This document shows positions 1 to 64,000 of a DNA stretch of 64,000 nt, in pieces; within the stretch, counting starts at the first letter, position 1, and every line of letters begins with the position of its first letter. Below the pieces are notes generated by a model. It was not told the DNA's origin. It saw only the letters and a list, made by a program, of their open reading frames with translations, and did no database searches. The position numbers were made by a program, and so were the translations under genes. The stretch covers positions 32,001 to 96,000 of the forward strand of contig JBBIIG010000002.1 in assembly GCA_037446635.1 (NCBI GenBank), read 5' to 3'. This stretch comes from a bacterium. Lineage in GTDB: Bacteria > Zhuqueibacterota > Zhuqueibacteria > Oceanimicrobiales > Oceanimicrobiaceae.

Positions 1-2
1 AA

Positions 3-3000
3 GACGGCGTAACCGACCGCACTTCCGATTTTTCATTTACCGCCAGCGGCGGCAACCCCACCAGCATTCCCGCCAACCAGCAATTGGATTTTAATTTCAC
101 GGTGGGCGTGGGCGGATCGGCGGAGCCGGGCGATTACCAGATTGACGTGGAAGTCACCGGTCACGATTTCAACTCCACCACTCTGCCGCTGCAAGATTTG
201 AATGGCGCGGACGCCCGCGCCGCCTGGAACGTCAAGGCGGCGCCGGTGCTGCAAATCGTTTCGCTGACGCCGCAGCCGGCGGCCACGGTTTTTGCGGGCC
301 AGACCATTAATTGGACCGTGCGCATGGAAGTGCGCAACAACGGCCCCGATCCCATCGACATCGATTTTGCGCAGGCGAAAACCTTCATCCGTTTCATCAT
401 TGGCACGGACCGAACGTCCGAGTACACCATTATTCAGCCGACGCAATTGGCGGGCGGCGGCGTGCGCTTAAATAACGCCGCCACCGGCTTCATCGATTTT
501 ATCATCGACGTTACCGGAACAACTATCGGCACCGCCACCATCACCGGGCGGGTGGAGGGCACCGACACCGGCACGGGCAATCCCATTTTTGATGACACCA
601 ACGACGGCGGCGCCGGCGTGGTGGAGATTTTAAGTTCTACTTCGGTGGTGCGTATCGCGCAAACGGTGCCGGTGACGCCGAACATCGAGCAGGGTGTGGG
701 CGTGGTGAACACTGGCCAGACTTTTCAGGTGCGGGTCAACGTCCGCAACGAGCTGCAGGAGCCGGTGGTGAACGTGCAGGTGGCGCTGGAAACCAACGGT
801 TCATCGAATATTGCTTTATCGCCGCAGACCATTGCCAGCATTGCGGAAAATGGCAACGCCGATTTGCTGTTTAATGTTACCGCCGCGCTGCTGCCAAATG
901 CGGGGGGCGAAACGTTCACCTCCAGAATTCTGGCTGCCACCGGCGGCGAAAGCGGCCAGCCGGCGCTGCGGGGCGCGGCCTTCGACAGCCTGGCGATTTA
1001 CCGCATCCAGACCCGCGCCTCGCTGCGGGTGCAATTTACGGAGCTCAATCCATTTCAGGTCGCCGGCGATATTTTCGACGTGCGCGCGACCGTGACCAAC
1101 ACCGGCCAGGGGCAGGTGGATAATACCGGCCAGGTGACGTTGACGATACCCGCGGGCTACTCGTTCGATCTCAGCAGTCCCGCCGTCCAAAATTTTACCG
1201 TCGGCGCCACCATTCTCTGGCGAGTGATTGCCCCAAATACCGCGACCCCGCCGGAGAACTTTACGGCGACGATCACCCAGGCGCCGGTGGACATCAATAG
1301 CCGGCCGTCGTTGGCGTTTTTAGAAACGCCCTCGGTAACGCGGCAGGTGGAGACGCAGCCTCTGGGTCTGGATATTCTGAGCTTCAACGTTATCTCTCCG
1401 CCCGGGGCCGTTGACAATATTTTATCCACCGAGCAAACGTTCGACATTCGCGCCAGCCTCAGCGTCTCCGCGAATATCGATTCGGTGCGCGCCGATCTCA
1501 GCTTGCCTATCGAATACAGTTTGTTCCCGGGATTCAGCGCCTCGCGGCTGTTGCTCCCCGGACAAAGTAGCGTTACCTGGCGGGTCATTGCGCCGGCCGC
1601 GCCGCACAGTTTTCCCCGGGTGATTGAGGCGCGCATGAGGGGCTACGATCAGGGTGTGGTGCGCCGAGACACCACCGGCGAGCTGAGCATCGCCGCCGTC
1701 GTAACCCGGGTGAATCTTGATTTTGATCAATTTTTTTCCGATCCGGCGAACGTCGTTTCCATCAATCAGGCCTTTCAAATTCGCGCGCGAATTTCCAACT
1801 TGGGCGAGGCCGATGTTGAAGGAACCACCACGTTTACTTTGGATTTGGGGAACACGGGAATTCAAAGCCAGCAGCCGCTGGTGCAAAATGTCACCCCCGG
1901 CCAGCAGGTGATTTGGAACGTTACCGCACCCGCGACCGCCACGCAGTTGGACACGCTTTCGCTGCGGGTTACGAGCGTCCCCCGAGACGAAAACACCAAC
2001 CTGACGGCGTTCATCAACCGGCTGGAGAGAAAAATTCCCATTGCCACAGTTGATGCCGGTTTCGTTCGAATTAACAGCGTCATGGTTACTACACCGGAGG
2101 GCGCCAAAGATGGCACGCTTTCCACGGAGCAAGAGCTGACCATTGAAGCCGAAATCGAGTGGCAGGACCTGATCAACCTGCAAGCAGAGATCGAGTTTCC
2201 GTCGGTTGCTTATGAAATTTTGGATGGCAGCCGTTTTCGTGACATCGCCCAGGGACCGCTTACCAGCGTGAGTTGGCGAGTGCGGGCGCCGACCGCCCCG
2301 GCACCAGCGCAGCACTTTATCAAGATTAAAGCGCAGGGCAACGACGAAAACAATCCGTCTTTGGTGGTGGCGGCGCTGCCGGATTCCTTGCCGTTTCAAG
2401 TGGTGCAAAAGGCGCAGTTGCAATTGCTGGCTGAGATTTCGGCGCCAGCTTCGGCGCGCGATAGCGTCCTCACCGTCGGACAGAATTTCACCATCCGCGC
2501 CGAGTTGAGAAACAGCGGCGATGCGGCGCTGGTGGGAAACGACCGCGTGCGGATTACCGTGCCCGCTGGCTACACCCTCATCTCCGATTCGGCTTCGCAA
2601 AGCATTTTACCGGAGGTGCGCCAAGTGAGCTGGGATCTTCAGGCGCCCGATACGCCCGGCCGCAGTCAATCATTTATTATCATCGAAGTGGAAAGCCGCG
2701 CCGCCACCGATATCAACAGCAATCAAGTGCCGCCGCTCACGCCCAACCCGCCGCGCATCGTGATTCCGGTGCGAACCAGCGGCATTGAGCTGAAAGTTGT
2801 CCGGCTCGTCGATCGCAAACCAAGCTCCATCTCCCGCGACGCCACCAATGTCGGGATCTTTGGCCTGCAATTTGGAAACGAGGGCGACGCCCCTATTGTG
2901 ATCGACGCCATCCGCCTCAACGTGCGCGCCCGCGGCGATACGATTGCGCCGAATTCCGTTTTGAGCCGCCTCAAGGTGGTGGACTATTTCAATGCCAGCA

Positions 3001-3587
3001 TTGAAGAGTTGGATCTCACCTCGTTACCCGACACCGGCCCGCTGGTTTTGAATTTTCAGAATCCGATTTCGATTTCGGAGACTCAGCCGCGCTCTATTGA
3101 GTTCCGGGTGGATGTGAATCCGCAGAGCACCGCCAGCCATTTTGAATTGACCATCGACAACCCGCAAAGCGATATTTTGGCGCGCGATACCGGCTCCAAT
3201 CGCCAGGTGGAAATCGTCGATGCTACCGGGCCGATTGTTGCGGCCATTTCGTCTGGGGTGTCGGTTATTTTCGACCCGACTTTGGAGGCAAGTTTTTATA
3301 ATTATCCCAATCCCTTTGGCGATCCCGGCAAGCCAACCACCGCTTTCAATTATCGCCTCGATCAGCCCTCTGATATCTCGCTGAAAATTTACACCCTGTT
3401 GGGCGAACTGGTGTGGTCGATTTCATTCAGCGCGACCGATCTGGAGGGATTGGCCGGCACCCACGCCGGTAACATCATCTGGGATGGCCGCAACGAAAAG
3501 GGCCAAAAAGTTTTGAATGGCGTGTACGTGGCGGTTCTCACCACCAACCGCGGCAAAGTGATGACTAAAATTGCAGTAGCAAATTGA
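3..3587 (+). CDS. Very large secreted/surface protein with tandem Ig-like repeats and C-terminal FlgD-Ig/T9SS-like sorting domain (5' truncated by window)
   Basis: Frame is open from position 3; recurring motifs (xSTxQxFxIRA..., VxWxVxAP); C-terminus YNYPNPF...IYTLLGELV...WDGRNEKGQKVLNGVY. Confidence 0.8.
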   Translation, partial: DGVTDRTSDFSFTASGGNPTSIPANQQLDFNFTVGVGGSAEPGDYQIDVEVTGHDFNSTTLPLQDLNGADARAAWNVKAAPVLQIVSLTPQPAATVFAGQTINWTVRMEVRNNGPDPIDIDFAQAKTFIRFIIGTDRTSEYTIIQPTQLAGGGVRLNNAATGFIDFIIDVTGTTIGTATITGRVEGTDTGTGNPIFDDTNDGGAGVVEILSSTSVVRIAQTVPVTPNIEQGVGVVNTGQTFQVRVNVRNELQEPVVNVQVALETNGSSNIALSPQTIASIAENGNADLLFNVTAALLPNAGGETFTSRILAATGGESGQPALRGAAFDSLAIYRIQTRASLRVQFTELNPFQVAGDIFDVRATVTNTGQGQVDNTGQVTLTIPAGYSFDLSSPAVQNFTVGATILWRVIAPNTATPPENFTATITQAPVDINSRPSLAFLETPSVTRQVETQPLGLDILSFNVISPPGAVDNILSTEQTFDIRASLSVSANIDSVRADLSLPIEYSLFPGFSASRLLLPGQSSVTWRVIAPAAPHSFPRVIEARMRGYDQGVVRRDTTGELSIAAVVTRVNLDFDQFFSDPANVVSINQAFQIRARISNLGEADVEGTTTFTLDLGNTGIQSQQPLVQNVTPGQQVIWNVTAPATATQLDTLSLRVTSVPRDENTNLTAFINRLERKIPIATVDAGFVRINSVMVTTPEGAKDGTLSTEQELTIEAEIEWQDLINLQAEIEFPSVAYEILDGSRFRDIAQGPLTSVSWRVRAPTAPAPAQHFIKIKAQGNDENNPSLVVAALPDSLPFQVVQKAQLQLLAEISAPASARDSVLTVGQNFTIRAELRNSGDAALVGNDRVRITVPAGYTLISDSASQSILPEVRQVSWDLQAPDTPGRSQSFIIIEVESRAATDINSNQVPPLTPNPPRIVIPVRTSGIELKVVRLVDRKPSSISRDATNVGIFGLQFGNEGDAPIVIDAIRLNVRARGDTIAPNSVLSRLKVVDYFNASIEELDLTSLPDTGPLVLNFQNPISISETQPRSIEFRVDVNPQSTASHFELTIDNPQSDILARDTGSNRQVEIVDATGPIVAAISSGVSVIFDPTLEASFYNYPNPFGDPGKPTTAFNYRLDQPSDISLKIYTLLGELVWSISFSATDLEGLAGTHAGNIIWDGRNEKGQKVLNGVYVAVLTTNRGKVMTKIAVAN

Positions 3588-3595
3588 GATGCGCT

Positions 3596-5647
3596 ATGTT
3601 GACTTTTATCAAATATTCAGCTAAATTTTGCACCCGCGCGGCGGTGATTGCGGGTATGATACTATCGTCATTCCTCGTTGAAACATCATTTGCGCAAACC
3701 GGCGTCGGCGGCACCAAGAGCTTGTTTATGGGAGTGGGGGCGCGGCCGCTGGCGTTGGGCAATGCCTACGTGGCGGTCTCCAATGACGTCTCGGGGATTT
3801 TTTTCAACCCAGCGGGCCTGGATTATGCCGAGAAAAATAGTTTGAGCCTTTTTTATACCAATTTGATTTTCGGATCCAATTATAGTTTTGTGGGTGCAAT
3901 TGTGCCCACGCTGTCCATTGGCGCATTTGGGCTGGCCTGGGCGCGCATCAGCAGCGGCGATATTGTGGAGCGCGATATCGATCAAGTGCCGGGCGAAACC
4001 TTTGATCACAGTCAGAATTTGTTTATTCTCTCTTATGGCAAGCAGTTACTAAAAAATAAATTGAGCGTGGGGCTGAACATTAAATTGCAAACCGTGAGTT
4101 TTTCGCTTCCTAGTTTGTCCGATTCCGGCGTGGGCGGAGATTTGGGTTTCCTGTATCGCCCGTTTGATAGCGGTATTTTGGGAGACGTGTCGTTTGGCCT
4201 GAACATTCAAAACATCATCCCCCCCAAGACGCGTTTGATCAGCGCGTCGCAATCTGCTTCACCGACGAATTTCAAAATCGGGTTAGCGAAGCCAATTTAT
4301 TTTGGCGAAGAACGCAGCCGCATTACCCTGCTGTTTGATTTCAACAAAACCGAGCAGGCGCCAGGGCTCTACAATCTGGGCGCGGAATATTCGTTTAAAA
4401 ATAACGCCATGCTGCGGGTGGGGTTGAACGACGGCCTGATTGCTTTGGGCGCCGGCGCGGCTTACAGCAATTTCCATTTTGATTACACCTTCGGCAAAAT
4501 GTTCGATGCGGCCGATTTTTCCGCCGACCACCGTTTTTCCGTGACCATCGAAATCGGCAAAAGCAAAGCCGAAAGGCTGCAGCGTTTGCAAGCAAAGCGG
4601 GAACGCGAAGTCCGCCTGCGAGTGGATAATGAGTTATGGTTCACCCGCGAGACCGAATTCAACACCGCCATGGAGGACGGCCGTAAAAAATTTGAGACCA
4701 AAGACTACCGCAATGCCTATGTCGATTTTAGCCGCGCGGTTGACGCGGCGCAGACCCTGGTGGATGTGGCTATGCGGCTGCGCGGCGAGAACACTAACGA
4801 CATCGAAGCCAACATGAAAGTGGAAACCGCCAATAGCTCAGTTCAAGAAGCCCAAACCATGCTGGAGCTGGCGGAAGCCAAAAGCGATTCTGTGCGCAAG
4901 GCCGAAACTGAGTTCATCGTTCGGCAAACCGAGGCGACGACCCGCGACCGCGAGCTGCGCGATTTTATTTTGCAGCAGCGCGATAAGGGCAACGCCTTCT
5001 TCAAAAGCGGGCTGTTCTCGCGGGCGATGACCGAGTGGCAGTTGGCGCTCGACCGCATCAACCAAAACCAGGGCAACCATCTTCCGAGTTGGGTGGACGA
5101 GATCAAGCTGCAGCTCGAGAATGACATCGCCACCGCGGCGAAACAACTCGAGGGCAACGTCAAAGAGGCGATGCGGCGCGCTGAGGCTCTGGAGCGGCGC
5201 GGCGATTACGTGCAGGCGCTCAACGAGCTGAACAGCATTCGCGCCGCCGGTATGAGCGACACTGAAAGAAACGAAGTGGAACTCAGAATCAAGTCGCTGC
5301 AATCGCAATTGAGCTTCAAACAAAATTTTGACGAGGGCGTGCGTTTCTACGAAAGCAAAGACTGGAAGGCGGCCGCCGAGGCCTTCGACCGCGCCCTCAA
5401 AGTGCGGCCAAACGATTCCAGGGCCAAAAAATATTATGAAGACGCCCGGGCGCGCTCCATCGCCACCGTGCAGGAGATGCCGCCCAATCTGCGCGTCAAA
5501 TACGCCCGCGGTCTGGAGCTTTTCCGCCAAGGCAATTACAAAGCGGCGCTGGACATCTGGGAAGAGATTCGCAAGGAACAGCCCTACAACAAGCGCATTC
5601 TCGATTCCATTGACAGCGCCCGCGAGCGGCTCAAAAGTCAAAATTGA
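3596..5647 (+). CDS. PorV/PorQ-family outer-membrane beta-barrel fused to C-terminal TPR region
   Basis: Signal peptide; GVGARPLALGNAYVAVSNDVSGIFFNPAGL motif typical of the PorV/FadL-like family; helical TPR-like C-half; first ATG at 3596 (ORF track starts at TTG 3584). Confidence 0.8.
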   Translation: MLTFIKYSAKFCTRAAVIAGMILSSFLVETSFAQTGVGGTKSLFMGVGARPLALGNAYVAVSNDVSGIFFNPAGLDYAEKNSLSLFYTNLIFGSNYSFVGAIVPTLSIGAFGLAWARISSGDIVERDIDQVPGETFDHSQNLFILSYGKQLLKNKLSVGLNIKLQTVSFSLPSLSDSGVGGDLGFLYRPFDSGILGDVSFGLNIQNIIPPKTRLISASQSASPTNFKIGLAKPIYFGEERSRITLLFDFNKTEQAPGLYNLGAEYSFKNNAMLRVGLNDGLIALGAGAAYSNFHFDYTFGKMFDAADFSADHRFSVTIEIGKSKAERLQRLQAKREREVRLRVDNELWFTRETEFNTAMEDGRKKFETKDYRNAYVDFSRAVDAAQTLVDVAMRLRGENTNDIEANMKVETANSSVQEAQTMLELAEAKSDSVRKAETEFIVRQTEATTRDRELRDFILQQRDKGNAFFKSGLFSRAMTEWQLALDRINQNQGNHLPSWVDEIKLQLENDIATAAKQLEGNVKEAMRRAEALERRGDYVQALNELNSIRAAGMSDTERNEVELRIKSLQSQLSFKQNFDEGVRFYESKDWKAAAEAFDRALKVRPNDSRAKKYYEDARARSIATVQEMPPNLRVKYARGLELFRQGNYKAALDIWEEIRKEQPYNKRILDSIDSARERLKSQN

Positions 5648-5687
5648 TTTAGCCGGAAAACTGGATTATTGTAAAAATCTTCAGATC

Positions 5688-5801
5688 GCCTGATGATGAA
5701 TCATCAGGCTAATTTGCTGAAGTCGATTGAAATCGACTCTAGACAGCAGCAGCTTAATTTATTAAGCTTAAGCTATTAGCTTGGAAATTCATTTCCAAGC
5801 G
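5688..5801. repeat. Cluster of four short palindromes (REPIN/IS200-derived MITE-like)
   Basis: gcctgatgatgaatcatcaggc; agtcgattgaaatcgact; agcttaatttattaagct; gcttggaaattcatttccaagc in a symmetric long-short-short-long arrangement. Confidence 0.6.
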
Positions 5802-5865
5802 GTCTGCTTTCATTGACAAAAGCCATCTTCTCTAAGGGATTTTTACCGCCATTGCGTACGCCTTT

Positions 5866-8800
5866 TTGGCGGCGGCAGGTATATTTTCAAAACAATTCAG
5901 AATTAACTTGCTAAGCAAAGTCGAAAAAGAACAACTCAAGGTACCGGCGCAAATTGATTATTTGGGCGACTTGCGCGATTTTGTCACCCAGCTCGGCAAA
6001 AAGCACAAGTTCCCGGATAAAGTCATCAATGCCTTCAAGCTGGCGGTGGATGAGGCCGCCACCAACATCATCCGCCATGCCTATCGCGAGAAAGAGGGGC
6101 TGATCACCATTCGCTCCATCGTGCGAAAAAGCAGCCTCACCATCTGCATCATCGATCAGGGCACCTACTTCGATCCCAAGCACGTCAAAGACCCGGATTT
6201 GAACCGCTACATGGACATTGGCAAAAAGGGCGGCCTGGGCATTTTCATCATCCGTAAGCTCATGGATGAGATCGACTACCACAAAACCGAGGAAGGCAAT
6301 GAACTGCGCATTACCAAGTATATCGATAAGCCGCCGGCCAAAGAGCGGTTAGTCAGCACCGTTTCCGCTATTCCGCTTTCCATCAAAGCGCGGTTTTTCT
6401 ACCGCGCCATCGCTATCATCACGCTCATCATCGCGCTGGGGTATTTGTATTTTTATTTGAAAGCCGACGATCAGGTGATGATGCAGTTCATGGATGAAAG
6501 CCGCGCCACCAACACGCAAATCGTTAATCGTGTTACCACGATCGTTACTGAGGCCGTGCAACTTGGGGTCGATTTTTTTGACGCCAGCCCAATTCGCGAA
6601 GATTTCCGTCATCAAATTTTTCATTTTGTGATCGAGGACAGCGCGGGCACCATCGTTTACTCCTCCGATCCGGTCGAAACTTATACGCTTTATGAGCGCC
6701 CGGCTGAAGCGGAGTTGCTCGAAGACGGAATTTATAAATACATAACAGACGCCGGTGTGCCGGTTTATGAGTTTGAAAGCGACATCCTCATCCGCAACAG
6801 CGACAAAAAGTTTGGCAAAGCGCACGTTTTGTTTTCATCGGCCTCCATCGAAAAAATTATTGCCCGCAGCCGTCTGAACGATCTCAAATTGACCCTGTTC
6901 ATTTTAGGGCTGAGCTACATCGGGGTGGCGGTGATCGTCTATCTTTTGGTGAACCCGCTGCGCAAGCTCTCCTCGTGGATTAAAGATTTGGGCCACGGCG
7001 AGCTTACCGACGAGATCGATATCGACACCTCCTCGGAGATCGGCGAGATCGCGCAGGCTTTCAGCGACATCACTCACAAATTCCGGGAGTCCCAAAAGAA
7101 CCTCGCCGATCAGGAACGCCTGCAACGGGAAATGAAGGTGGCGCAAGACATCCAGCAGACGCTGCTGCCGATGTCCTTCCCCGAATTGGATGGCTACGAG
7201 CTGGGCTCGTACTACGAAGCGGCCAAAGAATTGGGCGGCGATTATTATGATTTCGTGGAGGTGGATAAGGACACCCTGGGCATCGTGGTGGCCGACGTGT
7301 CCGGCAAGGGCGTTCCCGGCTCGCTGGTGATGGCCATGATCCGCCAAACCCTGCGCACCGAGGCGCGCGGCGTAAAGGACGCCGCCACGGTGCTGACGCA
7401 AGTGAACGAATTCGTCAGCAAGGACATCAAGAAGGGGATGTTCGTCACCGTTTTCTATCTCATCGTTGATTCCAAACGCCGAAGCATCAACTTTGCCAGC
7501 GCTGGCCACAACCCGATGATCCTGTATCGCAACAGCACCAAGAAAACCTATTATCTCAATCCCAAGGGCTTCCCCATTGGCATTCAGTTGCCGGATAAAG
7601 AGCTTTTCAAAAAATCCATCGAGTCCGAAGAGATTCAACTGGCGAAGGATGACGTCCTGCTGCTTTACACCGACGGCATCACCGAGGCCATGAATCCGAA
7701 CCGCGAGCTTTTTGGTGAGGAGCGCTTGCAGAAAGTGTTGAGAGACTTCGGCCATTTGCCGGTCAATGATTTTGTGGAGAAGCTCAAGCAGGCGATTTAC
7801 TCGTTCACCGAAGGCAACCCGCAATACGATGACATCTCCCTGGTGGTCATCAAAGAAAAATCGACCCGCGAGGAAGATGAGCTGCGCCGCGCGAAAGAAG
7901 CCCACTTGTTGATTGGTCAGGGCGTCAGCATCCGCGAGGCCTGCGAGCGCGTCAACCTCACGACCTACGCTTATTATAATAAGTACAAAAAGATTTTTGA
8001 AGAAGAAGGAGTGGATGCCTTTGAGGTCGGCAATGAAGCGTCCATCGAAGCCAAGCATCTTAGCATTGAAGAAAAAGTCAAGATTCTCGATATCATCGCT
8101 CAGCATCCGGAGTACGGCGCCGGCCGCATCAGCGAGGTATTGAACAGCGAGCGCTACGGGTTCGAGAAAATTAGTGAAAATAAAATTTATGACGAATTGG
8201 TGCGCAGCCGGCTGAACACCCGGCCGCTGCGCGAGGCTTACATCCAGCGGCTCCGCAGCGGGCGGCGGCGATTGAAACCGCCCGGCACGCCCATGATGAC
8301 TTTAGACGGCAAATTGATCATCGAGCGCCAGGATGATATGGGAATGTTGCCGCCGCCGAAAAGAGAGCTCCCCACGCGGAAAACCGAGAGAGATATCGAA
8401 CCCGCACCCCTGTTCGACGATTCCGCCGAATCTTTGTTGACCGTGGCGCCGGATAAGACCACGAGCAGGGTGAGTGAATTTGACATCGAGGAAGAGCTGC
8501 AGTTTGATGTGCCAATCGATGAGCTGCTGGCCAAAGATCGCAGCCAGGACGAGATGACGCCGGTCGCAGCGCCGCCGGAGGCGCAACCGCTTGAACCCAC
8601 TACTGCCGCGCCGTTCGACGAGCAGGAGTCTTTGTACGATCAGTTCACCGAGGCCCACAGTGAGCCTCTGGATCCAGACTTTGCGGACGAAGAGACCGCG
8701 GCCGCCGCGGAGGAGATCGCCGCAACCGAAGCCTCCGTTTTCGACGATAATTTATCTTTCCAGAATTATTTTTCCGACGCCGCGCAGGCAGACGCCTCCG

Positions 8801-9603
8801 ACGACGATTTTGAAGACGACGAGCCGGCAAAGCAGGTCACGATGGTTGACGAAGTGGATGAAAACGAGCCCGCCCGTTTTGAGCCGCTGGTAGCGAAAGC
8901 CGTCCCGGAGCAAGATGAAAACAACCGCCATCCGGTCGAAGAAGCGATTTCCGAGGAGTCGGAGGAGATAGATGAGAGCTTCCTGATGTCCTCTGCAGTC
9001 GATGAGCTGTTAGCCGAAAACACGGAGGTGGTGTTCGAGGACGACGGCTCGGAAGTGGAGGAGGTTGAAACGGCGGACAACAACCGCGAGGAAGCGTCAT
9101 TTGCTGATTTAATTCAGACCATCGACCAGGAGATCGTTTACATTTCCGACCCTTCCAAAGCCGCGGCAAGTACCGCGAAAAAGAAAAGAAATCGTAACGG
9201 CGAGCTCGAGCAGGGGGTTTTGGCAAAGAGCAATCGGCTAACCGATAAAGAGAAAGTTCTCATCAAGGGCATTCGCTATTACAAAAATCAAGAATATTCT
9301 CGCGCCATCCAGGAATTTCAAAAGGTGTTGAAAGAGTATCCCGATTACAAAGAAGCCCACAGCATTTTGGGCAACGCCTATTTCAGAAATCAGATGTACA
9401 ACGAAGCCGCGTTTTCATACGAACGAGTGAAAGAGCTCGATCCCAATGACATAACAGCTTACGAAAATTTAGGGGTTATCTACGCCAATCGCGGCGATTA
9501 TCGGCAGGCGATCAGCGAGTGGAAAAGAGTTCTGGAGCTGAACCCGGAGCGCACTGATGTTAAAGAGAAAATCAAGAAAGCTTTGCGAATGATTCACACT
9601 TAA
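5866..9603 (+). CDS. Membrane-bound RsbW-like kinase (HATPase_c) / HAMP / SpoIIE PP2C phosphatase / HTH / acidic linker / TPR fusion
   Basis: LAVDEAATNIIRHAY and GGLGIFII (anti-sigma kinase); two TM segments; HAMP; GGDYYDF, ADVSGKG, YTDGITEA, DDISLV (PP2C); C-terminal TPRs; exact start uncertain. Confidence 0.9.
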   Translation: MAAAGIFSKQFRINLLSKVEKEQLKVPAQIDYLGDLRDFVTQLGKKHKFPDKVINAFKLAVDEAATNIIRHAYREKEGLITIRSIVRKSSLTICIIDQGTYFDPKHVKDPDLNRYMDIGKKGGLGIFIIRKLMDEIDYHKTEEGNELRITKYIDKPPAKERLVSTVSAIPLSIKARFFYRAIAIITLIIALGYLYFYLKADDQVMMQFMDESRATNTQIVNRVTTIVTEAVQLGVDFFDASPIREDFRHQIFHFVIEDSAGTIVYSSDPVETYTLYERPAEAELLEDGIYKYITDAGVPVYEFESDILIRNSDKKFGKAHVLFSSASIEKIIARSRLNDLKLTLFILGLSYIGVAVIVYLLVNPLRKLSSWIKDLGHGELTDEIDIDTSSEIGEIAQAFSDITHKFRESQKNLADQERLQREMKVAQDIQQTLLPMSFPELDGYELGSYYEAAKELGGDYYDFVEVDKDTLGIVVADVSGKGVPGSLVMAMIRQTLRTEARGVKDAATVLTQVNEFVSKDIKKGMFVTVFYLIVDSKRRSINFASAGHNPMILYRNSTKKTYYLNPKGFPIGIQLPDKELFKKSIESEEIQLAKDDVLLLYTDGITEAMNPNRELFGEERLQKVLRDFGHLPVNDFVEKLKQAIYSFTEGNPQYDDISLVVIKEKSTREEDELRRAKEAHLLIGQGVSIREACERVNLTTYAYYNKYKKIFEEEGVDAFEVGNEASIEAKHLSIEEKVKILDIIAQHPEYGAGRISEVLNSERYGFEKISENKIYDELVRSRLNTRPLREAYIQRLRSGRRRLKPPGTPMMTLDGKLIIERQDDMGMLPPPKRELPTRKTERDIEPAPLFDDSAESLLTVAPDKTTSRVSEFDIEEELQFDVPIDELLAKDRSQDEMTPVAAPPEAQPLEPTTAAPFDEQESLYDQFTEAHSEPLDPDFADEETAAAAEEIAATEASVFDDNLSFQNYFSDAAQADASDDDFEDDEPAKQVTMVDEVDENEPARFEPLVAKAVPEQDENNRHPVEEAISEESEEIDESFLMSSAVDELLAENTEVVFEDDGSEVEEVETADNNREEASFADLIQTIDQEIVYISDPSKAAASTAKKKRNRNGELEQGVLAKSNRLTDKEKVLIKGIRYYKNQEYSRAIQEFQKVLKEYPDYKEAHSILGNAYFRNQMYNEAAFSYERVKELDPNDITAYENLGVIYANRGDYRQAISEWKRVLELNPERTDVKEKIKKALRMIHT

Positions 9604-9614
9604 ATTTTGTTTTG

Positions 9615-9643
9615 TTGACTTTTTGGTCATTTTCATTTATATT
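9615..9643 (+). promoter_or_regulatory. Sigma70-type promoter for the STAS gene
   Basis: TTGACT-17 bp-TATATT, followed by AGGAG RBS before ATG 9688. Confidence 0.55.
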
Positions 9644-9687
9644 CATCAGCGTTTTACTGTTTAAATTATATTTACCAGGAGAAACCC

Positions 9688-10395
9688 ATGGAAGGCATAC
9701 AGGTTTCAGTTGATAAGGCCGGTGTCAATCAGCAGATTTCTATCATCAAAGTTGGCGGCTACATCGATACCACCACCTCCGCTGAGCTTGAACATGCTTT
9801 ATCTACATTACTAAAAGCCAATCGCCATAATATCATCATAGATTTGGGGAATGTCGATTACATCAGCAGCGCCGGCTGGGGTATTTTCATCAGCGAGATC
9901 AAAGGCATCCGCGAAAAGAACGGCGATCTCAAATTGGCGCGCATGATCCCGGATGTCTATGAGGTCTTCGAGCTGCTGGAATTTCATTACATTCTGCGCG
10001 CGTTTGATACTCTGGAAGAAGCCATCGCTGATTTCGATCAAGAGGGCGGAAGCGGCGGCCGCGTTGCTTTGCCAGTAAAGGAGCGCGAGGAGCGTGATGA
10101 GCACGTGCAAGTGGCGTCCAAAACCGAGCCGAAAGTCATGCAGGTGGATGGAAATTACAAGCCCAAACCAGAGCCGCAGTTAGAAACCATCGAAGAGAAG
10201 CTGCGCCGCATCATCATCGAAAACCCCGATTCCGGCATGTTTCAAATCATTCGCACCCTCAACACACCGACTTACGGCAACATCAAGCTGGGCTGGTTTG
10301 ACATGCGAAAATATTTGAAGCAACTGAATCTCGACACCAAAAAGAAGAGAATGGCGTTTTTCAAGCAGCACAGCTTTGGCAAGCTTGTGAATTAG
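9688..10395 (+). CDS. Anti-sigma-factor antagonist (STAS/RsbV-like) with C-terminal HTH-like domain
   Basis: GYIDTTT...DLGNVDYISSAGWG STAS signature with phospho-acceptor Ser; extra C-terminal domain of about 60 aa. Confidence 0.9.
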   Translation: MEGIQVSVDKAGVNQQISIIKVGGYIDTTTSAELEHALSTLLKANRHNIIIDLGNVDYISSAGWGIFISEIKGIREKNGDLKLARMIPDVYEVFELLEFHYILRAFDTLEEAIADFDQEGGSGGRVALPVKEREERDEHVQVASKTEPKVMQVDGNYKPKPEPQLETIEEKLRRIIIENPDSGMFQIIRTLNTPTYGNIKLGWFDMRKYLKQLNLDTKKKRMAFFKQHSFGKLVN

Positions 10396-10492
10396 GAATG
10401 GGGCCTGGACGCGGCGCGCGATCAATTTCTTCACCCTCTCCACCTTCCCTATAAATTTCTACCGTTAGAAACTACGAGCGCCGTTTTTTGTC

Positions 10493-11506
10493 ATGTTTAT
10501 CGATCACGTCAGAATTCGGGTGAAAGCGGGCAACGGCGGCAGCGGCTGCGTCAGTTTTCGCCGCGAGAAGTTCCGCCCCAAAGGCGGCCCGGACGGCGGC
10601 GACGGCGGACACGGCGGCAGCATTTACATCGCCGCTGACCCGCGGCTCTCCACCCTGCTCGATTTCAAATATCACCCCAATTTCAAAGCCGAAAGCGCCG
10701 AACACGGCAAAGGCTCTAATCAGCACGGCAAAGGCGGCGCGGACTTGATTTTAAAAGTTCCAGTGGGAACCGTGATCAAAGACGGTGCAACCGGCGCGGT
10801 TCTGGCCGATTTGATTGCGCCCAACCAAAGCGTGCTCGTGGCGAAAGGCGGCCGCGGCGGCCGCGGCAATGCGCGTTTTGTGAGTCCAACCAACCAGGCG
10901 CCGCGCCATTGGGAGCCGGGGGAATTTGGCGAGGAGAGAGAGCTCGAGCTGGAGCTGAAGCTGATCGCCGATGTTGGGCTGGTGGGTCTGCCCAACGCCG
11001 GCAAGTCCACCCTGTTGTCGAAGCTTTCCGCCGCGCGCCCGAAAATTGCCGATTATCCTTTCACCACGTTGAAACCCAATTTAGGAATCGTCAAACACCG
11101 CGATCACGACAGCTTCGTGATGGCCGATATTCCTGGTCTCATTGAAGGCGCTCATCTCGGCAAGGGTTTGGGGATGGAATTTCTGCGCCACATTGAGCGC
11201 ACCTCCGTGCTGGTGTTTTTGCTGGATTGCACCAGCGAAAACCTCGAGCGCGATTATCATACGCTGTGTGAGGAGCTGCGGCACTATAAATCCGAGCTGC
11301 TGGCGCGGCCGCAAATTGTCGCCATTACCAAAATAGATTTGCAGCCGCAAACGGACTTGGTCCGCTTCGAGAAAAAAATAGCGGCTCCGGTTTGCAAAAT
11401 TTCCAGCGTGAGCGGCGAAGGGCTGGCCCATTTGAAAGAATTAATTTGGCAGCAACTTCAACTTATAAAATCCAATTCTCAAAAACGGGTCGAATATGCG
11501 GAGTGA
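10493..11506 (+). CDS. obgE: GTPase ObgE/CgtA
   Basis: MFIDHVRIRVKAGNGGSGCVSFRREK, GLPNAGKST, DIPGLIEGA. Confidence 0.97.
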   Translation: MFIDHVRIRVKAGNGGSGCVSFRREKFRPKGGPDGGDGGHGGSIYIAADPRLSTLLDFKYHPNFKAESAEHGKGSNQHGKGGADLILKVPVGTVIKDGATGAVLADLIAPNQSVLVAKGGRGGRGNARFVSPTNQAPRHWEPGEFGEERELELELKLIADVGLVGLPNAGKSTLLSKLSAARPKIADYPFTTLKPNLGIVKHRDHDSFVMADIPGLIEGAHLGKGLGMEFLRHIERTSVLVFLLDCTSENLERDYHTLCEELRHYKSELLARPQIVAITKIDLQPQTDLVRFEKKIAAPVCKISSVSGEGLAHLKELIWQQLQLIKSNSQKRVEYAE

Positions 11507-12593
11507 GCACGAGGCTTTGCTGTGGCTGAGCGCCGCGCCGTTGGTTGGCTCCGGTAAACTACGCGCGCTGGTGGGACGGTTTCGTTCCGCGGAAAAAGTT
11601 TTGTCGGCGTCGAAAAAGGATTTGATGTCGGTGGATGGCATCGATGTCAAAACCGCCGAAAGCATCCAGTCGTTTGACGGCGCTGCGTTTGTAAAAGATC
11701 AAAGCGCGCGCTTGATTCGCGCCGACGCCCGGCTCATCTCGTTTTGGGATGCAGACTATCCCGACGCGCTCAAGCAAATTTATGATCCGCCGGCGTTTCT
11801 GTTCGTGAAAGGGGATCTGAAAAAAGAAGATGCGTTTTCGATTGCGATTGTCGGAACGCGCCAACCCAGCAATTACGGCAAGCTGGTGACCGAGCGCTTC
11901 ACTCGCGAGCTGACCCAGGCGGGTTTTGCGATTGTCAGCGGGCTGGCGTACGGCGTCGATACCCTTGCCCACAAAGTTGCGGTGGAAGCCGGCGGCCGCA
12001 CCATCGCGGTGCTGGGTTCGGGCGTTGATGTCATTTATCCAAATGAAAACCGCGGGTTGGCCAAAAAGATTGCCAGCTCCGGGGCGCTGGTTTCGGAATT
12101 TCCCCTGGGAACCGATCCCGACCGCAACAATTTTCCCCGCCGCAATCGCATCATCTGCGGCCTGAGTTTGGGCACGCTGGTGATTGAAGCCGGCGCCAAA
12201 AGCGGCGCGCTGATCACCGCCGCCATGGCCCTCGACCAGGGCCGCGAGGTGTTCGCCGTTCCCGGCAACATCGACAGCCCAAAAAGCATCGGCGCCAATG
12301 CGCTCATCAAGCAGGGCGCGAAACTGGCGGCTTCAGTGCAGGATATTTTGGAGGAAATTCAGCCGCAATTTAAGCTGAATTTGCAGTTTGAGAAAAAGCA
12401 GCAGGAGGAGTTGAATTTGCCCGAGCCAGAAAAAATCATCTTCAACCTTATCACCAACGAACCCAAGCACATTGATGCTATTGCTGCTGCCAGCGGCCAA
12501 CCCACTTCGCTCACCCTCTCGCGGCTGCTCTCTTTGGAGTTGAAGAATTTAGTGCGGCAATTGCCGGGGAAATATTTTGTGCGGTTTTTTTGA
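11496..12593 (+). CDS. dprA: DNA-processing protein DprA
   Basis: IVGTR, VSGLAYGVD, FPRRNRII, VFAVPG motifs; C-terminal winged helix. Confidence 0.96.
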   Translation: MRSEHEALLWLSAAPLVGSGKLRALVGRFRSAEKVLSASKKDLMSVDGIDVKTAESIQSFDGAAFVKDQSARLIRADARLISFWDADYPDALKQIYDPPAFLFVKGDLKKEDAFSIAIVGTRQPSNYGKLVTERFTRELTQAGFAIVSGLAYGVDTLAHKVAVEAGGRTIAVLGSGVDVIYPNENRGLAKKIASSGALVSEFPLGTDPDRNNFPRRNRIICGLSLGTLVIEAGAKSGALITAAMALDQGREVFAVPGNIDSPKSIGANALIKQGAKLAASVQDILEEIQPQFKLNLQFEKKQQEELNLPEPEKIIFNLITNEPKHIDAIAAASGQPTSLTLSRLLSLELKNLVRQLPGKYFVRFF

Positions 12594-12652
12594 TGCTTTT
12601 TAAAAATCTCGTGCTCTTCGTGTACTTGGTGGTGAATCAATAAGCCGACGCC

Positions 12653-14338
12653 TCAGCTTTGGGTTTTCTTTTCGATTTTGGCCCAAGTATCTCGCAGCGT
12701 CACGGCACGGTTGAAGACCAACTTCTGCGGCCGCGAATCTTTATCGACGCAAAAATACCCCAACCGCTCGAATTGGTAGCGGCTTCCGGGCGCGACGCTC
12801 GCTAAACTCGATTCCACTCGGCAATCGCTGAGGACTTGCAGCGAGTTGGGATTCAAATCCTCTTTGAAATCGCGGCCCCCTTCACCCGGAACCGCTTTTG
12901 TGAAGAGATGGTCGTAAAGCCGAACTTCGGCCTTTATCGCCTGCGCCGCCGACACCCAGTGAATGGTTCCCTTCACTTTGCGGCCGTCGGGGGCGTCGCC
13001 GCCGCGAGTTTGGGGATCGTACGTGCAGTGAATTTCCACCACTCGGCCGGTTTTATCCTTAATTACATCCACGCATTTGATGAAATAAGCGTAGCGCAGC
13101 CGTACTTCTACTCCGGGCGAGAGACGGAAATATTTCGGCGGCGGGTTCTCGCGAAAATCGTCCTGTTCGATATACAGCTCCCGTGAAAACGGAACGCTGC
13201 GCGTGCCCATCGCCGGATCTTCGGGATTGTTCACCGCGGGCAGTTCTTCCACTTTGCCCTCGGGATAATTTTCGATGACCACTTTCAGGGGCCGCAGCAC
13301 CGCCATCACCCGCGGCGCGCGCTGGTTCAAATCTTCCCGCAGGCAGTGCTCCAGCAGGGCAATGTCCACCAGGTTGTCGGCCCGCGCAACTCCGATGCGT
13401 TCGCAAAAATTGCGAATGGCCTCCGGGGTGTAGCCTCGCCGCCGCAGGCCGGCAAGGGTGGGCATCCGAGGGTCGTCCCAACCGGCCACATGACTGCCTT
13501 CGACTAATTCCAGCAACTTGCGTTTGCTCATCACGGTGTGGCTGAGGTTGAGGCGGGCGAACTCGATTTGTTGGGGATGATGAATTCCGAGGTTGTCGAT
13601 GAACCAGTCGTAGAGCGGCCGGTGGTCTTCAAACTCCAGCGTGCAAATCGAGTGGGTGATCTTTTCGATGGCATCGGACTGCCCGTGCGCCCAGTCGTAA
13701 GTGGGATAAATGCACCACTTGTCGCCGGTGCGGTGATGTTCCGCGTGCAGAATGCGGTACATCACCGGGTCACGCAGGTTGATGTTGCCGGAAGCCATGT
13801 CGATTTTGGCGCGCAGGGTGCGCGCGCCGTCCGGAAATTCTCCTTTGCGCATTCTCTCGAACAAATCGAGACTCTCTTCCACCGAGCGGTTGCGATAGGG
13901 ACTTTCTTTGCCGGGCTTGGTCAGCGTGCCGCGGTACTCGCGGATTTCCTCGGCGCTGAGATCGTCCACGTAGGCTTTGCCGGCTTTAATGAGCTGAATG
14001 GCGAACTCGTAAAGCTGATCAAAATAGTCGGAAGCGTAATAAAGGTGCTCACCCCAATCGAACCCCAGCCAGCGTACGTCTGCCATGATCGAATCAACGT
14101 ATTCCTGCTCTTCTTTGGTGGGATTGGTGTCGTCGAATCGCAGGTGGCAGACGCCGCCATAGTCGCGCGCGAGGCCAAAATTCAAGCAGATGGATTTGGC
14201 GTGGCCGATGTGCAAATAGCCGTTGGGTTCCGGCGGAAAGCGCGTCGCCACCCGGCCGCCATATTTGTTGGTTTCGAGATCTTGGTCGATGATATCGCGA
14301 ATGAAGTTCGACGGGGCTTTGGTTTCGATTTCGGGCAT
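12653..14338 (-). CDS. glnS: Glutamine--tRNA ligase
   Basis: [32 protein letters not shown]; likely start MPEIETK at 14338 (ORF track extension overlaps the upstream gene). Confidence 0.96.
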
Positions 14339-14409
14339 AGTCGCTTTTACCTCTTTCATCAAATGCCATTTCTTATTTACAAAACAGAAGCGCGCGCTGG
14401 CTTTACGCT

Positions 14410-14985
14410 CTACGCTTTTTGCGCCGCGGGCCGGGTCATCCAAGCCAAAACCAGACCGCCTAAAAACCAGCCGATGACGTGATCCGCCATGTAAGCCAGC
14501 GTGTAGCTGGTGGGAAAGCCGTACCAGTTCCAATAGGAGAGGTCGATCTCCAGTCCGGCGAAGAGGCCGAACAGGGCGACAAACCCGGCCTTGCCAACGA
14601 ATCCTCCCAAATTGCCCACAACCTTGCTTAACACAAACGCGGCCACCAAACCGGCGAGGATGTTGGTGAGAAGCTCGGTAACGAATTTGCTCGGCGGCAT
14701 CGGCTCCCCGCCCAGGGGTTGGTAAATTATGACGCCGGCCGGGCCAGTGCGATACTTTTCCGTCCAGGCCGCTGTCGCTTCTTTAGAAGCGCTGTGGTCG
14801 ATCCACGGGAAAAAATAGAAGCCGGGTTCGGCGACATTTTCTTTCAAAACGGTGAGCACGGCCTCTTCGTTGGATAAACTTTTGATGCCGGTTTCACCCA
14901 GTCCCAGCACCATGTGGGAAATGGCGCCCCAAACAAACACGGCTACCCCCGCTAAAATTCCTCCCAGTACTAATTTTTTAGACAT
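14410..14985 (-). CDS. Hypothetical integral membrane protein
   Basis: ATG with GGAGG RBS; about four hydrophobic segments. Confidence 0.75.
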
Positions 14986-15051
14986 ATTCTCCTCCAGCCG
15001 TTTAAAATTGTTGGAATATAGTTAAATCAAGCTAAAGACGCAACTGAGCTT

Positions 15052-15459
15052 TTATTTATGTTGCGTAAGACTGAACCAGTTGCCGGAATTATCTTTGAAA
15101 ACGGCCTCGACGCCGTAGGGCCGCTCCTGCGGCTCGGACAGAAATTCCACGCCGTTGCGTTTCAACTCTTCATAAGTTTTGCGGCAGTCTTGGGTCTCGA
15201 ACACGCCGGCGCCTAACACGCCTTTGCGTACAATTTCCTGCAATTGGTTGGCGGTGGCTTCGTCCCACACCATACCTGGGCGAATTTCCATCAGCACGAT
15301 TTCCAGCTCCGGCTGTTCTTTGGGACCAACGGTCAGCCAGCGGAAGTCACCCATGCGGGCATCCGTGCGCACCTCGAAGCCTAATTTTTTGGTGTAAAAT
15401 TCTAAAGCCTCGTCCTGGTTCAGAACATAGACAGTCGTGTGCGACATTCTTTGAATCAT
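15052..15459 (-). CDS. VOC (glyoxalase/bleomycin resistance) family protein
   Basis: VYVLNQDEALEFYTKKLGF ... ERPYGVEAVFKDNSGNW; ATG 15459 with GGAGGTG RBS. Confidence 0.9.
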   Translation of the reverse strand: MIQRMSHTTVYVLNQDEALEFYTKKLGFEVRTDARMGDFRWLTVGPKEQPELEIVLMEIRPGMVWDEATANQLQEIVRKGVLGAGVFETQDCRKTYEELKRNGVEFLSEPQERPYGVEAVFKDNSGNWFSLTQHK

Positions 15460-15556
15460 AGTCACCTCCGGGTTTAATTCTTGGGATGAGATTTTTTTGG
15501 TGAGAAGATAGGTTTCGGCGGGAAATTTTGCTACTCGAAAATTGCTAAGTTGGATC

Positions 15557-15690
15557 GAGGCTGTCCCAAAAGTCGATTTTTTGTTGATGGTCATGCCTAA
15601 ATGCTTTTATTGGACAGCCAGTTTGTGGCCGCAGAAGACTCCCGCTAAAAACATGCGGGAGTGACAGATTGATATTTTTTGCACAGCTCC
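15557..15690. repeat. MITE-like element copy 1 (imperfect GGCTGTCCCAAAA ends, internal GTCATGCC...GCGGGAGTGAC palindrome pair)
   Basis: Core 15590-15660 is identical to 16158-16228. Confidence 0.75.
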
Positions 15691-15698
15691 AGTTATCT

Positions 15699-16106
15699 TC
15701 ACGCGGCTCCGGTAAAAACCGTTTTCTCATCCACAAAACAGAGGGGATTGCCAAACGGATCGATAGCGTAGAAACAGCGCTCGCCCCACGGCCGGGTCGC
15801 GATTTCCCCCATCGGCAAGCCGCCGTCGCCGATTTCCGTGGAGAGGGCGCCTAATTTTTCAACGCGTTGGTAAACGGCTTCGAGATCCGCCACGGCAAAA
15901 TAGCAATGCTCCTGATTGACCCGCGCGTAAAAGTCGTCGCCGTCGGCGCGCGGGTCGTAGCAAGCGAGGATGACGCCGGCGCAATCGAAGTAATGCCGGC
16001 CATTTGAGACGCGCTGGCCTTTGATTCCCAACGCCGCCGTGTAAAACGCTTCGGCTTCATCGATGTTGAAAACCGGCAAAATGACGCGGTAGAGTTTGGG
16101 GGGCAT
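15699..16106 (-). CDS. VOC family protein
   Basis: IDEAEAFYTAALG ... RPWGERCFYAIDPFGNPL. Confidence 0.88.
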   Translation of the reverse strand: MPPKLYRVILPVFNIDEAEAFYTAALGIKGQRVSNGRHYFDCAGVILACYDPRADGDDFYARVNQEHCYFAVADLEAVYQRVEKLGALSTEIGDGGLPMGEIATRPWGERCFYAIDPFGNPLCFVDEKTVFTGAA

Positions 16107-16130
16107 TTTTGTTTCCTTTCTTTTTTCGTT

Positions 16131-16262
16131 AAGGGGCTTTCAAAATGCCAGCTTTCTGTCATGCCTAAATGCTTTTATTGGACAGCCAGTTTGTGGCCGC
16201 AGAAGACTCCCGCTAAAAACATGCGGGAAGAACAGCCACGCGACCCCCTTTTTGGACAACCC
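16131..16262. repeat. MITE-like element copy 2
   Basis: 71-bp core identical to copy 1; ends ggggctttcaaaa / ttttggacaaccc. Confidence 0.75.
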
Positions 16263-16271
16263 GTGAGTTAA

Positions 16272-16727
16272 TTATTGCGCAGTTTTGACGCCAAACATTT
16301 TCAGAAAACAGGCCGGCGCCGCCAACTCCGGCATCTGCGCAGCCGCTTGCTTGCGTTTGGCTATATGAGTTCGATAAAGATTGGGAGGAAGTCCAACGTG
16401 TCTGTGAAAGAGGCTGCAAAACGAGCCCACGCTTTCGAACCCCACCTCGAAACAGATTTCGGTGACGGAAAGATTGGTCGCGGCCAGCAGTTGCTTGGCG
16501 CCCTCGATGCGGCGCCGCGTGAGATATTGGTGCGGGGTTTGGTTAAAAATTTTCCGAAACACCCGCAGAAAATGATAGCGGGAAAAATGCGCCTGCCGGG
16601 AAATTTGCTGGAGATCGAGCGGGCGGTGGAACGACTGGTCGATGAACTTGCGGGCGCGGTAAACCCGCCGGTAAACTTCCGATTTCCCAGCGCCGGTCTG
16701 GGCGGCTATGTGAAAGCTCGGATTCAT
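16272..16727 (-). CDS. AraC-family transcriptional regulator (HTH-only)
   Basis: SRYHFLRVFRKIFNQTPHQYL ... SVTEICFEVGFESVGSF. Confidence 0.92.
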   Translation of the reverse strand: MNPSFHIAAQTGAGKSEVYRRVYRARKFIDQSFHRPLDLQQISRQAHFSRYHFLRVFRKIFNQTPHQYLTRRRIEGAKQLLAATNLSVTEICFEVGFESVGSFCSLFHRHVGLPPNLYRTHIAKRKQAAAQMPELAAPACFLKMFGVKTAQ

Positions 16728-16736
16728 GGTTGGCGC

Positions 16737-16796
16737 AAGCTAATAAAAAATGTTTTCTTTGTCAATATTGACAATCTGCTTTAATTTGCTTATTGT
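16737..16796. promoter_or_regulatory. Back-to-back divergent sigma70 promoters sharing the palindrome TTGTCAATATTGACAA
   Basis: + strand TTGACA-17-TATTGT; - strand TTGACA-17-TAGCTT just upstream of the AraC ATG. Confidence 0.55.
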
Positions 16797-16850
16797 AAGC
16801 CGATTTCAAAATCATCCATTTTATCAACTTTCAATCACAGGAGGAGGGAG

Positions 16851-17180
16851 ATGAACGCCGAAATGAGCACCACGGTTTTTTGGGGAATTTTTGCAGTGGG
16901 TTTCGTTTTTGGTTATCTGCTTTATTATGCCGTTCGGCACACCAAGGAATTTAACGCCGATATGCTGGTGGTGGCCATCGGTGCCGTGGGCGGGGCCGTC
17001 GTCATCGGATTGGTGGGAAGGCACGACGACTGGATCGGCCCCTACGGAATTGGCTTGGCCGCTGGCTTCCTTTTTTATTTCATCCTTTCGATAATTTTAA
17101 TTGCCACCGGCCTGTTCGAAAAATTTTCCAGCGTCGGCATCCTCAGCAAAACTCTGCTGGGAGCGCCCCGAAGTGAATAA
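16851..17180 (+). CDS. Small hypothetical membrane protein (about 3 TM)
   Basis: GGAGGAGG RBS; hydrophobic Gly-rich helices. Confidence 0.75.
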   Translation: MNAEMSTTVFWGIFAVGFVFGYLLYYAVRHTKEFNADMLVVAIGAVGGAVVIGLVGRHDDWIGPYGIGLAAGFLFYFILSIILIATGLFEKFSSVGILSKTLLGAPRSE

Positions 17181-17203
17181 TAAAATGCACAAGGAATTTT
17201 AGT

Positions 17204-17698
17204 ATGATAAAAAATGGATTAGCTATTTCAATGCTTTGCGTTTTTCTCATCGGTTGTCAGGGTGCAGGCGAGCAACCAAGCCCGGCAACCAGCCAGACGG
17301 CGACGACTACCGGCCCGCAAATTGTGAAGATTCCCATTTCATCCCCGGCGCAAGTGGACAGCCTGCGCCAACGCGGCATCGAGATTCTGGTGGCGGAGGA
17401 AACCTACGTTGCCGCGCGGCTGGCGCCCGAGGAAGAAGTCAAAGTTCAAGGGCTGCAATTGAAAACCGAACCCATCCAGGAAGCGGAACTGGTGCAGCGG
17501 CTGGTGCGGATTTCCGGCGTGGATAAAGCGCGGCTGCAGGAGCTGGTGGATCTCGGCATCGACGTGTGGGAAGTGGAGGAAGGCGCCGTCACCGCGCAGG
17601 TGTTCGACAAACACATTTGGGAAATGCAGCAGCGCGGTTTTACCGTCGAGATTCTTGAGCGCAACGTACAAGATGTGGTGAGGAAAGCGCAAAAGTAG
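17204..17698 (+). CDS. Lipoprotein resembling the M14 carboxypeptidase propeptide (two repeats)
   Basis: Lipobox LIGC; repeats LRQRGIEILVAEE.. and LVDLGIDVWEVEE.. Confidence 0.6.
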   Translation: MIKNGLAISMLCVFLIGCQGAGEQPSPATSQTATTTGPQIVKIPISSPAQVDSLRQRGIEILVAEETYVAARLAPEEEVKVQGLQLKTEPIQEAELVQRLVRISGVDKARLQELVDLGIDVWEVEEGAVTAQVFDKHIWEMQQRGFTVEILERNVQDVVRKAQK

Positions 17699-17789
17699 TT
17701 AATGCAAAATTCAAATAGCAAAATGAAAAATGCAAATTTGAGTTCTGCAATTTGCATTTTGCATTCAACTTAAGAAGGAGATTAGGCTT

Positions 17790-18797
17790 GTGAATAGATC
17801 GTCAATAAAGATGCTCGTAATTGCTGCAGCCACTTTTACGATGGCCGGCACTTGTCAGCCGCCCGGAGCGCCTGACGCCGGTTTGTATCACACGTATGAG
17901 GAGATCGAAAAGGAGCTGCACGATTTACAGTCGGATCATCCCAGCATCGCCAAAGTTTTTGATTTGGGGAAGTCGGTGGAGAACCGCTCGATTTGGGCGA
18001 TCAAAATCAGCGACAATGTTGCAGTCGAGGAGGATGAGCCGGAGATTCTGTTCGTCGGCGGGCATCACGCCCGCGAGTGGATTGCCATCGACGTGCCGTT
18101 TCTGCTGGCAAAATATCTTCTCGAAAACTACGACAGCGATCCGAAAATTAAGAGCTACGTGGACAACGGCGAAATCTGGATCGTGCCGCTGCTCAATCCC
18201 GACGGCCACCAGTATTCGGTGACCAGCAATCGGCTGTGGCGCAAAAATCGCCGCAACAACGGCGACGGCACCTTCGGCGTGGATTTGAATCGCAACTATG
18301 GTTTCCAGTGGGGCGGGCCCGGTTCCAGCGGCGACACCTTCAGCGAAATCTATCGCGGCCCGGCTCCGTTCTCCGAGCCCGAGACTCAAGTCATTCGCAA
18401 CTTCGCGCAGCAGCATAATTTTGTCGCCATGTTGAGTTATCATAATTTTTCACAGTTGGTGCTGTATCCCTGGGGCTATACCAGCAGTCCCGCACCCGAC
18501 AAAGCCCTGCTGCACGAGCTGGCGCAAACCATGGCCGACAGCATTTTCAACGTGCACGGCAAAACCTATGTCGCCGAGCAAAGCTCCGATCTCTATCTTG
18601 CCAGCGGCGACGCCACCGACTGGCTCTACGGCGAAACCACGGCGCCGTCGTACACCATCGAGCTGCGGCCCGCCTCCACGTTTCCGGGTTTTGAGTTACC
18701 GGAAAGTGAGATCATCCCAACCTTTGAAGAGAATTTGCCGGCGGCGCTGTTTTTGATCGAGTGGAGCCAGGCCAACGCGCGCTTGATTACGCTGTAG
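17790..18797 (+). CDS. Zinc carboxypeptidase, peptidase M14 (carboxypeptidase T-like), probable lipoprotein
   Basis: HHAREW, WRKNRR, GVDLNRNY, SYHNFSQ, YTIELRP; AGGAG RBS. Confidence 0.93.
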   Translation: MNRSSIKMLVIAAATFTMAGTCQPPGAPDAGLYHTYEEIEKELHDLQSDHPSIAKVFDLGKSVENRSIWAIKISDNVAVEEDEPEILFVGGHHAREWIAIDVPFLLAKYLLENYDSDPKIKSYVDNGEIWIVPLLNPDGHQYSVTSNRLWRKNRRNNGDGTFGVDLNRNYGFQWGGPGSSGDTFSEIYRGPAPFSEPETQVIRNFAQQHNFVAMLSYHNFSQLVLYPWGYTSSPAPDKALLHELAQTMADSIFNVHGKTYVAEQSSDLYLASGDATDWLYGETTAPSYTIELRPASTFPGFELPESEIIPTFEENLPAALFLIEWSQANARLITL

Positions 18798-18949
18798 GTT
18801 GCGCGAAGCAGTTCCCTACCACCTTGAAGCACCGAATGACACTGAAAACACCGAAGATAGTTGATAGAAAAAGCCGTTTTTTCTAAAGAATTTCAGTGAT
18901 ATTCGGTGTTTTCGGTGTTCAATGATTGGTGGATTATTGGGCGGGTTTA

Positions 18950-19528
18950 TTATTTGGGGGCGAATTCAACGCGGTTGTAAATGGCCTGCAAAGGAATGGT
19001 CAAATCGACGGCGGCTAATTTCAATTCATTGTGAACGTCGTTATATTCCGTAAGAATCCATTTGCCGGCCTCGATGATCGAAAAATGCTCGACGTGAATT
19101 TTGTACTGATCGACAAGCACGTATTCCTTTAAGGTGGGAATGGCGCGGTAGAATTCAAACTTTTCGCCGCGATCGTAATTCTTGGTTGACTCGGAGAGAA
19201 TCTCAAAAATGATCATCGGGTTGGTGATGGTGTCGTCGCGATTCTCGTAGTATTGCGGTTTGCCGCAAACAATCATCAAGTCAGGATAGGTGAATAAATC
19301 CTTGGATTCAACTTGGAGACGCACATCACTTGCAAATACGTCGCAGCCTTTTTTCGGGAGTTCACGATCCAGAAAAGAAGCCGCATTTAACACTATGCGA
19401 TTATGAGTGGCCGACGTCCCCGCCATCGCGAAGATTTCGCCGCGGTAGTATTCGCTTTTGTACTCCGCGGTTTCCTCGAGAGCTAAATATTCTTCGCGGG
19501 TGAAGTGTTTGGCTGCGGTTTTTTGCAT
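18950..19528 (-). CDS. Uma2-family endonuclease (copy 1)
   Basis: [36 protein letters not shown]. Confidence 0.92.
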   Translation of the reverse strand: MQKTAAKHFTREEYLALEETAEYKSEYYRGEIFAMAGTSATHNRIVLNAASFLDRELPKKGCDVFASDVRLQVESKDLFTYPDLMIVCGKPQYYENRDDTITNPMIIFEILSESTKNYDRGEKFEFYRAIPTLKEYVLVDQYKIHVEHFSIIEAGKWILTEYNDVHNELKLAAVDLTIPLQAIYNRVEFAPK

Positions 19529-19564
19529 GATTGGCTATCCTTTAGAAATCACAATAAGATTTAA

Positions 19565-19922
19565 TCATTTTTTTTCAATGTCAAGACTTTTGCCGAATTC
19601 ATCGAGCATAAAGTAGTGGCTTTCTTCCACGCTGGCGATAAACTCGTGGCCTGTAAATAAATACGTCGGTAGCCAAATCGCAATTCACTAATCTTTTGAG
19701 TTCAAACAGCCGGTCGTAATCGTACAAGTCCGTCTCTTTGATGATGGCCAGATCGATGTCGCTCCACTCGTGCACTTCGCCCGTGGCCAATGAGCCGAAC
19801 AGAATGATTTTCTCCGGCTGGTATTTTTCGATGATGAGCGGCAGGATGCGCGCTAACTCGGCTTTCAGCGCCGTTTCCCGCGCCCGCGCGGTTCGAGAAA
19901 TTTTTTTGTTGGACCTTTGCAT
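19565..19922 (-). pseudogene. Minimal nucleotidyltransferase (MNT) antitoxin, frameshifted near 19646
   Basis: LFGSLATGEVHEWSDIDL motif; family-like C-terminus EFIASVEESHYFMLDEFGK lies in a shifted frame. Confidence 0.65.
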
Positions 19923-20010
19923 TTTTGCTGCAAAAATAGCCAATTGATTTAAATAAATCAAGTCAAACATCCCGTCTTTGGAACTTCGTCTCCGTTTATG
20001 AAAGCTGACG

Positions 20011-21132
20011 CTATTTTTTATTTTCTCTCAGCCGCTTTTGCGCCAACTGATAAGTTCTCTTATCATCTGAGTTTTTGACGCTTTTGTACGCCCGCGCCGC
20101 CTGCTGGCGATCGCCGCGGCGCATGAAACTCTCCGCCTTTTTAAAATTGGCCCGGGCGCGGAATTTTTTTACCTTCGCTTTTGATTGGGAGGCGATTTCG
20201 ACCGTCTCTCCATAATGGAAAACGGCTTTGTGCAATTCGCCGATCTCAAAGTAGAGGTTCCCCAAATTATAATGAATGCCAACTTTGAAGAACGGCAGCA
20301 GCTCATGATTTTGAGTGAGCGCCTGTTGCAAAACGTCGATGGCCTCACTGTGCTGGCCCTGCTTCTGCAGGTTCTCCGCCAGCAGAATTTGAAAACCGGG
20401 ATTCCCCGGATAGAGCCGCGTCAACTCGCGAGCGCACCACAGAGATTTCTCAAAATCGTTTTCCATGTAGAGATAGATGTTTCCCAAAAAGAACAGCGCC
20501 TCCATTTTTGAATAGACGCCCTTTTCCGCCGCGGTGTGCAGCTCCTGCAGCCCGCGCGTTTTGTCGCCGTTGATACCGATCAGGGTCGAAACTGTTTTTA
20601 GCAGTTTCGGCATCACCTCCGCGTAGTAGTGATACAATCCGAGTCCGAGGTAAGCATCGTAGTAATCGGGCGCAAGGGCAACAACTTTTTCAAGATAATG
20701 AATGCCGTCTCGACCATAGTAATAAGCCTTCAGCCAACTCTCCTGTCCGCCGTAAAATGCGGCTTGATATAAATAGGCGGTGCCGAGGTAGAACAGCGCT
20801 TCGATTTTCTTTTCTTTGGCGACGCTCTGTTTTTTTGAAGTCTCGATCGCCTGTGCCATTAGGTTTTTGAATCTGCTTTCGAAGCGCTGCGGGTTTTCAT
20901 CGAATTGCATGCGGTAATAAAAATTCACCGCCTGGAACAGGTAGCCCTGCGGATTCTCCGGCTCGCTTTGGATGAGGCCATCGAAAATTTTGGTGGCTGC
21001 TTCCGTTTGCATCTGGTAGGCGTACTCCATTCCGGCACGCGCCTGTTGTTGGTAGCGATCGTTGGCAAAAATAGGATAGCTCATGCAAACAAAAATTGCC
21101 GCCCAAAAGAATCTTTTTAAATACTTCATCAT
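20011..21132 (-). CDS. Secreted TPR-repeat protein
   Basis: Signal peptide MMKYLKRFFWAAIF; multiple TPR-like repeats. Confidence 0.8.
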   Translation of the reverse strand: MMKYLKRFFWAAIFVCMSYPIFANDRYQQQARAGMEYAYQMQTEAATKIFDGLIQSEPENPQGYLFQAVNFYYRMQFDENPQRFESRFKNLMAQAIETSKKQSVAKEKKIEALFYLGTAYLYQAAFYGGQESWLKAYYYGRDGIHYLEKVVALAPDYYDAYLGLGLYHYYAEVMPKLLKTVSTLIGINGDKTRGLQELHTAAEKGVYSKMEALFFLGNIYLYMENDFEKSLWCARELTRLYPGNPGFQILLAENLQKQGQHSEAIDVLQQALTQNHELLPFFKVGIHYNLGNLYFEIGELHKAVFHYGETVEIASQSKAKVKKFRARANFKKAESFMRRGDRQQAARAYKSVKNSDDKRTYQLAQKRLRENKK

Positions 21133-21147
21133 ATTTTTTGGAATGTC

Positions 21148-21175
21148 GTAGGGGCGATTCATGAATCGCCCCTAC
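21148..21175. repeat. GTAG-type REP palindrome GTAGGGGCGATTCATGAATCGCCCCTAC
   Basis: Perfect 28-bp palindrome; near-identical copy at 27333-27361. Confidence 0.85.
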
Positions 21176-21713
21176 CAGCCAGCAGCGCCTCGATCTTTTC
21201 GCCGATCAGCGCTGCATAATTTTCGAACGCCGGCGCGTACCCAATATGCCGAAACCGCATTTTGCCGCCGGAGTCAACAATCACAATAGTTGGATAGTTG
21301 GTGATGTTGAGTTTTTGGGATAACGCTGAGTTTTGGTCAAACGCGACTGGAAAAGGGTAATTATGTTTTTTCACAAATTCAAGCGCCTTTTCGAGGGAGT
21401 CGCCGCCCGCGCCGGTGTTCACCGTAAGAAAGACTAATTGGGGATTCCCCTGAAATTCCGCGATAGTTTTCTCGAACTCCGGAAATGATTTTTTACACAC
21501 GCCGCACCAGGTGGTCCAAAAATCCAGCACCAAAATCTTGCCCTGCAACTCCGACGAGCGAATGGCGCTGCCGTCCGAGCTCAGCAATTCAAATGCGGGC
21601 ATTTTCGAGTCTAGATGTTTTGTCACGACGAATTGATAAATCGGGCGGCGCAGCAGCCACAACGCCGAAAAAAGCAACAGCGCTGCAACCGAAATATAGA
21701 TTAGCTTTTTCAT
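21159..21713 (-). CDS. TlpA-family thiol:disulfide oxidoreductase
   Basis: LDFWTTWCGVC; N-terminal anchor; AGGAG RBS before ATG 21713. Confidence 0.9.
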   Translation of the reverse strand: MKKLIYISVAALLLFSALWLLRRPIYQFVVTKHLDSKMPAFELLSSDGSAIRSSELQGKILVLDFWTTWCGVCKKSFPEFEKTIAEFQGNPQLVFLTVNTGAGGDSLEKALEFVKKHNYPFPVAFDQNSALSQKLNITNYPTIVIVDSGGKMRFRHIGYAPAFENYAALIGEKIEALLAGRGDS

Positions 21714-21840
21714 TTTTAACTCTCCTGATAGTAAACTATGCCTCGACTGCCTTCGCATGAAGTAGCGCGAACAGACAGCGCGATGTTTTCACATGACGTC
21801 TGCCGTCTGCCATTTGCCGTTTCACGTTTCATTTCATGTA

Positions 21841-22977
21841 TCAAAACAGCGGCGTGGGAATATCGCCCCAGCGCACGTGCGCCGGCGGCGTGCTGATGTT
21901 GGTCACCACGCCCTGTTGCAGATCCACGTGTGCGAAGACCTGCGGAGTTCGGCCTAGCGTATTCGTTATGATATCGGCGCCTGTTTTGATGTCATCGGAC
22001 CTCAAACGCGTCCGTGTAAAGAGCACTTTGTAGAGATTGCGATCATAATTCTTCGGTTGATGATGACCGCCCACTTTCTGCGAAGCTTCATCTAGAGGCA
22101 GATCGGGCAGGTACCATTCTTCGGGAACGACGTAGTTCAGAAATCTGACTGCCGCGACATTTTTCCACTCGTTTAATTTTTGTTGAACCCGGTCCTCTGT
22201 TAGAGCAATATCGAGAATCGTTTCCAATTTTGCAGGCTCCGTCGCCGCCGTGGCAATGGCCGCGGAGTCATTTGAATAGAGCGCCGATAATTTGGATATC
22301 GAATAATCCCGCAGCGCGAACGCCCCAAGCAGCGCCGCCTCCACGGTTAGAAAGTAAATGGCCGTAAACGCCGATTTTCTTTTCAGCCCTGATTTCGGCA
22401 GCGCTGGAATTTTGATCATGCGCGATACCTGCGCTGGCACAAACATGCCGGTGCGGAATTGATACTCGCGATAGCTATCGCCGAATTTTTGCTCGCACTC
22501 GCGTTCTTCTTTTTTGGCGAGCCAATAATAGACAAACAGCATGCTCACGTAAATGATAAGCACGGTAAAACGCGGCCAGATCAGCAGTAACCCGAAACCC
22601 ATCACCGCAAAAGCGGCGTATTGCGGATGGCGGATGAATTGATAGATGCCGCCGGTGACCGCGCCCTTTTTCGCAAATTTCGAATAATAAATTTGTCCCG
22701 CGCTAATGAGGAAGAGTATCAATCCCGGCACAGCTAAAACCCAGCCCAACGCATGCAGACTGTTCAACAAAGCGGACGATGTTTCCGCGTAGTGCGGAAG
22801 AAAGAATCCGCTCAGCCACGCGGTGGCGGACCAGTTGTGCAGGAAGTTCAGGCTCGGGCCGTAGGTGGAATAATAGTAGAGCGCAAACGGACTGATCATA
22901 TAAACGATCTCGATGCCGATGACGAGATACGCCAGCCACGCGGCGGGCGTCAGAATTTTTTTGAGTCGGTTGGACAT
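21841..22977 (-). CDS. Isoprenylcysteine carboxyl methyltransferase / PEMT-family membrane protein
   Basis: TGGIYQFIRHPQY ... KEERECEQKFGDSYREY. Confidence 0.82.
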   Translation of the reverse strand: MSNRLKKILTPAAWLAYLVIGIEIVYMISPFALYYYSTYGPSLNFLHNWSATAWLSGFFLPHYAETSSALLNSLHALGWVLAVPGLILFLISAGQIYYSKFAKKGAVTGGIYQFIRHPQYAAFAVMGFGLLLIWPRFTVLIIYVSMLFVYYWLAKKEERECEQKFGDSYREYQFRTGMFVPAQVSRMIKIPALPKSGLKRKSAFTAIYFLTVEAALLGAFALRDYSISKLSALYSNDSAAIATAATEPAKLETILDIALTEDRVQQKLNEWKNVAAVRFLNYVVPEEWYLPDLPLDEASQKVGGHHQPKNYDRNLYKVLFTRTRLRSDDIKTGADIITNTLGRTPQVFAHVDLQQGVVTNISTPPAHVRWGDIPTPLF

Positions 22978-23061
22978 GATGCACTCCTTTCGTTTTTGAG
23001 TTTCTTAAACGAGGAGGTTGGCGGAAAGTGTACCGAGCTTATAAGGCTGGAAGAGAAAAAT

Positions 23062-23205
23062 GAAGATGATAAACCGGTTGCGCGTTTGGTTCCTTTTTCA
23101 TCAGTCAGTGAGTCAGCCACATATTGCGGGATTGAACAAAGAAAAAATTTGGATGAGTAATGATTTCGATGCACCAGTATCTGATGAATTCTGGATCAGT
23201 TCAAA
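23062..23205 (+). pseudogene. Remnant of a Phd/YefM-type antitoxin
   Basis: DDKPVARLVP and QPHIAGLNKEKIWMSNDFDAPVSDEFW in different frames; N-terminus missing. Confidence 0.6.
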
Positions 23206-23206
23206 A

Positions 23207-24355
23207 TTAAGTGCCACGCACTTTCGAAGTGCGTGGCACTTTCAAAAATCCCTCCCGAAACTCCGACGGCGTCATCCCGGCGTGGCGCTTGAACGCAGCG
23301 TTGAATGAAGAAACCGAATTGAATCCCACCTCCAGTCCGATGCCCGCCAGATTCAAATTCTGATTGGCCGGATCCGCAATTTGCCGTTTCGCCTCCTCCA
23401 CCCGCTGGCGATTGATGAACTCGAAAAAATTCTGTCCCAATTTCTCGTTGATGATCTGCGACAGGTGGTGCGTCGAGATTTTCAACTCGCTTGCTAAGAC
23501 CGGCAGCGTCAGATCGCTGCGCAGATACGGTTTCTCCTTTGCCATGAAATCGTGCAGCTTTTGCAAGTAAGCCTCAGCCCTTTCCGGCGTCAAAGTGGAT
23601 TTTTCATATTTTTTGGACGCAAGCTTGCCGTCGGCCGCGCCATAGAAAATTTCCGGCTGGCGCAGCCCCATGTACCCCATCCAGTAAATGGCGATGGCCA
23701 CCAGCAGCCAGATGTAGTTGGCGCTTTCGATGGCAGGATAAATGAGCTGTATGAAAAAGGAGGCCAACCAGATGAGAATGATCGCCAGCAGCAAATTCCG
23801 CAGCCAGCTCAAATTGATTTTTTCCAGCGAAGAAAATGACGATTGAATGCGCTCACGATGCCGCCGTAGTAGGCGCGCAATGGCCGCGATGTATCCCAAA
23901 AGCTGCGCGAGGATCAGCCAGTAAATGGCGACGCACTGCCAGCATTGCTTTTCATGATCGGAAAGAAAATGCTGGATCTTCACTTCCGCGGGTTGGAGAT
24001 AATGAGGGAGGAGCAGCGCCAGGCTCAACAAGGCCGGCGCAAAATGCAGAGCCGTTTTGCGAGTGAATTCCAATGGATGGCCGGTCATCGCGCGCACGTA
24101 AAAATAAAACAGCGGCGCCAGAAGAAAGGTCAGCGGCGGCTCCAATTTCGTTAGATGAGGAAAATAGATGATGTGCCCGGTATAGGCCAGGGTATGCAGC
24201 GTCATGTTGGCGGCGAAAATGATCAGGATGGCCGCCATGATGCGATTGGCGGCGCGATTGCCGCGGCGAAGGTTCAACAGGGTGATCGCCAGCAGCAGGC
24301 CGTGGCCAGCGCCGACTAATAGCAGAATTGAAATCCAGTCGAATACAGGGTTCAT
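23207..24355 (-). CDS. AraC-family regulator with N-terminal multi-TM sensor domain
   Basis: About 6-7 TM helices; KPYLRSDLTL...HHLSQIINEKLGQNFFEFIN...VGFNSVSSFNAAFK. Confidence 0.92.
   Translation of the reverse strand: MNPVFDWISILLLVGAGHGLLLAITLLNLRRGNRAANRIMAAILIIFAANMTLHTLAYTGHIIYFPHLTKLEPPLTFLLAPLFYFYVRAMTGHPLEFTRKTALHFAPALLSLALLLPHYLQPAEVKIQHFLSDHEKQCWQCVAIYWLILAQLLGYIAAIARLLRRHRERIQSSFSSLEKINLSWLRNLLLAIILIWLASFFIQLIYPAIESANYIWLLVAIAIYWMGYMGLRQPEIFYGAADGKLASKKYEKSTLTPERAEAYLQKLHDFMAKEKPYLRSDLTLPVLASELKISTHHLSQIINEKLGQNFFEFINRQRVEEAKRQIADPANQNLNLAGIGLEVGFNSVSSFNAAFKRHAGMTPSEFREGFLKVPRTSKVRGT
23209..23241. repeat. REP-like palindrome AAGTGCC..GCACTT-N3-AAGTGC..GGCACTT
   Basis: 15-bp arms; related copies at 24410-24442 and 53309-53341. 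Confidence 0.8.
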
Positions 24356-24409
24356 CGGTTCAAAATTTGTCAGTAGTTATTGGTCAATAGTCCGCGGCAA
24401 TGGCAACTG

Positions 24410-24442
24410 AAGTGCCTGGCACTTTTAAAGTGCCAGGCACTT
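24410..24442. repeat. REP-like palindrome (same family as 23209)
   Basis: aagtgcctggcactt-tta-aagtgccaggcactt. Confidence 0.8.
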
Positions 24443-24508
24443 ACTGACTATTGCATGACTGATTTGAATTAACTATTTTTAAATAAAACTTTCAAACGGA
24501 TTCTGATT

Positions 24509-25366
24509 ATGCCCATTTATGCGCAATACTATTTCTGGCTCACGGGGATTTCCCTGTTTTGTTTTCTACTGGAGCGCCTCGCGCCGTGGCGGCGCGAGCA
24601 GAAAGCCTTTCGCAAAGAGTTTTGGCAGGATGTGTTCTGGCTGGTATTTAACGGGCACTACCTCGGACTGATCCTCGCCATTTTCACGGGCTATACGGTC
24701 AAGCTCTTTAATTCGTTTCTTTTTAAGCTCGGTCTGCCCGTCCCCGAATCGCTGGAGCTGCTGGCGGGCGCGCCGCTGTGGGTGCAGTTTATCGTGTTTT
24801 TGATCTTGAAAGATTTTATCGAGTGGAACATTCATCGGCTGCTGCACAACGTGCCGTGGCTGTGGGAGTTTCATAAGCTGCATCACAGCATCGAGCAGTT
24901 GGACTGGATCGGCAACTTCCGATTTCACTGGGGCGAGATCGTGGTGTACAAAACGCTGTCGTATTTGCCGCTGGTGATCCTCGGTATTGATGAGCGCATC
25001 ATCCTCATTATCGGCATCATCTGGACTTTGATGTTGGATATCAACCACGCCAACCTTGCCATCGATTGGGGGCCGCTGCGCTACATTTTGAATTCTCCCA
25101 AAATGCACGTCTGGCACCACGACGTGGAAGTTTATGGAAAGGGCGGCCAGAATTTTGGTCAGGTGCTGAGCATCTGGGATTGGATTTTCGGCACCGTTTA
25201 CTGGCCAAAGGATCAGGAGATGCCGCAAAGGTTCGGTTTCAAAAATATGGAGACCTATCCGCGGGGAGTTTTGGGAAGGTTTGTGTATCCATTTTGGAGA
25301 AGGCGGCTTTTCGGGAGGGGTGCTCGACTGCAGGAGACCGCTTCGGCAGAGGACGCCTCGCGGTGA
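24509..25366 (+). CDS. Sterol desaturase / fatty acid hydroxylase family protein
   Basis: His boxes HRLLH, HKLHH, HVWHH. Confidence 0.9.
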   Translation: MPIYAQYYFWLTGISLFCFLLERLAPWRREQKAFRKEFWQDVFWLVFNGHYLGLILAIFTGYTVKLFNSFLFKLGLPVPESLELLAGAPLWVQFIVFLILKDFIEWNIHRLLHNVPWLWEFHKLHHSIEQLDWIGNFRFHWGEIVVYKTLSYLPLVILGIDERIILIIGIIWTLMLDINHANLAIDWGPLRYILNSPKMHVWHHDVEVYGKGGQNFGQVLSIWDWIFGTVYWPKDQEMPQRFGFKNMETYPRGVLGRFVYPFWRRRLFGRGARLQETASAEDASR

Positions 25367-25387
25367 CGGGACGGGGTATTGTCATTG

Positions 25388-25468
25388 CCTGCCCGTTCGC
25401 TTGGCGGATCCGCTTCGCGGACGCAGGCAGGCGAGACTCGCGCTTTTCAGCCTGCCGGCGCAGGCAGG
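25388..25468. repeat. Nested CCTGCC..GGCAGG and TCCGC..GCGGA micro-palindromes
   Basis: cctgcccg[ttcgcttggcggatccgcttcgcgga]cgcaggcagg, then cctgccggcgcaggcagg at 25451-25468. Confidence 0.7.
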
Positions 25469-26067
25469 CGAGTCGAAGTAATCTCATCGGTGTCTTTTGG
25501 AAATTCCACGCGGCTGTAAATCGTCGGCAGAGGAATCGTGAGATCGACGGCGGCCAATTCCAATTCGTCATTGATATCGTTGTATTCGGTTAACACCCAT
25601 TTGCCAGCTTCGTTGATGGCAAACTGTTCAACATGAATTTTGTGCTGATCGACGAGCACGTATTCTTTCAGTGTGGGAATGGCGCGATAAAATTCAAACT
25701 TCTCACCGCGATCGTAATTTTTTGTTGATTCGGAGAGGACTTCAAAAATAACTATTGGGTTGGTGATGGTGTCGTTGCGATTATCGTAAAATTGCGGTTT
25801 GCCGCAAATGATCATAACATCTGGATACGTAAACAAATCCTTGGATTCCACCTGCAGCCGCATATCGCTTATAAACGCTTCACAGTTTTTTTTGCCAAGT
25901 TGTTCATTTAAAAACGTGTAGAGATTTCCAGCGATCCGATTGTGATCAAGCGACGCCCCGGCCATGGCGAAAATCTCGCCGCGATAGTATTCGCTTTTGT
26001 ATTCCGCGGTTTCTTCGAGAGCGAGATACTCTTCGCGTGTGAAGCATTGTTTTGCGGGTTTTTGCAT
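25447..26067 (-). CDS. Uma2-family endonuclease (copy 2)
   Basis: Close paralogue of 18950-19528; start MQKPAKQ. Confidence 0.92.
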
Positions 26068-26224
26068 GACAGTACCCTTAAAATTTCTGGTTGACATTTA
26101 CTAATTTTATTCATCAAAGTCAATATCGCACGCTCTTCGTTTTACGCTTTGCACTATGCTCTCCACGCTCTGCGTCACAGCAAATTTCGTTGCTTTTGTC
26201 TCTCCAATTTCTATATTGAGTGGC

Positions 26225-26515
26225 ATGGATGACAAACAACTTTTTGAACAGACGCTGAGTGCCAAACTCAAAGAGTGGCAGGAAAAATTCGCAGAGCTGG
26301 AATCGCAAGCCGAAAAAGTATCGGATCAAAATCAGATTGAGTTCTACCGCCAATTAGATTTGCTCGACGCCAAGATCGATCTGGTGCAGCAGCGGCTGGC
26401 GCAGTTGCAGTCCGCCAAGAAGGGTCCGGCGATCGATGCCATCAAAGCCAACATCGACGGCATCGGCACCGAGATCGAAAATGCCATCGACAGCGCCTGG
26501 GCAAAACTTACTTGA
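26225..26515 (+). CDS. Small coiled-coil hypothetical protein
   Basis: MDDKQLFEQTLSAKLKEWQEKFAELE; amphipathic helices. Confidence 0.65.
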   Translation: MDDKQLFEQTLSAKLKEWQEKFAELESQAEKVSDQNQIEFYRQLDLLDAKIDLVQQRLAQLQSAKKGPAIDAIKANIDGIGTEIENAIDSAWAKLT

Positions 26516-26622
26516 CCATGATGGATTGATGGATTATTGGATTAATGACCCATTAATCCTGTTCTCCAATACTCCAAGCTCCTTTACTCCAACTCACAAT
26601 CCACATTTCTTGCTGCCTATAA

Positions 26623-27294
26623 ATGATTCGAGAGCTTATTCATTTTTTGGTACACACCCCAGCAACGCTTGCCCTTTCCCGCCGGCTTCCCCATCCTCAA
26701 CTTTATGATACGCTGATGCTGCGCGCCGACGAGCGCGGTATGTCTTCGTGGCGCGCGACGCTGGTGGAAAATCTACACGGCGACGTGCTGGAAATCGGCT
26801 GCGGCACCGGTTTGATGTTCCCCTACTATCCGAACGAAATTTGCCTTGCCGCGGTGGAGTTGATTCCTGATTTTCTCGAATTGGCGAAATCTCGGGCGAG
26901 AAAAAGCGACGCGCGCATTTCACTTTTTCACGGCGACGGCGCGCAGCTTCCTTTCTCTGAACGACGGTTTGACTTTGTGATTTTCGGGTTGGTGCTGTGC
27001 AGCGTTCGTTCGGTTGCGGAAGTTTTGCAGGAAACTCGACGGGTGCTAAAGCCGGACGGAGAGATTCGGCTCATCGAGCACGTGCGCAGCGCGCAGCCCT
27101 TTCACGGCGCAGTGATGGATGCGCTCAATCCGGTGTGGAAATTTTTGAATCAGCAAAACTGCCACATGAACCGCCGCACCGAATCGCTGCTGGAAGAGAA
27201 CAGCTTTCGAGTTACGGAGAGCCGACCGTTCAAAATTTTTAGTCCCGGCATTCCGGCGTTTCCAATGCGGTGGCTGCGCGCGATGGCCAAGTGA
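26623..27294 (+). CDS. Class I SAM-dependent methyltransferase
   Basis: VLEIGCGTG, LVLCSV, RVLKPDG, EHVRS. Confidence 0.88.
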   Translation: MIRELIHFLVHTPATLALSRRLPHPQLYDTLMLRADERGMSSWRATLVENLHGDVLEIGCGTGLMFPYYPNEICLAAVELIPDFLELAKSRARKSDARISLFHGDGAQLPFSERRFDFVIFGLVLCSVRSVAEVLQETRRVLKPDGEIRLIEHVRSAQPFHGAVMDALNPVWKFLNQQNCHMNRRTESLLEENSFRVTESRPFKIFSPGIPAFPMRWLRAMAK

Positions 27295-27326
27295 CACCGA
27301 TTCAGCGCTTCGTTCATTGCAAATAA

Positions 27327-27367
27327 AACCCCGTAGGGGCGATTCATGAAATCGCCCTTACGGGGTT
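27327..27367. repeat. GTAG-type REP palindrome between convergent genes
   Basis: aaccccgtaggggcgattcatgaaatcgcccttacggggtt. Confidence 0.8.
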
Positions 27368-27389
27368 GACCAAAAGACAACTTGTGAAA

Positions 27390-30300
27390 TCAATTAGCGG
27401 TTGGCTCGATGGCTTGCGCCGCCTCCGTTTTGGGCCTGGCAATATACAGCGCCGTCAGCTTCTTGAAATACTCGCGCATGTCATCGAAGATGGTGTAGGC
27501 CCAGGGCACGGCAATCAGCGAGAGCATGGTGGAAGTGAGCAAGCCGCCGATGATAGTGCGTCCCATGGGCGCGTAGGGGATGCCGATCATCGCGGCGTTG
27601 CCGACGGCCATGGGCAGCAGGCCGCAAATCGTGGTGAACGCCGTCATTAAGATCGGGCGGAAGCGATGTTTGCCGGCTTCGATGATGGCGTCGTGGCGGC
27701 TCAGGCCTTCTTTGCGCAGGCGGTTGATCAAGTCGATGAGCACGATGGCGTTGTTGACTACAATGCCCACTAAAATCACAAAACCGATTTGGCTCATGAG
27801 ATCGATGGGCGTGCCGGTGAGGTACATGATCCAAAACGCCCCAAAGAACGACAACGGAATCGACAGGATGACCGAGAGCGGCAGCACAAACGACTCGAAC
27901 AGAAATCCCATAATCAAAAACACAAAGGTGATGGAGAGAATCATGGCGAATTTCACGCTCTCGTTGCTTTCCTGCATGCGGCGGAAATTTTGCCCCAGGC
28001 TCCAGGTGTAGCCATACGGCATCTGAAAGCCCTGCATCACCGCATTGACTTTGCGGAATAAGCCGGCGCGGTCGTCCGTGGTGGAATTGCCTTTCACCAT
28101 CAGAAAGGTTTTGCCGTTCTCGCGGCGGATTTCGCCAACCCCTTTTTGAATCGAAAAGCTCGCCACCGCGTCCAGCGGGATTTCTTTGCCAGAGGCGGTG
28201 AAGAAAGTGAGATTTTTTAACTGCGAGAGATTCTGGCGGTCTTCCTCACGCAGTTGAATGCTGACGTCGATCTCTTTTTCCTCGGTGTGATATTTCGGCA
28301 GCGGGAAGCCGCGCAGCGCGTACTGCACGGTGCCGGAGATGGCGGTGGGCGAGATGCCGTACTTTTTGGCCTGCTCGCGCTTGATGTACAAATGAATTTC
28401 ATCTGCGCCCTTTTCGCGGTCGTTTTCAATGCTGACGATTTCATCGATGGTGCGCAGCCGGCGTTCCACTTCTTTGGAAAGGGTCATGAGAGTGTTGGTG
28501 TCGTCGCCGTAGAGCACGATGGCCACCGAGGCGTCATCGCCGCCTTCCTGGCGCCAGGTGGTGCGCATCTCCACGCCGGGAAATTTCGGCACCCGTTTCT
28601 TCACATCTTCAATCACCGCCTCGCGGGCCAGCACCCCTTCCGGCATCAAACCGATTTTCTTGGCGATGTTTTCGTAGGCGATTTCGTACCAATCTTTTTT
28701 GGGCGTCGGCTGCAGGAACACCTGCAGGTTGCCCCAGTTGGCGCTGTGGCGCGCGAGGATGGTGCGCACACCGTACTTTTCGCTTTTGACGCGAATGGTG
28801 TCGGCGGCGATTTTGAGGAGACGCTCGGCGTCCTCCATGGTGTAGTTATCCGGCATGTCGAAGATGAGGCGAAAATCGTTGATGTTGCCGTGGGTGTCTT
28901 TTTTGTATTTGGCGTGCGAAGCGGCAAACTGGATGGAGGCCATTGCGAACACTAAAATCACAAACATCTCCATGCGGTGGCTGATGGACCAGCCGAGGAG
29001 GCGCTGATAAAAATTATTGCTGCGGATGATGACGGCTGGCTCCTGCACTTTCTTTTTGGAGACGATCTTGGTGGCGGCCAGCGGAATAAAGATCATCGCC
29101 ACCAACAGCGACGCCAGCAGCGAGATGATCACCGGCAGCCCGATGCGCATCATGTAAAAGCGAAACCCGATGTCGTCGTTCATCAAAATCATGGGCAGAA
29201 AGACGACGACGGTGGTGAGGGTGGCGAGGGTCACCGCCATAGAAACTTCGCTGGTGCCGCGCAGCGCCGCTTCCTGTTCGGTCAGTCCTTCGGCGCGTTT
29301 GCGGTAAATGTTTTCCAGCACCACGATGGAGTTGTCCACCACCATGCCCACGGAGATCATCAACCCCATCATGGTGATGACGTTCAACGTCCAGCCCATG
29401 AAATAGAGCACGGTGAGGGTGACCAGCAGCGACAGCGGAATGGCGAGGTTCACAATTAACGTCATTCGCAGCCGCCGCAGGAAGAAGTACAGCACCACAA
29501 ACGCAAACATGCCGCCCCAGAGCGCGCTGCGCTGTAAATTCTCAACCGATTCCTCAATGTACTGGCCCTGGTTGAACAGCATCTCCATTTTGAAGCCGCT
29601 CAACTTGGGGTCGTGTTGGAAGCTTTCCTCGAACGCGCGGGTGACCTGTTGGCATAATTCCACGGTGTTGGCTACCGATTCTTTGAAGACGCCGATGGTG
29701 ATCGCTTTTTTATCGTCGATGCGCATGCGCCAGCGCCGTTCGGGCACGTCGTATTTGATATCGGCGATGTCCTTCAAGCGCAAGTTGCTGCCGCGCACGG
29801 GAAGATTTTTGATGTCGTCGATGTCTTCGAACTTGCCGAGGGAGCGCACAAAAATTTTGCGGTCGCCCTCCATCACGAAGCCGCTGGAGATGGCGAAGTT
29901 GTCGCGGCGCAATTGCTGGATGACTTCGTAGAGGTTGACTTTGTAGCTCTTCACTTTGTCCTGATTGATGTGCACCAGTACCGACTTTTCCTCGGCGCCC
30001 CAGATTTCCACTTTGGCCACGCCGTCGATGCGCTCCAGCGGTTTTTGAATGTGCTGCTCCACCAACAGGTAGGGATCGTCGTGGGGCTCGCTTTCGATGA
30101 GGGCGATCCACATGATGGGATCGTCGTCGTCGCTCCATTTGCGCAGGTAGAGCCGCTCGATGTCTTCCGGCAGCTCGGCTTTGGCGCGGTCCATGCGGTC
30201 GCGGAGCTGGGCGTAGGCTAAATTCATATCCGTGCCCTGCGCAAATTCGATGAACGTCCAGCAGCCGTTGGTGCTGCTGTTGGTCTGGATGCGCCGCACG

Positions 30301-30548
30301 CCGCTGATGGTTTGAATTTGCTCCTCGATGGGCTTGGCGATTTGCTCTTCCACTTCCTGAGGATTGGCGTTGGGATACGGCGTCCACACTCCTAAAAACG
30401 GCGGCTCGAAACCCGCGGGCAGCAATTCCACCGCAATCTGTTTGAAGGCAATGAATCCCACCACCAAAAGCGCGGTCAAACACATCACCACGGTCACCGG
30501 GCGGTGGATCGAGAAACGGGCGAGGAGGCTGGTTTTTTCGTTCGGCAT
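27390..30548 (-). CDS. RND efflux transporter permease subunit (AcrB/MdtC-like)
   Basis: RPVTVVM, VDNSIVVLENI, GIVVNNAIVL, RFRPILMT. Confidence 0.95.
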   Translation of the reverse strand: MPNEKTSLLARFSIHRPVTVVMCLTALLVVGFIAFKQIAVELLPAGFEPPFLGVWTPYPNANPQEVEEQIAKPIEEQIQTISGVRRIQTNSSTNGCWTFIEFAQGTDMNLAYAQLRDRMDRAKAELPEDIERLYLRKWSDDDDPIMWIALIESEPHDDPYLLVEQHIQKPLERIDGVAKVEIWGAEEKSVLVHINQDKVKSYKVNLYEVIQQLRRDNFAISSGFVMEGDRKIFVRSLGKFEDIDDIKNLPVRGSNLRLKDIADIKYDVPERRWRMRIDDKKAITIGVFKESVANTVELCQQVTRAFEESFQHDPKLSGFKMEMLFNQGQYIEESVENLQRSALWGGMFAFVVLYFFLRRLRMTLIVNLAIPLSLLVTLTVLYFMGWTLNVITMMGLMISVGMVVDNSIVVLENIYRKRAEGLTEQEAALRGTSEVSMAVTLATLTTVVVFLPMILMNDDIGFRFYMMRIGLPVIISLLASLLVAMIFIPLAATKIVSKKKVQEPAVIIRSNNFYQRLLGWSISHRMEMFVILVFAMASIQFAASHAKYKKDTHGNINDFRLIFDMPDNYTMEDAERLLKIAADTIRVKSEKYGVRTILARHSANWGNLQVFLQPTPKKDWYEIAYENIAKKIGLMPEGVLAREAVIEDVKKRVPKFPGVEMRTTWRQEGGDDASVAIVLYGDDTNTLMTLSKEVERRLRTIDEIVSIENDREKGADEIHLYIKREQAKKYGISPTAISGTVQYALRGFPLPKYHTEEKEIDVSIQLREEDRQNLSQLKNLTFFTASGKEIPLDAVASFSIQKGVGEIRRENGKTFLMVKGNSTTDDRAGLFRKVNAVMQGFQMPYGYTWSLGQNFRRMQESNESVKFAMILSITFVFLIMGFLFESFVLPLSVILSIPLSFFGAFWIMYLTGTPIDLMSQIGFVILVGIVVNNAIVLIDLINRLRKEGLSRHDAIIEAGKHRFRPILMTAFTTICGLLPMAVGNAAMIGIPYAPMGRTIIGGLLTSTMLSLIAVPWAYTIFDDMREYFKKLTALYIARPKTEAAQAIEPTAN

Positions 30549-30567
30549 GTTTTTATTCCCTGATTAC

Positions 30568-30602
30568 GACGTGAAACGTGAGATGTGAGACGTGAGACGT
30601 AA
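30568..30602. repeat. Heptamer tandem repeat (GTGAGAC)n
   Basis: gtgaaac gtgagat gtgagac gtgagac; reverse complement of the array at 31003-31068. Confidence 0.85.
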
Positions 30603-30613
30603 AAAGATAAACA

Positions 30614-30976
30614 TCATTTTGTTCGCTTGATTAAGTTACTGATCATTGCAAAAAGATGATTCATAATGTCGCCTAATGGTTTGAGCGATTCTTCTGTGAA
30701 GTAGCTCAATTTCAAAGCGACTTCCAATTGTGTGTCTATTTCAACCAGAGACGATCGCGAGATTTCAAAAAAACGATTTCTCTCAACTGGCGACACGCGG
30801 GACGCGCCTTCGGCTATATTTGAAACAACAGAAACGGCGGCACGCCGCAGTTGGTTAGTCAGGCCATATATTTCGGATTTCGGGAAGTTTTCGGTAACGC
30901 GATAAATGTTTAGAACAAATTCAATCGCCAATTTCCACACATCCAATTTCTTATGTTTTAGACTCAGCATCTCCAT
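30614..30976 (-). CDS. Four-helix-bundle protein (23S rRNA IVP / Avd-like family)
   Basis: LDVWK...FPKSEIYGLTNQLRRAAVSVVSNIAEG; GGAGG RBS. Confidence 0.92.
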   Translation of the reverse strand: MEMLSLKHKKLDVWKLAIEFVLNIYRVTENFPKSEIYGLTNQLRRAAVSVVSNIAEGASRVSPVERNRFFEISRSSLVEIDTQLEVALKLSYFTEESLKPLGDIMNHLFAMISNLIKRTK

Positions 30977-31002
30977 ACCTCCTTTGGTTTTGTTTTCTTC
31001 AC

Positions 31003-31068
31003 CTCTTACGTCTCACCTCTCACCTCTCACGCCTCACCTCTCACCTCTCACGCCTCACCTCTCACGCC
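31003..31068. repeat. Heptamer tandem repeat (CTCTCAC/GCCTCAC/GTCTCAC)x9
   Basis: Nine consecutive 7-mers, overlapping the RND stop codon. Confidence 0.9.
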
Positions 31069-34000
31069 CTTCTATCCACCAACGAATACACCGTCGGGAT
31101 GATCACCAGCGTCAAAACCGTGGCGCTGATGAGACCGACGATCACCGTGATGGCCATCGGGGTGCGGATTTCCGCGCCGTCGCCGAGGCCCAAAGCCAGA
31201 GGGAGGAGTCCGAGTACAGTGGTGGCGGTGGTCATCATAATCGGGCGCAGCCGTACTTTGCCGGCTTCGATGATCGCCGTCACTTTGTCGAGGCCGCGCT
31301 CACGCAAGCGGTTGATGTAATCCACCAGCACGATGGCGTTGTTCACCACAATTCCGGCAAGAATGATCAGCCCCAAAAACACCATGATGCTGACTGGCAT
31401 CTGAAAGAGGAACAGAAAAAGAATCACCCCAATCAGCGCCAGCGGAATCGAAAAAATAATAATGAAAGGATGGATGATGGATTCGAACTGCGACGCCATC
31501 ACAATGTAAACCAAAAAGATCGCCAGCGCCAGCGCCAATTTCAGGCTGTCGAGGGAGGTCTGCATTTCTTTGTTTTGCCCGCCCATGTTGTAGGTGAAAT
31601 CGTCGGGCATCTCCAGCGTGCGCAAAATTTGAAAAATATCGGCGGTGACGCTGCTCAAATCGCGGCCGCTGATGTTGGCGGAGACGACGGCCGTGCGCTG
31701 CTGGCCGATGCGGCGGATTTCCGCCGGGCCTTCTTTGATTTTTATATCCGCGACCGCCTCCAGCGGAATCGGCACCGGCGCGCCGGGATTGACCACCAGC
31801 CGCCGCAAATGGTCGATGCTCTCGCGGTCCGCTTCCCGCAGCCGCACTAAAATATCGATCTTGCGATCCTGCTCCTTGAATTCCGTGGCCACGTCGCCGC
31901 GCACTTTGTTGCGCACAATCGACGCCACGTCAAAAATGTTGAGATTGTATTTCGCCAGCAGCGGGCGATTGTAATAAATCTGCACCTCCGGGTTGCCGCG
32001 CTGAATGTTGGATTTGACATCGTACACGCCGGGAATATTGTGCATCTCTTCTTCCAACTGGCGGGCGACTTCCTGCAGCTTCTGTAAATTGTAACCGTGA
32101 ATTTCCACCTCCACCGGCGTTTTGAAACTGAAGAGCGTCGGGCGGGAAATTGTCCACTGGAAACCGGAGAAGTTGGCCATCTCGCTGCGGATTTTGCTAA
32201 TCAGTCGTTCTTCCTGCACGATGACGCTGCTGGCGCGTTTAAGGTTCACCGTGAGCTTGGCGGTGTGCTCGCCCTCTTCGCTGCTGGTGTTGGCGGTTTT
32301 GTCGGTGCCGGAGACCGCCGCCACTTTGTTCACGCCCTCCTGCGCCGCCAAAAAATTTTGCATCTGCAAAATGCGCTCGTCGGTTTTTTCAACCGGCGTG
32401 CCCACGGGCAGCGTGATATCGAGATTGAATTCGCCCTGGTGCACTTCGGGAATCAGCTCGCTGCCAAGCCGCGGCGCGACAATCAAAACCGTGAATAAAA
32501 ATAATCCCAATACCGATCCCAACACCAGCCGGCGGTTGTTGAGCGAGTAGCTCAGAAGACGGGGGTAGTACGATTCAATTTTTCCGTACGACCAGTTGAA
32601 TCCTTTTAAAACGAGGCGAGTCGGGCCGGCGAAAATGAGTTTAATTAAATTGAAAACGCCTTTAAAAAACGAGGCGAAGGTCACGTTCAAGAAATGGGCA
32701 ACTCGAAAAATCAGCTCGAGGAAAAATTGAAATACGAATTTAAGAACGTAAAACGCAAAGCCCAAAACCGAAGGAATGGCGCGCAAAAGTTTCCCCGCAA
32801 AATTGGCGTTTTGAAAGCGCGTTTTGATTTTGCGCGCATCTTCAATGAGGGTAGGCAGCGATTGATTGACTAAAAACGTCGGCCAGATTTCTTTGATGAA
32901 GGTGACGCGCCAAAAGTCCGGGTTGCGAGCGAAATTATTTGCCCACTCAGACGGCTTAAATTTCAAAACGCGAATCAATCGCAGCAAACCTAAAATCGGC
33001 AGCAGCGGTAATAAAACTAAAATGATAATTTGTTTGATGAAGGCGATCACCAGCCCCGCAGAAGTTTTAAGAAGATTCAGTATGATGAAGCCGGTGGTTT
33101 GAGCAAATAACACCGCGCCGATTTTAATTTTTTCAAAGAAACTATCGCGATTATCTTCCGCAATCAGCGCATCGATTTTGCTTTCGGTTGAAATTTGCAG
33201 CACGTGTTTTTTCATCACGCTGCCGGCCTGCAGACCCTGAATGAACTTGGAGCTTTCACGGGATTGCAGCATCGGAATCAGAAACAGCGCCACCGCCAGC
33301 GACGCCATCAGCGAGAACACTACCGTCAGCGCCAGGTTGCCGAAGATTTGTCCCGCCACGCCTTCCACAAACACAATTGGGAAAAACACCGCGACGGTCG
33401 TGAGCGTGGAGGCGGTGACCGCGCCGCCCACTTCGCTGACCCCGCGAATGGTGGCTTGAATGAGGTTGTCTCCCTCTTCGCGGCAGCGGGCGATGCTTTC
33501 CAGCACCACGATGGAGTTGTCCACCAACATGCCGATGCCCAACGCCAATCCGCCGAGCGTCATCAGGTTCAAAGTTACGCCCATCATTTTCATGGGCGCG
33601 AAGGTAGCGACGATGGAAATGGGAATGGAAATGCCAACGATGATGGTGGCGGTGAGATTTCGCAGAAAGACGAACAGCACGATCACGGCCAAAACGCCGC
33701 CCAGCATTGCGGTGGATTTAACTTCATTCACCGCGTTTTGAATGAAGACCGACTGATCGGAGAGCAGATCGATTTTGATTCCCTCCGGCAAATTATAAGC
33801 GATGAAGTTGGTCATCTGCCGGCGTCTCATTTCTTCCTGCTGGCCGCCGGGGCCGCCGCGACTTTTGCCGTTCGTGGGCTTCGCTTCTTCTTTCTTCTCC
33901 TTCTTTTCCGCCTCCATTTTGGCGAGATTGGCTACAAAGGCCTGCTGCGCCGCAGTACCAAATACCCGGTCTTTCACCCGCTGCGCGACGGTCACCACAT

Positions 34001-34889
34001 TGGCGTCGGCTTCTTTGTAAACTTCGATTTCCACGCTTTCCTGGCCGTTGATGCGGGTGATGATCTCGCGATCTTTGAACGTGCGCCGTACTTCCGCCAC
34101 GTCGCGGATTTTGATCTCTTTGCCGTTCCAGTTGCCAATCACCACATTGGCGATTTCATCCACCGACTTGAATTCGTTGAGGGTGCGGACGAGATACTCG
34201 GTCTGCCCTTCCTTCAAATTGCCGCCGGCGAGGTTGACGTTCTCCTGTTCGAGGCGGTTGCGCACCTGCTGGATATTGATGCCAATCAACGCGAGTTTGT
34301 GCTCCTGCAGCTCGACGCGGATTTCTTCCTCCAAGCCGCCTTTGATTTTGATGGCCGCCACGCCCTCGACGGTTTCGAGGATGCGCTTAAGTTCTTCGTC
34401 GCCGAGATAGCGCAGATAAATTAGCGACGCCTCTCCGTAGAGTCCCAGCCGCATGATGGGATCGAGGGTGGGATCGTAGCGCAGAATCAACGGGCGTTCG
34501 GCGTCTTCGGGAAGGAACACTTGATCCAACTTTTCGCGCACCTCGGCGGTGGCTTCGTTCATGTCGGTGTCCCAGGTGAATTCCAATTTCACGTCCGACT
34601 GCCCGGCTTTGGAAATGGAGCTGATGCTTACCACTTTGCCCACCACACCTAGCGCCTGTTCAACGGGTCGCGAGATAGTGGTTTCGATTTCCTCCGGCGC
34701 AGTGCCGGGATATTCGGTGCGCACGGTGAGCGACGGGTAAGAGATGTCCGGCATGAGATTGACCGGTAGTTGCTGGTAGGAGATCCACCCGAACACCACC
34801 ACGCCGATGACTACCATCAAAATCGCTACTGGGCGAGTGGTGGTGAATTCAAAGAATTTGCTGGATTGAGTTTTCATTTTTTTGCTCAT
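31062..34889 (-). CDS. RND efflux transporter permease subunit with large insertions
   Basis: RPVAILM, VDNSIVVLES, RLRPIMMT; 1275 aa versus 1052 aa for its paralogue. Confidence 0.93.
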   Translation of the reverse strand: MSKKMKTQSSKFFEFTTTRPVAILMVVIGVVVFGWISYQQLPVNLMPDISYPSLTVRTEYPGTAPEEIETTISRPVEQALGVVGKVVSISSISKAGQSDVKLEFTWDTDMNEATAEVREKLDQVFLPEDAERPLILRYDPTLDPIMRLGLYGEASLIYLRYLGDEELKRILETVEGVAAIKIKGGLEEEIRVELQEHKLALIGINIQQVRNRLEQENVNLAGGNLKEGQTEYLVRTLNEFKSVDEIANVVIGNWNGKEIKIRDVAEVRRTFKDREIITRINGQESVEIEVYKEADANVVTVAQRVKDRVFGTAAQQAFVANLAKMEAEKKEKKEEAKPTNGKSRGGPGGQQEEMRRRQMTNFIAYNLPEGIKIDLLSDQSVFIQNAVNEVKSTAMLGGVLAVIVLFVFLRNLTATIIVGISIPISIVATFAPMKMMGVTLNLMTLGGLALGIGMLVDNSIVVLESIARCREEGDNLIQATIRGVSEVGGAVTASTLTTVAVFFPIVFVEGVAGQIFGNLALTVVFSLMASLAVALFLIPMLQSRESSKFIQGLQAGSVMKKHVLQISTESKIDALIAEDNRDSFFEKIKIGAVLFAQTTGFIILNLLKTSAGLVIAFIKQIIILVLLPLLPILGLLRLIRVLKFKPSEWANNFARNPDFWRVTFIKEIWPTFLVNQSLPTLIEDARKIKTRFQNANFAGKLLRAIPSVLGFAFYVLKFVFQFFLELIFRVAHFLNVTFASFFKGVFNLIKLIFAGPTRLVLKGFNWSYGKIESYYPRLLSYSLNNRRLVLGSVLGLFLFTVLIVAPRLGSELIPEVHQGEFNLDITLPVGTPVEKTDERILQMQNFLAAQEGVNKVAAVSGTDKTANTSSEEGEHTAKLTVNLKRASSVIVQEERLISKIRSEMANFSGFQWTISRPTLFSFKTPVEVEIHGYNLQKLQEVARQLEEEMHNIPGVYDVKSNIQRGNPEVQIYYNRPLLAKYNLNIFDVASIVRNKVRGDVATEFKEQDRKIDILVRLREADRESIDHLRRLVVNPGAPVPIPLEAVADIKIKEGPAEIRRIGQQRTAVVSANISGRDLSSVTADIFQILRTLEMPDDFTYNMGGQNKEMQTSLDSLKLALALAIFLVYIVMASQFESIIHPFIIIFSIPLALIGVILFLFLFQMPVSIMVFLGLIILAGIVVNNAIVLVDYINRLRERGLDKVTAIIEAGKVRLRPIMMTTATTVLGLLPLALGLGDGAEIRTPMAITVIVGLISATVLTLVIIPTVYSLVDRRA

Positions 34890-34897
34890 GATTTTTT

Positions 34898-34952
34898 AAC
34901 CACGAATTTCACGAATTACACTAATTGAAATTGATTCGTGAAATTCGTGGTT
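34898..34952. repeat. 9-mer-based palindrome aaccacgaatttcacgaat...attcgtgaaattcgtggtt
   Basis: 19-bp inverted arms between the MFP and permease genes. Confidence 0.75.
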
Positions 34953-34959
34953 TGATTTT

Positions 34960-36066
34960 TCATCGCTGCGCGACCACCTTCACTTTGGTGCGATCTTTCA
35001 AGCCGGCCTGTCCCACCACAATCACCGGTTCGTTGGGCGCGATGCCGGAACGAACTTCCACTTTTTCGTAATCCTGGAAGCCGGCGTCGAGCGTGATTTT
35101 GTGGGCGAGGCTGTCGCGCACCACAAACACGTGCATGGCTTCGTTTTCATAAACGATGGCGGTCTTGGGAACCAGCACCGCGTTTTCGTGGGTGTCGGTG
35201 ATGATGTGCACGTTTACAAACATGCCGGGGCGCAGCATGTTCTCTTCGTTGCGAATGCCGACGGTGACTTTGAAGGTGCCGCTCTGCGGATCGACAACCG
35301 GACTGACGCGTTTGATCCAACCAGAGAATTGCATCTTCGAGAGATTATCCGAAGTCAGAAACGCCTGCTGGCCTTTGGCAATGCGGCCGATTTCTTTTTC
35401 CGGAATGTGCACGACAGCGATCATTTCTTCGGTGTTGATGACGGTGAACAGTTTATCTGAGGGTTGGATGCGATCGCCCTGGCGCCGCAGCCGCTCGCCG
35501 ATGACGCCCGCAATCGGCGAGGTGATGCTGGTGTAATCGAGATTGAGTTTGGCCTGCTGCCACTGGATGCGTTTGGCCTCGAACTGAAATTTCGCCTGCT
35601 CGAATTCTTCTTTGCTCAGCAGTTGTTTTTCAAACATCGCCTGTGAACGCTCGAAAAGATTTTCCTGCTGCTCGTATTCCACTTTGGCTTTGGCCTCGGC
35701 GAGGGCATATTCGTCGGCCTCCAATTTCATCAGCACCTGATCTTTTTTGACGAAGTCTCCTTCTTCCACGTAAATATCATCCACCAGGCCCTGCACGCGG
35801 GAATAGACGTCGGTCATCTTTTCGGTTTCGAGATTGGAGCTGAGCAAAATATAGGAGGAAATCGTGCCGGTTTTGACGTTGGTGGTTTCCACGGGGATGA
35901 GATCGTTTTCTTTTGAGGGAAGTTTGTCTTTGTCTTTTTTAGTGGTATCGTCTGCGGCGGGGGCATCACCGTTTTTGCCCTGGGCGTCGTTCTTGGTACA
36001 GCCCAATAGCGCCAGCGCCACGGCGACGAGACAGGCCATAGCCAGAATGGTGAGTTTTCGAGCCAT
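34960..36066 (-). CDS. RND periplasmic adaptor (membrane fusion protein), lipoprotein
   Basis: Lipobox LLGC; ITSPIAGVI; LRPGMFV; AGGAG RBS before ATG 36066. Confidence 0.93.
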   Translation of the reverse strand: MARKLTILAMACLVAVALALLGCTKNDAQGKNGDAPAADDTTKKDKDKLPSKENDLIPVETTNVKTGTISSYILLSSNLETEKMTDVYSRVQGLVDDIYVEEGDFVKKDQVLMKLEADEYALAEAKAKVEYEQQENLFERSQAMFEKQLLSKEEFEQAKFQFEAKRIQWQQAKLNLDYTSITSPIAGVIGERLRRQGDRIQPSDKLFTVINTEEMIAVVHIPEKEIGRIAKGQQAFLTSDNLSKMQFSGWIKRVSPVVDPQSGTFKVTVGIRNEENMLRPGMFVNVHIITDTHENAVLVPKTAIVYENEAMHVFVVRDSLAHKITLDAGFQDYEKVEVRSGIAPNEPVIVVGQAGLKDRTKVKVVAQR

Positions 36067-36306
36067 TTTATTCTCCTGAGTAGAATTTTTCAAAAAGTGG
36101 TGATCGGGTGGTTTAGCACTGCCAGTATTACGCTTCAAGTTCAGATGATGTTTCTCATAAAATTAAATTTCTACTTTTGCTTGCCGCTGTTTTTTATTAA
36201 CTCTGTAAAAGTGGGGCCGTGTTGCCTAAAAAATTCTGTTGTAGAAATTAGAAAACCTTTTTATATTGCGCCGCTTTTTAAATCGAGGCGGTAGGGATGT
36301 TTTCAT

Positions 36307-36487
36307 GTCATGCCCGAATGCTTTTGTCGGGCATCCAGTGCGAGAGGCATAGAATCCCCCGCTATAAACGTCAGGCTGCTGCAAATAAAAAACATTGGAC
36401 GCAGATTGCCCAGATGAACGCAGATTTTTCGAATAAGAAATAGCAAAGACCAACATGACAGCTTCACAACCCTTTTGGACTAGCCCT
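36307..36487. repeat. Interrupted copy of the GTCATGCCCG MITE-like element
   Basis: gtcatgcccgaatgcttttgtcgggcatccagt ... atgacagc...cttttggactagccc, with a 9-mer-repeat segment inserted. Confidence 0.6.
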
Positions 36488-36501
36488 CTTACCTAACGCA
36501 A

Positions 36502-37221
36502 ATGTATATTATCTTTTTTTCAGCCATTGCCGCCGCGGCGACCATAGTGGGCGGCAGCATTCCGCTGCTGCACAAGCGGATCACCAAAGATAATCTCACC
36601 CTGCTGATGGCCTTTTCCGCCGGCGTGTTGCTCTCCACGGGACTCAACCATATGGTTGCGGAAAGCTACGCCGAAAGCGGCCGCTGGGCTATGGCGGCAG
36701 TGAGTCTCGGATTTGTGCTGCTCTATGGTTATGAAAAGGCGGCGATGATTCATGCCTGCCGCGAGCAGGATTGCCGCGTCCATCACTTTGGCGGCGCCGC
36801 GCTGGCCGGCATTGGCTTTCACAGCCTGCTCGATGGCTTCGCCATTGCCGTGAGTTTTGAATTGGAAAAAACTCTGGGGATGATCGTCATCGCGGCCGTC
36901 ATTCTTCATCGCTTGCCAACCGGCATTTCCATCGCCGCCATCATGCTGGCTCATCACTACCACGAAAGCAAAGCCTGGGTCATATTGACCATCATCGCCG
37001 GTTTGAACGTGGTGGGCGCGGTGCTGGGCCTGCTCATTCCCTTCAACGAAACCATGTTCTTAAGCCTTGCCGTTGGGCTTTCCGGCGGCACGTTTCTCTA
37101 TATTTCCACCAGCGACCTGTTACCGATGGCCCACGAAAGCCATCACGACTACCGCGTGCCGGCGTTTTTCTTGATTGGATTTTTAGGCGTGCTGGCTGCG
37201 ACTTTTCTCAACGGCGGGTGA
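36502..37221 (+). CDS. ZIP-family metal transporter
   Basis: AFSAGVLL, HSLLDG, ILHRLPTG, GTFLYISTSDLLP. Confidence 0.9.
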   Translation: MYIIFFSAIAAAATIVGGSIPLLHKRITKDNLTLLMAFSAGVLLSTGLNHMVAESYAESGRWAMAAVSLGFVLLYGYEKAAMIHACREQDCRVHHFGGAALAGIGFHSLLDGFAIAVSFELEKTLGMIVIAAVILHRLPTGISIAAIMLAHHYHESKAWVILTIIAGLNVVGAVLGLLIPFNETMFLSLAVGLSGGTFLYISTSDLLPMAHESHHDYRVPAFFLIGFLGVLAATFLNGG

Positions 37222-37296
37222 GCGCGTCCACAGCCTTGTAACAACCAAACCATAATTTCACCGTCAAAAATCCTATCAAAGTAGCCAATAAATTGC

Positions 37297-37325
37297 TTGA
37301 CAAATATAGGTTTGTTTGTTAGATT
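37297..37325 (+). promoter_or_regulatory. Sigma70-type promoter of the TonB receptor
   Basis: TTGACA-17 bp-TAGATT. Confidence 0.6.
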
Positions 37326-37559
37326 GCGTCGAGACTAATCCTTAAAACGTTAAGGATAGGGAAATCCTGCCAGAAGCTGCAAATCAATTCAACTCTGTTA
37401 AGGCTGTTGCGTTTGTCGTCTAACCACAATTCACGATGCGTCTAACATCTTTTCCAAGAAGGAGGTGGTGAATTAGCGTAATTCGCAAAGTTGCTTTATG
37501 TAGAGCTGTTTGGATTTCAGTCCCCTTTGGAGGGAAGAATTAATTAGGAGGCACAAGTT

Positions 37560-40500
37560 ATGTTGAAGAAAACAAGTTTGTTCATTCTGGTATGTTTACT
37601 GTTGCCGGCGGTGGTGCTGGCGCAAGGCGTTACGACGGCATCGCTCAGCGGTACGGTAAAAGATCAGAAGGGTGAGCCGCTGGTGGGCGCCAATGTGGTG
37701 GCGGTGCACCAGGCGAGCGGTTCCACCTTTGGCGCGGCCTCGCGCAGCGACGGCCGGTTTAATATTCCGGGTATGCGAGTCGGGGGTCCCTATACGGTTA
37801 CGGCCAGCTATATTGGTTACAACACCCAAAAACAAGAAAACATTTATCTGAGTTTGGGGCAGAATTTAAAAATTGACTTTGTGCTGCCCGAAGAGGCGGT
37901 CGAGTTGGGTGAAATTGTGACCGTGGCCGAACGCGACGCCATTTTGAGCGCGTCCCGAACCGGCGCTGCCACTTCCGTCAGCACCCAGGCGATTCAAACT
38001 CTCCCTACCATTTCCAGAAGAATTGAAGACTTTGCCCGCTTGACCCCTCAGCTCAATCCATCGGGTTTTGGTTTCTCATTTGCTGGCCAAGACAATCGTC
38101 TGAATAACATTACCGTTGACGGCTCGTATTTTAACAACTCCTTCGGATTGGCGGGCAAGCCTGGCGACCGCACCGGCGTTTCGCCGATTTCTCTGGACGC
38201 CATCGAACAGTTACAAATTAACATTGCTCCTTACGACGTGCGCCAGGGTAATTTTGTGGGGGCCGGGGTCAACACGGTTACTAAAAGCGGCACCAATGAA
38301 ATCTCCGGCTCCGTCTATTACCAGTTCCGAGACGAAAGCTTGGTTGGCACCGAAGCGAAGGACTTCGATGTGGATCCGGGCGAATTTAGCTATAATTTGA
38401 TCGGCGCTCGCCTGGGCGGGCCCCTCATCCCGAACAAACTGTTTTTCTTTGCCAGCTTCGAGGATGACGATTTGACTCAGCCGGGAACCACGTTCAGAGC
38501 CAGAACCTCCGTAGATGAACCCATCGGCGGCAACGTAACCAGAGTATTGGCTTCAGACCTGCAGAATCTCAGCGCCTTTTTGCGGGACAATTTTAACTAC
38601 GAAACTGGAGGGTTTCAAGGTTATGACCACGGGACGCCCTCTACCCGATTTCTGCTGAGGTTCGATTACAACCTGAATGAGCACAACAAGCTGAGCGTGC
38701 GGTACAACCACCTGGATTCAAATACGGATGTGTTAGTTTCCAACTCTTCTTCGCTCGGCTTTGGAACCAGAAGAAGCAATCTCAACGGCTTGAACTTCCA
38801 GAATTCAAATTATATTATTTTGGAAGATATTCGCTCCATCGTTGGCGAGTGGAACTCCATCATTGGCACCAATATGTCCAACAATCTCATTGTTGGCTAT
38901 ACCCACCATGATGAAAGCCGCGACTTCAGGGGCAGCTTCTTCCCCTTTGTAGATATCCTTGAAGGTGGCTCGGTCTATACTTCTTTTGGTTTTGAGCCTT
39001 TCACCCCCAATAACGAATTGCGCTATTGGAGCTTCCAGGTGCAGGATAACTTCACCATCTATAAAGGCAATCATAACCTCACTTTCGGGGTGAGTGCGGA
39101 ACGCTACGAATCCGAAAACGTCTTCTTCCCCGGTTCGCAAAGCGTTTACGTGTATAATTCGCTGGCTGATTTCTTCACCGACGCCAACGACTTTCTCGCC
39201 AACCCCAACCGAACGGTTTCTCCGGTAACCCTGCGGCGTTTCCAGGTGCGGTGGTCAAACATACCCGGCCAGGAAAAGCCGATTCAGCCGCTGAAAGTCT
39301 TCTTCACCGGCGTTTATGCCCAGGACGAGTGGCAGGTCAACAAGAGGTTGCGGTTGACGGCTGGTTTGCGGCTTGACGTCCCCTTCTTCGGCGATACAGG
39401 TTTCCGCAACGCCGTGGCGGATGCGCTTTCCTTCAGAGATGAAGACGGCAATACCGTACAATTTCAGACCGACAAGCTGCCGGATGCGAATATTCTATGG
39501 TCGCCCAGGCTCGGTTTCAATTGGGATGTTACCGGCGATCGCAGCACGCAGGTTCGAGGCGGCTCGGGTATTTTGACCGGTCGCCCGGCTTATGTGTGGA
39601 TTTCCAACCAGATTGGTAATACCGGCGTGCTCACCGGTTTTGAAAGATTGGATAACACCACCGCTCGGCCATTTCACCCAGATCCGGATCATTATAAGCC
39701 AGCTAATGTGACCGGCGACCCGGCCTCCAGCTTTGAATTGGCCTTAACCGACCCGGATTTTAAATTTCCCCAGGTGTGGAGAAGCAACATCGCCGTTGAC
39801 CAACGCCTCCCCTGGTTTGGGCTGATTGGAACGGCCGAATTTCTCTACAACCGCGATGTTAACGGGATCTACTACATCAACGCCAATTTGGCGCCCCCCA
39901 ACACAAGCTTTAACGGCCCCGATAACCGCCCAAGATGGACGACCAGCAACCGGATCAACGCCAACGTTGATAACGCCATCGTTTTGAAAAACCAGAATGA
40001 CGGCTATTCCTGGAACCTGGCGTTCTCGTTAGAGAAACCGTTCAGCAAAGGCTTCTACGGCAAAATCGCCTACGGCTACGGCGAAGCGAAGAATACCATC
40101 GATCCCGGTTCCATTGCGTTTGGTTCCTGGAATAATAACCCCCACCCCGGCGACCCCAACAATCCGGGGGTGGCATTCTCCAGCGTTTCTCAGGGGCACC
40201 GAGTTTTGGCGGCGCTATCCTACCGCAAAGAATACTTCAAGTTCGGCGCCACGACGATTTCATTATTCTGGGAAGGATTCAACCAGGGGAACGCCAGCTA
40301 CACCTTTAGCGGCGACCTGAACGGCGATGGCGGCACCAGCAATGACCTGATTTATATTCATCGGGACATTTCCGAAATGAATTTTGAAGAATTCACCGCC
40401 TCTGGCAGAACGTTCACCGCTGCCGAGCAAGCCGCCGCCTGGAACGCGTTTATTGAGCAAGATGACTATCTACGCGAACACCGGGGTGAATACGCCGAGC

Positions 40501-40826
40501 GCGGCGCCGTTCGACTGCCGATGGTTTTCAGGGCCGACTTAAGCATTGCGCAGGATCTGTTTACCAATATCTTGAATAAACGAAATACCTTGCAGTTCCG
40601 AGTCGATTTTCTGAATGTTGGTAATTTGATCAATAAAGATTGGGGCGTCGGTGAGCGTCTAGTTACCACCCAACCATTAATTGCTCGCGGAGCTGACGCC
40701 AACGGCGTGGCTCTTTACCGGCTGAGAAACTTCGGTAGTGAGTTGATTTCCGAAACCTTCCAACAGACCGCTGGCATCGATGACGTTTTCAGAATTCAGT
40801 TTACATTGAGATATATCTTCAACTGA
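37560..40826 (+). CDS. TonB-dependent receptor (Oar-like, N-terminal carboxypeptidase-regulatory-like domain)
   Basis: Signal peptide; NTVTKSGTN plug motif; YAQDEW; C-terminal LRYIFN; AGGAGG RBS. Confidence 0.93.
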   Translation: MLKKTSLFILVCLLLPAVVLAQGVTTASLSGTVKDQKGEPLVGANVVAVHQASGSTFGAASRSDGRFNIPGMRVGGPYTVTASYIGYNTQKQENIYLSLGQNLKIDFVLPEEAVELGEIVTVAERDAILSASRTGAATSVSTQAIQTLPTISRRIEDFARLTPQLNPSGFGFSFAGQDNRLNNITVDGSYFNNSFGLAGKPGDRTGVSPISLDAIEQLQINIAPYDVRQGNFVGAGVNTVTKSGTNEISGSVYYQFRDESLVGTEAKDFDVDPGEFSYNLIGARLGGPLIPNKLFFFASFEDDDLTQPGTTFRARTSVDEPIGGNVTRVLASDLQNLSAFLRDNFNYETGGFQGYDHGTPSTRFLLRFDYNLNEHNKLSVRYNHLDSNTDVLVSNSSSLGFGTRRSNLNGLNFQNSNYIILEDIRSIVGEWNSIIGTNMSNNLIVGYTHHDESRDFRGSFFPFVDILEGGSVYTSFGFEPFTPNNELRYWSFQVQDNFTIYKGNHNLTFGVSAERYESENVFFPGSQSVYVYNSLADFFTDANDFLANPNRTVSPVTLRRFQVRWSNIPGQEKPIQPLKVFFTGVYAQDEWQVNKRLRLTAGLRLDVPFFGDTGFRNAVADALSFRDEDGNTVQFQTDKLPDANILWSPRLGFNWDVTGDRSTQVRGGSGILTGRPAYVWISNQIGNTGVLTGFERLDNTTARPFHPDPDHYKPANVTGDPASSFELALTDPDFKFPQVWRSNIAVDQRLPWFGLIGTAEFLYNRDVNGIYYINANLAPPNTSFNGPDNRPRWTTSNRINANVDNAIVLKNQNDGYSWNLAFSLEKPFSKGFYGKIAYGYGEAKNTIDPGSIAFGSWNNNPHPGDPNNPGVAFSSVSQGHRVLAALSYRKEYFKFGATTISLFWEGFNQGNASYTFSGDLNGDGGTSNDLIYIHRDISEMNFEEFTASGRTFTAAEQAAAWNAFIEQDDYLREHRGEYAERGAVRLPMVFRADLSIAQDLFTNILNKRNTLQFRVDFLNVGNLINKDWGVGERLVTTQPLIARGADANGVALYRLRNFGSELISETFQQTAGIDDVFRIQFTLRYIFN

Positions 40827-40842
40827 GATCACCAGCAATTTC

Positions 40843-40877
40843 AAAAAGCCGCCTCCCAAAAAGGGGCGGCTTTTTTT
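40843..40877 (+). terminator. Rho-independent terminator (probably bidirectional)
   Basis: aaaaagccgcctcccaaaaaggggcggcttttttt. Confidence 0.85.
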
Positions 40878-40890
40878 ATTGCACTTGATC

Positions 40891-40968
40891 ATTCGAAATT
40901 CAAAATTTCTTGTTCAATATTCGGCAATTCAAAGAAATAACGAATATCGAACAAGGAATGTCGAATGA
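40891..40968. repeat. Heptamer-periodic palindromic element, copy 1
   Basis: 31-bp taacgaatatcgaacaaggaatgtcgaatga identical to 41808-41838; left arm is its degenerate reverse complement. Confidence 0.75.
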
Positions 40969-40978
40969 CGCGACAGAT

Positions 40979-41392
40979 TTATGAAGGAAGAACTTTCTCA
41001 AGTTCTTTCAGAAATGTAAAAACACTGACTATACGCACACCTTGATAGGATTTACGAGGAAAGTGTTTGAGATTCTTTGTAACCAAAAACTCAGCCCGAC
41101 CCTCCAGCGCAGTTTCGAGAAATTTGTCATCGTCAGAATCCTTACAGACTTGCAATGTACCCATTATCGCAACGTGATGTGCAAATGTTTTGAGTTCAGT
41201 CAATAGAATTGCTGCCTCGATTTCCGCGACATTCGGCGCATGTGATAGAACCGCGAAATATTCATCTAAAATTGGATCGGATATTAATACATCGAACTGT
41301 CTTTGTTGCCAATGTTTTCGAATTTTGGCGGGAGCGCCAAATGGATTGAGTAACGCGGCAACAAAAATATTCGTGTCGAGAACGACGATCAT
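40979..41392 (-). CDS. PIN-domain toxin (putative TA toxin)
   Basis: VVLDTNIFVAALL ... CKDSDDDKFLETA ... LVTKNLKHF. Confidence 0.9.
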   Translation of the reverse strand: MIVVLDTNIFVAALLNPFGAPAKIRKHWQQRQFDVLISDPILDEYFAVLSHAPNVAEIEAAILLTELKTFAHHVAIMGTLQVCKDSDDDKFLETALEGRAEFLVTKNLKHFPRKSYQGVRIVSVFTFLKELEKVLPS

Positions 41393-41661
41393 TTGGCGCC
41401 GCTTTTTCGACGCTGCGTTCGGGCTTCACCAATCAACCGGTCGATTTCTTTCGAAGAGAGTCCCCCGGCTTCGATTACCTTTTTTCGTATCTGATCGGCA
41501 ACTTCCCAAAAACGTTCAAAATGATTCTTGCCGCCCAGCAAACGTAGAAATTTCACCGCCTGTTGAAATGTCAAGCTGTCATCTCCTTGAAATATTTCCC
41601 GCGAGATTTTCTTAAATTCTTGGGCGGTTTCTGGTTGCACCTTGATAAGTAACTCTGTCAT
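41389..41661 (-). CDS. Putative antitoxin
   Basis: Small ORF with ATGA overlap to the PIN gene; GAGG RBS; GLSSKEIDRLI tail. Confidence 0.7.
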   Translation of the reverse strand: MTELLIKVQPETAQEFKKISREIFQGDDSLTFQQAVKFLRLLGGKNHFERFWEVADQIRKKVIEAGGLSSKEIDRLIGEARTQRRKSGAK

Positions 41662-41745
41662 AAGGATACCTCTCAAAGAGATTTGAAACGCTCAAATATA
41701 CAGCGTCTTTTCTCTGAGTTGCAAGGAAAAGTTAATCACTTTATA

Positions 41746-41838
41746 ATTCGAAATTCAACATTCCTTGTTCGACATTCGACATTCAAACGAATTGCCAAAG
41801 AATCGATTAACGAATATCGAACAAGGAATGTCGAATGA
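41746..41838. repeat. Heptamer-periodic palindromic element, copy 2
   Basis: attcgaaattcaacattccttgttcgacattcg ... taacgaatatcgaacaaggaatgtcgaatga. Confidence 0.75.
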
Positions 41839-41852
41839 TGAACGGTTTGTTT

Positions 41853-42134
41853 TCATGCCAACAGCATTTGCATCGGCTGCAAAGTACGGGTAAACGGATT
41901 CAGCACCAACCCCAAAATTTTTAAGGTAACCGCCCCCAAAAGCGCTTCATCGCCTACCTCTCCCAAAATGACGGGCGTCTGCCCCTCGCCCTGCGGCAAT
42001 TTGATGTAACATTCGGAGACTTGGCGTTCGATAGTCGTGCCGTCTGCCAATGTAAACGTCGCCGCGTGCTTCGGCGACAATTTCAGGGTCTTCCTGGAAC
42101 TTGCAACCACGCCTTCTATAAACGTTACGTCCAT
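41853..42134 (-). pseudogene. Clan AA (retropepsin-like) aspartyl protease lacking the catalytic D[ST]GA segment
   Basis: FTLADGTTIER and LLGAVTLKILGLVLNP motifs present; no D-[ST]-G motif in the N-terminal half. Confidence 0.65.
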
Positions 42135-42268
42135 TTTGGGATCTCCCTTTAAATTTACTTTAATATAGTTGATCGCGCCGATCAACCGCAAGTTTTAAAA
42201 TCAATGATCTCCAACTTGATTTTGTGGAAAACATAGAGTACATTTCGACGACACGATCAGGATTTCTC

Positions 42269-42745
42269 ATGAATATGAATGTCGAAAGTTTTATGGCGGT
42301 GCTCGAGGCGCTGCACGAGCACGAGGTAGAGTATATTCTCGTGGGCGGGCTGGCGGTGATTTTCCACGGCGTCTCGCGGATTACCAAAGATTTGGATTTC
42401 TTCGTGAAGCGAAACCCACAAAACATCGAGAAACTCAAACGGGCGCTACAAACCGTCTTCGATGACGAAAGCATCACTGAGATTACTAACGACGAACTCG
42501 TTGACTATCCTCTCATCCGCTACGGTACGCCGCAGGATTACTACATCAACATCATCGATCGCATCGGCGAGATATTTCACTATGATGATCTTGAGTACGA
42601 GATTATTGAAAGCCAGGGTATTCCGGTGCGGGTGGCGACTCTTGAGACTTTGATTAAAATGAAAAACAGCACAATCCGCATGAAAGATAGAGCCGACGTC
42701 TTTTTGTTAATGGAAGAACTGGAGAAATTGAGGAAGAATAAATAA
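42269..42745 (+). CDS. Nucleotidyltransferase-fold protein (DUF6036-like)
   Basis: YILVGGLAVIFHGVSRITKDLD ... LIKMK...RMKDRAD; start uncertain (42224-42275). Confidence 0.82.
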   Translation: MNMNVESFMAVLEALHEHEVEYILVGGLAVIFHGVSRITKDLDFFVKRNPQNIEKLKRALQTVFDDESITEITNDELVDYPLIRYGTPQDYYINIIDRIGEIFHYDDLEYEIIESQGIPVRVATLETLIKMKNSTIRMKDRADVFLLMEELEKLRKNK

Positions 42746-42945
42746 TGCCAATTTATAAGTATCGCAGCCTTGAAGAGGCTGAAGAACATCTCAGAAAGCT
42801 GCAGCCCAAAGACCCCCTGGAGCTGTTATCGCAGCTTCAAGACCTGGTCTTTACTCTCAAACCGCCGCGCAAAATTCAGCGCGGCATCTTCAAATTCAAA
42901 ACCCTGGAAGCGGCGAATGAGCATCGCAAGCAATTCGAGCAATGA
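42745..42945 (+). CDS. Small hypothetical protein, probable partner of the nucleotidyltransferase
   Basis: TAATG coupling; internal repeat YKYRSLEEA / FKFKTLEAA. Confidence 0.7.
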   Translation: MPIYKYRSLEEAEEHLRKLQPKDPLELLSQLQDLVFTLKPPRKIQRGIFKFKTLEAANEHRKQFEQ

Positions 42946-43691
42946 CGGAAATTGCTAATTACCTGCTGTTAGCTGCCGTCGGGGCCATCTCCGCTTTTCT
43001 CAACGTTACTGCCGGCGGCGGCTCGCTGCTCACCCTGACGCTGCTCATCTTCCTCGGCCTGCCGGCGGACGTCGCCAACGGCACCAATCGCATCGCCATT
43101 TTAATTCAGAACATTTTTGCCACCGCCCGCTTTCATCAATTCAACGTCATTCCCAGGGGGACGACGCTCATCACCGCCATTCCCGCTATCGCTGGCGCGA
43201 TCATCGGCGCGCAGATCGCCGTCGAGATCGACGAGCTGCTGTTCAAACGCATTTTGGCGCTGACGATGATTCTGGTGCTCGGCCCGCTGTTTTTTGGACT
43301 GGGACCCAAGCCGGCGCAATCGTCGGATTCCCCTTCATCAAGCAAAAAATGTTTTTTGGCAATCGCTTTTTTCGGGGTAGGAATTTACGGCGGCTTCATT
43401 CAGGGCGCGGTGGGATTTCTCATCATTTTTGCGCTGACGCTGGCGGGCTACGATCTCGTGCGCACCAACGCTCTCAAAGTTCTGGTGGTGTTGATTTTCA
43501 CGCCATTTGCTCTTTTTATTTTTATAATTAATGGGCAGGTCGATTATTTGAAAGGATTGATTCTGGCCGCCGGCAGCGCCGCGGGGGCGTGGCTGGCCAC
43601 GAAGGTGGTGGTGGAAAAGGGCCACAACTTCCTGCGCTGGCTGGTGATGATTACGATGGCGGCGTTTGCGGTGAAGTTGTTTTGGGGATGA
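42942..43691 (+). CDS. Sulfite exporter TauE/SafE family membrane protein
   Basis: AGGGSLLTL, ANGTNRIA, YGGFIQG, TNALKV. Confidence 0.9.
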   Translation: MTEIANYLLLAAVGAISAFLNVTAGGGSLLTLTLLIFLGLPADVANGTNRIAILIQNIFATARFHQFNVIPRGTTLITAIPAIAGAIIGAQIAVEIDELLFKRILALTMILVLGPLFFGLGPKPAQSSDSPSSSKKCFLAIAFFGVGIYGGFIQGAVGFLIIFALTLAGYDLVRTNALKVLVVLIFTPFALFIFIINGQVDYLKGLILAAGSAAGAWLATKVVVEKGHNFLRWLVMITMAAFAVKLFWG

Positions 43692-43696
43692 TTGTC

Positions 43697-44047
43697 TTAG
43701 CGCCAGTTGCTCAGATACTCCAAGCGATTTATCATTTCTTCCATCGTGATCGTATTCAACAATTTCAAAAGCCTTTGGTAAGTAGGACGAAAGGGCAACT
43801 GTTTAGAGACGATTATTCCGTAATGAATGAGTTCTGAATTTTTATACTCTATATGAATTTTAACCCAATCCTCCAAATTGAACGTAAAGACCGTCCGTTG
43901 TTCTGAGATGGCATATTCTAATTGTCCTAAATCTGATCCTCCTTTTCGGTGCGCTTCATGAGCTGTGATGGCATCAAAACCGATTTTTCTCAAAGCAGCT
44001 CCGAGTTCGCTGTGAACATCCTCGTCAATGAAGAGACTTATTTTCAT
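43697..44047 (-). CDS. DUF5615 PIN-like toxin
   Basis: LFIDEDV...SDLGQLEYA...FTFNLED...HYGII. Confidence 0.85.
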   Translation of the reverse strand: MKISLFIDEDVHSELGAALRKIGFDAITAHEAHRKGGSDLGQLEYAISEQRTVFTFNLEDWVKIHIEYKNSELIHYGIIVSKQLPFRPTYQRLLKLLNTITMEEMINRLEYLSNWR

Positions 44048-44352
44048 TCGGGTTTAGCGTATTGACCGAAAGGGTAGTTTTTTTGCCAGTGCTCTTCATC
44101 GTTATTCAGGTTGAGTTGCTCGTCGATTTCCTGTTTATGATCAAAGTAGTATGATAGCGCATCATAAATTTGCGCATGAGTGAGGTGGGGAAGAGCAGCA
44201 ATAATTTGATCAACTGAATAATTGAGATTAAAATGGTATCCAACAATTGCCCAAACCGGGATACGCGTACCGGCAATGATGGGCTTGCCGCCGCACACGC
44301 CGTCGATCTGGGTAATGTAAGGATGTTCGATTTTTTTAGCTGGTAGTCCCAT
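44044..44352 (-). CDS. DUF433 antitoxin
   Basis: GVCGGKPIIAGTRIPV...LTHAQIYDALSYY; ATGA overlap with DUF5615 gene. Confidence 0.9.
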   Translation of the reverse strand: MGLPAKKIEHPYITQIDGVCGGKPIIAGTRIPVWAIVGYHFNLNYSVDQIIAALPHLTHAQIYDALSYYFDHKQEIDEQLNLNNDEEHWQKNYPFGQYAKPE

Positions 44353-44378
44353 AAAATTCTCTTTTCGATATTCAAATG

Positions 44379-44407
44379 AATATACTCTTCGAATGGATGC
44401 GTGTCAA
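44379..44407 (-). promoter_or_regulatory. Sigma70-type promoter of the DUF433/DUF5615 pair
   Basis: TTGACA-17 bp-TATATT on the minus strand. Confidence 0.6.
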
Positions 44408-44419
44408 GAAATAGTTCGT

Positions 44420-45187
44420 TTATCTGATTTCCAAACACGCCTCCGCCGCCAGCCAGATCAACCGGCTGCGAAGTTCTGAATGCTTAATCCAGCCGCGGCT
44501 TTCCCACTTCAACCCGCTGACGTCGTCGCCGGCGTAAAGAATTTGTCCCATCGCGACGCCGTGGAATTTCGCCGCCGCAAACAGGGCCGCGGCCTCCATT
44601 TCCACAGCCAGGCAGCCTTCGGATTTGCGCCGGGCGATTTTTCCGGGCGTCTCGCGGTAGATGCCGTCGTTGCTCCAGGTTTTGATCAGCAGGTAATCGA
44701 GCCGGTGTTTTTTCAACGTGCGCTCGATGGCCGCTACCGCTGCCGGACTCGCCTCCACTTCGCGGCTGGGCGGCAGGTAGTGGTAGGATGTGCCCTCGTC
44801 GCGCACCGCGGAAGTCGGCGCCAGCAGATGCCCCATGGCGATTTGGTTATCCAGCACGCCGGCGCCGCCGCAGGCAATAAATTTTTTGCAGCCCAAAACG
44901 ATCAGTTCCTCCAAAAATGCCGCGGCCAGCGGCGCACCCACGCCGGGATGAAAGAGCGCCACCTCCCGCCCGTTGACTGCCAGTTTGTAAACCGGATGCG
45001 CGCCGATTTCGGTTTTCAATTTTTTGATGCGCTGCAGCCGCCCCTTTTGCCGCAGCTTCTCGACTTCATCGTTGAAGAAGCAGAGCACGCAGTGTTCGGG
45101 AATGGCGATTGGTTTCACCACGTGGCGCGGCGTCAGGATTGCTTGCGGGTCGGGGTCGTATTCCAAAATCGGGAAGGTGTTTTTCAT
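44420..45187 (-). CDS. Nucleoside (uridine/purine) phosphorylase family protein
   Basis: GVGAPLAA, VRDEGTSYHY, AVEMEAAA. Confidence 0.9.
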   Translation of the reverse strand: MKNTFPILEYDPDPQAILTPRHVVKPIAIPEHCVLCFFNDEVEKLRQKGRLQRIKKLKTEIGAHPVYKLAVNGREVALFHPGVGAPLAAAFLEELIVLGCKKFIACGGAGVLDNQIAMGHLLAPTSAVRDEGTSYHYLPPSREVEASPAAVAAIERTLKKHRLDYLLIKTWSNDGIYRETPGKIARRKSEGCLAVEMEAAALFAAAKFHGVAMGQILYAGDDVSGLKWESRGWIKHSELRSRLIWLAAEACLEIR

Positions 45188-45190
45188 CGA

Positions 45191-45577
45191 TCACTTGGAC
45201 CATTCGAAAAATAGATAGGGCGCGATCGTGATCCAAATCAGGATCAAAATCCAAAGGCGCCCGGCGAAAATATTATAATCCTGCAAGAGACGGCGCCACG
45301 GGTGCCCGGCAACGAAATGTCCGAAGAGAAACTCGAAGGCGACCGTCAGCCCTAACCAGATCACCCCGATGGTGAGCGCCTGCCCGGTTGAGTCGAGTTT
45401 CCAAATGCGCGTGAGTCCCCAAATGTAAATTCCAAATAGCAGAATGCCCGTGAATGTTGAAATCTGATGCGCGCGCAGTTCGCTCATGAATTTGGCGTAC
45501 CACGCCTGCCGGAGAACGCCGTTCAGAATGGCGATGAGAACCATCGGCAGCCAGGCAAGGGTGTAGTTAATGAGCAT
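45191..45577 (-). CDS. Hypothetical 4-TM membrane protein
   Basis: AILNGVLR, LTVAFEFLFG; AGGA RBS. Confidence 0.75.
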   Translation of the reverse strand: MLINYTLAWLPMVLIAILNGVLRQAWYAKFMSELRAHQISTFTGILLFGIYIWGLTRIWKLDSTGQALTIGVIWLGLTVAFEFLFGHFVAGHPWRRLLQDYNIFAGRLWILILIWITIAPYLFFEWSK

Positions 45578-45621
45578 TTCTGTTCCTACTCAGAAGACCG
45601 TCTGCTATATTTTTTGATCTC

Positions 45622-46989
45622 CTATCCCGGCCAGCGCAGCATCACAACTTCTTCTCGCAATTCAGAAGAGGTGGCCGTAGCAAATCTTCTTCTAAATAAA
45701 TCTATACCCTCCAATTCATATCCCAGCGATTGTGCGATGTCGGCCAGGAGCTCGCCAGTGCGAATCATGACTTTAAAATACGATGCCTGATCGCCAACTA
45801 CGTACGCCAAGCGCGCGCCTTTTTTCAGAACCGGCCGCAACTCGGCAAAGTGTCTGGCCATCCCCCCGAAATATTGCAGCGTCACTTTGCTATAAAATTT
45901 CTCAAACCCGGAGGTTTTTGACAACTCGATGCGCTTCCTTTCTATTTCTTCCGCAAGACGAATAACCTTATTATTGTTTTCGATCCATTTATGATCTGCA
46001 TCTCCTTTGTAAATTCCGCGCGTATTTGAACGAATCAATGATTTCTTGAATGTTCGCAGTTCTTCCAAACTGTTGATGAATCCTAACACCACCGATTCCA
46101 ACCGAGTGGTTCGGGTGTAGTCTTTTTCGTTTGGGTACGGCGGCGAAGTTATCACGGCATCGACGCTATCGTGATCGAGCAATTGGCTGATCTGGCGAGA
46201 GTCGCCTAACTTGATTGCACATTGCGGATACGAACTCGCCGCCAATGCCCGGATATCCTTGGCAATCCTTTTGATTTCATTAAGCCAGGCCGGGATGACT
46301 GGATAATCCGGCTTAGGTTTCCCGACGCCAACCTCGGGGCCAAATTTCAAATTGCTGATTTTGAATACGAGGGCGTTCGCCAGTGCCAACATTGCGTGAT
46401 GAAAATAAGATTCGCCTTCCAGGCTTTTTAAAACGGTGAGCAGAGACAAGGTTTTATGCAGCGGCAACGGGCTAATTGAGTTCGTGATCAGAAGCTTTTG
46501 AGAATGCTCGCCAATGTTTTTTAGCCGCCTGCCTGCGCAGGCAGGCGATTCGTCAATGTTCTTGGAAAAATTATTATCATCAATGCCTTCTGCTTTAAGA
46601 ATCTCAAACGTCTCTGAGGCCACGGCTCGCGCCGCCGATTCAAAATCATCCGCGTTAATATTCCAATTCGTTTTTACGGAACTGGCAAAATAGGCAAAAG
46701 GGTTGGCTTCGATGCCGACCGCCGGAAATCCATTTAGCTTCGACTCAACGATCGTCGTGCCCGTGCCGCAAAAAGGATCTAATACAACGCTTGTCTCTTT
46801 CAAATCAAATTTCTGAATATAGTGCCGCACTAAATGCGGGGGAAAAGAGAGGACAAAACGGTACCAATTATGAACGGCGCTGTCGCCGGGACGAACTTTG
46901 TTTTGGTTGCCGTTGGTGGACTCCAGCGGGTCAACGAATTGAGTTTCGGAAAAATCGATCTTGGTTTGCATGATAAATTTTGGGTTCAA
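45622..46989 (-). CDS. Amino (N4-C/N6-A) DNA methyltransferase, apparently orphan
   Basis: Motif I DPFCGTGTT precedes motif IV TSPPY; more AT-rich than flanks; start 46989 or 46971. Confidence 0.88.
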   Translation of the reverse strand: MNPKFIMQTKIDFSETQFVDPLESTNGNQNKVRPGDSAVHNWYRFVLSFPPHLVRHYIQKFDLKETSVVLDPFCGTGTTIVESKLNGFPAVGIEANPFAYFASSVKTNWNINADDFESAARAVASETFEILKAEGIDDNNFSKNIDESPACAGRRLKNIGEHSQKLLITNSISPLPLHKTLSLLTVLKSLEGESYFHHAMLALANALVFKISNLKFGPEVGVGKPKPDYPVIPAWLNEIKRIAKDIRALAASSYPQCAIKLGDSRQISQLLDHDSVDAVITSPPYPNEKDYTRTTRLESVVLGFINSLEELRTFKKSLIRSNTRGIYKGDADHKWIENNNKVIRLAEEIERKRIELSKTSGFEKFYSKVTLQYFGGMARHFAELRPVLKKGARLAYVVGDQASYFKVMIRTGELLADIAQSLGYELEGIDLFRRRFATATSSELREEVVMLRWPG

Positions 46990-47020
46990 TGGCAGCGAAT
47001 TTACAAAACGTAAAATTGAT

Positions 47021-48496
47021 TTACAAATTCCCGTGCTCTAGCTCCCGGTGTGCCACCTCCACTTTCACCCCGTACTTCTCGGTCAAAAATTTCGCCAGCG
47101 CGTTGGCGCAATAAACCGAGCGGTGCTGGCCGCCGGTGCAGCCGAACGCCACCGAAAGATGGCTGAAATTGCGCTGCTGATAATTCTCGATCACCTGCGA
47201 GATTAAATCCCGCACTCTCGTCAGAAAGCTGTGCACTTCCGGCGAATTTTCCAGAAAGGCGATCACCTCCGCGTCGAAGCCGGTTTGCCTGGCGTATTTC
47301 TCCAGCCGCCCCGGGTTGGGCAGCGCGCGGCAATCGAAAATGAAGCCGCCGCCGTGGCCGGTTTCATCCTGCGGTAAGCCATTTTTGTACGAAAAACTTT
47401 CGATGCGTACAGTGAGCGGCAGTTGCACGCTGCCCAACTCGCGCAGCCGAGTGGAACGCACCAAACTGTGCAGCGCCTCCGTGAGCATCGGCAATTCAAC
47501 CGGCAATTCGACGTTTTTCAAAATATGTTCGAGGTTGCGCAGGGCAAACGGCACACTCTGCAAAAAATGCGTTTTGCGTTCATAAAAGCCGCGGAAGCCG
47601 TACGCGCCCATTGCCTGCAGGATGCGCACCAGCACGTAGCCGTAATAATAGCGCATGAATTCGGCGCGATCAAATTTCGATATCTCCCCTTTCCGCCGCG
47701 GCGGATCCGCTTCGCGGACAAAGGGGGGAAACTGTGAAACGGCGTCGAGGTAAATTTGCAGCAGCCGGTCGCGGGCGTCGAACGGCAGGTTGGCTTTGGC
47801 GTCGTAGAGTAGGGAAGCAATATCGTACTGCAGGGCACCGCGCCGCCCGCCCTGGTAGTCGATGAAGAACGGCTGGCCGTCGCGAATCATGATGTTGCGG
47901 GACTGGAAGTCGCGGTAGAGAAAAAAGTTTTGATCGGCCTCCATCAAAAACGCAGTGAATTTCTCGAAATCGTCCTCCAACTTTTGCTCGTTGAACGGAA
48001 TCTGCGCCAGCTTCAAAAAATAGTATTTGAAGTAATTCAAATCCCACAGAATCGACTGGCGGTCGAAGCTGTGGCGGGGGTAGCAAAGATCGTAGTTGAA
48101 ATTTTTCGCCGCGCGAATTTGAAACTCTGGCAAAATGCGCACGACTTTTTCATACAGCTTTTCAATCGCGAGTGGGAAGTCATTTTGATCCGCGCGCTGG
48201 CGTGAAAGCAGATCGAACAGGGTGTCGTTCCCGAGATCTTCTTCGAGGTAAATGTTGGCGTCGAGATCTTCGGCGTAGATTTCCGGCACCGGCAATCCGC
48301 ATTTGCGAAAGTGCCGGGAGAATTCGATAAACGCGATGTTTTCCAGGCGGTCGGCGTTTTCCACGCCGATGGCCGTGCGCTGGTCGCTGGCGATGCGATA
48401 CAACAGCCGGTACGAGCCGTCGGCGTTGAGCGGCGCGGCGCTTTTGACTTTTTCCCTGAAGTGGGTTTCAAAAAGTCGGGTGAGTTCCGGATTCAT
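47021..48496 (-). CDS. APH-family phosphotransferase (AmgK-like) fused to RapZ C-terminal domain
   Basis: YRDFQSRN, IDYQGG; FDCRALPNPG, FGCTGGQHRSVY. Confidence 0.85.
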   Translation of the reverse strand: MNPELTRLFETHFREKVKSAAPLNADGSYRLLYRIASDQRTAIGVENADRLENIAFIEFSRHFRKCGLPVPEIYAEDLDANIYLEEDLGNDTLFDLLSRQRADQNDFPLAIEKLYEKVVRILPEFQIRAAKNFNYDLCYPRHSFDRQSILWDLNYFKYYFLKLAQIPFNEQKLEDDFEKFTAFLMEADQNFFLYRDFQSRNIMIRDGQPFFIDYQGGRRGALQYDIASLLYDAKANLPFDARDRLLQIYLDAVSQFPPFVREADPPRRKGEISKFDRAEFMRYYYGYVLVRILQAMGAYGFRGFYERKTHFLQSVPFALRNLEHILKNVELPVELPMLTEALHSLVRSTRLRELGSVQLPLTVRIESFSYKNGLPQDETGHGGGFIFDCRALPNPGRLEKYARQTGFDAEVIAFLENSPEVHSFLTRVRDLISQVIENYQQRNFSHLSVAFGCTGGQHRSVYCANALAKFLTEKYGVKVEVAHRELEHGNL

Positions 48497-48565
48497 CACC
48501 AGACAATTTAGAAAATATTTGGCGAGAATCAAGGGTCACGCAAAGCCGCCAAGGCGCGAAGGATT

Positions 48566-48628
48566 GGGGCTTTCCAAAGGGTCGATTTTCGATGATCGTC
48601 ATGCCCGCACGCTTTTAGCGGGCATCCA
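48566..48628. repeat. Partial copy of the GTCATGCCCG MITE-like element
   Basis: ggggctttccaaagggtcgatttt...gtcatgcccgcacgcttttagcgggcatcca aligns with 15559-15620. Confidence 0.65.
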
Positions 48629-48732
48629 TAAAATCAGATCTTCGGAAGATGATCGTTCGAGATTTGAAATCCCGAACGAGTAGAGCAGGCAGTAAATCCC
48701 GAACGAGCAAGTTCCCTTTTCGATCCGCGGTC

Positions 48733-48779
48733 TCGGAGTGCAATGCTTCAGCAGTGCAAAACTGAAGTTTTGCACTCCG
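48733..48779. repeat. REP-like palindrome CGGAGTGCAA...TTGCACTCCG
   Basis: 10-bp inverted ends just downstream of the DUF5777 gene. Confidence 0.65.
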
Positions 48780-48790
48780 GTTTCAGTAAC

Positions 48791-50065
48791 TCAGGGAAAA
48801 CGGATCAGCCGGTAAATATTGAAGCCGAGGCGGAACTCGCCGTTGGCAAAATCCAAGTTGCCGCCGCTCATGACTTGAGTTGGGGTGAGCCCCAACGAGT
48901 TGCTGATATAGACATGAAAAACATGGCCGCCAATGTTGTGCTCCAACCCAATGGTAAAGGCATCGTAAACGATTGGCTGGCCATTTTGCACGCCGGCGCC
49001 TCCCACCGGCAGCGCGTCATCCAGTCCCGAAACAATCGTACTGCCTTCCGCGAATAGCGACAGGCCTTTTAGAATCCGAAACTTTCCGCCGTAGCCGATG
49101 CTGAATATGGTCTGCTCGTTGGTTTGTGTCACATTGCCATTAAACAAAACCCCGGGATTCAGCAGCAGCGCAATGCGATTTGAGAGCTGCCGGGTCAGGA
49201 CGAGCTGAGCAAACCACGGAAAACGCTCGCTGCTGGTGCGCGAGAGAAATTGTGCAGGGTTGTTGGGGTCGGGGATTTGCTTCATGGTTAGCCACTCCAC
49301 GCCGACGAAAAGGGCGGCAGAAACCGGCACCGAGTTGTTGGTTCGTTCGCGCAGCAGTTGCCACTTGGTATTAAACTCAAAAGTGGCGTTGGTGCCGGAG
49401 CGGCCGACGGTGAACATGAGATTCTCCCGCAGAGGAAATGAAAATTCGGTGAGCATGTGCGCGCCGGCATCCAGCCCAAAAAATTGGCCGAAGCCGTTAT
49501 CGACCCGGCCCAGCCAGCGGTGCGCGATGCGATAGGAAAACGACCCTTTCGGCATGGTTTGCGCGGTTTGCAGGGTCGCCAGAGATAAGCCCACAAAAGG
49601 CTGGCTGAATCGTTTTTTGGGCTGCACCGGGACGGCATCCGGCGGCAGTGTTTTTATCCAAAGAGCGACGGTCTTCAACTCTTCTTTGGATAATGATTCT
49701 CCGCTCTTCGGCATTTTCTCGCCTTTGATGCCAGAGGCGCCAACCAATTTCATAATCAAATAACTTTTTAACGGATCGCCGGGCTTGACCAGCGACAGTT
49801 TTGGAAAATCGTTGCTGGGTTGATTCACCGTCGAGGCATAGGCAAACGATTCCGTCAGGTTAAGATCGCCGGCGGGGGCCGGGCCGGCATGGCAGCCGGC
49901 GAACGCGCATTTGGTTTCAAAAATTTCCAGCACCTTATCGGGAACACCATTCTGCGGGTAAACTAAAACCGGCGCGGCAAAAATAAGCAGGCAAAACAAA
50001 GAAGCATAAAAGGCCCCCAGCCTTTTGGACTGCACGAAAATTTTTTGCATGTTGATCGACCTCAT
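48791..50065 (-). CDS. Cytochrome c-like domain (CX4CH) fused to DUF5777-like beta-barrel
   Basis: Signal peptide; CAFAGCH...LVKPGDPLKSYL...KMP; IAHRW, GGHVFHV, FRLGFNIYR. Confidence 0.72.
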   Translation of the reverse strand: MRSINMQKIFVQSKRLGAFYASLFCLLIFAAPVLVYPQNGVPDKVLEIFETKCAFAGCHAGPAPAGDLNLTESFAYASTVNQPSNDFPKLSLVKPGDPLKSYLIMKLVGASGIKGEKMPKSGESLSKEELKTVALWIKTLPPDAVPVQPKKRFSQPFVGLSLATLQTAQTMPKGSFSYRIAHRWLGRVDNGFGQFFGLDAGAHMLTEFSFPLRENLMFTVGRSGTNATFEFNTKWQLLRERTNNSVPVSAALFVGVEWLTMKQIPDPNNPAQFLSRTSSERFPWFAQLVLTRQLSNRIALLLNPGVLFNGNVTQTNEQTIFSIGYGGKFRILKGLSLFAEGSTIVSGLDDALPVGGAGVQNGQPIVYDAFTIGLEHNIGGHVFHVYISNSLGLTPTQVMSGGNLDFANGEFRLGFNIYRLIRFP

Positions 50066-51450
50066 GATTTAAAATCCTTTTGACTTTTTTGTCTCGTTCT
50101 GGCGGTTAGATCTTGTATCCAGATTTTTGTCTTCCCTGAAAATTCTTTGGGGGGCGAGGTGAATTTTTCGCGCGACTTGAGCGAATACAGCAAATTGTCT
50201 CTAATCTCAAAAACATCCAGCACCTTCAAGCTATCGACGATGAACAAGTAGCAATTTTCCAGCAGCGCAAAATCGACGCTGCTGCCCATCGAAATCAGAT
50301 TCTGCCGACGGAATTTTTCAAAGCTCTCGAGCAGGGCCGGGGTTTCTTTCACTTTCACCAACGTTTGAATGGGCGAAATGTGCGCGGGTGTGCGATGAAA
50401 TAATTTCTCCCGCAGCCTAGGAACCGATACGATGAAAATCGCCGCGACCAGCAATAGCATCAGCGCGAATCGTTTTGCGACCGCGGTTGCGCCGATCTTG
50501 CTGGCGCCGAGCCGCGAGCGAATCAACAGCAATAAAAAGGACGCTTTGAATTTCGCCATCCCGACCCGAAAAAAGTTGGACTCGATATCGCGAATGTTCA
50601 ACGTGATGGTTTCCATCATCGGCTTTTTGGGTTTGGCTTTCCGGGAGTAGGCCTTCCGTTCTTTTTTGAGATCGGACAATAATTCATCGGTGGTGCGATA
50701 CCGTTTCTTTGGGTCTTTTTTTAATGCCTTCTCTACGATCCGCTGCAGTCCCGGCGAAACCTCGGACTTGTAGGCGGTTAAGGGCTTCTGCGATTTGTGT
50801 AAAATCGCATACAGAATCTCCTCCTCGGTTCTACCCTCGAACGGATGGTGTCCGGTCAGTAATTCGTACAATAAAACGCCCACCGAAAAAATATCCGAGC
50901 TGGGTCCCAACTCCTCGCCGCGAATCTGTTCTGGCGAAGTGTAGGGGGCGGTTCCCATGCGAACGCCGTGCCGAGTGATGCTGGTATTCTCGATTAGCTT
51001 GGCCAATCCAAAATCGAGAATTTTGACCCAGCCGTCTTTGTCGATCATGACGTTGGCGGGCTTGATGTCGCGGTGAATGATGCCGGCCTGGTGCGCCTTG
51101 CGCAGTCCGCGGCAAATTTGAATGGCGATGGCGAGCGCATTATCCACCGAAATCTTCCGCTGCTCCATCAAGCTGCACAGGCTGACGCCATCGACGTACT
51201 CCATGGCGATGTAAAATTGCTCCTGATGTTTGGCGAGCTCATGCACCGTCACGATGTTGGGATGTTTCAATGCGGCCGCAGCGCGGGCCTCGCGCTTGAA
51301 GCGATCGATCAACTGTTTATTGGAAGTGAAGTTGGAGGGCAAAAATTTAAGCGCCACGCGCCGGTTTAGAAAGGTGTCTTCGGCAAGATAAACTTTCCCC
51401 ATCCCGCCTTCATCAATTTTGCTGAGTATTTTGAAATGTGAAATAATCAT
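50062..51450 (-). CDS. Hanks-type Ser/Thr protein kinase with C-terminal TM segment
   Basis: VALK, HRDIKPAN, DFGLA, GTAPYTSPEQ; ATGA overlap with the downstream gene. Confidence 0.95.
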   Translation of the reverse strand: MIISHFKILSKIDEGGMGKVYLAEDTFLNRRVALKFLPSNFTSNKQLIDRFKREARAAAALKHPNIVTVHELAKHQEQFYIAMEYVDGVSLCSLMEQRKISVDNALAIAIQICRGLRKAHQAGIIHRDIKPANVMIDKDGWVKILDFGLAKLIENTSITRHGVRMGTAPYTSPEQIRGEELGPSSDIFSVGVLLYELLTGHHPFEGRTEEEILYAILHKSQKPLTAYKSEVSPGLQRIVEKALKKDPKKRYRTTDELLSDLKKERKAYSRKAKPKKPMMETITLNIRDIESNFFRVGMAKFKASFLLLLIRSRLGASKIGATAVAKRFALMLLLVAAIFIVSVPRLREKLFHRTPAHISPIQTLVKVKETPALLESFEKFRRQNLISMGSSVDFALLENCYLFIVDSLKVLDVFEIRDNLLYSLKSREKFTSPPKEFSGKTKIWIQDLTARTRQKSQKDFKS

Positions 51451-51603
51451 CTGGTTTTGTTGACATGAATGTTCGATTCAGAATCATCTCTTGGGCAATT
51501 TTGATACCAGCGTTTTGGACGCTCTTTTAAGCTCGGAAAAATGAATTTTTCGGTTCTCCCGTCCCGAGAATAACGAATGTGTTATACAACATTGTAAGAA
51601 AAC

Positions 51604-53280
51604 TCAATTGTTCAAAAACAATTGCAGATGCGAGCGGCGCTCTTTGTTGGGGTGAAATTGGTGGCAAGTGACGCAGCGATTTGAAATTTTGTTTGCGGAG
51701 TGGCAGCTTTGACACGCGCGAATGGTTGGAATATTTTGCGTCGCCGCGCGATCGGCTTTGAAGGTTTTGGGCAGCGCCTGCTCGAACTCGCTGAAGCGCT
51801 CCACGGAAAACCGCAGTTGGTTTTCGTTCATGGGAATTGCGGAGTGACATTCGGTGCAGCGCTTGTTCAAAATGTGGGCGCGGTGATTGAACTCCGCGCG
51901 AATGAGCACGTCTTGATCGGCCTGCACCCGCCGAATGCTGGCGTTTTCAACCACGTGACATTTCTGGCATTCCGGGCCGTCGGCGCGCGTGAGATCAAAC
52001 GCAAGCTGCCGCAGAGCCGCTCGCTGGTTTTCCGTCAAACTGGTGTTTGATTTTGCAGATGAAAAATCAAATGGCGCGGCCGTCCGGCGCGGCGACGGCG
52101 TGTCGAGTCTCTGTTTCGCCAGGTTGAGCAGCGCGTTGATTTTGTTGATCTCTCCCTTCAGTTCGCTGCGGTTCTGCAACTCGTTTGCATAAACCCGCAG
52201 CGCGCCGATGGCCTCGCTGTAAAGCGAATCCACTCGCTGCGGCGAAACCGGCCCGGCGGAATTCAGCAAATCGAACAACCCGTCCGCCGGGTAAAGTGTT
52301 TTGCGGATGCGTTTCAAATTTTCTAAAATCCACGGGTCTTTGTGAATCACCGGATTTTTCGACACCTCGCCATCTTCAGCGCGGACAAGATTGGGATTGG
52401 CGGCAAAGGTCCACGCGAGGCCCGGGCCGCCGCGCTGCTGCATCTGCCGGATGGTTTCCGCGCCCGCAGCGTTTGGATTGGCCGGATCGAACTTCGGCAA
52501 GCCCTGCACCACGGCGTCGGCTTTCAGATGACACTGGGCGCAGTGCTTGTCAAAATTAATGTCCTTGAAATTTTTGCCGTCGGGCTCCGGATTGTGGCAG
52601 TAGAGGCAAGCGGCTTCATAAAAATGGACGAAATCCATGGTTTCCGCTTTCAAGGTTTTGAACAGCGGCTCGATTTGTTCCATGCCCTTCATTTGCTGGA
52701 GGACGAATACTGTGTGACGAAGATGGGTCATCTTCAACGTCGAGTCGTCCGGAGATTGCACGCGCGCAAATTCAAACTCCGGATGTTTTTTGTTGAACGA
52801 GCCGTAGGGGTGGCAACTCAAACATTTTGCGTCCGCAACGTCCGTGATGAGGGCGTCGCGGCCGCGATGCTCGAGGTGGCACGATCGACACGGCAGTTCG
52901 CGCGCGTAATATTTCTGCAACGTGTCGTGAGAGATGCGTCGAAAATCGTTCGAGCGATACAAATAGTGAGAGGAAAAGTTGTAAATCATCAGCTCACTGG
53001 TTTTTTCATGGCAACTACTGCAAAGGGCATCCGCCGCCGAGTTGCCGGGCTGGTGGCAGGCGGCGCAGTCGGTTTCAAAATTCGCGTGGTTGGAGGAAAT
53101 CGCTCCGGTGGAAATGAAATGGCTTTTTTGGAAAATGGTGTCGAACGAAAAATAAAGCAGAATGGCCGCGCCAATTCCGCTGCCAAAGAGCACCATCGTC
53201 CGCCGCGAGGCTGGCAGAAGATAGCCGGCGCTCACCGGCAGATTGATTGGGGCGAAGGTCTTTTTTCGTTTGGGTTTCAA
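51604..53280 (-). CDS. Membrane-anchored decahaem c-type cytochrome (cytochrome c3-like family)
   Basis: Ten CxxCH motifs counted; N-terminal TM anchor; TTG start. Confidence 0.88.
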   Translation of the reverse strand: MKPKRKKTFAPINLPVSAGYLLPASRRTMVLFGSGIGAAILLYFSFDTIFQKSHFISTGAISSNHANFETDCAACHQPGNSAADALCSSCHEKTSELMIYNFSSHYLYRSNDFRRISHDTLQKYYARELPCRSCHLEHRGRDALITDVADAKCLSCHPYGSFNKKHPEFEFARVQSPDDSTLKMTHLRHTVFVLQQMKGMEQIEPLFKTLKAETMDFVHFYEAACLYCHNPEPDGKNFKDINFDKHCAQCHLKADAVVQGLPKFDPANPNAAGAETIRQMQQRGGPGLAWTFAANPNLVRAEDGEVSKNPVIHKDPWILENLKRIRKTLYPADGLFDLLNSAGPVSPQRVDSLYSEAIGALRVYANELQNRSELKGEINKINALLNLAKQRLDTPSPRRTAAPFDFSSAKSNTSLTENQRAALRQLAFDLTRADGPECQKCHVVENASIRRVQADQDVLIRAEFNHRAHILNKRCTECHSAIPMNENQLRFSVERFSEFEQALPKTFKADRAATQNIPTIRACQSCHSANKISNRCVTCHQFHPNKERRSHLQLFLNN

Positions 53281-53308
53281 GATAAATTGAGTTTAATCTT
53301 ATTTACGG

Positions 53309-53341
53309 ACTTGCCAGGCACCTTTGAGGTGCCTGGCAAGT
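53309..53341. repeat. REP-like palindrome acttgccaggcacct-ttg-aggtgcctggcaagt
   Basis: 15-bp perfect arms; related to 23209 and 24410. Confidence 0.78.
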
Positions 53342-53362
53342 TTCAAAGCTGAGGGCTGATCG

Positions 53363-55843
53363 CTAATAATAAAACGCCGCAAACAAATGAATCGCCACCA
53401 GCACCAGCAAAACAATCGCAGGCGGCAGATGCAAATAGAGCCAAAGCTTCAGAGCTTTCTGCAAAGTGTAGTGCGCGTCGATTTCCAGTTTTGATTTATA
53501 CATCGCCTCCAACTCAATCAACTTTTCGCGTTCGATGCTCGACAGCAGCGTCTTCAAAAAATCGAATTGCCGCAGCCGGCGCTGGATGCCGCCGGTGATG
53601 TCAAAAAAATAAATAAAACGGATTTTAGGCGCTCGTAGGACTGGCGCAATTGTTTTGCGATAGAAGTCCCGGACCGGCGGCGAACCGTTTTCCACCAGCT
53701 TCTCCGCATTTTTGCGGATGGCCTCGATCAATTCCGGAATCCGCTCATAAACCACTTCAATCGAAAGCGCCGAGGCGAGAATCCGCGGCAGCCATTTCTG
53801 CAAAGCCACTCCCACAATTCCGCTGATCGTAACCCACACCGATAACATCCACAGCCACCAAAACAACGCGCCGTTCGGCAAACTGAAGCCGCTGTGCATG
53901 AACACCAGCAGCAGAAACAGCGCGCCGCCGTAAACGTGAAATTGCAGCCAGGTCTTTGCCCGCCCCCATTTTTGCCGGGAAGCGGCCCGCACGTTTCGCC
54001 GGCGAACGCCGTAAAACGCGGCGCCGAGCATCAGCGCGGCGGCGGCGGCGCCGTAACTCAATCCCCAGATGTTCCCGGCATCGAATTCCGAGACGAGGGC
54101 ATTGATTAAATAAACCAGCAGGCAGATGGCGCTGGCCGCTAAAAACGCCGCTGCCCAGTTTGGAGATTGTACCAGCTTTGCCAGTTTAAAATGGTTGCTG
54201 TTTTTGCGGCGCTCGCTGCGAGACACCAGTTGCGCAAATTTGTCCATGCTCGGCACGCGCACCGCGCAGCCGTGCGGGCAGTTGCTCACACACGCCGGCG
54301 GGTGCCCGGTGTTGAAGCACAAATCACACTTCGTCGCAATTTGGGTGATCTCGTTGCGCGCCTTTTTGACGGCGGCGTGCGGGCCTAACAGCGTCTCCGT
54401 TTTCACCATGGTGATGGCGTTATACGGACATTTGTGGTAGCACGCCTGGCAGCCGATGCACAGCTCGGCGTCGATCTCCACCACGTCGCCCACGCCGGCG
54501 CGGCGAATGGCGCCGGTGGGGCAGCCGATCAAACACACCGGATCCTGGCAGTGGTAGCAAGCGCGGGTGATGAGAAAATTTTGATATTTCTCCCCCTCGC
54601 GCACGAACCGCGGCAAGCCGCCGTGGGTGTCGGCGCAGCCGCGCACACAGTCGTCGCAGCGGGTGCAGGTGTCGAGATCGATCACCAGCACGCTGTTGCC
54701 CTCGACCAATCCAGTTTCCAACGCCGTGCTCAAAAATTCTGACTCGGCGACATTGCGTTTACTGTAGCCGGCTTCCTTAACCCGCTGCGCCGACGATTCC
54801 CATAACGACTTCTGAATGTGAGGATACTGAGCCAGCAGCATCTCGAAATCAACGTGGGCAATTCGCACCAATTCCGTATTCTCCACCGAGAGGGCGGTGT
54901 AAAGCCAGTCGGTGTGATGTAACAGAAATTCGATCTCGCCCAGCACCATGCCTTTCGAAAGATAATTGACCACCAGTTCGCCGGCGCCGAATTTCTGCGA
55001 CAGTTTCACAAAACCGGACCGCACCAAATAGACAGCATCCGCCCAGACGCCCTCCTGCGCGATCACCTCGTTGCGCCGAAACGATTGCAGCTCAACCTTC
55101 TTTTTGAATTCTTCAATAAACTGATCCGAGCAGCCCTGCAACAGCGGCGTGTTTTTGAGCTGCGCCGCCAGCGAGCGCTCCACGTAAATTTGATTGAGCC
55201 GCTTTTTGAGCGCCGGCGACTTCCGTTTCATGGCCTCCAGCGCCGGCGTTCTGATTTGGATTAAAATGCACTCGCTGGCGGTTTTGGCGGTGACCGATTG
55301 CGGCCAGCCGACCGACGCGCCGGTCTCACCAAACATTTCGCCCGGGCCAAGCGACAACACACCGCCCCACGCGAGGTCAACATCCATCGAAGAAAGGAGG
55401 GTCACTTTGCGGGTCTTTTTGATCTGCGTGATCTGCGTTTGGAGAACCGTTGGACTCAGCCGCTCGAATTTGCCGTTGCCATTCGACGAAACCGGGCTGT
55501 AGATTTTCGAGCGCTCTTTATCGAAGATGGGCTTCGACAACAAATTCTGCTGTTTCTGAACGCAAATCTCCACCTGCCCTTTCACCACAAAAAAGGCGAG
55601 ATCGATGTACGAGCCCTCTTCGAACAAAACTTTCTGCTTATCCCAAACCGCGACGCAAATATCCGGGCTGATTTTTTCGAGAAACTCTAAATCGTAATCT
55701 CGAAAAATATCAAACTGCTTGAGCTTGACTGCCGGCAGACGGCTGTAGATTTTGCGGATGCCGGTCTGTTTACCGAACACCGTCCAGCGGTCCTGAAATT
55801 GTTCTTCACGCCGGGGGACACTCCGGCTCCGAACCTGATTCAT
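53363..55843 (-). CDS. Tandem cyclic-nucleotide-binding domains + 4x[4Fe-4S] ferredoxin + His-containing multi-TM domain fusion
   Basis: FGE..VTAK and LGEIE cNMP-like motifs; CTRCDDCVRGC, CYHCQDPVCLIGCP, CIGCQACYHKCP, CDLC..PACVSNCP; TM His in WLQFH..MH and WLYLH..IH; ATGA overlap at 55840-55843. Confidence 0.88.
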   Translation of the reverse strand: MNQVRSRSVPRREEQFQDRWTVFGKQTGIRKIYSRLPAVKLKQFDIFRDYDLEFLEKISPDICVAVWDKQKVLFEEGSYIDLAFFVVKGQVEICVQKQQNLLSKPIFDKERSKIYSPVSSNGNGKFERLSPTVLQTQITQIKKTRKVTLLSSMDVDLAWGGVLSLGPGEMFGETGASVGWPQSVTAKTASECILIQIRTPALEAMKRKSPALKKRLNQIYVERSLAAQLKNTPLLQGCSDQFIEEFKKKVELQSFRRNEVIAQEGVWADAVYLVRSGFVKLSQKFGAGELVVNYLSKGMVLGEIEFLLHHTDWLYTALSVENTELVRIAHVDFEMLLAQYPHIQKSLWESSAQRVKEAGYSKRNVAESEFLSTALETGLVEGNSVLVIDLDTCTRCDDCVRGCADTHGGLPRFVREGEKYQNFLITRACYHCQDPVCLIGCPTGAIRRAGVGDVVEIDAELCIGCQACYHKCPYNAITMVKTETLLGPHAAVKKARNEITQIATKCDLCFNTGHPPACVSNCPHGCAVRVPSMDKFAQLVSRSERRKNSNHFKLAKLVQSPNWAAAFLAASAICLLVYLINALVSEFDAGNIWGLSYGAAAAALMLGAAFYGVRRRNVRAASRQKWGRAKTWLQFHVYGGALFLLLVFMHSGFSLPNGALFWWLWMLSVWVTISGIVGVALQKWLPRILASALSIEVVYERIPELIEAIRKNAEKLVENGSPPVRDFYRKTIAPVLRAPKIRFIYFFDITGGIQRRLRQFDFLKTLLSSIEREKLIELEAMYKSKLEIDAHYTLQKALKLWLYLHLPPAIVLLVLVAIHLFAAFYY

Positions 55844-56994
55844 CGTTGATTGATCTGCTGGTGAATGTATTCGATGTAGTTTTTGATTTCTAACAAAATG
55901 GAATCGAGCGGCGCGTTTTGAGATTTTAGCTCGAACGGTTTGACTGTGATCGTCCTGTTCGGATTCAGCCACGGCGGCAAGCTCGGATCGACGTAAACAA
56001 ACACCGTGTCGGTTGCGCCGGCAAGCATGTCCGCGCCTTCGGGAAGCGCCGCTAATTTGACAGTGAATTCCGGAATCGGCTTGGCTTGCAGCGCGCGCTG
56101 GTACGGCGCTTCCGAGAGATCTTCGCTGCGAAGCTGGTAGTCCCAGTGTTTGGAAATGTTGTTGCGAATGCCTTTGATGTAGTCGAATCCTTCGCCGGTT
56201 GGGTGATCCGCTTCCAACAATTTCTTCTCGTTGATTTGATGGCAGTCCACGCAGGTTTTCGCGCGCGTGTTGATGTTGCGCAATTCCCGCAAACCCACCC
56301 GCAGCGCTTTTTGATAACCCGTGCGCTCGGTGCTGAGCGGATCACTCGGCGGCGTGCCTTCCTGATGAACTTCAAAATAGCCGACGCCTTTCGGCCCGGC
56401 CGCGCCGTGGCAACTCTCGCAGCTCACGCCGGTGTTGAGATTGTTGGCTTCGCGTCCGCTCACCACTTCGCCGTGGCAACTGGCGCAAGGTGAATTCGCT
56501 TTTAAATAATCCGCCGGATCCAGCCCATAGCCCTGTGCAATGCGCATCGACTTCTGCTTTTTGCGTTTCAAATTCGCCACCGAGCTAAAATGCGGATCCG
56601 CTTTCCACCAGTTGCCATCGGACTGATGGCACGTGCCGCGCTCGGTGCCGCAGGAGCGGTAGCCCAACGTTTGATATTTTTTCTGCTGGGCATCGCTGGG
56701 GCGAATCGCCGGCAAGATAAATATCCCCGAGAGCAAAACTGCGCCGGCAAGCAATGCTCGAAAAAAGCCTATCGGTGATTTAACGTTCCTCCCCCATTTT
56801 TGCTTTTTGAAAATGGGGGAGGTTAGGAGGGGGTCGACCCCCTCCCGGCCTCCCCCAAATTCCGTTCTGTGGAATTTGGGGGAGGGGAATTCTGTCCCAA
56901 AGCGCCTAGACAAACCAGTGGAGAAATTGCAGAGAAAACCTTTGCGTATCCTTTGCGGTTCTACATCTCCGCGTGAGTGGTTTTGCTTTTTCAT
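55840..56994 (-). CDS. Cytochrome c554-like multihaem protein (3 CxxCH + 1 CX6CH)
   Basis: CASCH, GVSCESCHG, CVDCH, CGTERGTCH; ATGA overlap with the upstream stop at 56991-56994. Confidence 0.85.
   Translation of the reverse strand: MKKQNHSRGDVEPQRIRKGFLCNFSTGLSRRFGTEFPSPKFHRTEFGGGREGVDPLLTSPIFKKQKWGRNVKSPIGFFRALLAGAVLLSGIFILPAIRPSDAQQKKYQTLGYRSCGTERGTCHQSDGNWWKADPHFSSVANLKRKKQKSMRIAQGYGLDPADYLKANSPCASCHGEVVSGREANNLNTGVSCESCHGAAGPKGVGYFEVHQEGTPPSDPLSTERTGYQKALRVGLRELRNINTRAKTCVDCHQINEKKLLEADHPTGEGFDYIKGIRNNISKHWDYQLRSEDLSEAPYQRALQAKPIPEFTVKLAALPEGADMLAGATDTVFVYVDPSLPPWLNPNRTITVKPFELKSQNAPLDSILLEIKNYIEYIHQQINQR
56782..56892. repeat. 111-bp double-hairpin REP element, in frame within the c554-like gene
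   Basis: cctcccccatttt..aaaatgggggagg + cctcccccaaattcc..ggaatttgggggagg; inverted copy at 60855-60966. Confidence 0.85.
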
Positions 56995-59900
56995 CTCTTC
57001 GAGAAATCTTTCTTCACAAACTGTTTCCAACCATCATCGGAGACGGTGTAGAACTCGCCGGCTTCGTTGATGTAAAATGCCCGCTGCTCATCGAGGGTGA
57101 ACGGCCGCGAGCCGATTCTCCCGAAAATGCTGACTTGATTGCCGCTCTCATCCACGGCGCGATCGCGGTCGAGGCCTTTGGAAATCGCCAGTGCCGGGCC
57201 GCGCGTTTTGTGAGTCGCGATCAGCAGCGGCTGCGGCGTGGGGCTGAATCCCAAGTGTCCGGGCGTCAGCGGCGATGTGAGTTGAATCACACGCAAACCG
57301 TTTTTGCCATCGGCGACATACGCAAACAGGCTGGCGTTGGTGGAAGCGACTTTCACGCCGCGGGCATCGTTGATTTTGCCGTTGGCGGTGAACGTCTGCG
57401 CGATGAAAATCGAGTCCGGCTTTTCGATATCAATCATCACCAGCCCCTGTTGGCCGGCCGCGACGTAGGCGTAAGTGCGGGCGCAGTAAATGTCCATCGC
57501 CTGCGACAGCGGTACAAAACTGTTGCGGACGATTTGCGGCGACTCCGGATTGGTGACGTCAATCACCTTCACGCCCTCCTCATCGCACACAAAGGCGTAG
57601 CGAAACTGAATGGCGATGCTGCGCGGCTCCTTTAAATCCGGAGGCGCAATCGTACTCACTACCTCCGGCTTGAGCGGATCATCAATGCTCACGATCACCA
57701 AACCTTTTTGGCAAAGAACATAAACGTAATTTCCCGCGATGGCCAAATTGCGTGCGCCATTTAGCACGCCATCGGGATTGAACATGACGTCCCGTTTCAA
57801 AAAATTGTTGGTGGGATCGCCGTCCGCCAGTGTCATCACGTCAACCAAAATCAGGCCCTCATAGTGATCCGTGATGTATGCGTAGCTGTACAGCGGATGC
57901 AGCGGTTTTTCCTGATTGTCGGGATTCTCCACGGCTGCTTTTCTTTTGGTGTCGATGGGCATGTTGGTGGGCAGCGCCACGGCGGTGGCAAATTTAGTTT
58001 TCACATGCGTATCCTGTCCGAACGGTGACACCGGCGCGGAGACGATGCGCTGCGAAAAAGCTTTGTTGTCGATGTTCGCCACGTCGAACACGCGGAAACC
58101 ATCCCGACCGTTGGCGGTGTAGAGATACTCGCCGCGCAGTTGCAGGCTGCGAATGTAATCGCCGCCGTGATGATGTGCGGTCTGCAGTTCCTGCTTGTTC
58201 GCGAGATGCTTTTTGAAATTGTCCGGATACGCCAGCTTTTGCAAATAGCTGCCGATCACCGCCTGCGGCTCGCCATCCTCAGTGACGGCAACCGCTGTTA
58301 AGCCATCCTTTCCCTCGGCGACGTAAACATACTTGCCCATGAAATTGACGAAGTTGGTGCCCTGCAACAGCACCTGCGCCATCCACGCGTTGTTGTCGTT
58401 GTTACTCGAAATGTGACAGTCCGTGCAGGCGCGCGTTTCCGCTTTGCGCACCGTATGGGCAAAATGCGGGTTGAACGCCTGACTGCTGTAGCCCGGCGCG
58501 GAAATCGGCGGCTGCTGCAAATAGATCTGCTCGCGGTTGGCGTTCTTCGAACTCAAGACCAGCGCGCTGCTGGAGCGCGCCGTGGTGATCTTGTTGCCCT
58601 TCGTCGTGCCATTGATGCACAGCATGAAGCCGTCGTCGCGCACCACTTGCGGATTGTAAGTCGTCCAGTTGCGGCTCTCTGTGCCCTCGAAGTGGTTCAT
58701 CGATTTTTGCCAGTTGGCTTGCTGCGGCAGGTGGCAGCCAAAGCAGTTGGTGATCCACGAGGTGTGGCAGGACTGGCATTCCATTTTTTGCGAAGCGTGC
58801 GCCAGCCGCGCTTCGTCGATGCCATCGGCGGTTTGCATGTTGCCACCCTTCGCAATCAACTTGGCGGCATACGATTTTGGATTGTACCCGCGCGAGTTGG
58901 GATCGATGGAATCCCGCACCTGGCTGATTTCCCATTGCAACGTGTCGCTCATCATCGAGCGCTGAATACGTTTGTCGCCGATGATTTCGAAACGGGCGTC
59001 GCGAAACGGCGTTTGTAGCAGCGTGAGATCGGTGCCGCCGTCCGGCGCCGCGACGCCGGAGGTTTTGAAAGTCGCGTACTCGCTGACCGTGCCGTGGCAA
59101 TCGACGCACTGAATTTCGATGGCATTGTGAAATTCGCCGTAAAGTTTGCCGTTGCCGTGTACGTCGCGCTCGAAGTGGCAATCCACGCAGTGCATGCCTT
59201 TTTCGAGATGGATATCCTTCAGATGCACGGCTTTCTGCGCAGTTCGACAAGCATCGTCGCAAAATCCGTCGTCGCCAAAGAGTGGCACCACGCCGTGAAA
59301 TTTGTGTTCGGAATTTTCCGGGATGATGTTATCGTTTTTGTCCAGCAAATTTCCCTTGCGATCTTTTTTGAACACAGCGCGGAAAATCCAGCCGTGGCCG
59401 TGATAATCGGAGAATTGCGTGTCCTGCAATTTCGGATTCAGTTTACTAACATTGGCGAGGAAGCGGCGATCCGCCCATTTGCCGCGTAACACCGCTTCCT
59501 CTGGATTGCGCTCGAGCAGCGCGCGCTTTTCTGCGGAGGAAAACTCCTGTTGTTTTTCCGGATACAACGCCTGACCGTCGGTTTCGTAGTCCCACATTTG
59601 AAAGCCATAAAATGTGTTGAGAAACGCGTTGGGCTGGTGCATGTGACAAGTCATGCACTGGCTTGAAGGGATGCTGAGGGTGAATTGATGGCGAATCGGA
59701 TGGCCTTCCTGTTTCTTGGGAAGGGCTTTGTCGCCAGTGACCCCGTAGCCGGTGTTGCCGTATTTCGCGTAAGCCCCGGCGTGCAGCGGAGAACGATCGT
59801 TGGCGTAAATCACGTGACACGCGGTGCAGCCACTGGAACGATAATCGCCGGGCTGATCGTTCGTTCCCATGAATGACAGATGCGGATCGTTGAGCCGGGT

Positions 59901-61043
59901 TTTGTGAATATTAAGCACCGGCGAGCTGATGCGAAGCTGCGTGCCGAGACCGCGGTCGCCAACTTTCATATCCGGCCGGCCAGGATCTTCCAGCGCCGGC
60001 ACGCCGATGTTCGACGGATTAATGCGCGAAATTTTTCCGCCGCGCTCAAAGGTGCGGAACATGTCGGTCACCTGGCTGATCTCCCAGCGCGGCAGCGGCA
60101 CCACAAACGGCAGCACCCCTTTGTTTCTGATTTCATCAGCCGTCGGCGGCGGCACCGTGTTGATGCGCTGCGGCGTGCCGTCGCGGGCGTAGCTCTCGCC
60201 GAGTACATAGACTTTGTTGGAGACGATGCCGTTGTTGTACGCTGCGCCGCCGAACAGAAGCGTCGAAGTTGTCATCATACTTTTTTTGACGTTCAGCACT
60301 TCCTGCGGATGACACGAGCCGCAGGTTTCATCCGCAACCCGCAAGTCTCCCGGATTCACGAACTTGATGAACTCCGGCGTTTCATCATTGAGCACGGTAA
60401 ACGATCGTTTCGGATTCGCCGACGATTCCCAAACCTCCGCGTGCTTCGGTTTCACGTGCGCCTTGTCCTGCGTTTTCGCGAGCGGATTGGCGCCGTGGCA
60501 ATCGCTGCAGCCCAACTTCTCTGCTGGCGAGGCATGCATATTTTCGATGCCGCGATGGCAAGTCACGCAGCCTTGACTTTTGTTGACGACGTCCTCCACC
60601 GCCTGCCGCACCTGCCGCCGCCCTTTGGATTTGACATCATCCGCTTTTTCCTCTTTTGAAGAGGGGTCAGCGAGGATGTCAAGCTCTTCGAGAATGGGAG
60701 TTTCCTCTTTCGATTTAAGAGAGTCGGCCTCTTGGGCACATAAATGCCCAACGAGAAGAACCATTAGACTGAAGACTATCGAGCAGAGAGCTTTTTTGAG
60801 GAAACTTGCTTTTATATGGAGATGGCTTCGACTTAGTAGCCAAATCGCAAGCGCGAATTCTCCTCTCCCAAATTCCGCCATTTGGAATTTGGGGGAGGCC
60901 GGGAGGGGGTCGGCTCCCCACCTAACCTCCCTCATTTTTAAAAAGCAAAAATGGGGGAGGAACGTTTTGGAGTGCCTTGACTGCGTCAAGGCGGTGGCGA
61001 CACAGTCGCCGCACTCCAAAGCCTTTCCAAAATGTACTTTCAT
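56991..61043 (-). CDS. Large decahaem c-type cytochrome with C-terminal LVIVD-repeat (beta-propeller-like) domain
   Basis: Ten CxxCH motifs counted; repeats YAYVAAGQQGLVMIDI, YAFVCDEEGVKVIDV; AAGGAAG RBS before ATG 61043. Confidence 0.88.
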   Translation of the reverse strand: MKVHFGKALECGDCVATALTQSRHSKTFLPHFCFLKMREVRWGADPLPASPKFQMAEFGRGEFALAIWLLSRSHLHIKASFLKKALCSIVFSLMVLLVGHLCAQEADSLKSKEETPILEELDILADPSSKEEKADDVKSKGRRQVRQAVEDVVNKSQGCVTCHRGIENMHASPAEKLGCSDCHGANPLAKTQDKAHVKPKHAEVWESSANPKRSFTVLNDETPEFIKFVNPGDLRVADETCGSCHPQEVLNVKKSMMTTSTLLFGGAAYNNGIVSNKVYVLGESYARDGTPQRINTVPPPTADEIRNKGVLPFVVPLPRWEISQVTDMFRTFERGGKISRINPSNIGVPALEDPGRPDMKVGDRGLGTQLRISSPVLNIHKTRLNDPHLSFMGTNDQPGDYRSSGCTACHVIYANDRSPLHAGAYAKYGNTGYGVTGDKALPKKQEGHPIRHQFTLSIPSSQCMTCHMHQPNAFLNTFYGFQMWDYETDGQALYPEKQQEFSSAEKRALLERNPEEAVLRGKWADRRFLANVSKLNPKLQDTQFSDYHGHGWIFRAVFKKDRKGNLLDKNDNIIPENSEHKFHGVVPLFGDDGFCDDACRTAQKAVHLKDIHLEKGMHCVDCHFERDVHGNGKLYGEFHNAIEIQCVDCHGTVSEYATFKTSGVAAPDGGTDLTLLQTPFRDARFEIIGDKRIQRSMMSDTLQWEISQVRDSIDPNSRGYNPKSYAAKLIAKGGNMQTADGIDEARLAHASQKMECQSCHTSWITNCFGCHLPQQANWQKSMNHFEGTESRNWTTYNPQVVRDDGFMLCINGTTKGNKITTARSSSALVLSSKNANREQIYLQQPPISAPGYSSQAFNPHFAHTVRKAETRACTDCHISSNNDNNAWMAQVLLQGTNFVNFMGKYVYVAEGKDGLTAVAVTEDGEPQAVIGSYLQKLAYPDNFKKHLANKQELQTAHHHGGDYIRSLQLRGEYLYTANGRDGFRVFDVANIDNKAFSQRIVSAPVSPFGQDTHVKTKFATAVALPTNMPIDTKRKAAVENPDNQEKPLHPLYSYAYITDHYEGLILVDVMTLADGDPTNNFLKRDVMFNPDGVLNGARNLAIAGNYVYVLCQKGLVIVSIDDPLKPEVVSTIAPPDLKEPRSIAIQFRYAFVCDEEGVKVIDVTNPESPQIVRNSFVPLSQAMDIYCARTYAYVAAGQQGLVMIDIEKPDSIFIAQTFTANGKINDARGVKVASTNASLFAYVADGKNGLRVIQLTSPLTPGHLGFSPTPQPLLIATHKTRGPALAISKGLDRDRAVDESGNQVSIFGRIGSRPFTLDEQRAFYINEAGEFYTVSDDGWKQFVKKDFSKR
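60855..60966. repeat. Inverted copy of the double-hairpin REP element, in frame within the decahaem gene
   Basis: Reverse complement aligns with 56782-56892 with few mismatches. Confidence 0.85.
60966..61020. repeat. REP-like palindrome TTTGGAGTGC...GCACTCCAAA
   Basis: 10-bp inverted ends with two internal hairpins, within the decahaem 5' coding region. Confidence 0.75.
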
Positions 61044-61063
61044 CACTTCCTTACGTTTGATTT

Positions 61064-62833
61064 TCAATACGTGAAGACAAAACTCGAAAACAGCGCAAAC
61101 TGCACGCGCGATGATTCATACAAATCGCGAAAGCCGCCCAGCGGCGTAAACGTGCTCACCGAAAAAGTGAAGACCGCGTTGTTGTTGAGAAACGGCCGGT
61201 ACACCACGCCGGCGCCGGCGTCGATGCCAACGTCATTGCGAATGCCGCCCTGGTTTAGAAAAAACGCCAGCGATGAAGTATCGACGAAGCGGATGTAGTT
61301 CGCGTTGATCACAAACTCGGTCTTCGGCGTGAGATCGAAATCGAAGGCGAGGTTCGCAATCATCAAACCGGGATTCACAAAGTTTGCCTGTGCCTCGGCT
61401 TTGCTGGGCCGCAAACTCGGCACCAGACTCAGCTTGTTGGTGAGATTCACGCCCAACAAACGAATGCGCTGATTGCTCCAGTAGCTGAACGGTCCGCCGG
61501 CGAAGAACGGCACATCTAAAATCGTGTCGAAGCCCTGACCGACGCCATCGAGCGGATTGGGATCGCCGGAGGAAAAGAAGCCGGACGTGCGCAGCCGCAG
61601 CCAATCTTTGTCGATCGACAATTCCAGTGCCGCCATTTGCGCGCGGATGTCGATAGGCCGGCCCGCCAGCGCATTGAAAGTATCTCTGCCGAACACTTGA
61701 TAGAACGCGTGATTGACGTTGAGCCGCCCGAGGTGGCCGTCGCCGGCCCAGCCGAGATAGTAAGCTTTGATGTCGTGCGGCTGCGTGTTGCCGATCACCG
61801 CGGGCCGCACCGGCACGCCATTTTCATCGACATAAACGCTGGGCTTGTCGTGATTATAATGAAAACTAATTTGCGTCGTGTAGCCGAGGCTCAGAAAATC
61901 CTGCTTGTACAAATTGAAAATGAACACTTCCTGATCCCGCCATTCGAACACCGTGTTCAGCTCGCTGTTGGTGTCCTTCTCCAGCAAACTGAAGTAAGCA
62001 AAATTGTACTGATAGCGATTGGAACCGGCGCTGCCAAACAGCCGCGCGCCCAAATTGAAGTCATCAAAAATAAACCCGCGAAAATCGCTTTTGAATGGCT
62101 GGATGCCGCCTTTGAACGAAATGAAATCGTAGTGCGCGCTGAGATCGAAAAGATGCTTTTCGAGAAACAGCTCCTGCAGCCCAAAGTGATCGTCGTAGCG
62201 CTTGGTGCCCTGCTGCACGTTGACGTTGACATCGTTGTTCTCTTTGCTGTCGAGATAATTGAAACTAACCGCCGCCGTCGCCTTGATTTCGAAATCGCGC
62301 GGCCGGAACGCGGTATTGCCTTTATACAGTTCCAACGACAACCGCAGATTCTCATTCATAAAAAAACGCTCGGCATCGCCGAAGAAACCCTGATTGTTCG
62401 GATCGTTCGTGCTCACTGCGCTGGGCGTCGGCACCGCGGAGGCTTCAAAAAAACTTTCCGTGCTTGCCGTAAAAATGAGGAATGTTTTCTGTCCGATGAT
62501 CGGAAAATCTCCCTTCAACACGTTTTGATTGTAGGGGTCGATGAGCCGCCCTTTGACATTCAGCTCATACGGCGCCAGCTTGATGCTGCGCCAGCGATCG
62601 GGCATTGGCACGAAGTGCGGCACCTCGCGCTGGCTGCGCTCTTGCTTGACGGAATCCGCTTTTGACAACGTCATCTCCTCCGCTGTCCCCTCTCCTCTAA
62701 GAAGAGGGTTAGGGTGAGGTCTCGGGGAGTTCAAAGCCATCAGCGGCAAACTCGTGGCTAAGTGATGTGCTAATATGGCCGAAAGAAGAAACTGGTGCAC
62801 GCGCAGTAGTTTTTGGATAATCATGATCTTCAT
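61064..62833 (-). CDS. Putative outer-membrane beta-barrel protein
   Basis: Signal-like N-terminus; amphipathic strand pattern; C-terminal FSSFVFTY aromatic end. Confidence 0.7.
   Translation of the reverse strand: MKIMIIQKLLRVHQFLLSAILAHHLATSLPLMALNSPRPHPNPLLRGEGTAEEMTLSKADSVKQERSQREVPHFVPMPDRWRSIKLAPYELNVKGRLIDPYNQNVLKGDFPIIGQKTFLIFTASTESFFEASAVPTPSAVSTNDPNNQGFFGDAERFFMNENLRLSLELYKGNTAFRPRDFEIKATAAVSFNYLDSKENNDVNVNVQQGTKRYDDHFGLQELFLEKHLFDLSAHYDFISFKGGIQPFKSDFRGFIFDDFNLGARLFGSAGSNRYQYNFAYFSLLEKDTNSELNTVFEWRDQEVFIFNLYKQDFLSLGYTTQISFHYNHDKPSVYVDENGVPVRPAVIGNTQPHDIKAYYLGWAGDGHLGRLNVNHAFYQVFGRDTFNALAGRPIDIRAQMAALELSIDKDWLRLRTSGFFSSGDPNPLDGVGQGFDTILDVPFFAGGPFSYWSNQRIRLLGVNLTNKLSLVPSLRPSKAEAQANFVNPGLMIANLAFDFDLTPKTEFVINANYIRFVDTSSLAFFLNQGGIRNDVGIDAGAGVVYRPFLNNNAVFTFSVSTFTPLGGFRDLYESSRVQFALFSSFVFTY
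62686..62720. repeat. REP-like element tcccctctcctctaagaagagggttagggtgaggt in frame in the barrel gene
   Basis: Hairpin plus GGGTGAGG tail; encodes PHPNPLLRGEG. Confidence 0.7.
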
Positions 62834-62852
62834 CTCTGGTTGCTGAAGTAAA

Positions 62853-62986
62853 TGTCATTCCCTGCCTGCTGCAGGCAGGCGCGCAGCGAGGAATCTGGCG
62901 CACAGAATCGATTGTTTTGCGAATCAGTGCGAGCGCAGTCACTGAATTCATTCTCCGTCAGATTTCTCGCTGCGCTCGAAATGACA
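62853..62986. repeat. TGTCATT..GCGCAGCGAGGAATCT / AGATTTCTCGCTGCGCTCGAAATGACA REP pair with nested CCTGCCTGCTGCAGGCAGG
   Basis: Inverted arms; the left arm is interrupted at 62861-62879. Confidence 0.78.
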
Positions 62987-63001
62987 ATTCCGACGAGGTG
63001 A

Positions 63002-64000
63002 TTACAAATCCGGGTTGCGCGGAAATTTCAAGTACGGCAGCCGCACATTGAGGTAGAAAAATTGATCGCTGCGCATCTGCATTGGCGGCTCGAAACCGAC
63101 GGCGCCGGCCGCAGCGATGTAATCATCCTGATCCACGCCGTCTCCGCTCACCCCGATGCCGCCGGCGAGCTGGCCATTTTTGTAAAGTGGAACGCCGCCC
63201 GGAAAAATCGTGATGCCGTTGCCGAACGGCGCCAGCGCGATATTCTGCTGCCAGCGGTAGTCGTTCAAAGGCAAAACCGGATCGGGAATAAACAACGGCC
63301 CCGGCTGGGGAGCGCCGCTGGTCGGCTGATCGATCCCCGGTGGAAAAAAGCGCTGGCTCAAAAATCCCACGGCGCGGGTGGTCACTGCTAAATCCTGAGT
63401 AGGTGAAAGTCCCAGCACTTGTCGGATTTGCGCGCCGAAGGGATTGTTGGGGTCGCTGAACGCCACGGCGGTGCGCGCTTTTTGTGCGGAGACGTCGTAG
63501 CTGAAGAAGGTGGCGTCGGGCGTGCGCCAAACGCCGAGCATGCGGCCATCGACGTCCGCGACGCTGATGAACACGCGCGCGGGTGAATTGAACGGCCGGC
63601 GAATCGCGGCGCGGGTTTGATTGGCCTTTGCCACCGCCTGATCGATGATGAGCTGCACATCGGTCGCGGATAAAATTTGTCCGGCGGTGACATTATAATT
63701 ATGGATGCCGTCGCCCAAATCCACCGGGCCCTGATCCGGGAAACGCACGAGATTCGGCAGCGGATAAGTGGGATCGAGCGCGCCGCGGCTGGTAACATCC
63801 GCAAACGTGAAGGTGAAATTGGCGGGCGGAGTCGGCGCAATTTGATAGAGCAACTGCACGCCGTCGATGAAAATCGTATCCGCGCGTTTCTCACTGGGGG
63901 TTGAATAACCGATGACCGCGCCCAGCGCAATGGCCTCATCGGCAATCGGGATGCCGCTGCCGCAGTCGGTGAGAAAGCTCGCCGGCAATCGCCCAACGGT
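63002..64000 (-). CDS. GlcG/HbpS-like haem-binding domain protein (5' truncated by window)
   Basis: VSAQKARTA; GGVPLYKNGQLAGGIGVSGDGVDQDD; frame open to the window end. Confidence 0.85.
   Translation of the reverse strand, partial: TVGRLPASFLTDCGSGIPIADEAIALGAVIGYSTPSEKRADTIFIDGVQLLYQIAPTPPANFTFTFADVTSRGALDPTYPLPNLVRFPDQGPVDLGDGIHNYNVTAGQILSATDVQLIIDQAVAKANQTRAAIRRPFNSPARVFISVADVDGRMLGVWRTPDATFFSYDVSAQKARTAVAFSDPNNPFGAQIRQVLGLSPTQDLAVTTRAVGFLSQRFFPPGIDQPTSGAPQPGPLFIPDPVLPLNDYRWQQNIALAPFGNGITIFPGGVPLYKNGQLAGGIGVSGDGVDQDDYIAAAGAVGFEPPMQMRSDQFFYLNVRLPYLKFPRNPDL

Follow-up and report, generated by a model that had tools for sequence, protein, structure and literature searches.

A multihaem gene cluster that joins a ptd-family inner-membrane module to a different, decahaem-propeller outer module

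We have analysed a window of 64,000 nucleotides that contains, from position 48,791 to its end, a cluster of co-oriented multihaem genes. The inner-membrane half of this cluster is homologous to that of the ptd operon, and the outer half is a different module, apparently undescribed so far, consisting of a 10-haem propeller protein, a predicted narrow porin and a lipoprotein. The reading we prefer, and to which we would give about even chances, is that a ptd-family inner module exports NAD(P)H electrons to the decahaem-propeller protein, which would work as an enzyme in the periplasm beneath a solute porin of 18 strands. Directly, this reading draws on the genes present, their co-conservation and homology, the exchange of modules, conserved motifs and predicted folds.

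Layout of the cluster

All eight minus-strand open reading frames of the original prediction were found at their positions, and its domain labels were borne out by Pfam. The features are:

63002..64000, minus strand: tandem HbpS/GlcG (DUF336) protein, 3' part (Pfam PF03928 twice); outer-module accessory
61064..62833, minus strand: outer-membrane beta-barrel, 18-stranded and AlgE-like (AF2 and structure match)
56991..61067, minus strand: decahaem cytochrome c with C-terminal LVIVD beta-propeller (10 CxxCH); putative terminal oxidoreductase
55840..57030, minus strand: c554-like tetrahaem protein (3 CxxCH plus CX6CH; Pfam PF13435); PtdD homologue
53363..55972, minus strand: fusion of two cNMP-fold domains, 4x[4Fe-4S] and a four-helix di-haem b domain (Pfam); PtdE plus PtdF homologue
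51604..53280, minus strand: membrane-anchored decahaem (10 CxxCH, N-terminal helix 28-46); PtdG homologue
50062..51450, minus strand: membrane Ser/Thr kinase (Pkinase, E 3.7e-58, one helix); clade-linked accessory
48791..50065, minus strand: CX4CH cytochrome-like domain with DUF5777 barrel (PF19089); outside the conserved core
60855..60966, no strand assigned: palindromic repeat copy in the 5' end of the LVIVD ORF
56782..56892, no strand assigned: palindromic repeat copy in the 5' end of the c554-like ORF

A recount of the haem motifs gave the same 23 CxxCH (10+3+10) and two atypical motifs as before, the c554-like protein having a CX6CH and the DUF5777 protein a CX4CH; a motif scan of the eight ORFs found no CxxCK. 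The three ATGA overlaps that had been described are also there (LVIVD to c554, c554 to cNMP if the fusion begins at its likely start, ATG 55843, and kinase to DUF5777), while elsewhere the genes are separated by 168, 82 and 153 nt, and one further junction may be a TTGA overlap. The palindromic repeat, found at about 32 sites on 20 contigs of the genome, occupies the 5' parts of the LVIVD and c554-like ORFs, so their true starts are uncertain (ATG 60881 or nearby for the former), as is the meaning of one ATGA overlap. The eight-gene set holds as far as positions go, with the qualification that the GlcG gene is truncated by the window end, its start lying beyond (528 aa in full, with two HbpS domains), and that a ninth co-oriented gene, coding for a 160-aa CX4CH lipoprotein, is present upstream, together with a divergent FHA-FHA gene. 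A scan for promoters and terminators did not rise above chance (14 against 9.1 and 33 against 26.4).

Co-conservation and exchange of outer modules

The decahaem-LVIVD protein is found in Pseudomonadota, Acidobacteriota, Planctomycetota, Verrucomicrobiota, Myxococcota, Chlorobiota/Ignavibacteria and KSB1-like bacteria at about 50% identity, and with a median of 52% to distant loci it is the most conserved component of the cluster. Six components travel together across phyla (GlcG, barrel, decahaem-LVIVD, c554-like, cNMP-FeS-TM and anchored decahaem): 32 loci with full flanks contained the barrel in 31 cases, GlcG in 29, the anchored decahaem in 28, the TM domain in 27, cNMP/FeS in 26 and c554 in 25. 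The co-conservation that had been expected of the whole set stops there, the DUF5777 gene, and to a large extent the kinase, being local to the lineage. A kinase is present in 10/13 clade neighbourhoods vs. 6/32 broad loci (the host has 24 kinase matches genome-wide). The DUF5777 gene, with a paralogue on contig C63, adjoins the cluster in four same-family genomes only and was seen in 0/80 distant loci, which removes it from the set. Genes for CHASE2 cyclases, kinases, PP2C and FHA proteins are repeatedly found in the vicinity.

The cluster had been thought to resemble no characterised complex. Its inner half matches ptdDEFG, part of the ptdABCDEFG operon, which encodes a porin, a terminal multihaem protein and an NAD(P)H flavoprotein and has been described although its function is unknown (Elbon, Stewart, Glass; bioRxiv 10.1101/2023.11.21.568154). 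The ptd-order loci that we compared (L117-L121) were picked by gene order, Pfam and a match to 5ZE8, not from the published Ptd sequences. All four proteins, the tetrahaem PtdD, the cNMP-FeS protein PtdE, the TM protein PtdF and the decahaem PtdG, have homologues in the window, in the same D-E-F-G order. The c554-like protein is 28-32% identical to its counterparts (E 1e-11 to 1e-15); the cNMP-FeS part matches in 5/5 loci (Fe-S 42-48%, cNMP E 1e-11 to 1e-19), and the TM domain (26-32%, E 1e-14 to 1e-28) falls in the same tree. The window differs in that E and F are fused and the cNMP pockets degenerate. In contrast, the pentahaem PtdA (a beta-sandwich) and the PtdB porin are unrelated to the decahaem-propeller, AlgE-like barrel and DUF336 lipoprotein of the window: PtdA matches decahaem-LVIVD over 87 columns of the CxxCH region only, and a PtdB-type porin showed no similarity to the barrel (hhalign probability 0.13).

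The two outer modules appear to replace each other. Among 301 Alphaproteobacteria, with kin counted as independent though related, 31 were TM-positive, 14 of them with decahaem-LVIVD, 13 with PtdA and none with both; decahaem-LVIVD was found in 0/270 TM-negative genomes. On the TM tree (FastTree), swaps of the outer module go in both directions.

The outer module

As had been predicted, the 589-aa protein is folded by AF2 as a beta-barrel, with 18 strands (pLDDT 90.5, pTM 0.88), and its closest structural match is AlgE (Z 27.3, rmsd 2.9, 365 aligned). This weakens the case for the MtrAB-type conduit to the surface that had also been proposed, the barrel being modelled as an AlgE-like channel and not as a sheath of the size of MtrB, which has 26 strands. 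MtrB and OmbB were absent from the top 50 structure matches, which does not exclude a likeness, and atlas searches returned only unnamed or alginate-export clusters. The barrel has 12 conserved Arg/Lys positions, in an AlgE/Occ-type model, and many conserved acidic residues too. We predict a narrow solute porin whose substrate is probably anionic.

The decahaem-LVIVD protein (ca. 1200 residues) has no solved relative, and we found no description of it in the literature. Its propeller covers mature residues ~750-1140. In 99 sequences there are 12 near-invariant non-motif His, plus Met/His106, that is, 13 candidate ligands for 10 haems, whereas the anchored decahaem has exactly 10 conserved extra His (35 aligned rows). 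Judged from the alignment this surplus is enzyme-like; it could instead be structural. The AF2 model of the haem domain (24 sequences) is unreliable, with pLDDT <50 over most of it, so that no active site is visible, and fold searches returned the propeller only. The 99 sequences have no conserved extra Cys, and the window ORFs no CxxCK, of the kind typical of known multihaem catalytic sites. Nor did the cytochromes match NrfA, ONR or HAO in full, in agreement with the original prediction: there were only two short haem-pair matches to NrfA/octahaem nitrite reductase (E 3e-5), with CxxCK absent. Profiles of the decahaem, barrel and TM domain found no real relative among PDB sequences. One homologue carries 18 extra haems fused N-terminally, and none of 7 long homologues inspected was a barrel-decahaem fusion.

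Many homologues of the GlcG protein have lipobox-like N-termini (inspected by eye). The DUF336 proteins EfgA and HbpS are sensors, and PduOC ligates haem through His18, near its N-terminal helix. The window protein shares their fold family and differs in its tandem domains, its export as a putative lipoprotein and the apparent lack of a conserved haem His. The K57/S114/D121 pocket of EfgA is preserved in its second domain as K370/S481/D488 (74/74/72 of 77 sequences), residues so widely conserved in DUF336 that the ligand does not follow from them. The haem binding that had been assigned to the protein has no conserved His to back it: no His is present in more than 47/77 sequences, the PduOC His18 column being not exactly placed.

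The inner-membrane module and its electron source

The c554-like protein is a predicted periplasmic carrier, and its CX6CH is likely a real haem site because it aligns with CX4CH or CxxCH in homologues. In the fusion, the Fe-S domain, which resembles DmsB/NrfC/HycB, has four 4-Cys groups, i.e., 16 cluster Cys plus one spare. The TM domain has 4 helices, with His679/693/848/862 invariant in 56/56 members as two pairs 14 apart. Cytochrome b561 was matched weakly by 35/56 members, other weak matches being DUF4405 and Ferric_reduct; NrfD, whose fold has 8-10 helices against the 4 seen here, was not among the families listed. The anchored decahaem is predicted from its ligand count to be an all bis-His wire, and its homologues frequently bear a cytoplasmic FHA domain.

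Control by cyclic nucleotides or phosphorylation had been suggested. The family does have cNMP and phosphorylation links. The phosphate-binding cassette of canonical cNMP domains has a Glu and an Arg, the latter binding the phosphate. The pockets of the window copy, which end in WPQSVTA and WLYTA, lack this Arg, as in all 13 clade members (0/13 vs. 39/47 other LVIVD-locus proteins), which weakens the case for cyclic-nucleotide control of this copy.

Quinone coupling, part of the original prediction, is weakened by gene context, which suggests NAD(P)H flavoproteins. Among 26 Fe-S-bearing full-flank loci, 20 had a TrxR-like gene and 4 NuoEF, and the flavoprotein of the ptd-order loci is FNR-type. 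The core thus has NAD(P)H flavoprotein modules of three unrelated kinds, depending on the lineage, so its inner end is likely the pyridine-nucleotide pool, reached via the di-haem b helix bundle. The idea of a redox chain from cytoplasm to envelope is supported. The window locus itself has no flavoprotein gene; a paralogous locus on contig C1 bears a TrxR-like-FHA-2Fe2S gene, with a TrxR-FHA orthologue in 2/5 same-family genomes searched with the window-genome query.

Proposed mechanism and alternatives

In our preferred reading a flavoprotein would oxidise NAD(P)H, here in trans from the gene on contig C1, and the electrons would pass through four [4Fe-4S] clusters and then two b haems across the membrane, as the motifs suggest. 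They would then reach the decahaem-propeller at its N-terminal haems by way of the anchored decahaem and the c554-like carrier. The propeller protein would in turn reduce a small substrate, probably an anion, that enters through the porin, and the DUF336 lipoprotein may bind or sense a ligand. Flux might be gated by cAMP/cGMP in most lineages and, in the clade of the window, by Ser/Thr phosphorylation with FHA domains.

A porin-cytochrome conduit for extracellular electron transfer, in which a cytochrome would thread or cap the barrel and trade electrons with other cells, humics or minerals while the propeller sat at the surface, has also been proposed for Ptd and seems to us rather unlikely here. 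The barrel gene directly precedes the decahaem gene in nearly all loci, the chain of about 24 c-haems is unbroken, LVIVD repeats have been described as surface-associated, one barrel homologue bears an N-terminal tetrahaem, and Geobacter ExtB, a putative conduit porin, is likewise predicted at 18 segments. However, the strand number is well below that of MtrB and the closest structural matches are solute channels; a multihaem lipoprotein is absent from the conserved core, and decahaem-LVIVD is far more conserved than its wire-like partners. Besides, hosts include Sphingobium, Sphingopyxis, Lysobacterales and Alcanivoracaceae, which are not known to respire metals.

We consider it distinctly improbable that the di-haem b subunit trades electrons with quinone, or that an oxidised periplasmic substrate feeds quinone or NAD(P)+ inward. 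The resemblance of the Fe-S domain to DmsB/NrfC/HycB would fit, and cytochrome b shows the same His pattern as the TM domain. Inward flow was also proposed for an architecturally similar FHA-nonahaem/TM/Fe-S trio of Ferrigenium (bioRxiv 10.64898/2026.01.22.701106). Against this stand the three NAD(P)H modules repeatedly recruited at the cytoplasmic end, and the four-helix domain, for which NrfD is not among the families listed. Very unlikely, in our opinion, is redox or ligand sensing, with the outer module as detector of some molecule and the chain signalling to cNMP/FHA/kinase machinery instead of carrying bulk flux: the preserved pocket of a sensor family and the signalling genes nearby agree with it, but there is no conserved transcription factor or output domain, and a chain of more than 20 haems with an NAD(P)H input of its own looks built for turnover.

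It is possible, though we are inclined to doubt it, that export of NAD(P)H electrons by such clusters across the inner membrane is the work of widespread, modular, quinone-free systems under the control of cyclic nucleotides or phosphothreonine. They would have three interchangeable flavoprotein inputs and two interchangeable porin-multihaem termini, and in aerobic and anaerobic hosts the decahaem-propeller would be a new multihaem enzyme with a His-rich site (YHGHGW) that acts on some substrate of the envelope. It would be unusual for a second messenger to gate an electron-transport chain directly. At present decahaem-LVIVD would pass for a marker of extracellular electron transfer, and our results suggest that counts made in this way may be wrong. 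Its exchange with the ptd outer module offers a framework in which both systems can be tested, with cultured hosts at hand (Sphingobium herbicidovorans, Sinimarinibacterium flocculans).

Comparison with known systems

The ptd operon, the nearest relative, includes FNR-type PtdC, in place of which decahaem-LVIVD loci have TrxR-like or NuoEF. The Tenderiales Uet cluster was rejected as a counterpart, its composition being different and its LVIVD protein separate. The Ferrigenium straubiae NHC cluster, with an FHA-bearing anchored multihaem beside TM and 4Fe-4S proteins (bioRxiv 10.64898/2026.01.22.701106), resembles homologues of the window genes in architecture; it has nine haems, five predicted helices and no described outer module.

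Geobacter extHIJKLM follows a similar logic (porin, lipoprotein, periplasmic multihaem enzyme and membrane cytochrome b/Fe-S), and ExtM (NF040943) is the top named-family match of the window decahaem, a weak one (E 5.8e-27, 94 bits against an 800-bit cut-off). The window differs by lacking the selenocysteine/Cys site, by another porin and membrane module and by the added propeller. Along similar lines, the periplasmic multihaem polysulfide reductase MccSep is encoded next to the porin ExtI, and a PtdA-type profile matches it weakly (E 0.001). With MtrCAB/Pcc the window shares a barrel gene adjoining a decahaem gene and a periplasmic multihaem relay; in contrast, its barrel is 18-stranded and AlgE-like, its 1200-aa decahaem is enzyme-like, and the input to its family is of NAD(P)H type, not a CymA-type quinol dehydrogenase.

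In NOX, ferric reductase, MsrQ-Fre and cytochrome b561, a di-haem b, four-His transmembrane wire carries electrons from an NAD(P)H flavoprotein. The core of the window cluster is like this wire, but with 4x[4Fe-4S] and cNMP domains interposed and with c-type multihaems as its output.

The cluster and its paralogue

The cluster is real, conserved and largely unexplained. All eight co-oriented ORFs of the original prediction were found, on the minus strand, and its domain assignments match the Pfam result. The three ATGA overlaps and the haem motifs (23 CxxCH, one CX6CH and one CX4CH) were recovered as well, and the cluster ORFs contain no CxxCK. Contig C2, which carries the window, belongs to a 4.64-Mb genome that is 97% complete. 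The GlcG-like gene extends beyond the window (528 aa, two HbpS domains, lipobox-like start), and a divergent FHA-FHA gene also lies upstream of it. Additional features are:

L001 (window locus with flanks):2847-3329, small CX4CH lipoprotein gene, 160 aa, preceding the GlcG-like gene
Window 48791-50065, minus strand, CX4CH-DUF5777 barrel, on the other flank of the cluster
Window 56782-56892, ~110-nt palindromic repeat in open frame, 5' end of the c554 ORF
Window 60855-60966, ~110-nt palindromic repeat in open frame, 5' end of the LVIVD ORF
G000:C1:8448-24089 (L019), paralogous cluster in the same genome

The ~110-nt repeat has about 30 sites across the genome and, because it sits in their 5' ends, the starts of the LVIVD and c554 ORFs are uncertain. 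Further short palindromes, likewise recurrent in the genome, are found at window 62881-62975 and near 53300. The CX4CH lipoprotein and the CX4CH-DUF5777 barrel, which here stand on either side of the cluster, form a pair of their own on another contig (G000:C63:12453-14281; cf. C51:11349-11975). Just downstream (window 47021-48532) is an Aminoglycoside-phosphotransferase-like/RapZ C-terminal fusion unrelated to the cluster.

The paralogous locus has a c554-like lipoprotein (SH3-c554-c3), barrel, decahaem-LVIVD (49% identity to the window copy), cNMP-FeS, TM and anchored decahaem, together with FHA-FHA, a PP2C phosphatase and a TrxR-like flavoprotein fused to FHA-FHA-2Fe2S; it has no GlcG gene. 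It gave the first sight of an NAD(P)H input, absent from the window locus. Elsewhere in this genome, a 50-kb island (G000:C20:6770-55535) holds 13 of the 24 multihaem genes found, and two loci (G000:C61:12937-15366; C14:13226-15304), in which a TrxR-like flavoprotein is joined to or adjoins a membrane Fe-S domain that by its sequence looks NapH-like, are another candidate NAD(P)H-membrane module.

Distribution and co-conservation

All 7998 scored candidates of the decahaem search match, some perhaps through the LVIVD repeats alone. The top 120 of them have 57-91% identity at a query coverage of at least 96%, and named homologues at 70-72% come from candidate division KSB1 and Calditrichaeota. 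A GTDB scan confirmed at least 593 of 600 stretches, and the 80 loci retained span Pseudomonadota, Acidobacteriota, Planctomycetota, Verrucomicrobiota, Myxococcota, Chlorobiota, Ignavibacteria and others. Distribution is patchy, given an E=0 match in 16 of 60 relatives.

Neighbourhoods were counted in 32 of these 80 loci, those whose flanks reach 9 kb or more on each side, using component HMMs built from the same loci. The core is co-conserved across phyla (barrel 31, GlcG 29, anchored decahaem 28, TM 27, cNMP and Fe-S 26, c554 25), followed by TrxR-like (20), FHA (14) and PP2C (6). The predicted eight-gene set holds for this core but not for the kinase (6/32) or DUF5777 (0/32); the CX4CH lipoprotein was also found in 0/32. 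Decahaem-LVIVD is the most conserved component, with a median identity to distant loci of 52% (barrel 40, Fe-S 38, GlcG 32, c554 29, TM 25).

The annotated gene set is present in Sphingobium herbicidovorans MH. The decahaem gene also occurs in records titled as Kuenenia (L096) and Klebsiella pneumoniae (L098) MAGs, the latter likely mis-binned since its TM protein groups with Silanimonas. Two planctomycetotal loci (L094, L136) represent a variant whose cytochromes have 15 and 17 haems, one of them fused to FHA, and whose TM protein sits on a long branch. Eight alphaproteobacterial loci (e.g., L137:7809-8255) share a conserved ~145-aa ORF, without Pfam match, in the anchored decahaem/GlcG interval. 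At six loci (L128, L129, L143, L149-L151) the inner module has no outer module beside it in the 20 kb covered, and some of these carry FHA-fused cNMP-FeS and kinases.

Exchange of outer modules

Among 301 Alphaproteobacteria (seed genome included), the TM protein was found in 31, decahaem-LVIVD in 14 and PtdA, the terminal cytochrome of the ptd operon, in 14. TM-positive were 14/14 LVIVD and 13/14 PtdA genomes, and four TM-positive genomes had neither. No genome had both, against 5.9 expected under independence, although kin are not independent. In a FastTree of 100 TM domains two LVIVD loci fall inside the ptd clade and one PtdA locus inside an LVIVD clade. Together, exclusivity and placements indicate that porin and terminal cytochrome are swapped as a pair, which implies that the barrel would work together with the decahaem-propeller. 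The TM family was also found in 78 of 251 Planctomycetota genomes.

Electron input, relay and terminal module

The TM domain has four helices with four His invariant in 56/56 sequences, as two pairs 14 apart, and weak cytochrome b561 matches in 35 of them; it is a predicted di-haem b bundle. The Fe-S protein is encoded in 26 full-flank loci: in 20 it is accompanied by a TrxR-like flavoprotein, mostly as a fusion, in four by NuoEF, a type carrying a NuoG-like Fe-S extension, and in two by neither; the flavoprotein of ptd-order loci is FNR-type. With three unrelated flavoprotein types in this role, NAD(P)H is the likely partner at the inner end, against which stands that the TrxR-FHA orthologue was found in only two of five same-family genomes. 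At L067:15945-19900 and related Acidobacteriota loci the NuoEF diaphorase adjoins a NuoG-N/cNMP/cNMP/Fe-S fusion, in place of the TrxR-like input.

Across 35 aligned rows the anchored decahaem keeps ten extra His and no more, as expected for a bis-His wire. In decahaem-LVIVD, twelve His, an HxH motif among them, are each kept in 96 or more of the 99 sequences, with a Met/His column in addition, and the C-terminal part is a beta-propeller by fold comparison (Z about 30). One homologue (P0131) is a 28-haem form with 18 more haems fused N-terminally, suggesting that the N-terminus may be the input end. Could this cytochrome be a known enzyme? NrfA/ONR was rejected on the lack of CxxCK and on sequence comparison, and ExtM on family/profile comparison.

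The best reading, to which we would give about an even chance, is putative NAD(P)H-driven electron export to a porin-associated multihaem enzyme. A surface conduit comes second and seems rather improbable. The 589-aa protein is confidently modelled as the barrel predicted, but with 18 strands (counted from the listed elements) vs. 26 reported for MtrB; its nearest structural match is AlgE (Z 27.3, rmsd 2.9, 365 aligned), with Occ porins next. The force of this is reduced because ExtB is likewise predicted at 18 (PMC6148476). Related barrel clusters in the Atlas are named alginate-export family, and one barrel (L115:5419-7725) has an N-terminal tetrahaem domain. The ExtI porin, analogous to our barrel, is described as adjoining MccSep, a periplasmic polysulfide reductase. 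The GlcG protein retains the EfgA pocket residues (as described in PMC8153426) and lacks a well-conserved His comparable to PduOC His18 (as described in PMC4923194).

Regulation

The cNMP cassette Arg is kept in 39/47 LVIVD-locus proteins from outside the window's clade, and of 19 ptd-like proteins the 15 that could be scored all have it; in the clade of the window it is found in 0/13, with a shared motif WPQ[SA]xTA. CHASE2/class III cyclase genes occur in 7 of 100 stretches (L017-L116). A kinase is present in 10 of 13 neighbourhoods fetched for this clade, often with FHA and PP2C genes, and the genome of the window has 24 kinase matches. Control may have switched here from cNMP to phosphorylation.

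Comparison with known systems

We found no description of the decahaem-LVIVD/barrel/GlcG module in the literature searched. A preprint on Ferrigenium (10.64898/2026.01.22.701106) reports an FHA-nonahaem whose neighbours are a TM and an Fe-S protein, an arrangement that is similar as described. The ptdABCDEFG operon comprises a pentahaem, porin, FAD/NAD(P) oxidoreductase, tetrahaem, cNMP-4Fe4S, ferric-reductase-like TM and decahaem, with no function assigned (bioRxiv 10.1101/2023.11.21.568154). Five comparison loci (L117-L121), recovered by ptd gene order with domains then confirmed, reproduce the 5ZE8 match reported there for PtdA. The window barrel has no match to their porin, and the window decahaem matches PtdA in one short haem region only, whereas window proteins match D, E, F and G in 5/5 loci. 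The claim that the cluster is not any characterised complex therefore survives for the terminal module, apparently undescribed before, and has to be given up for the inner half, which by sequence belongs to the described ptd family.
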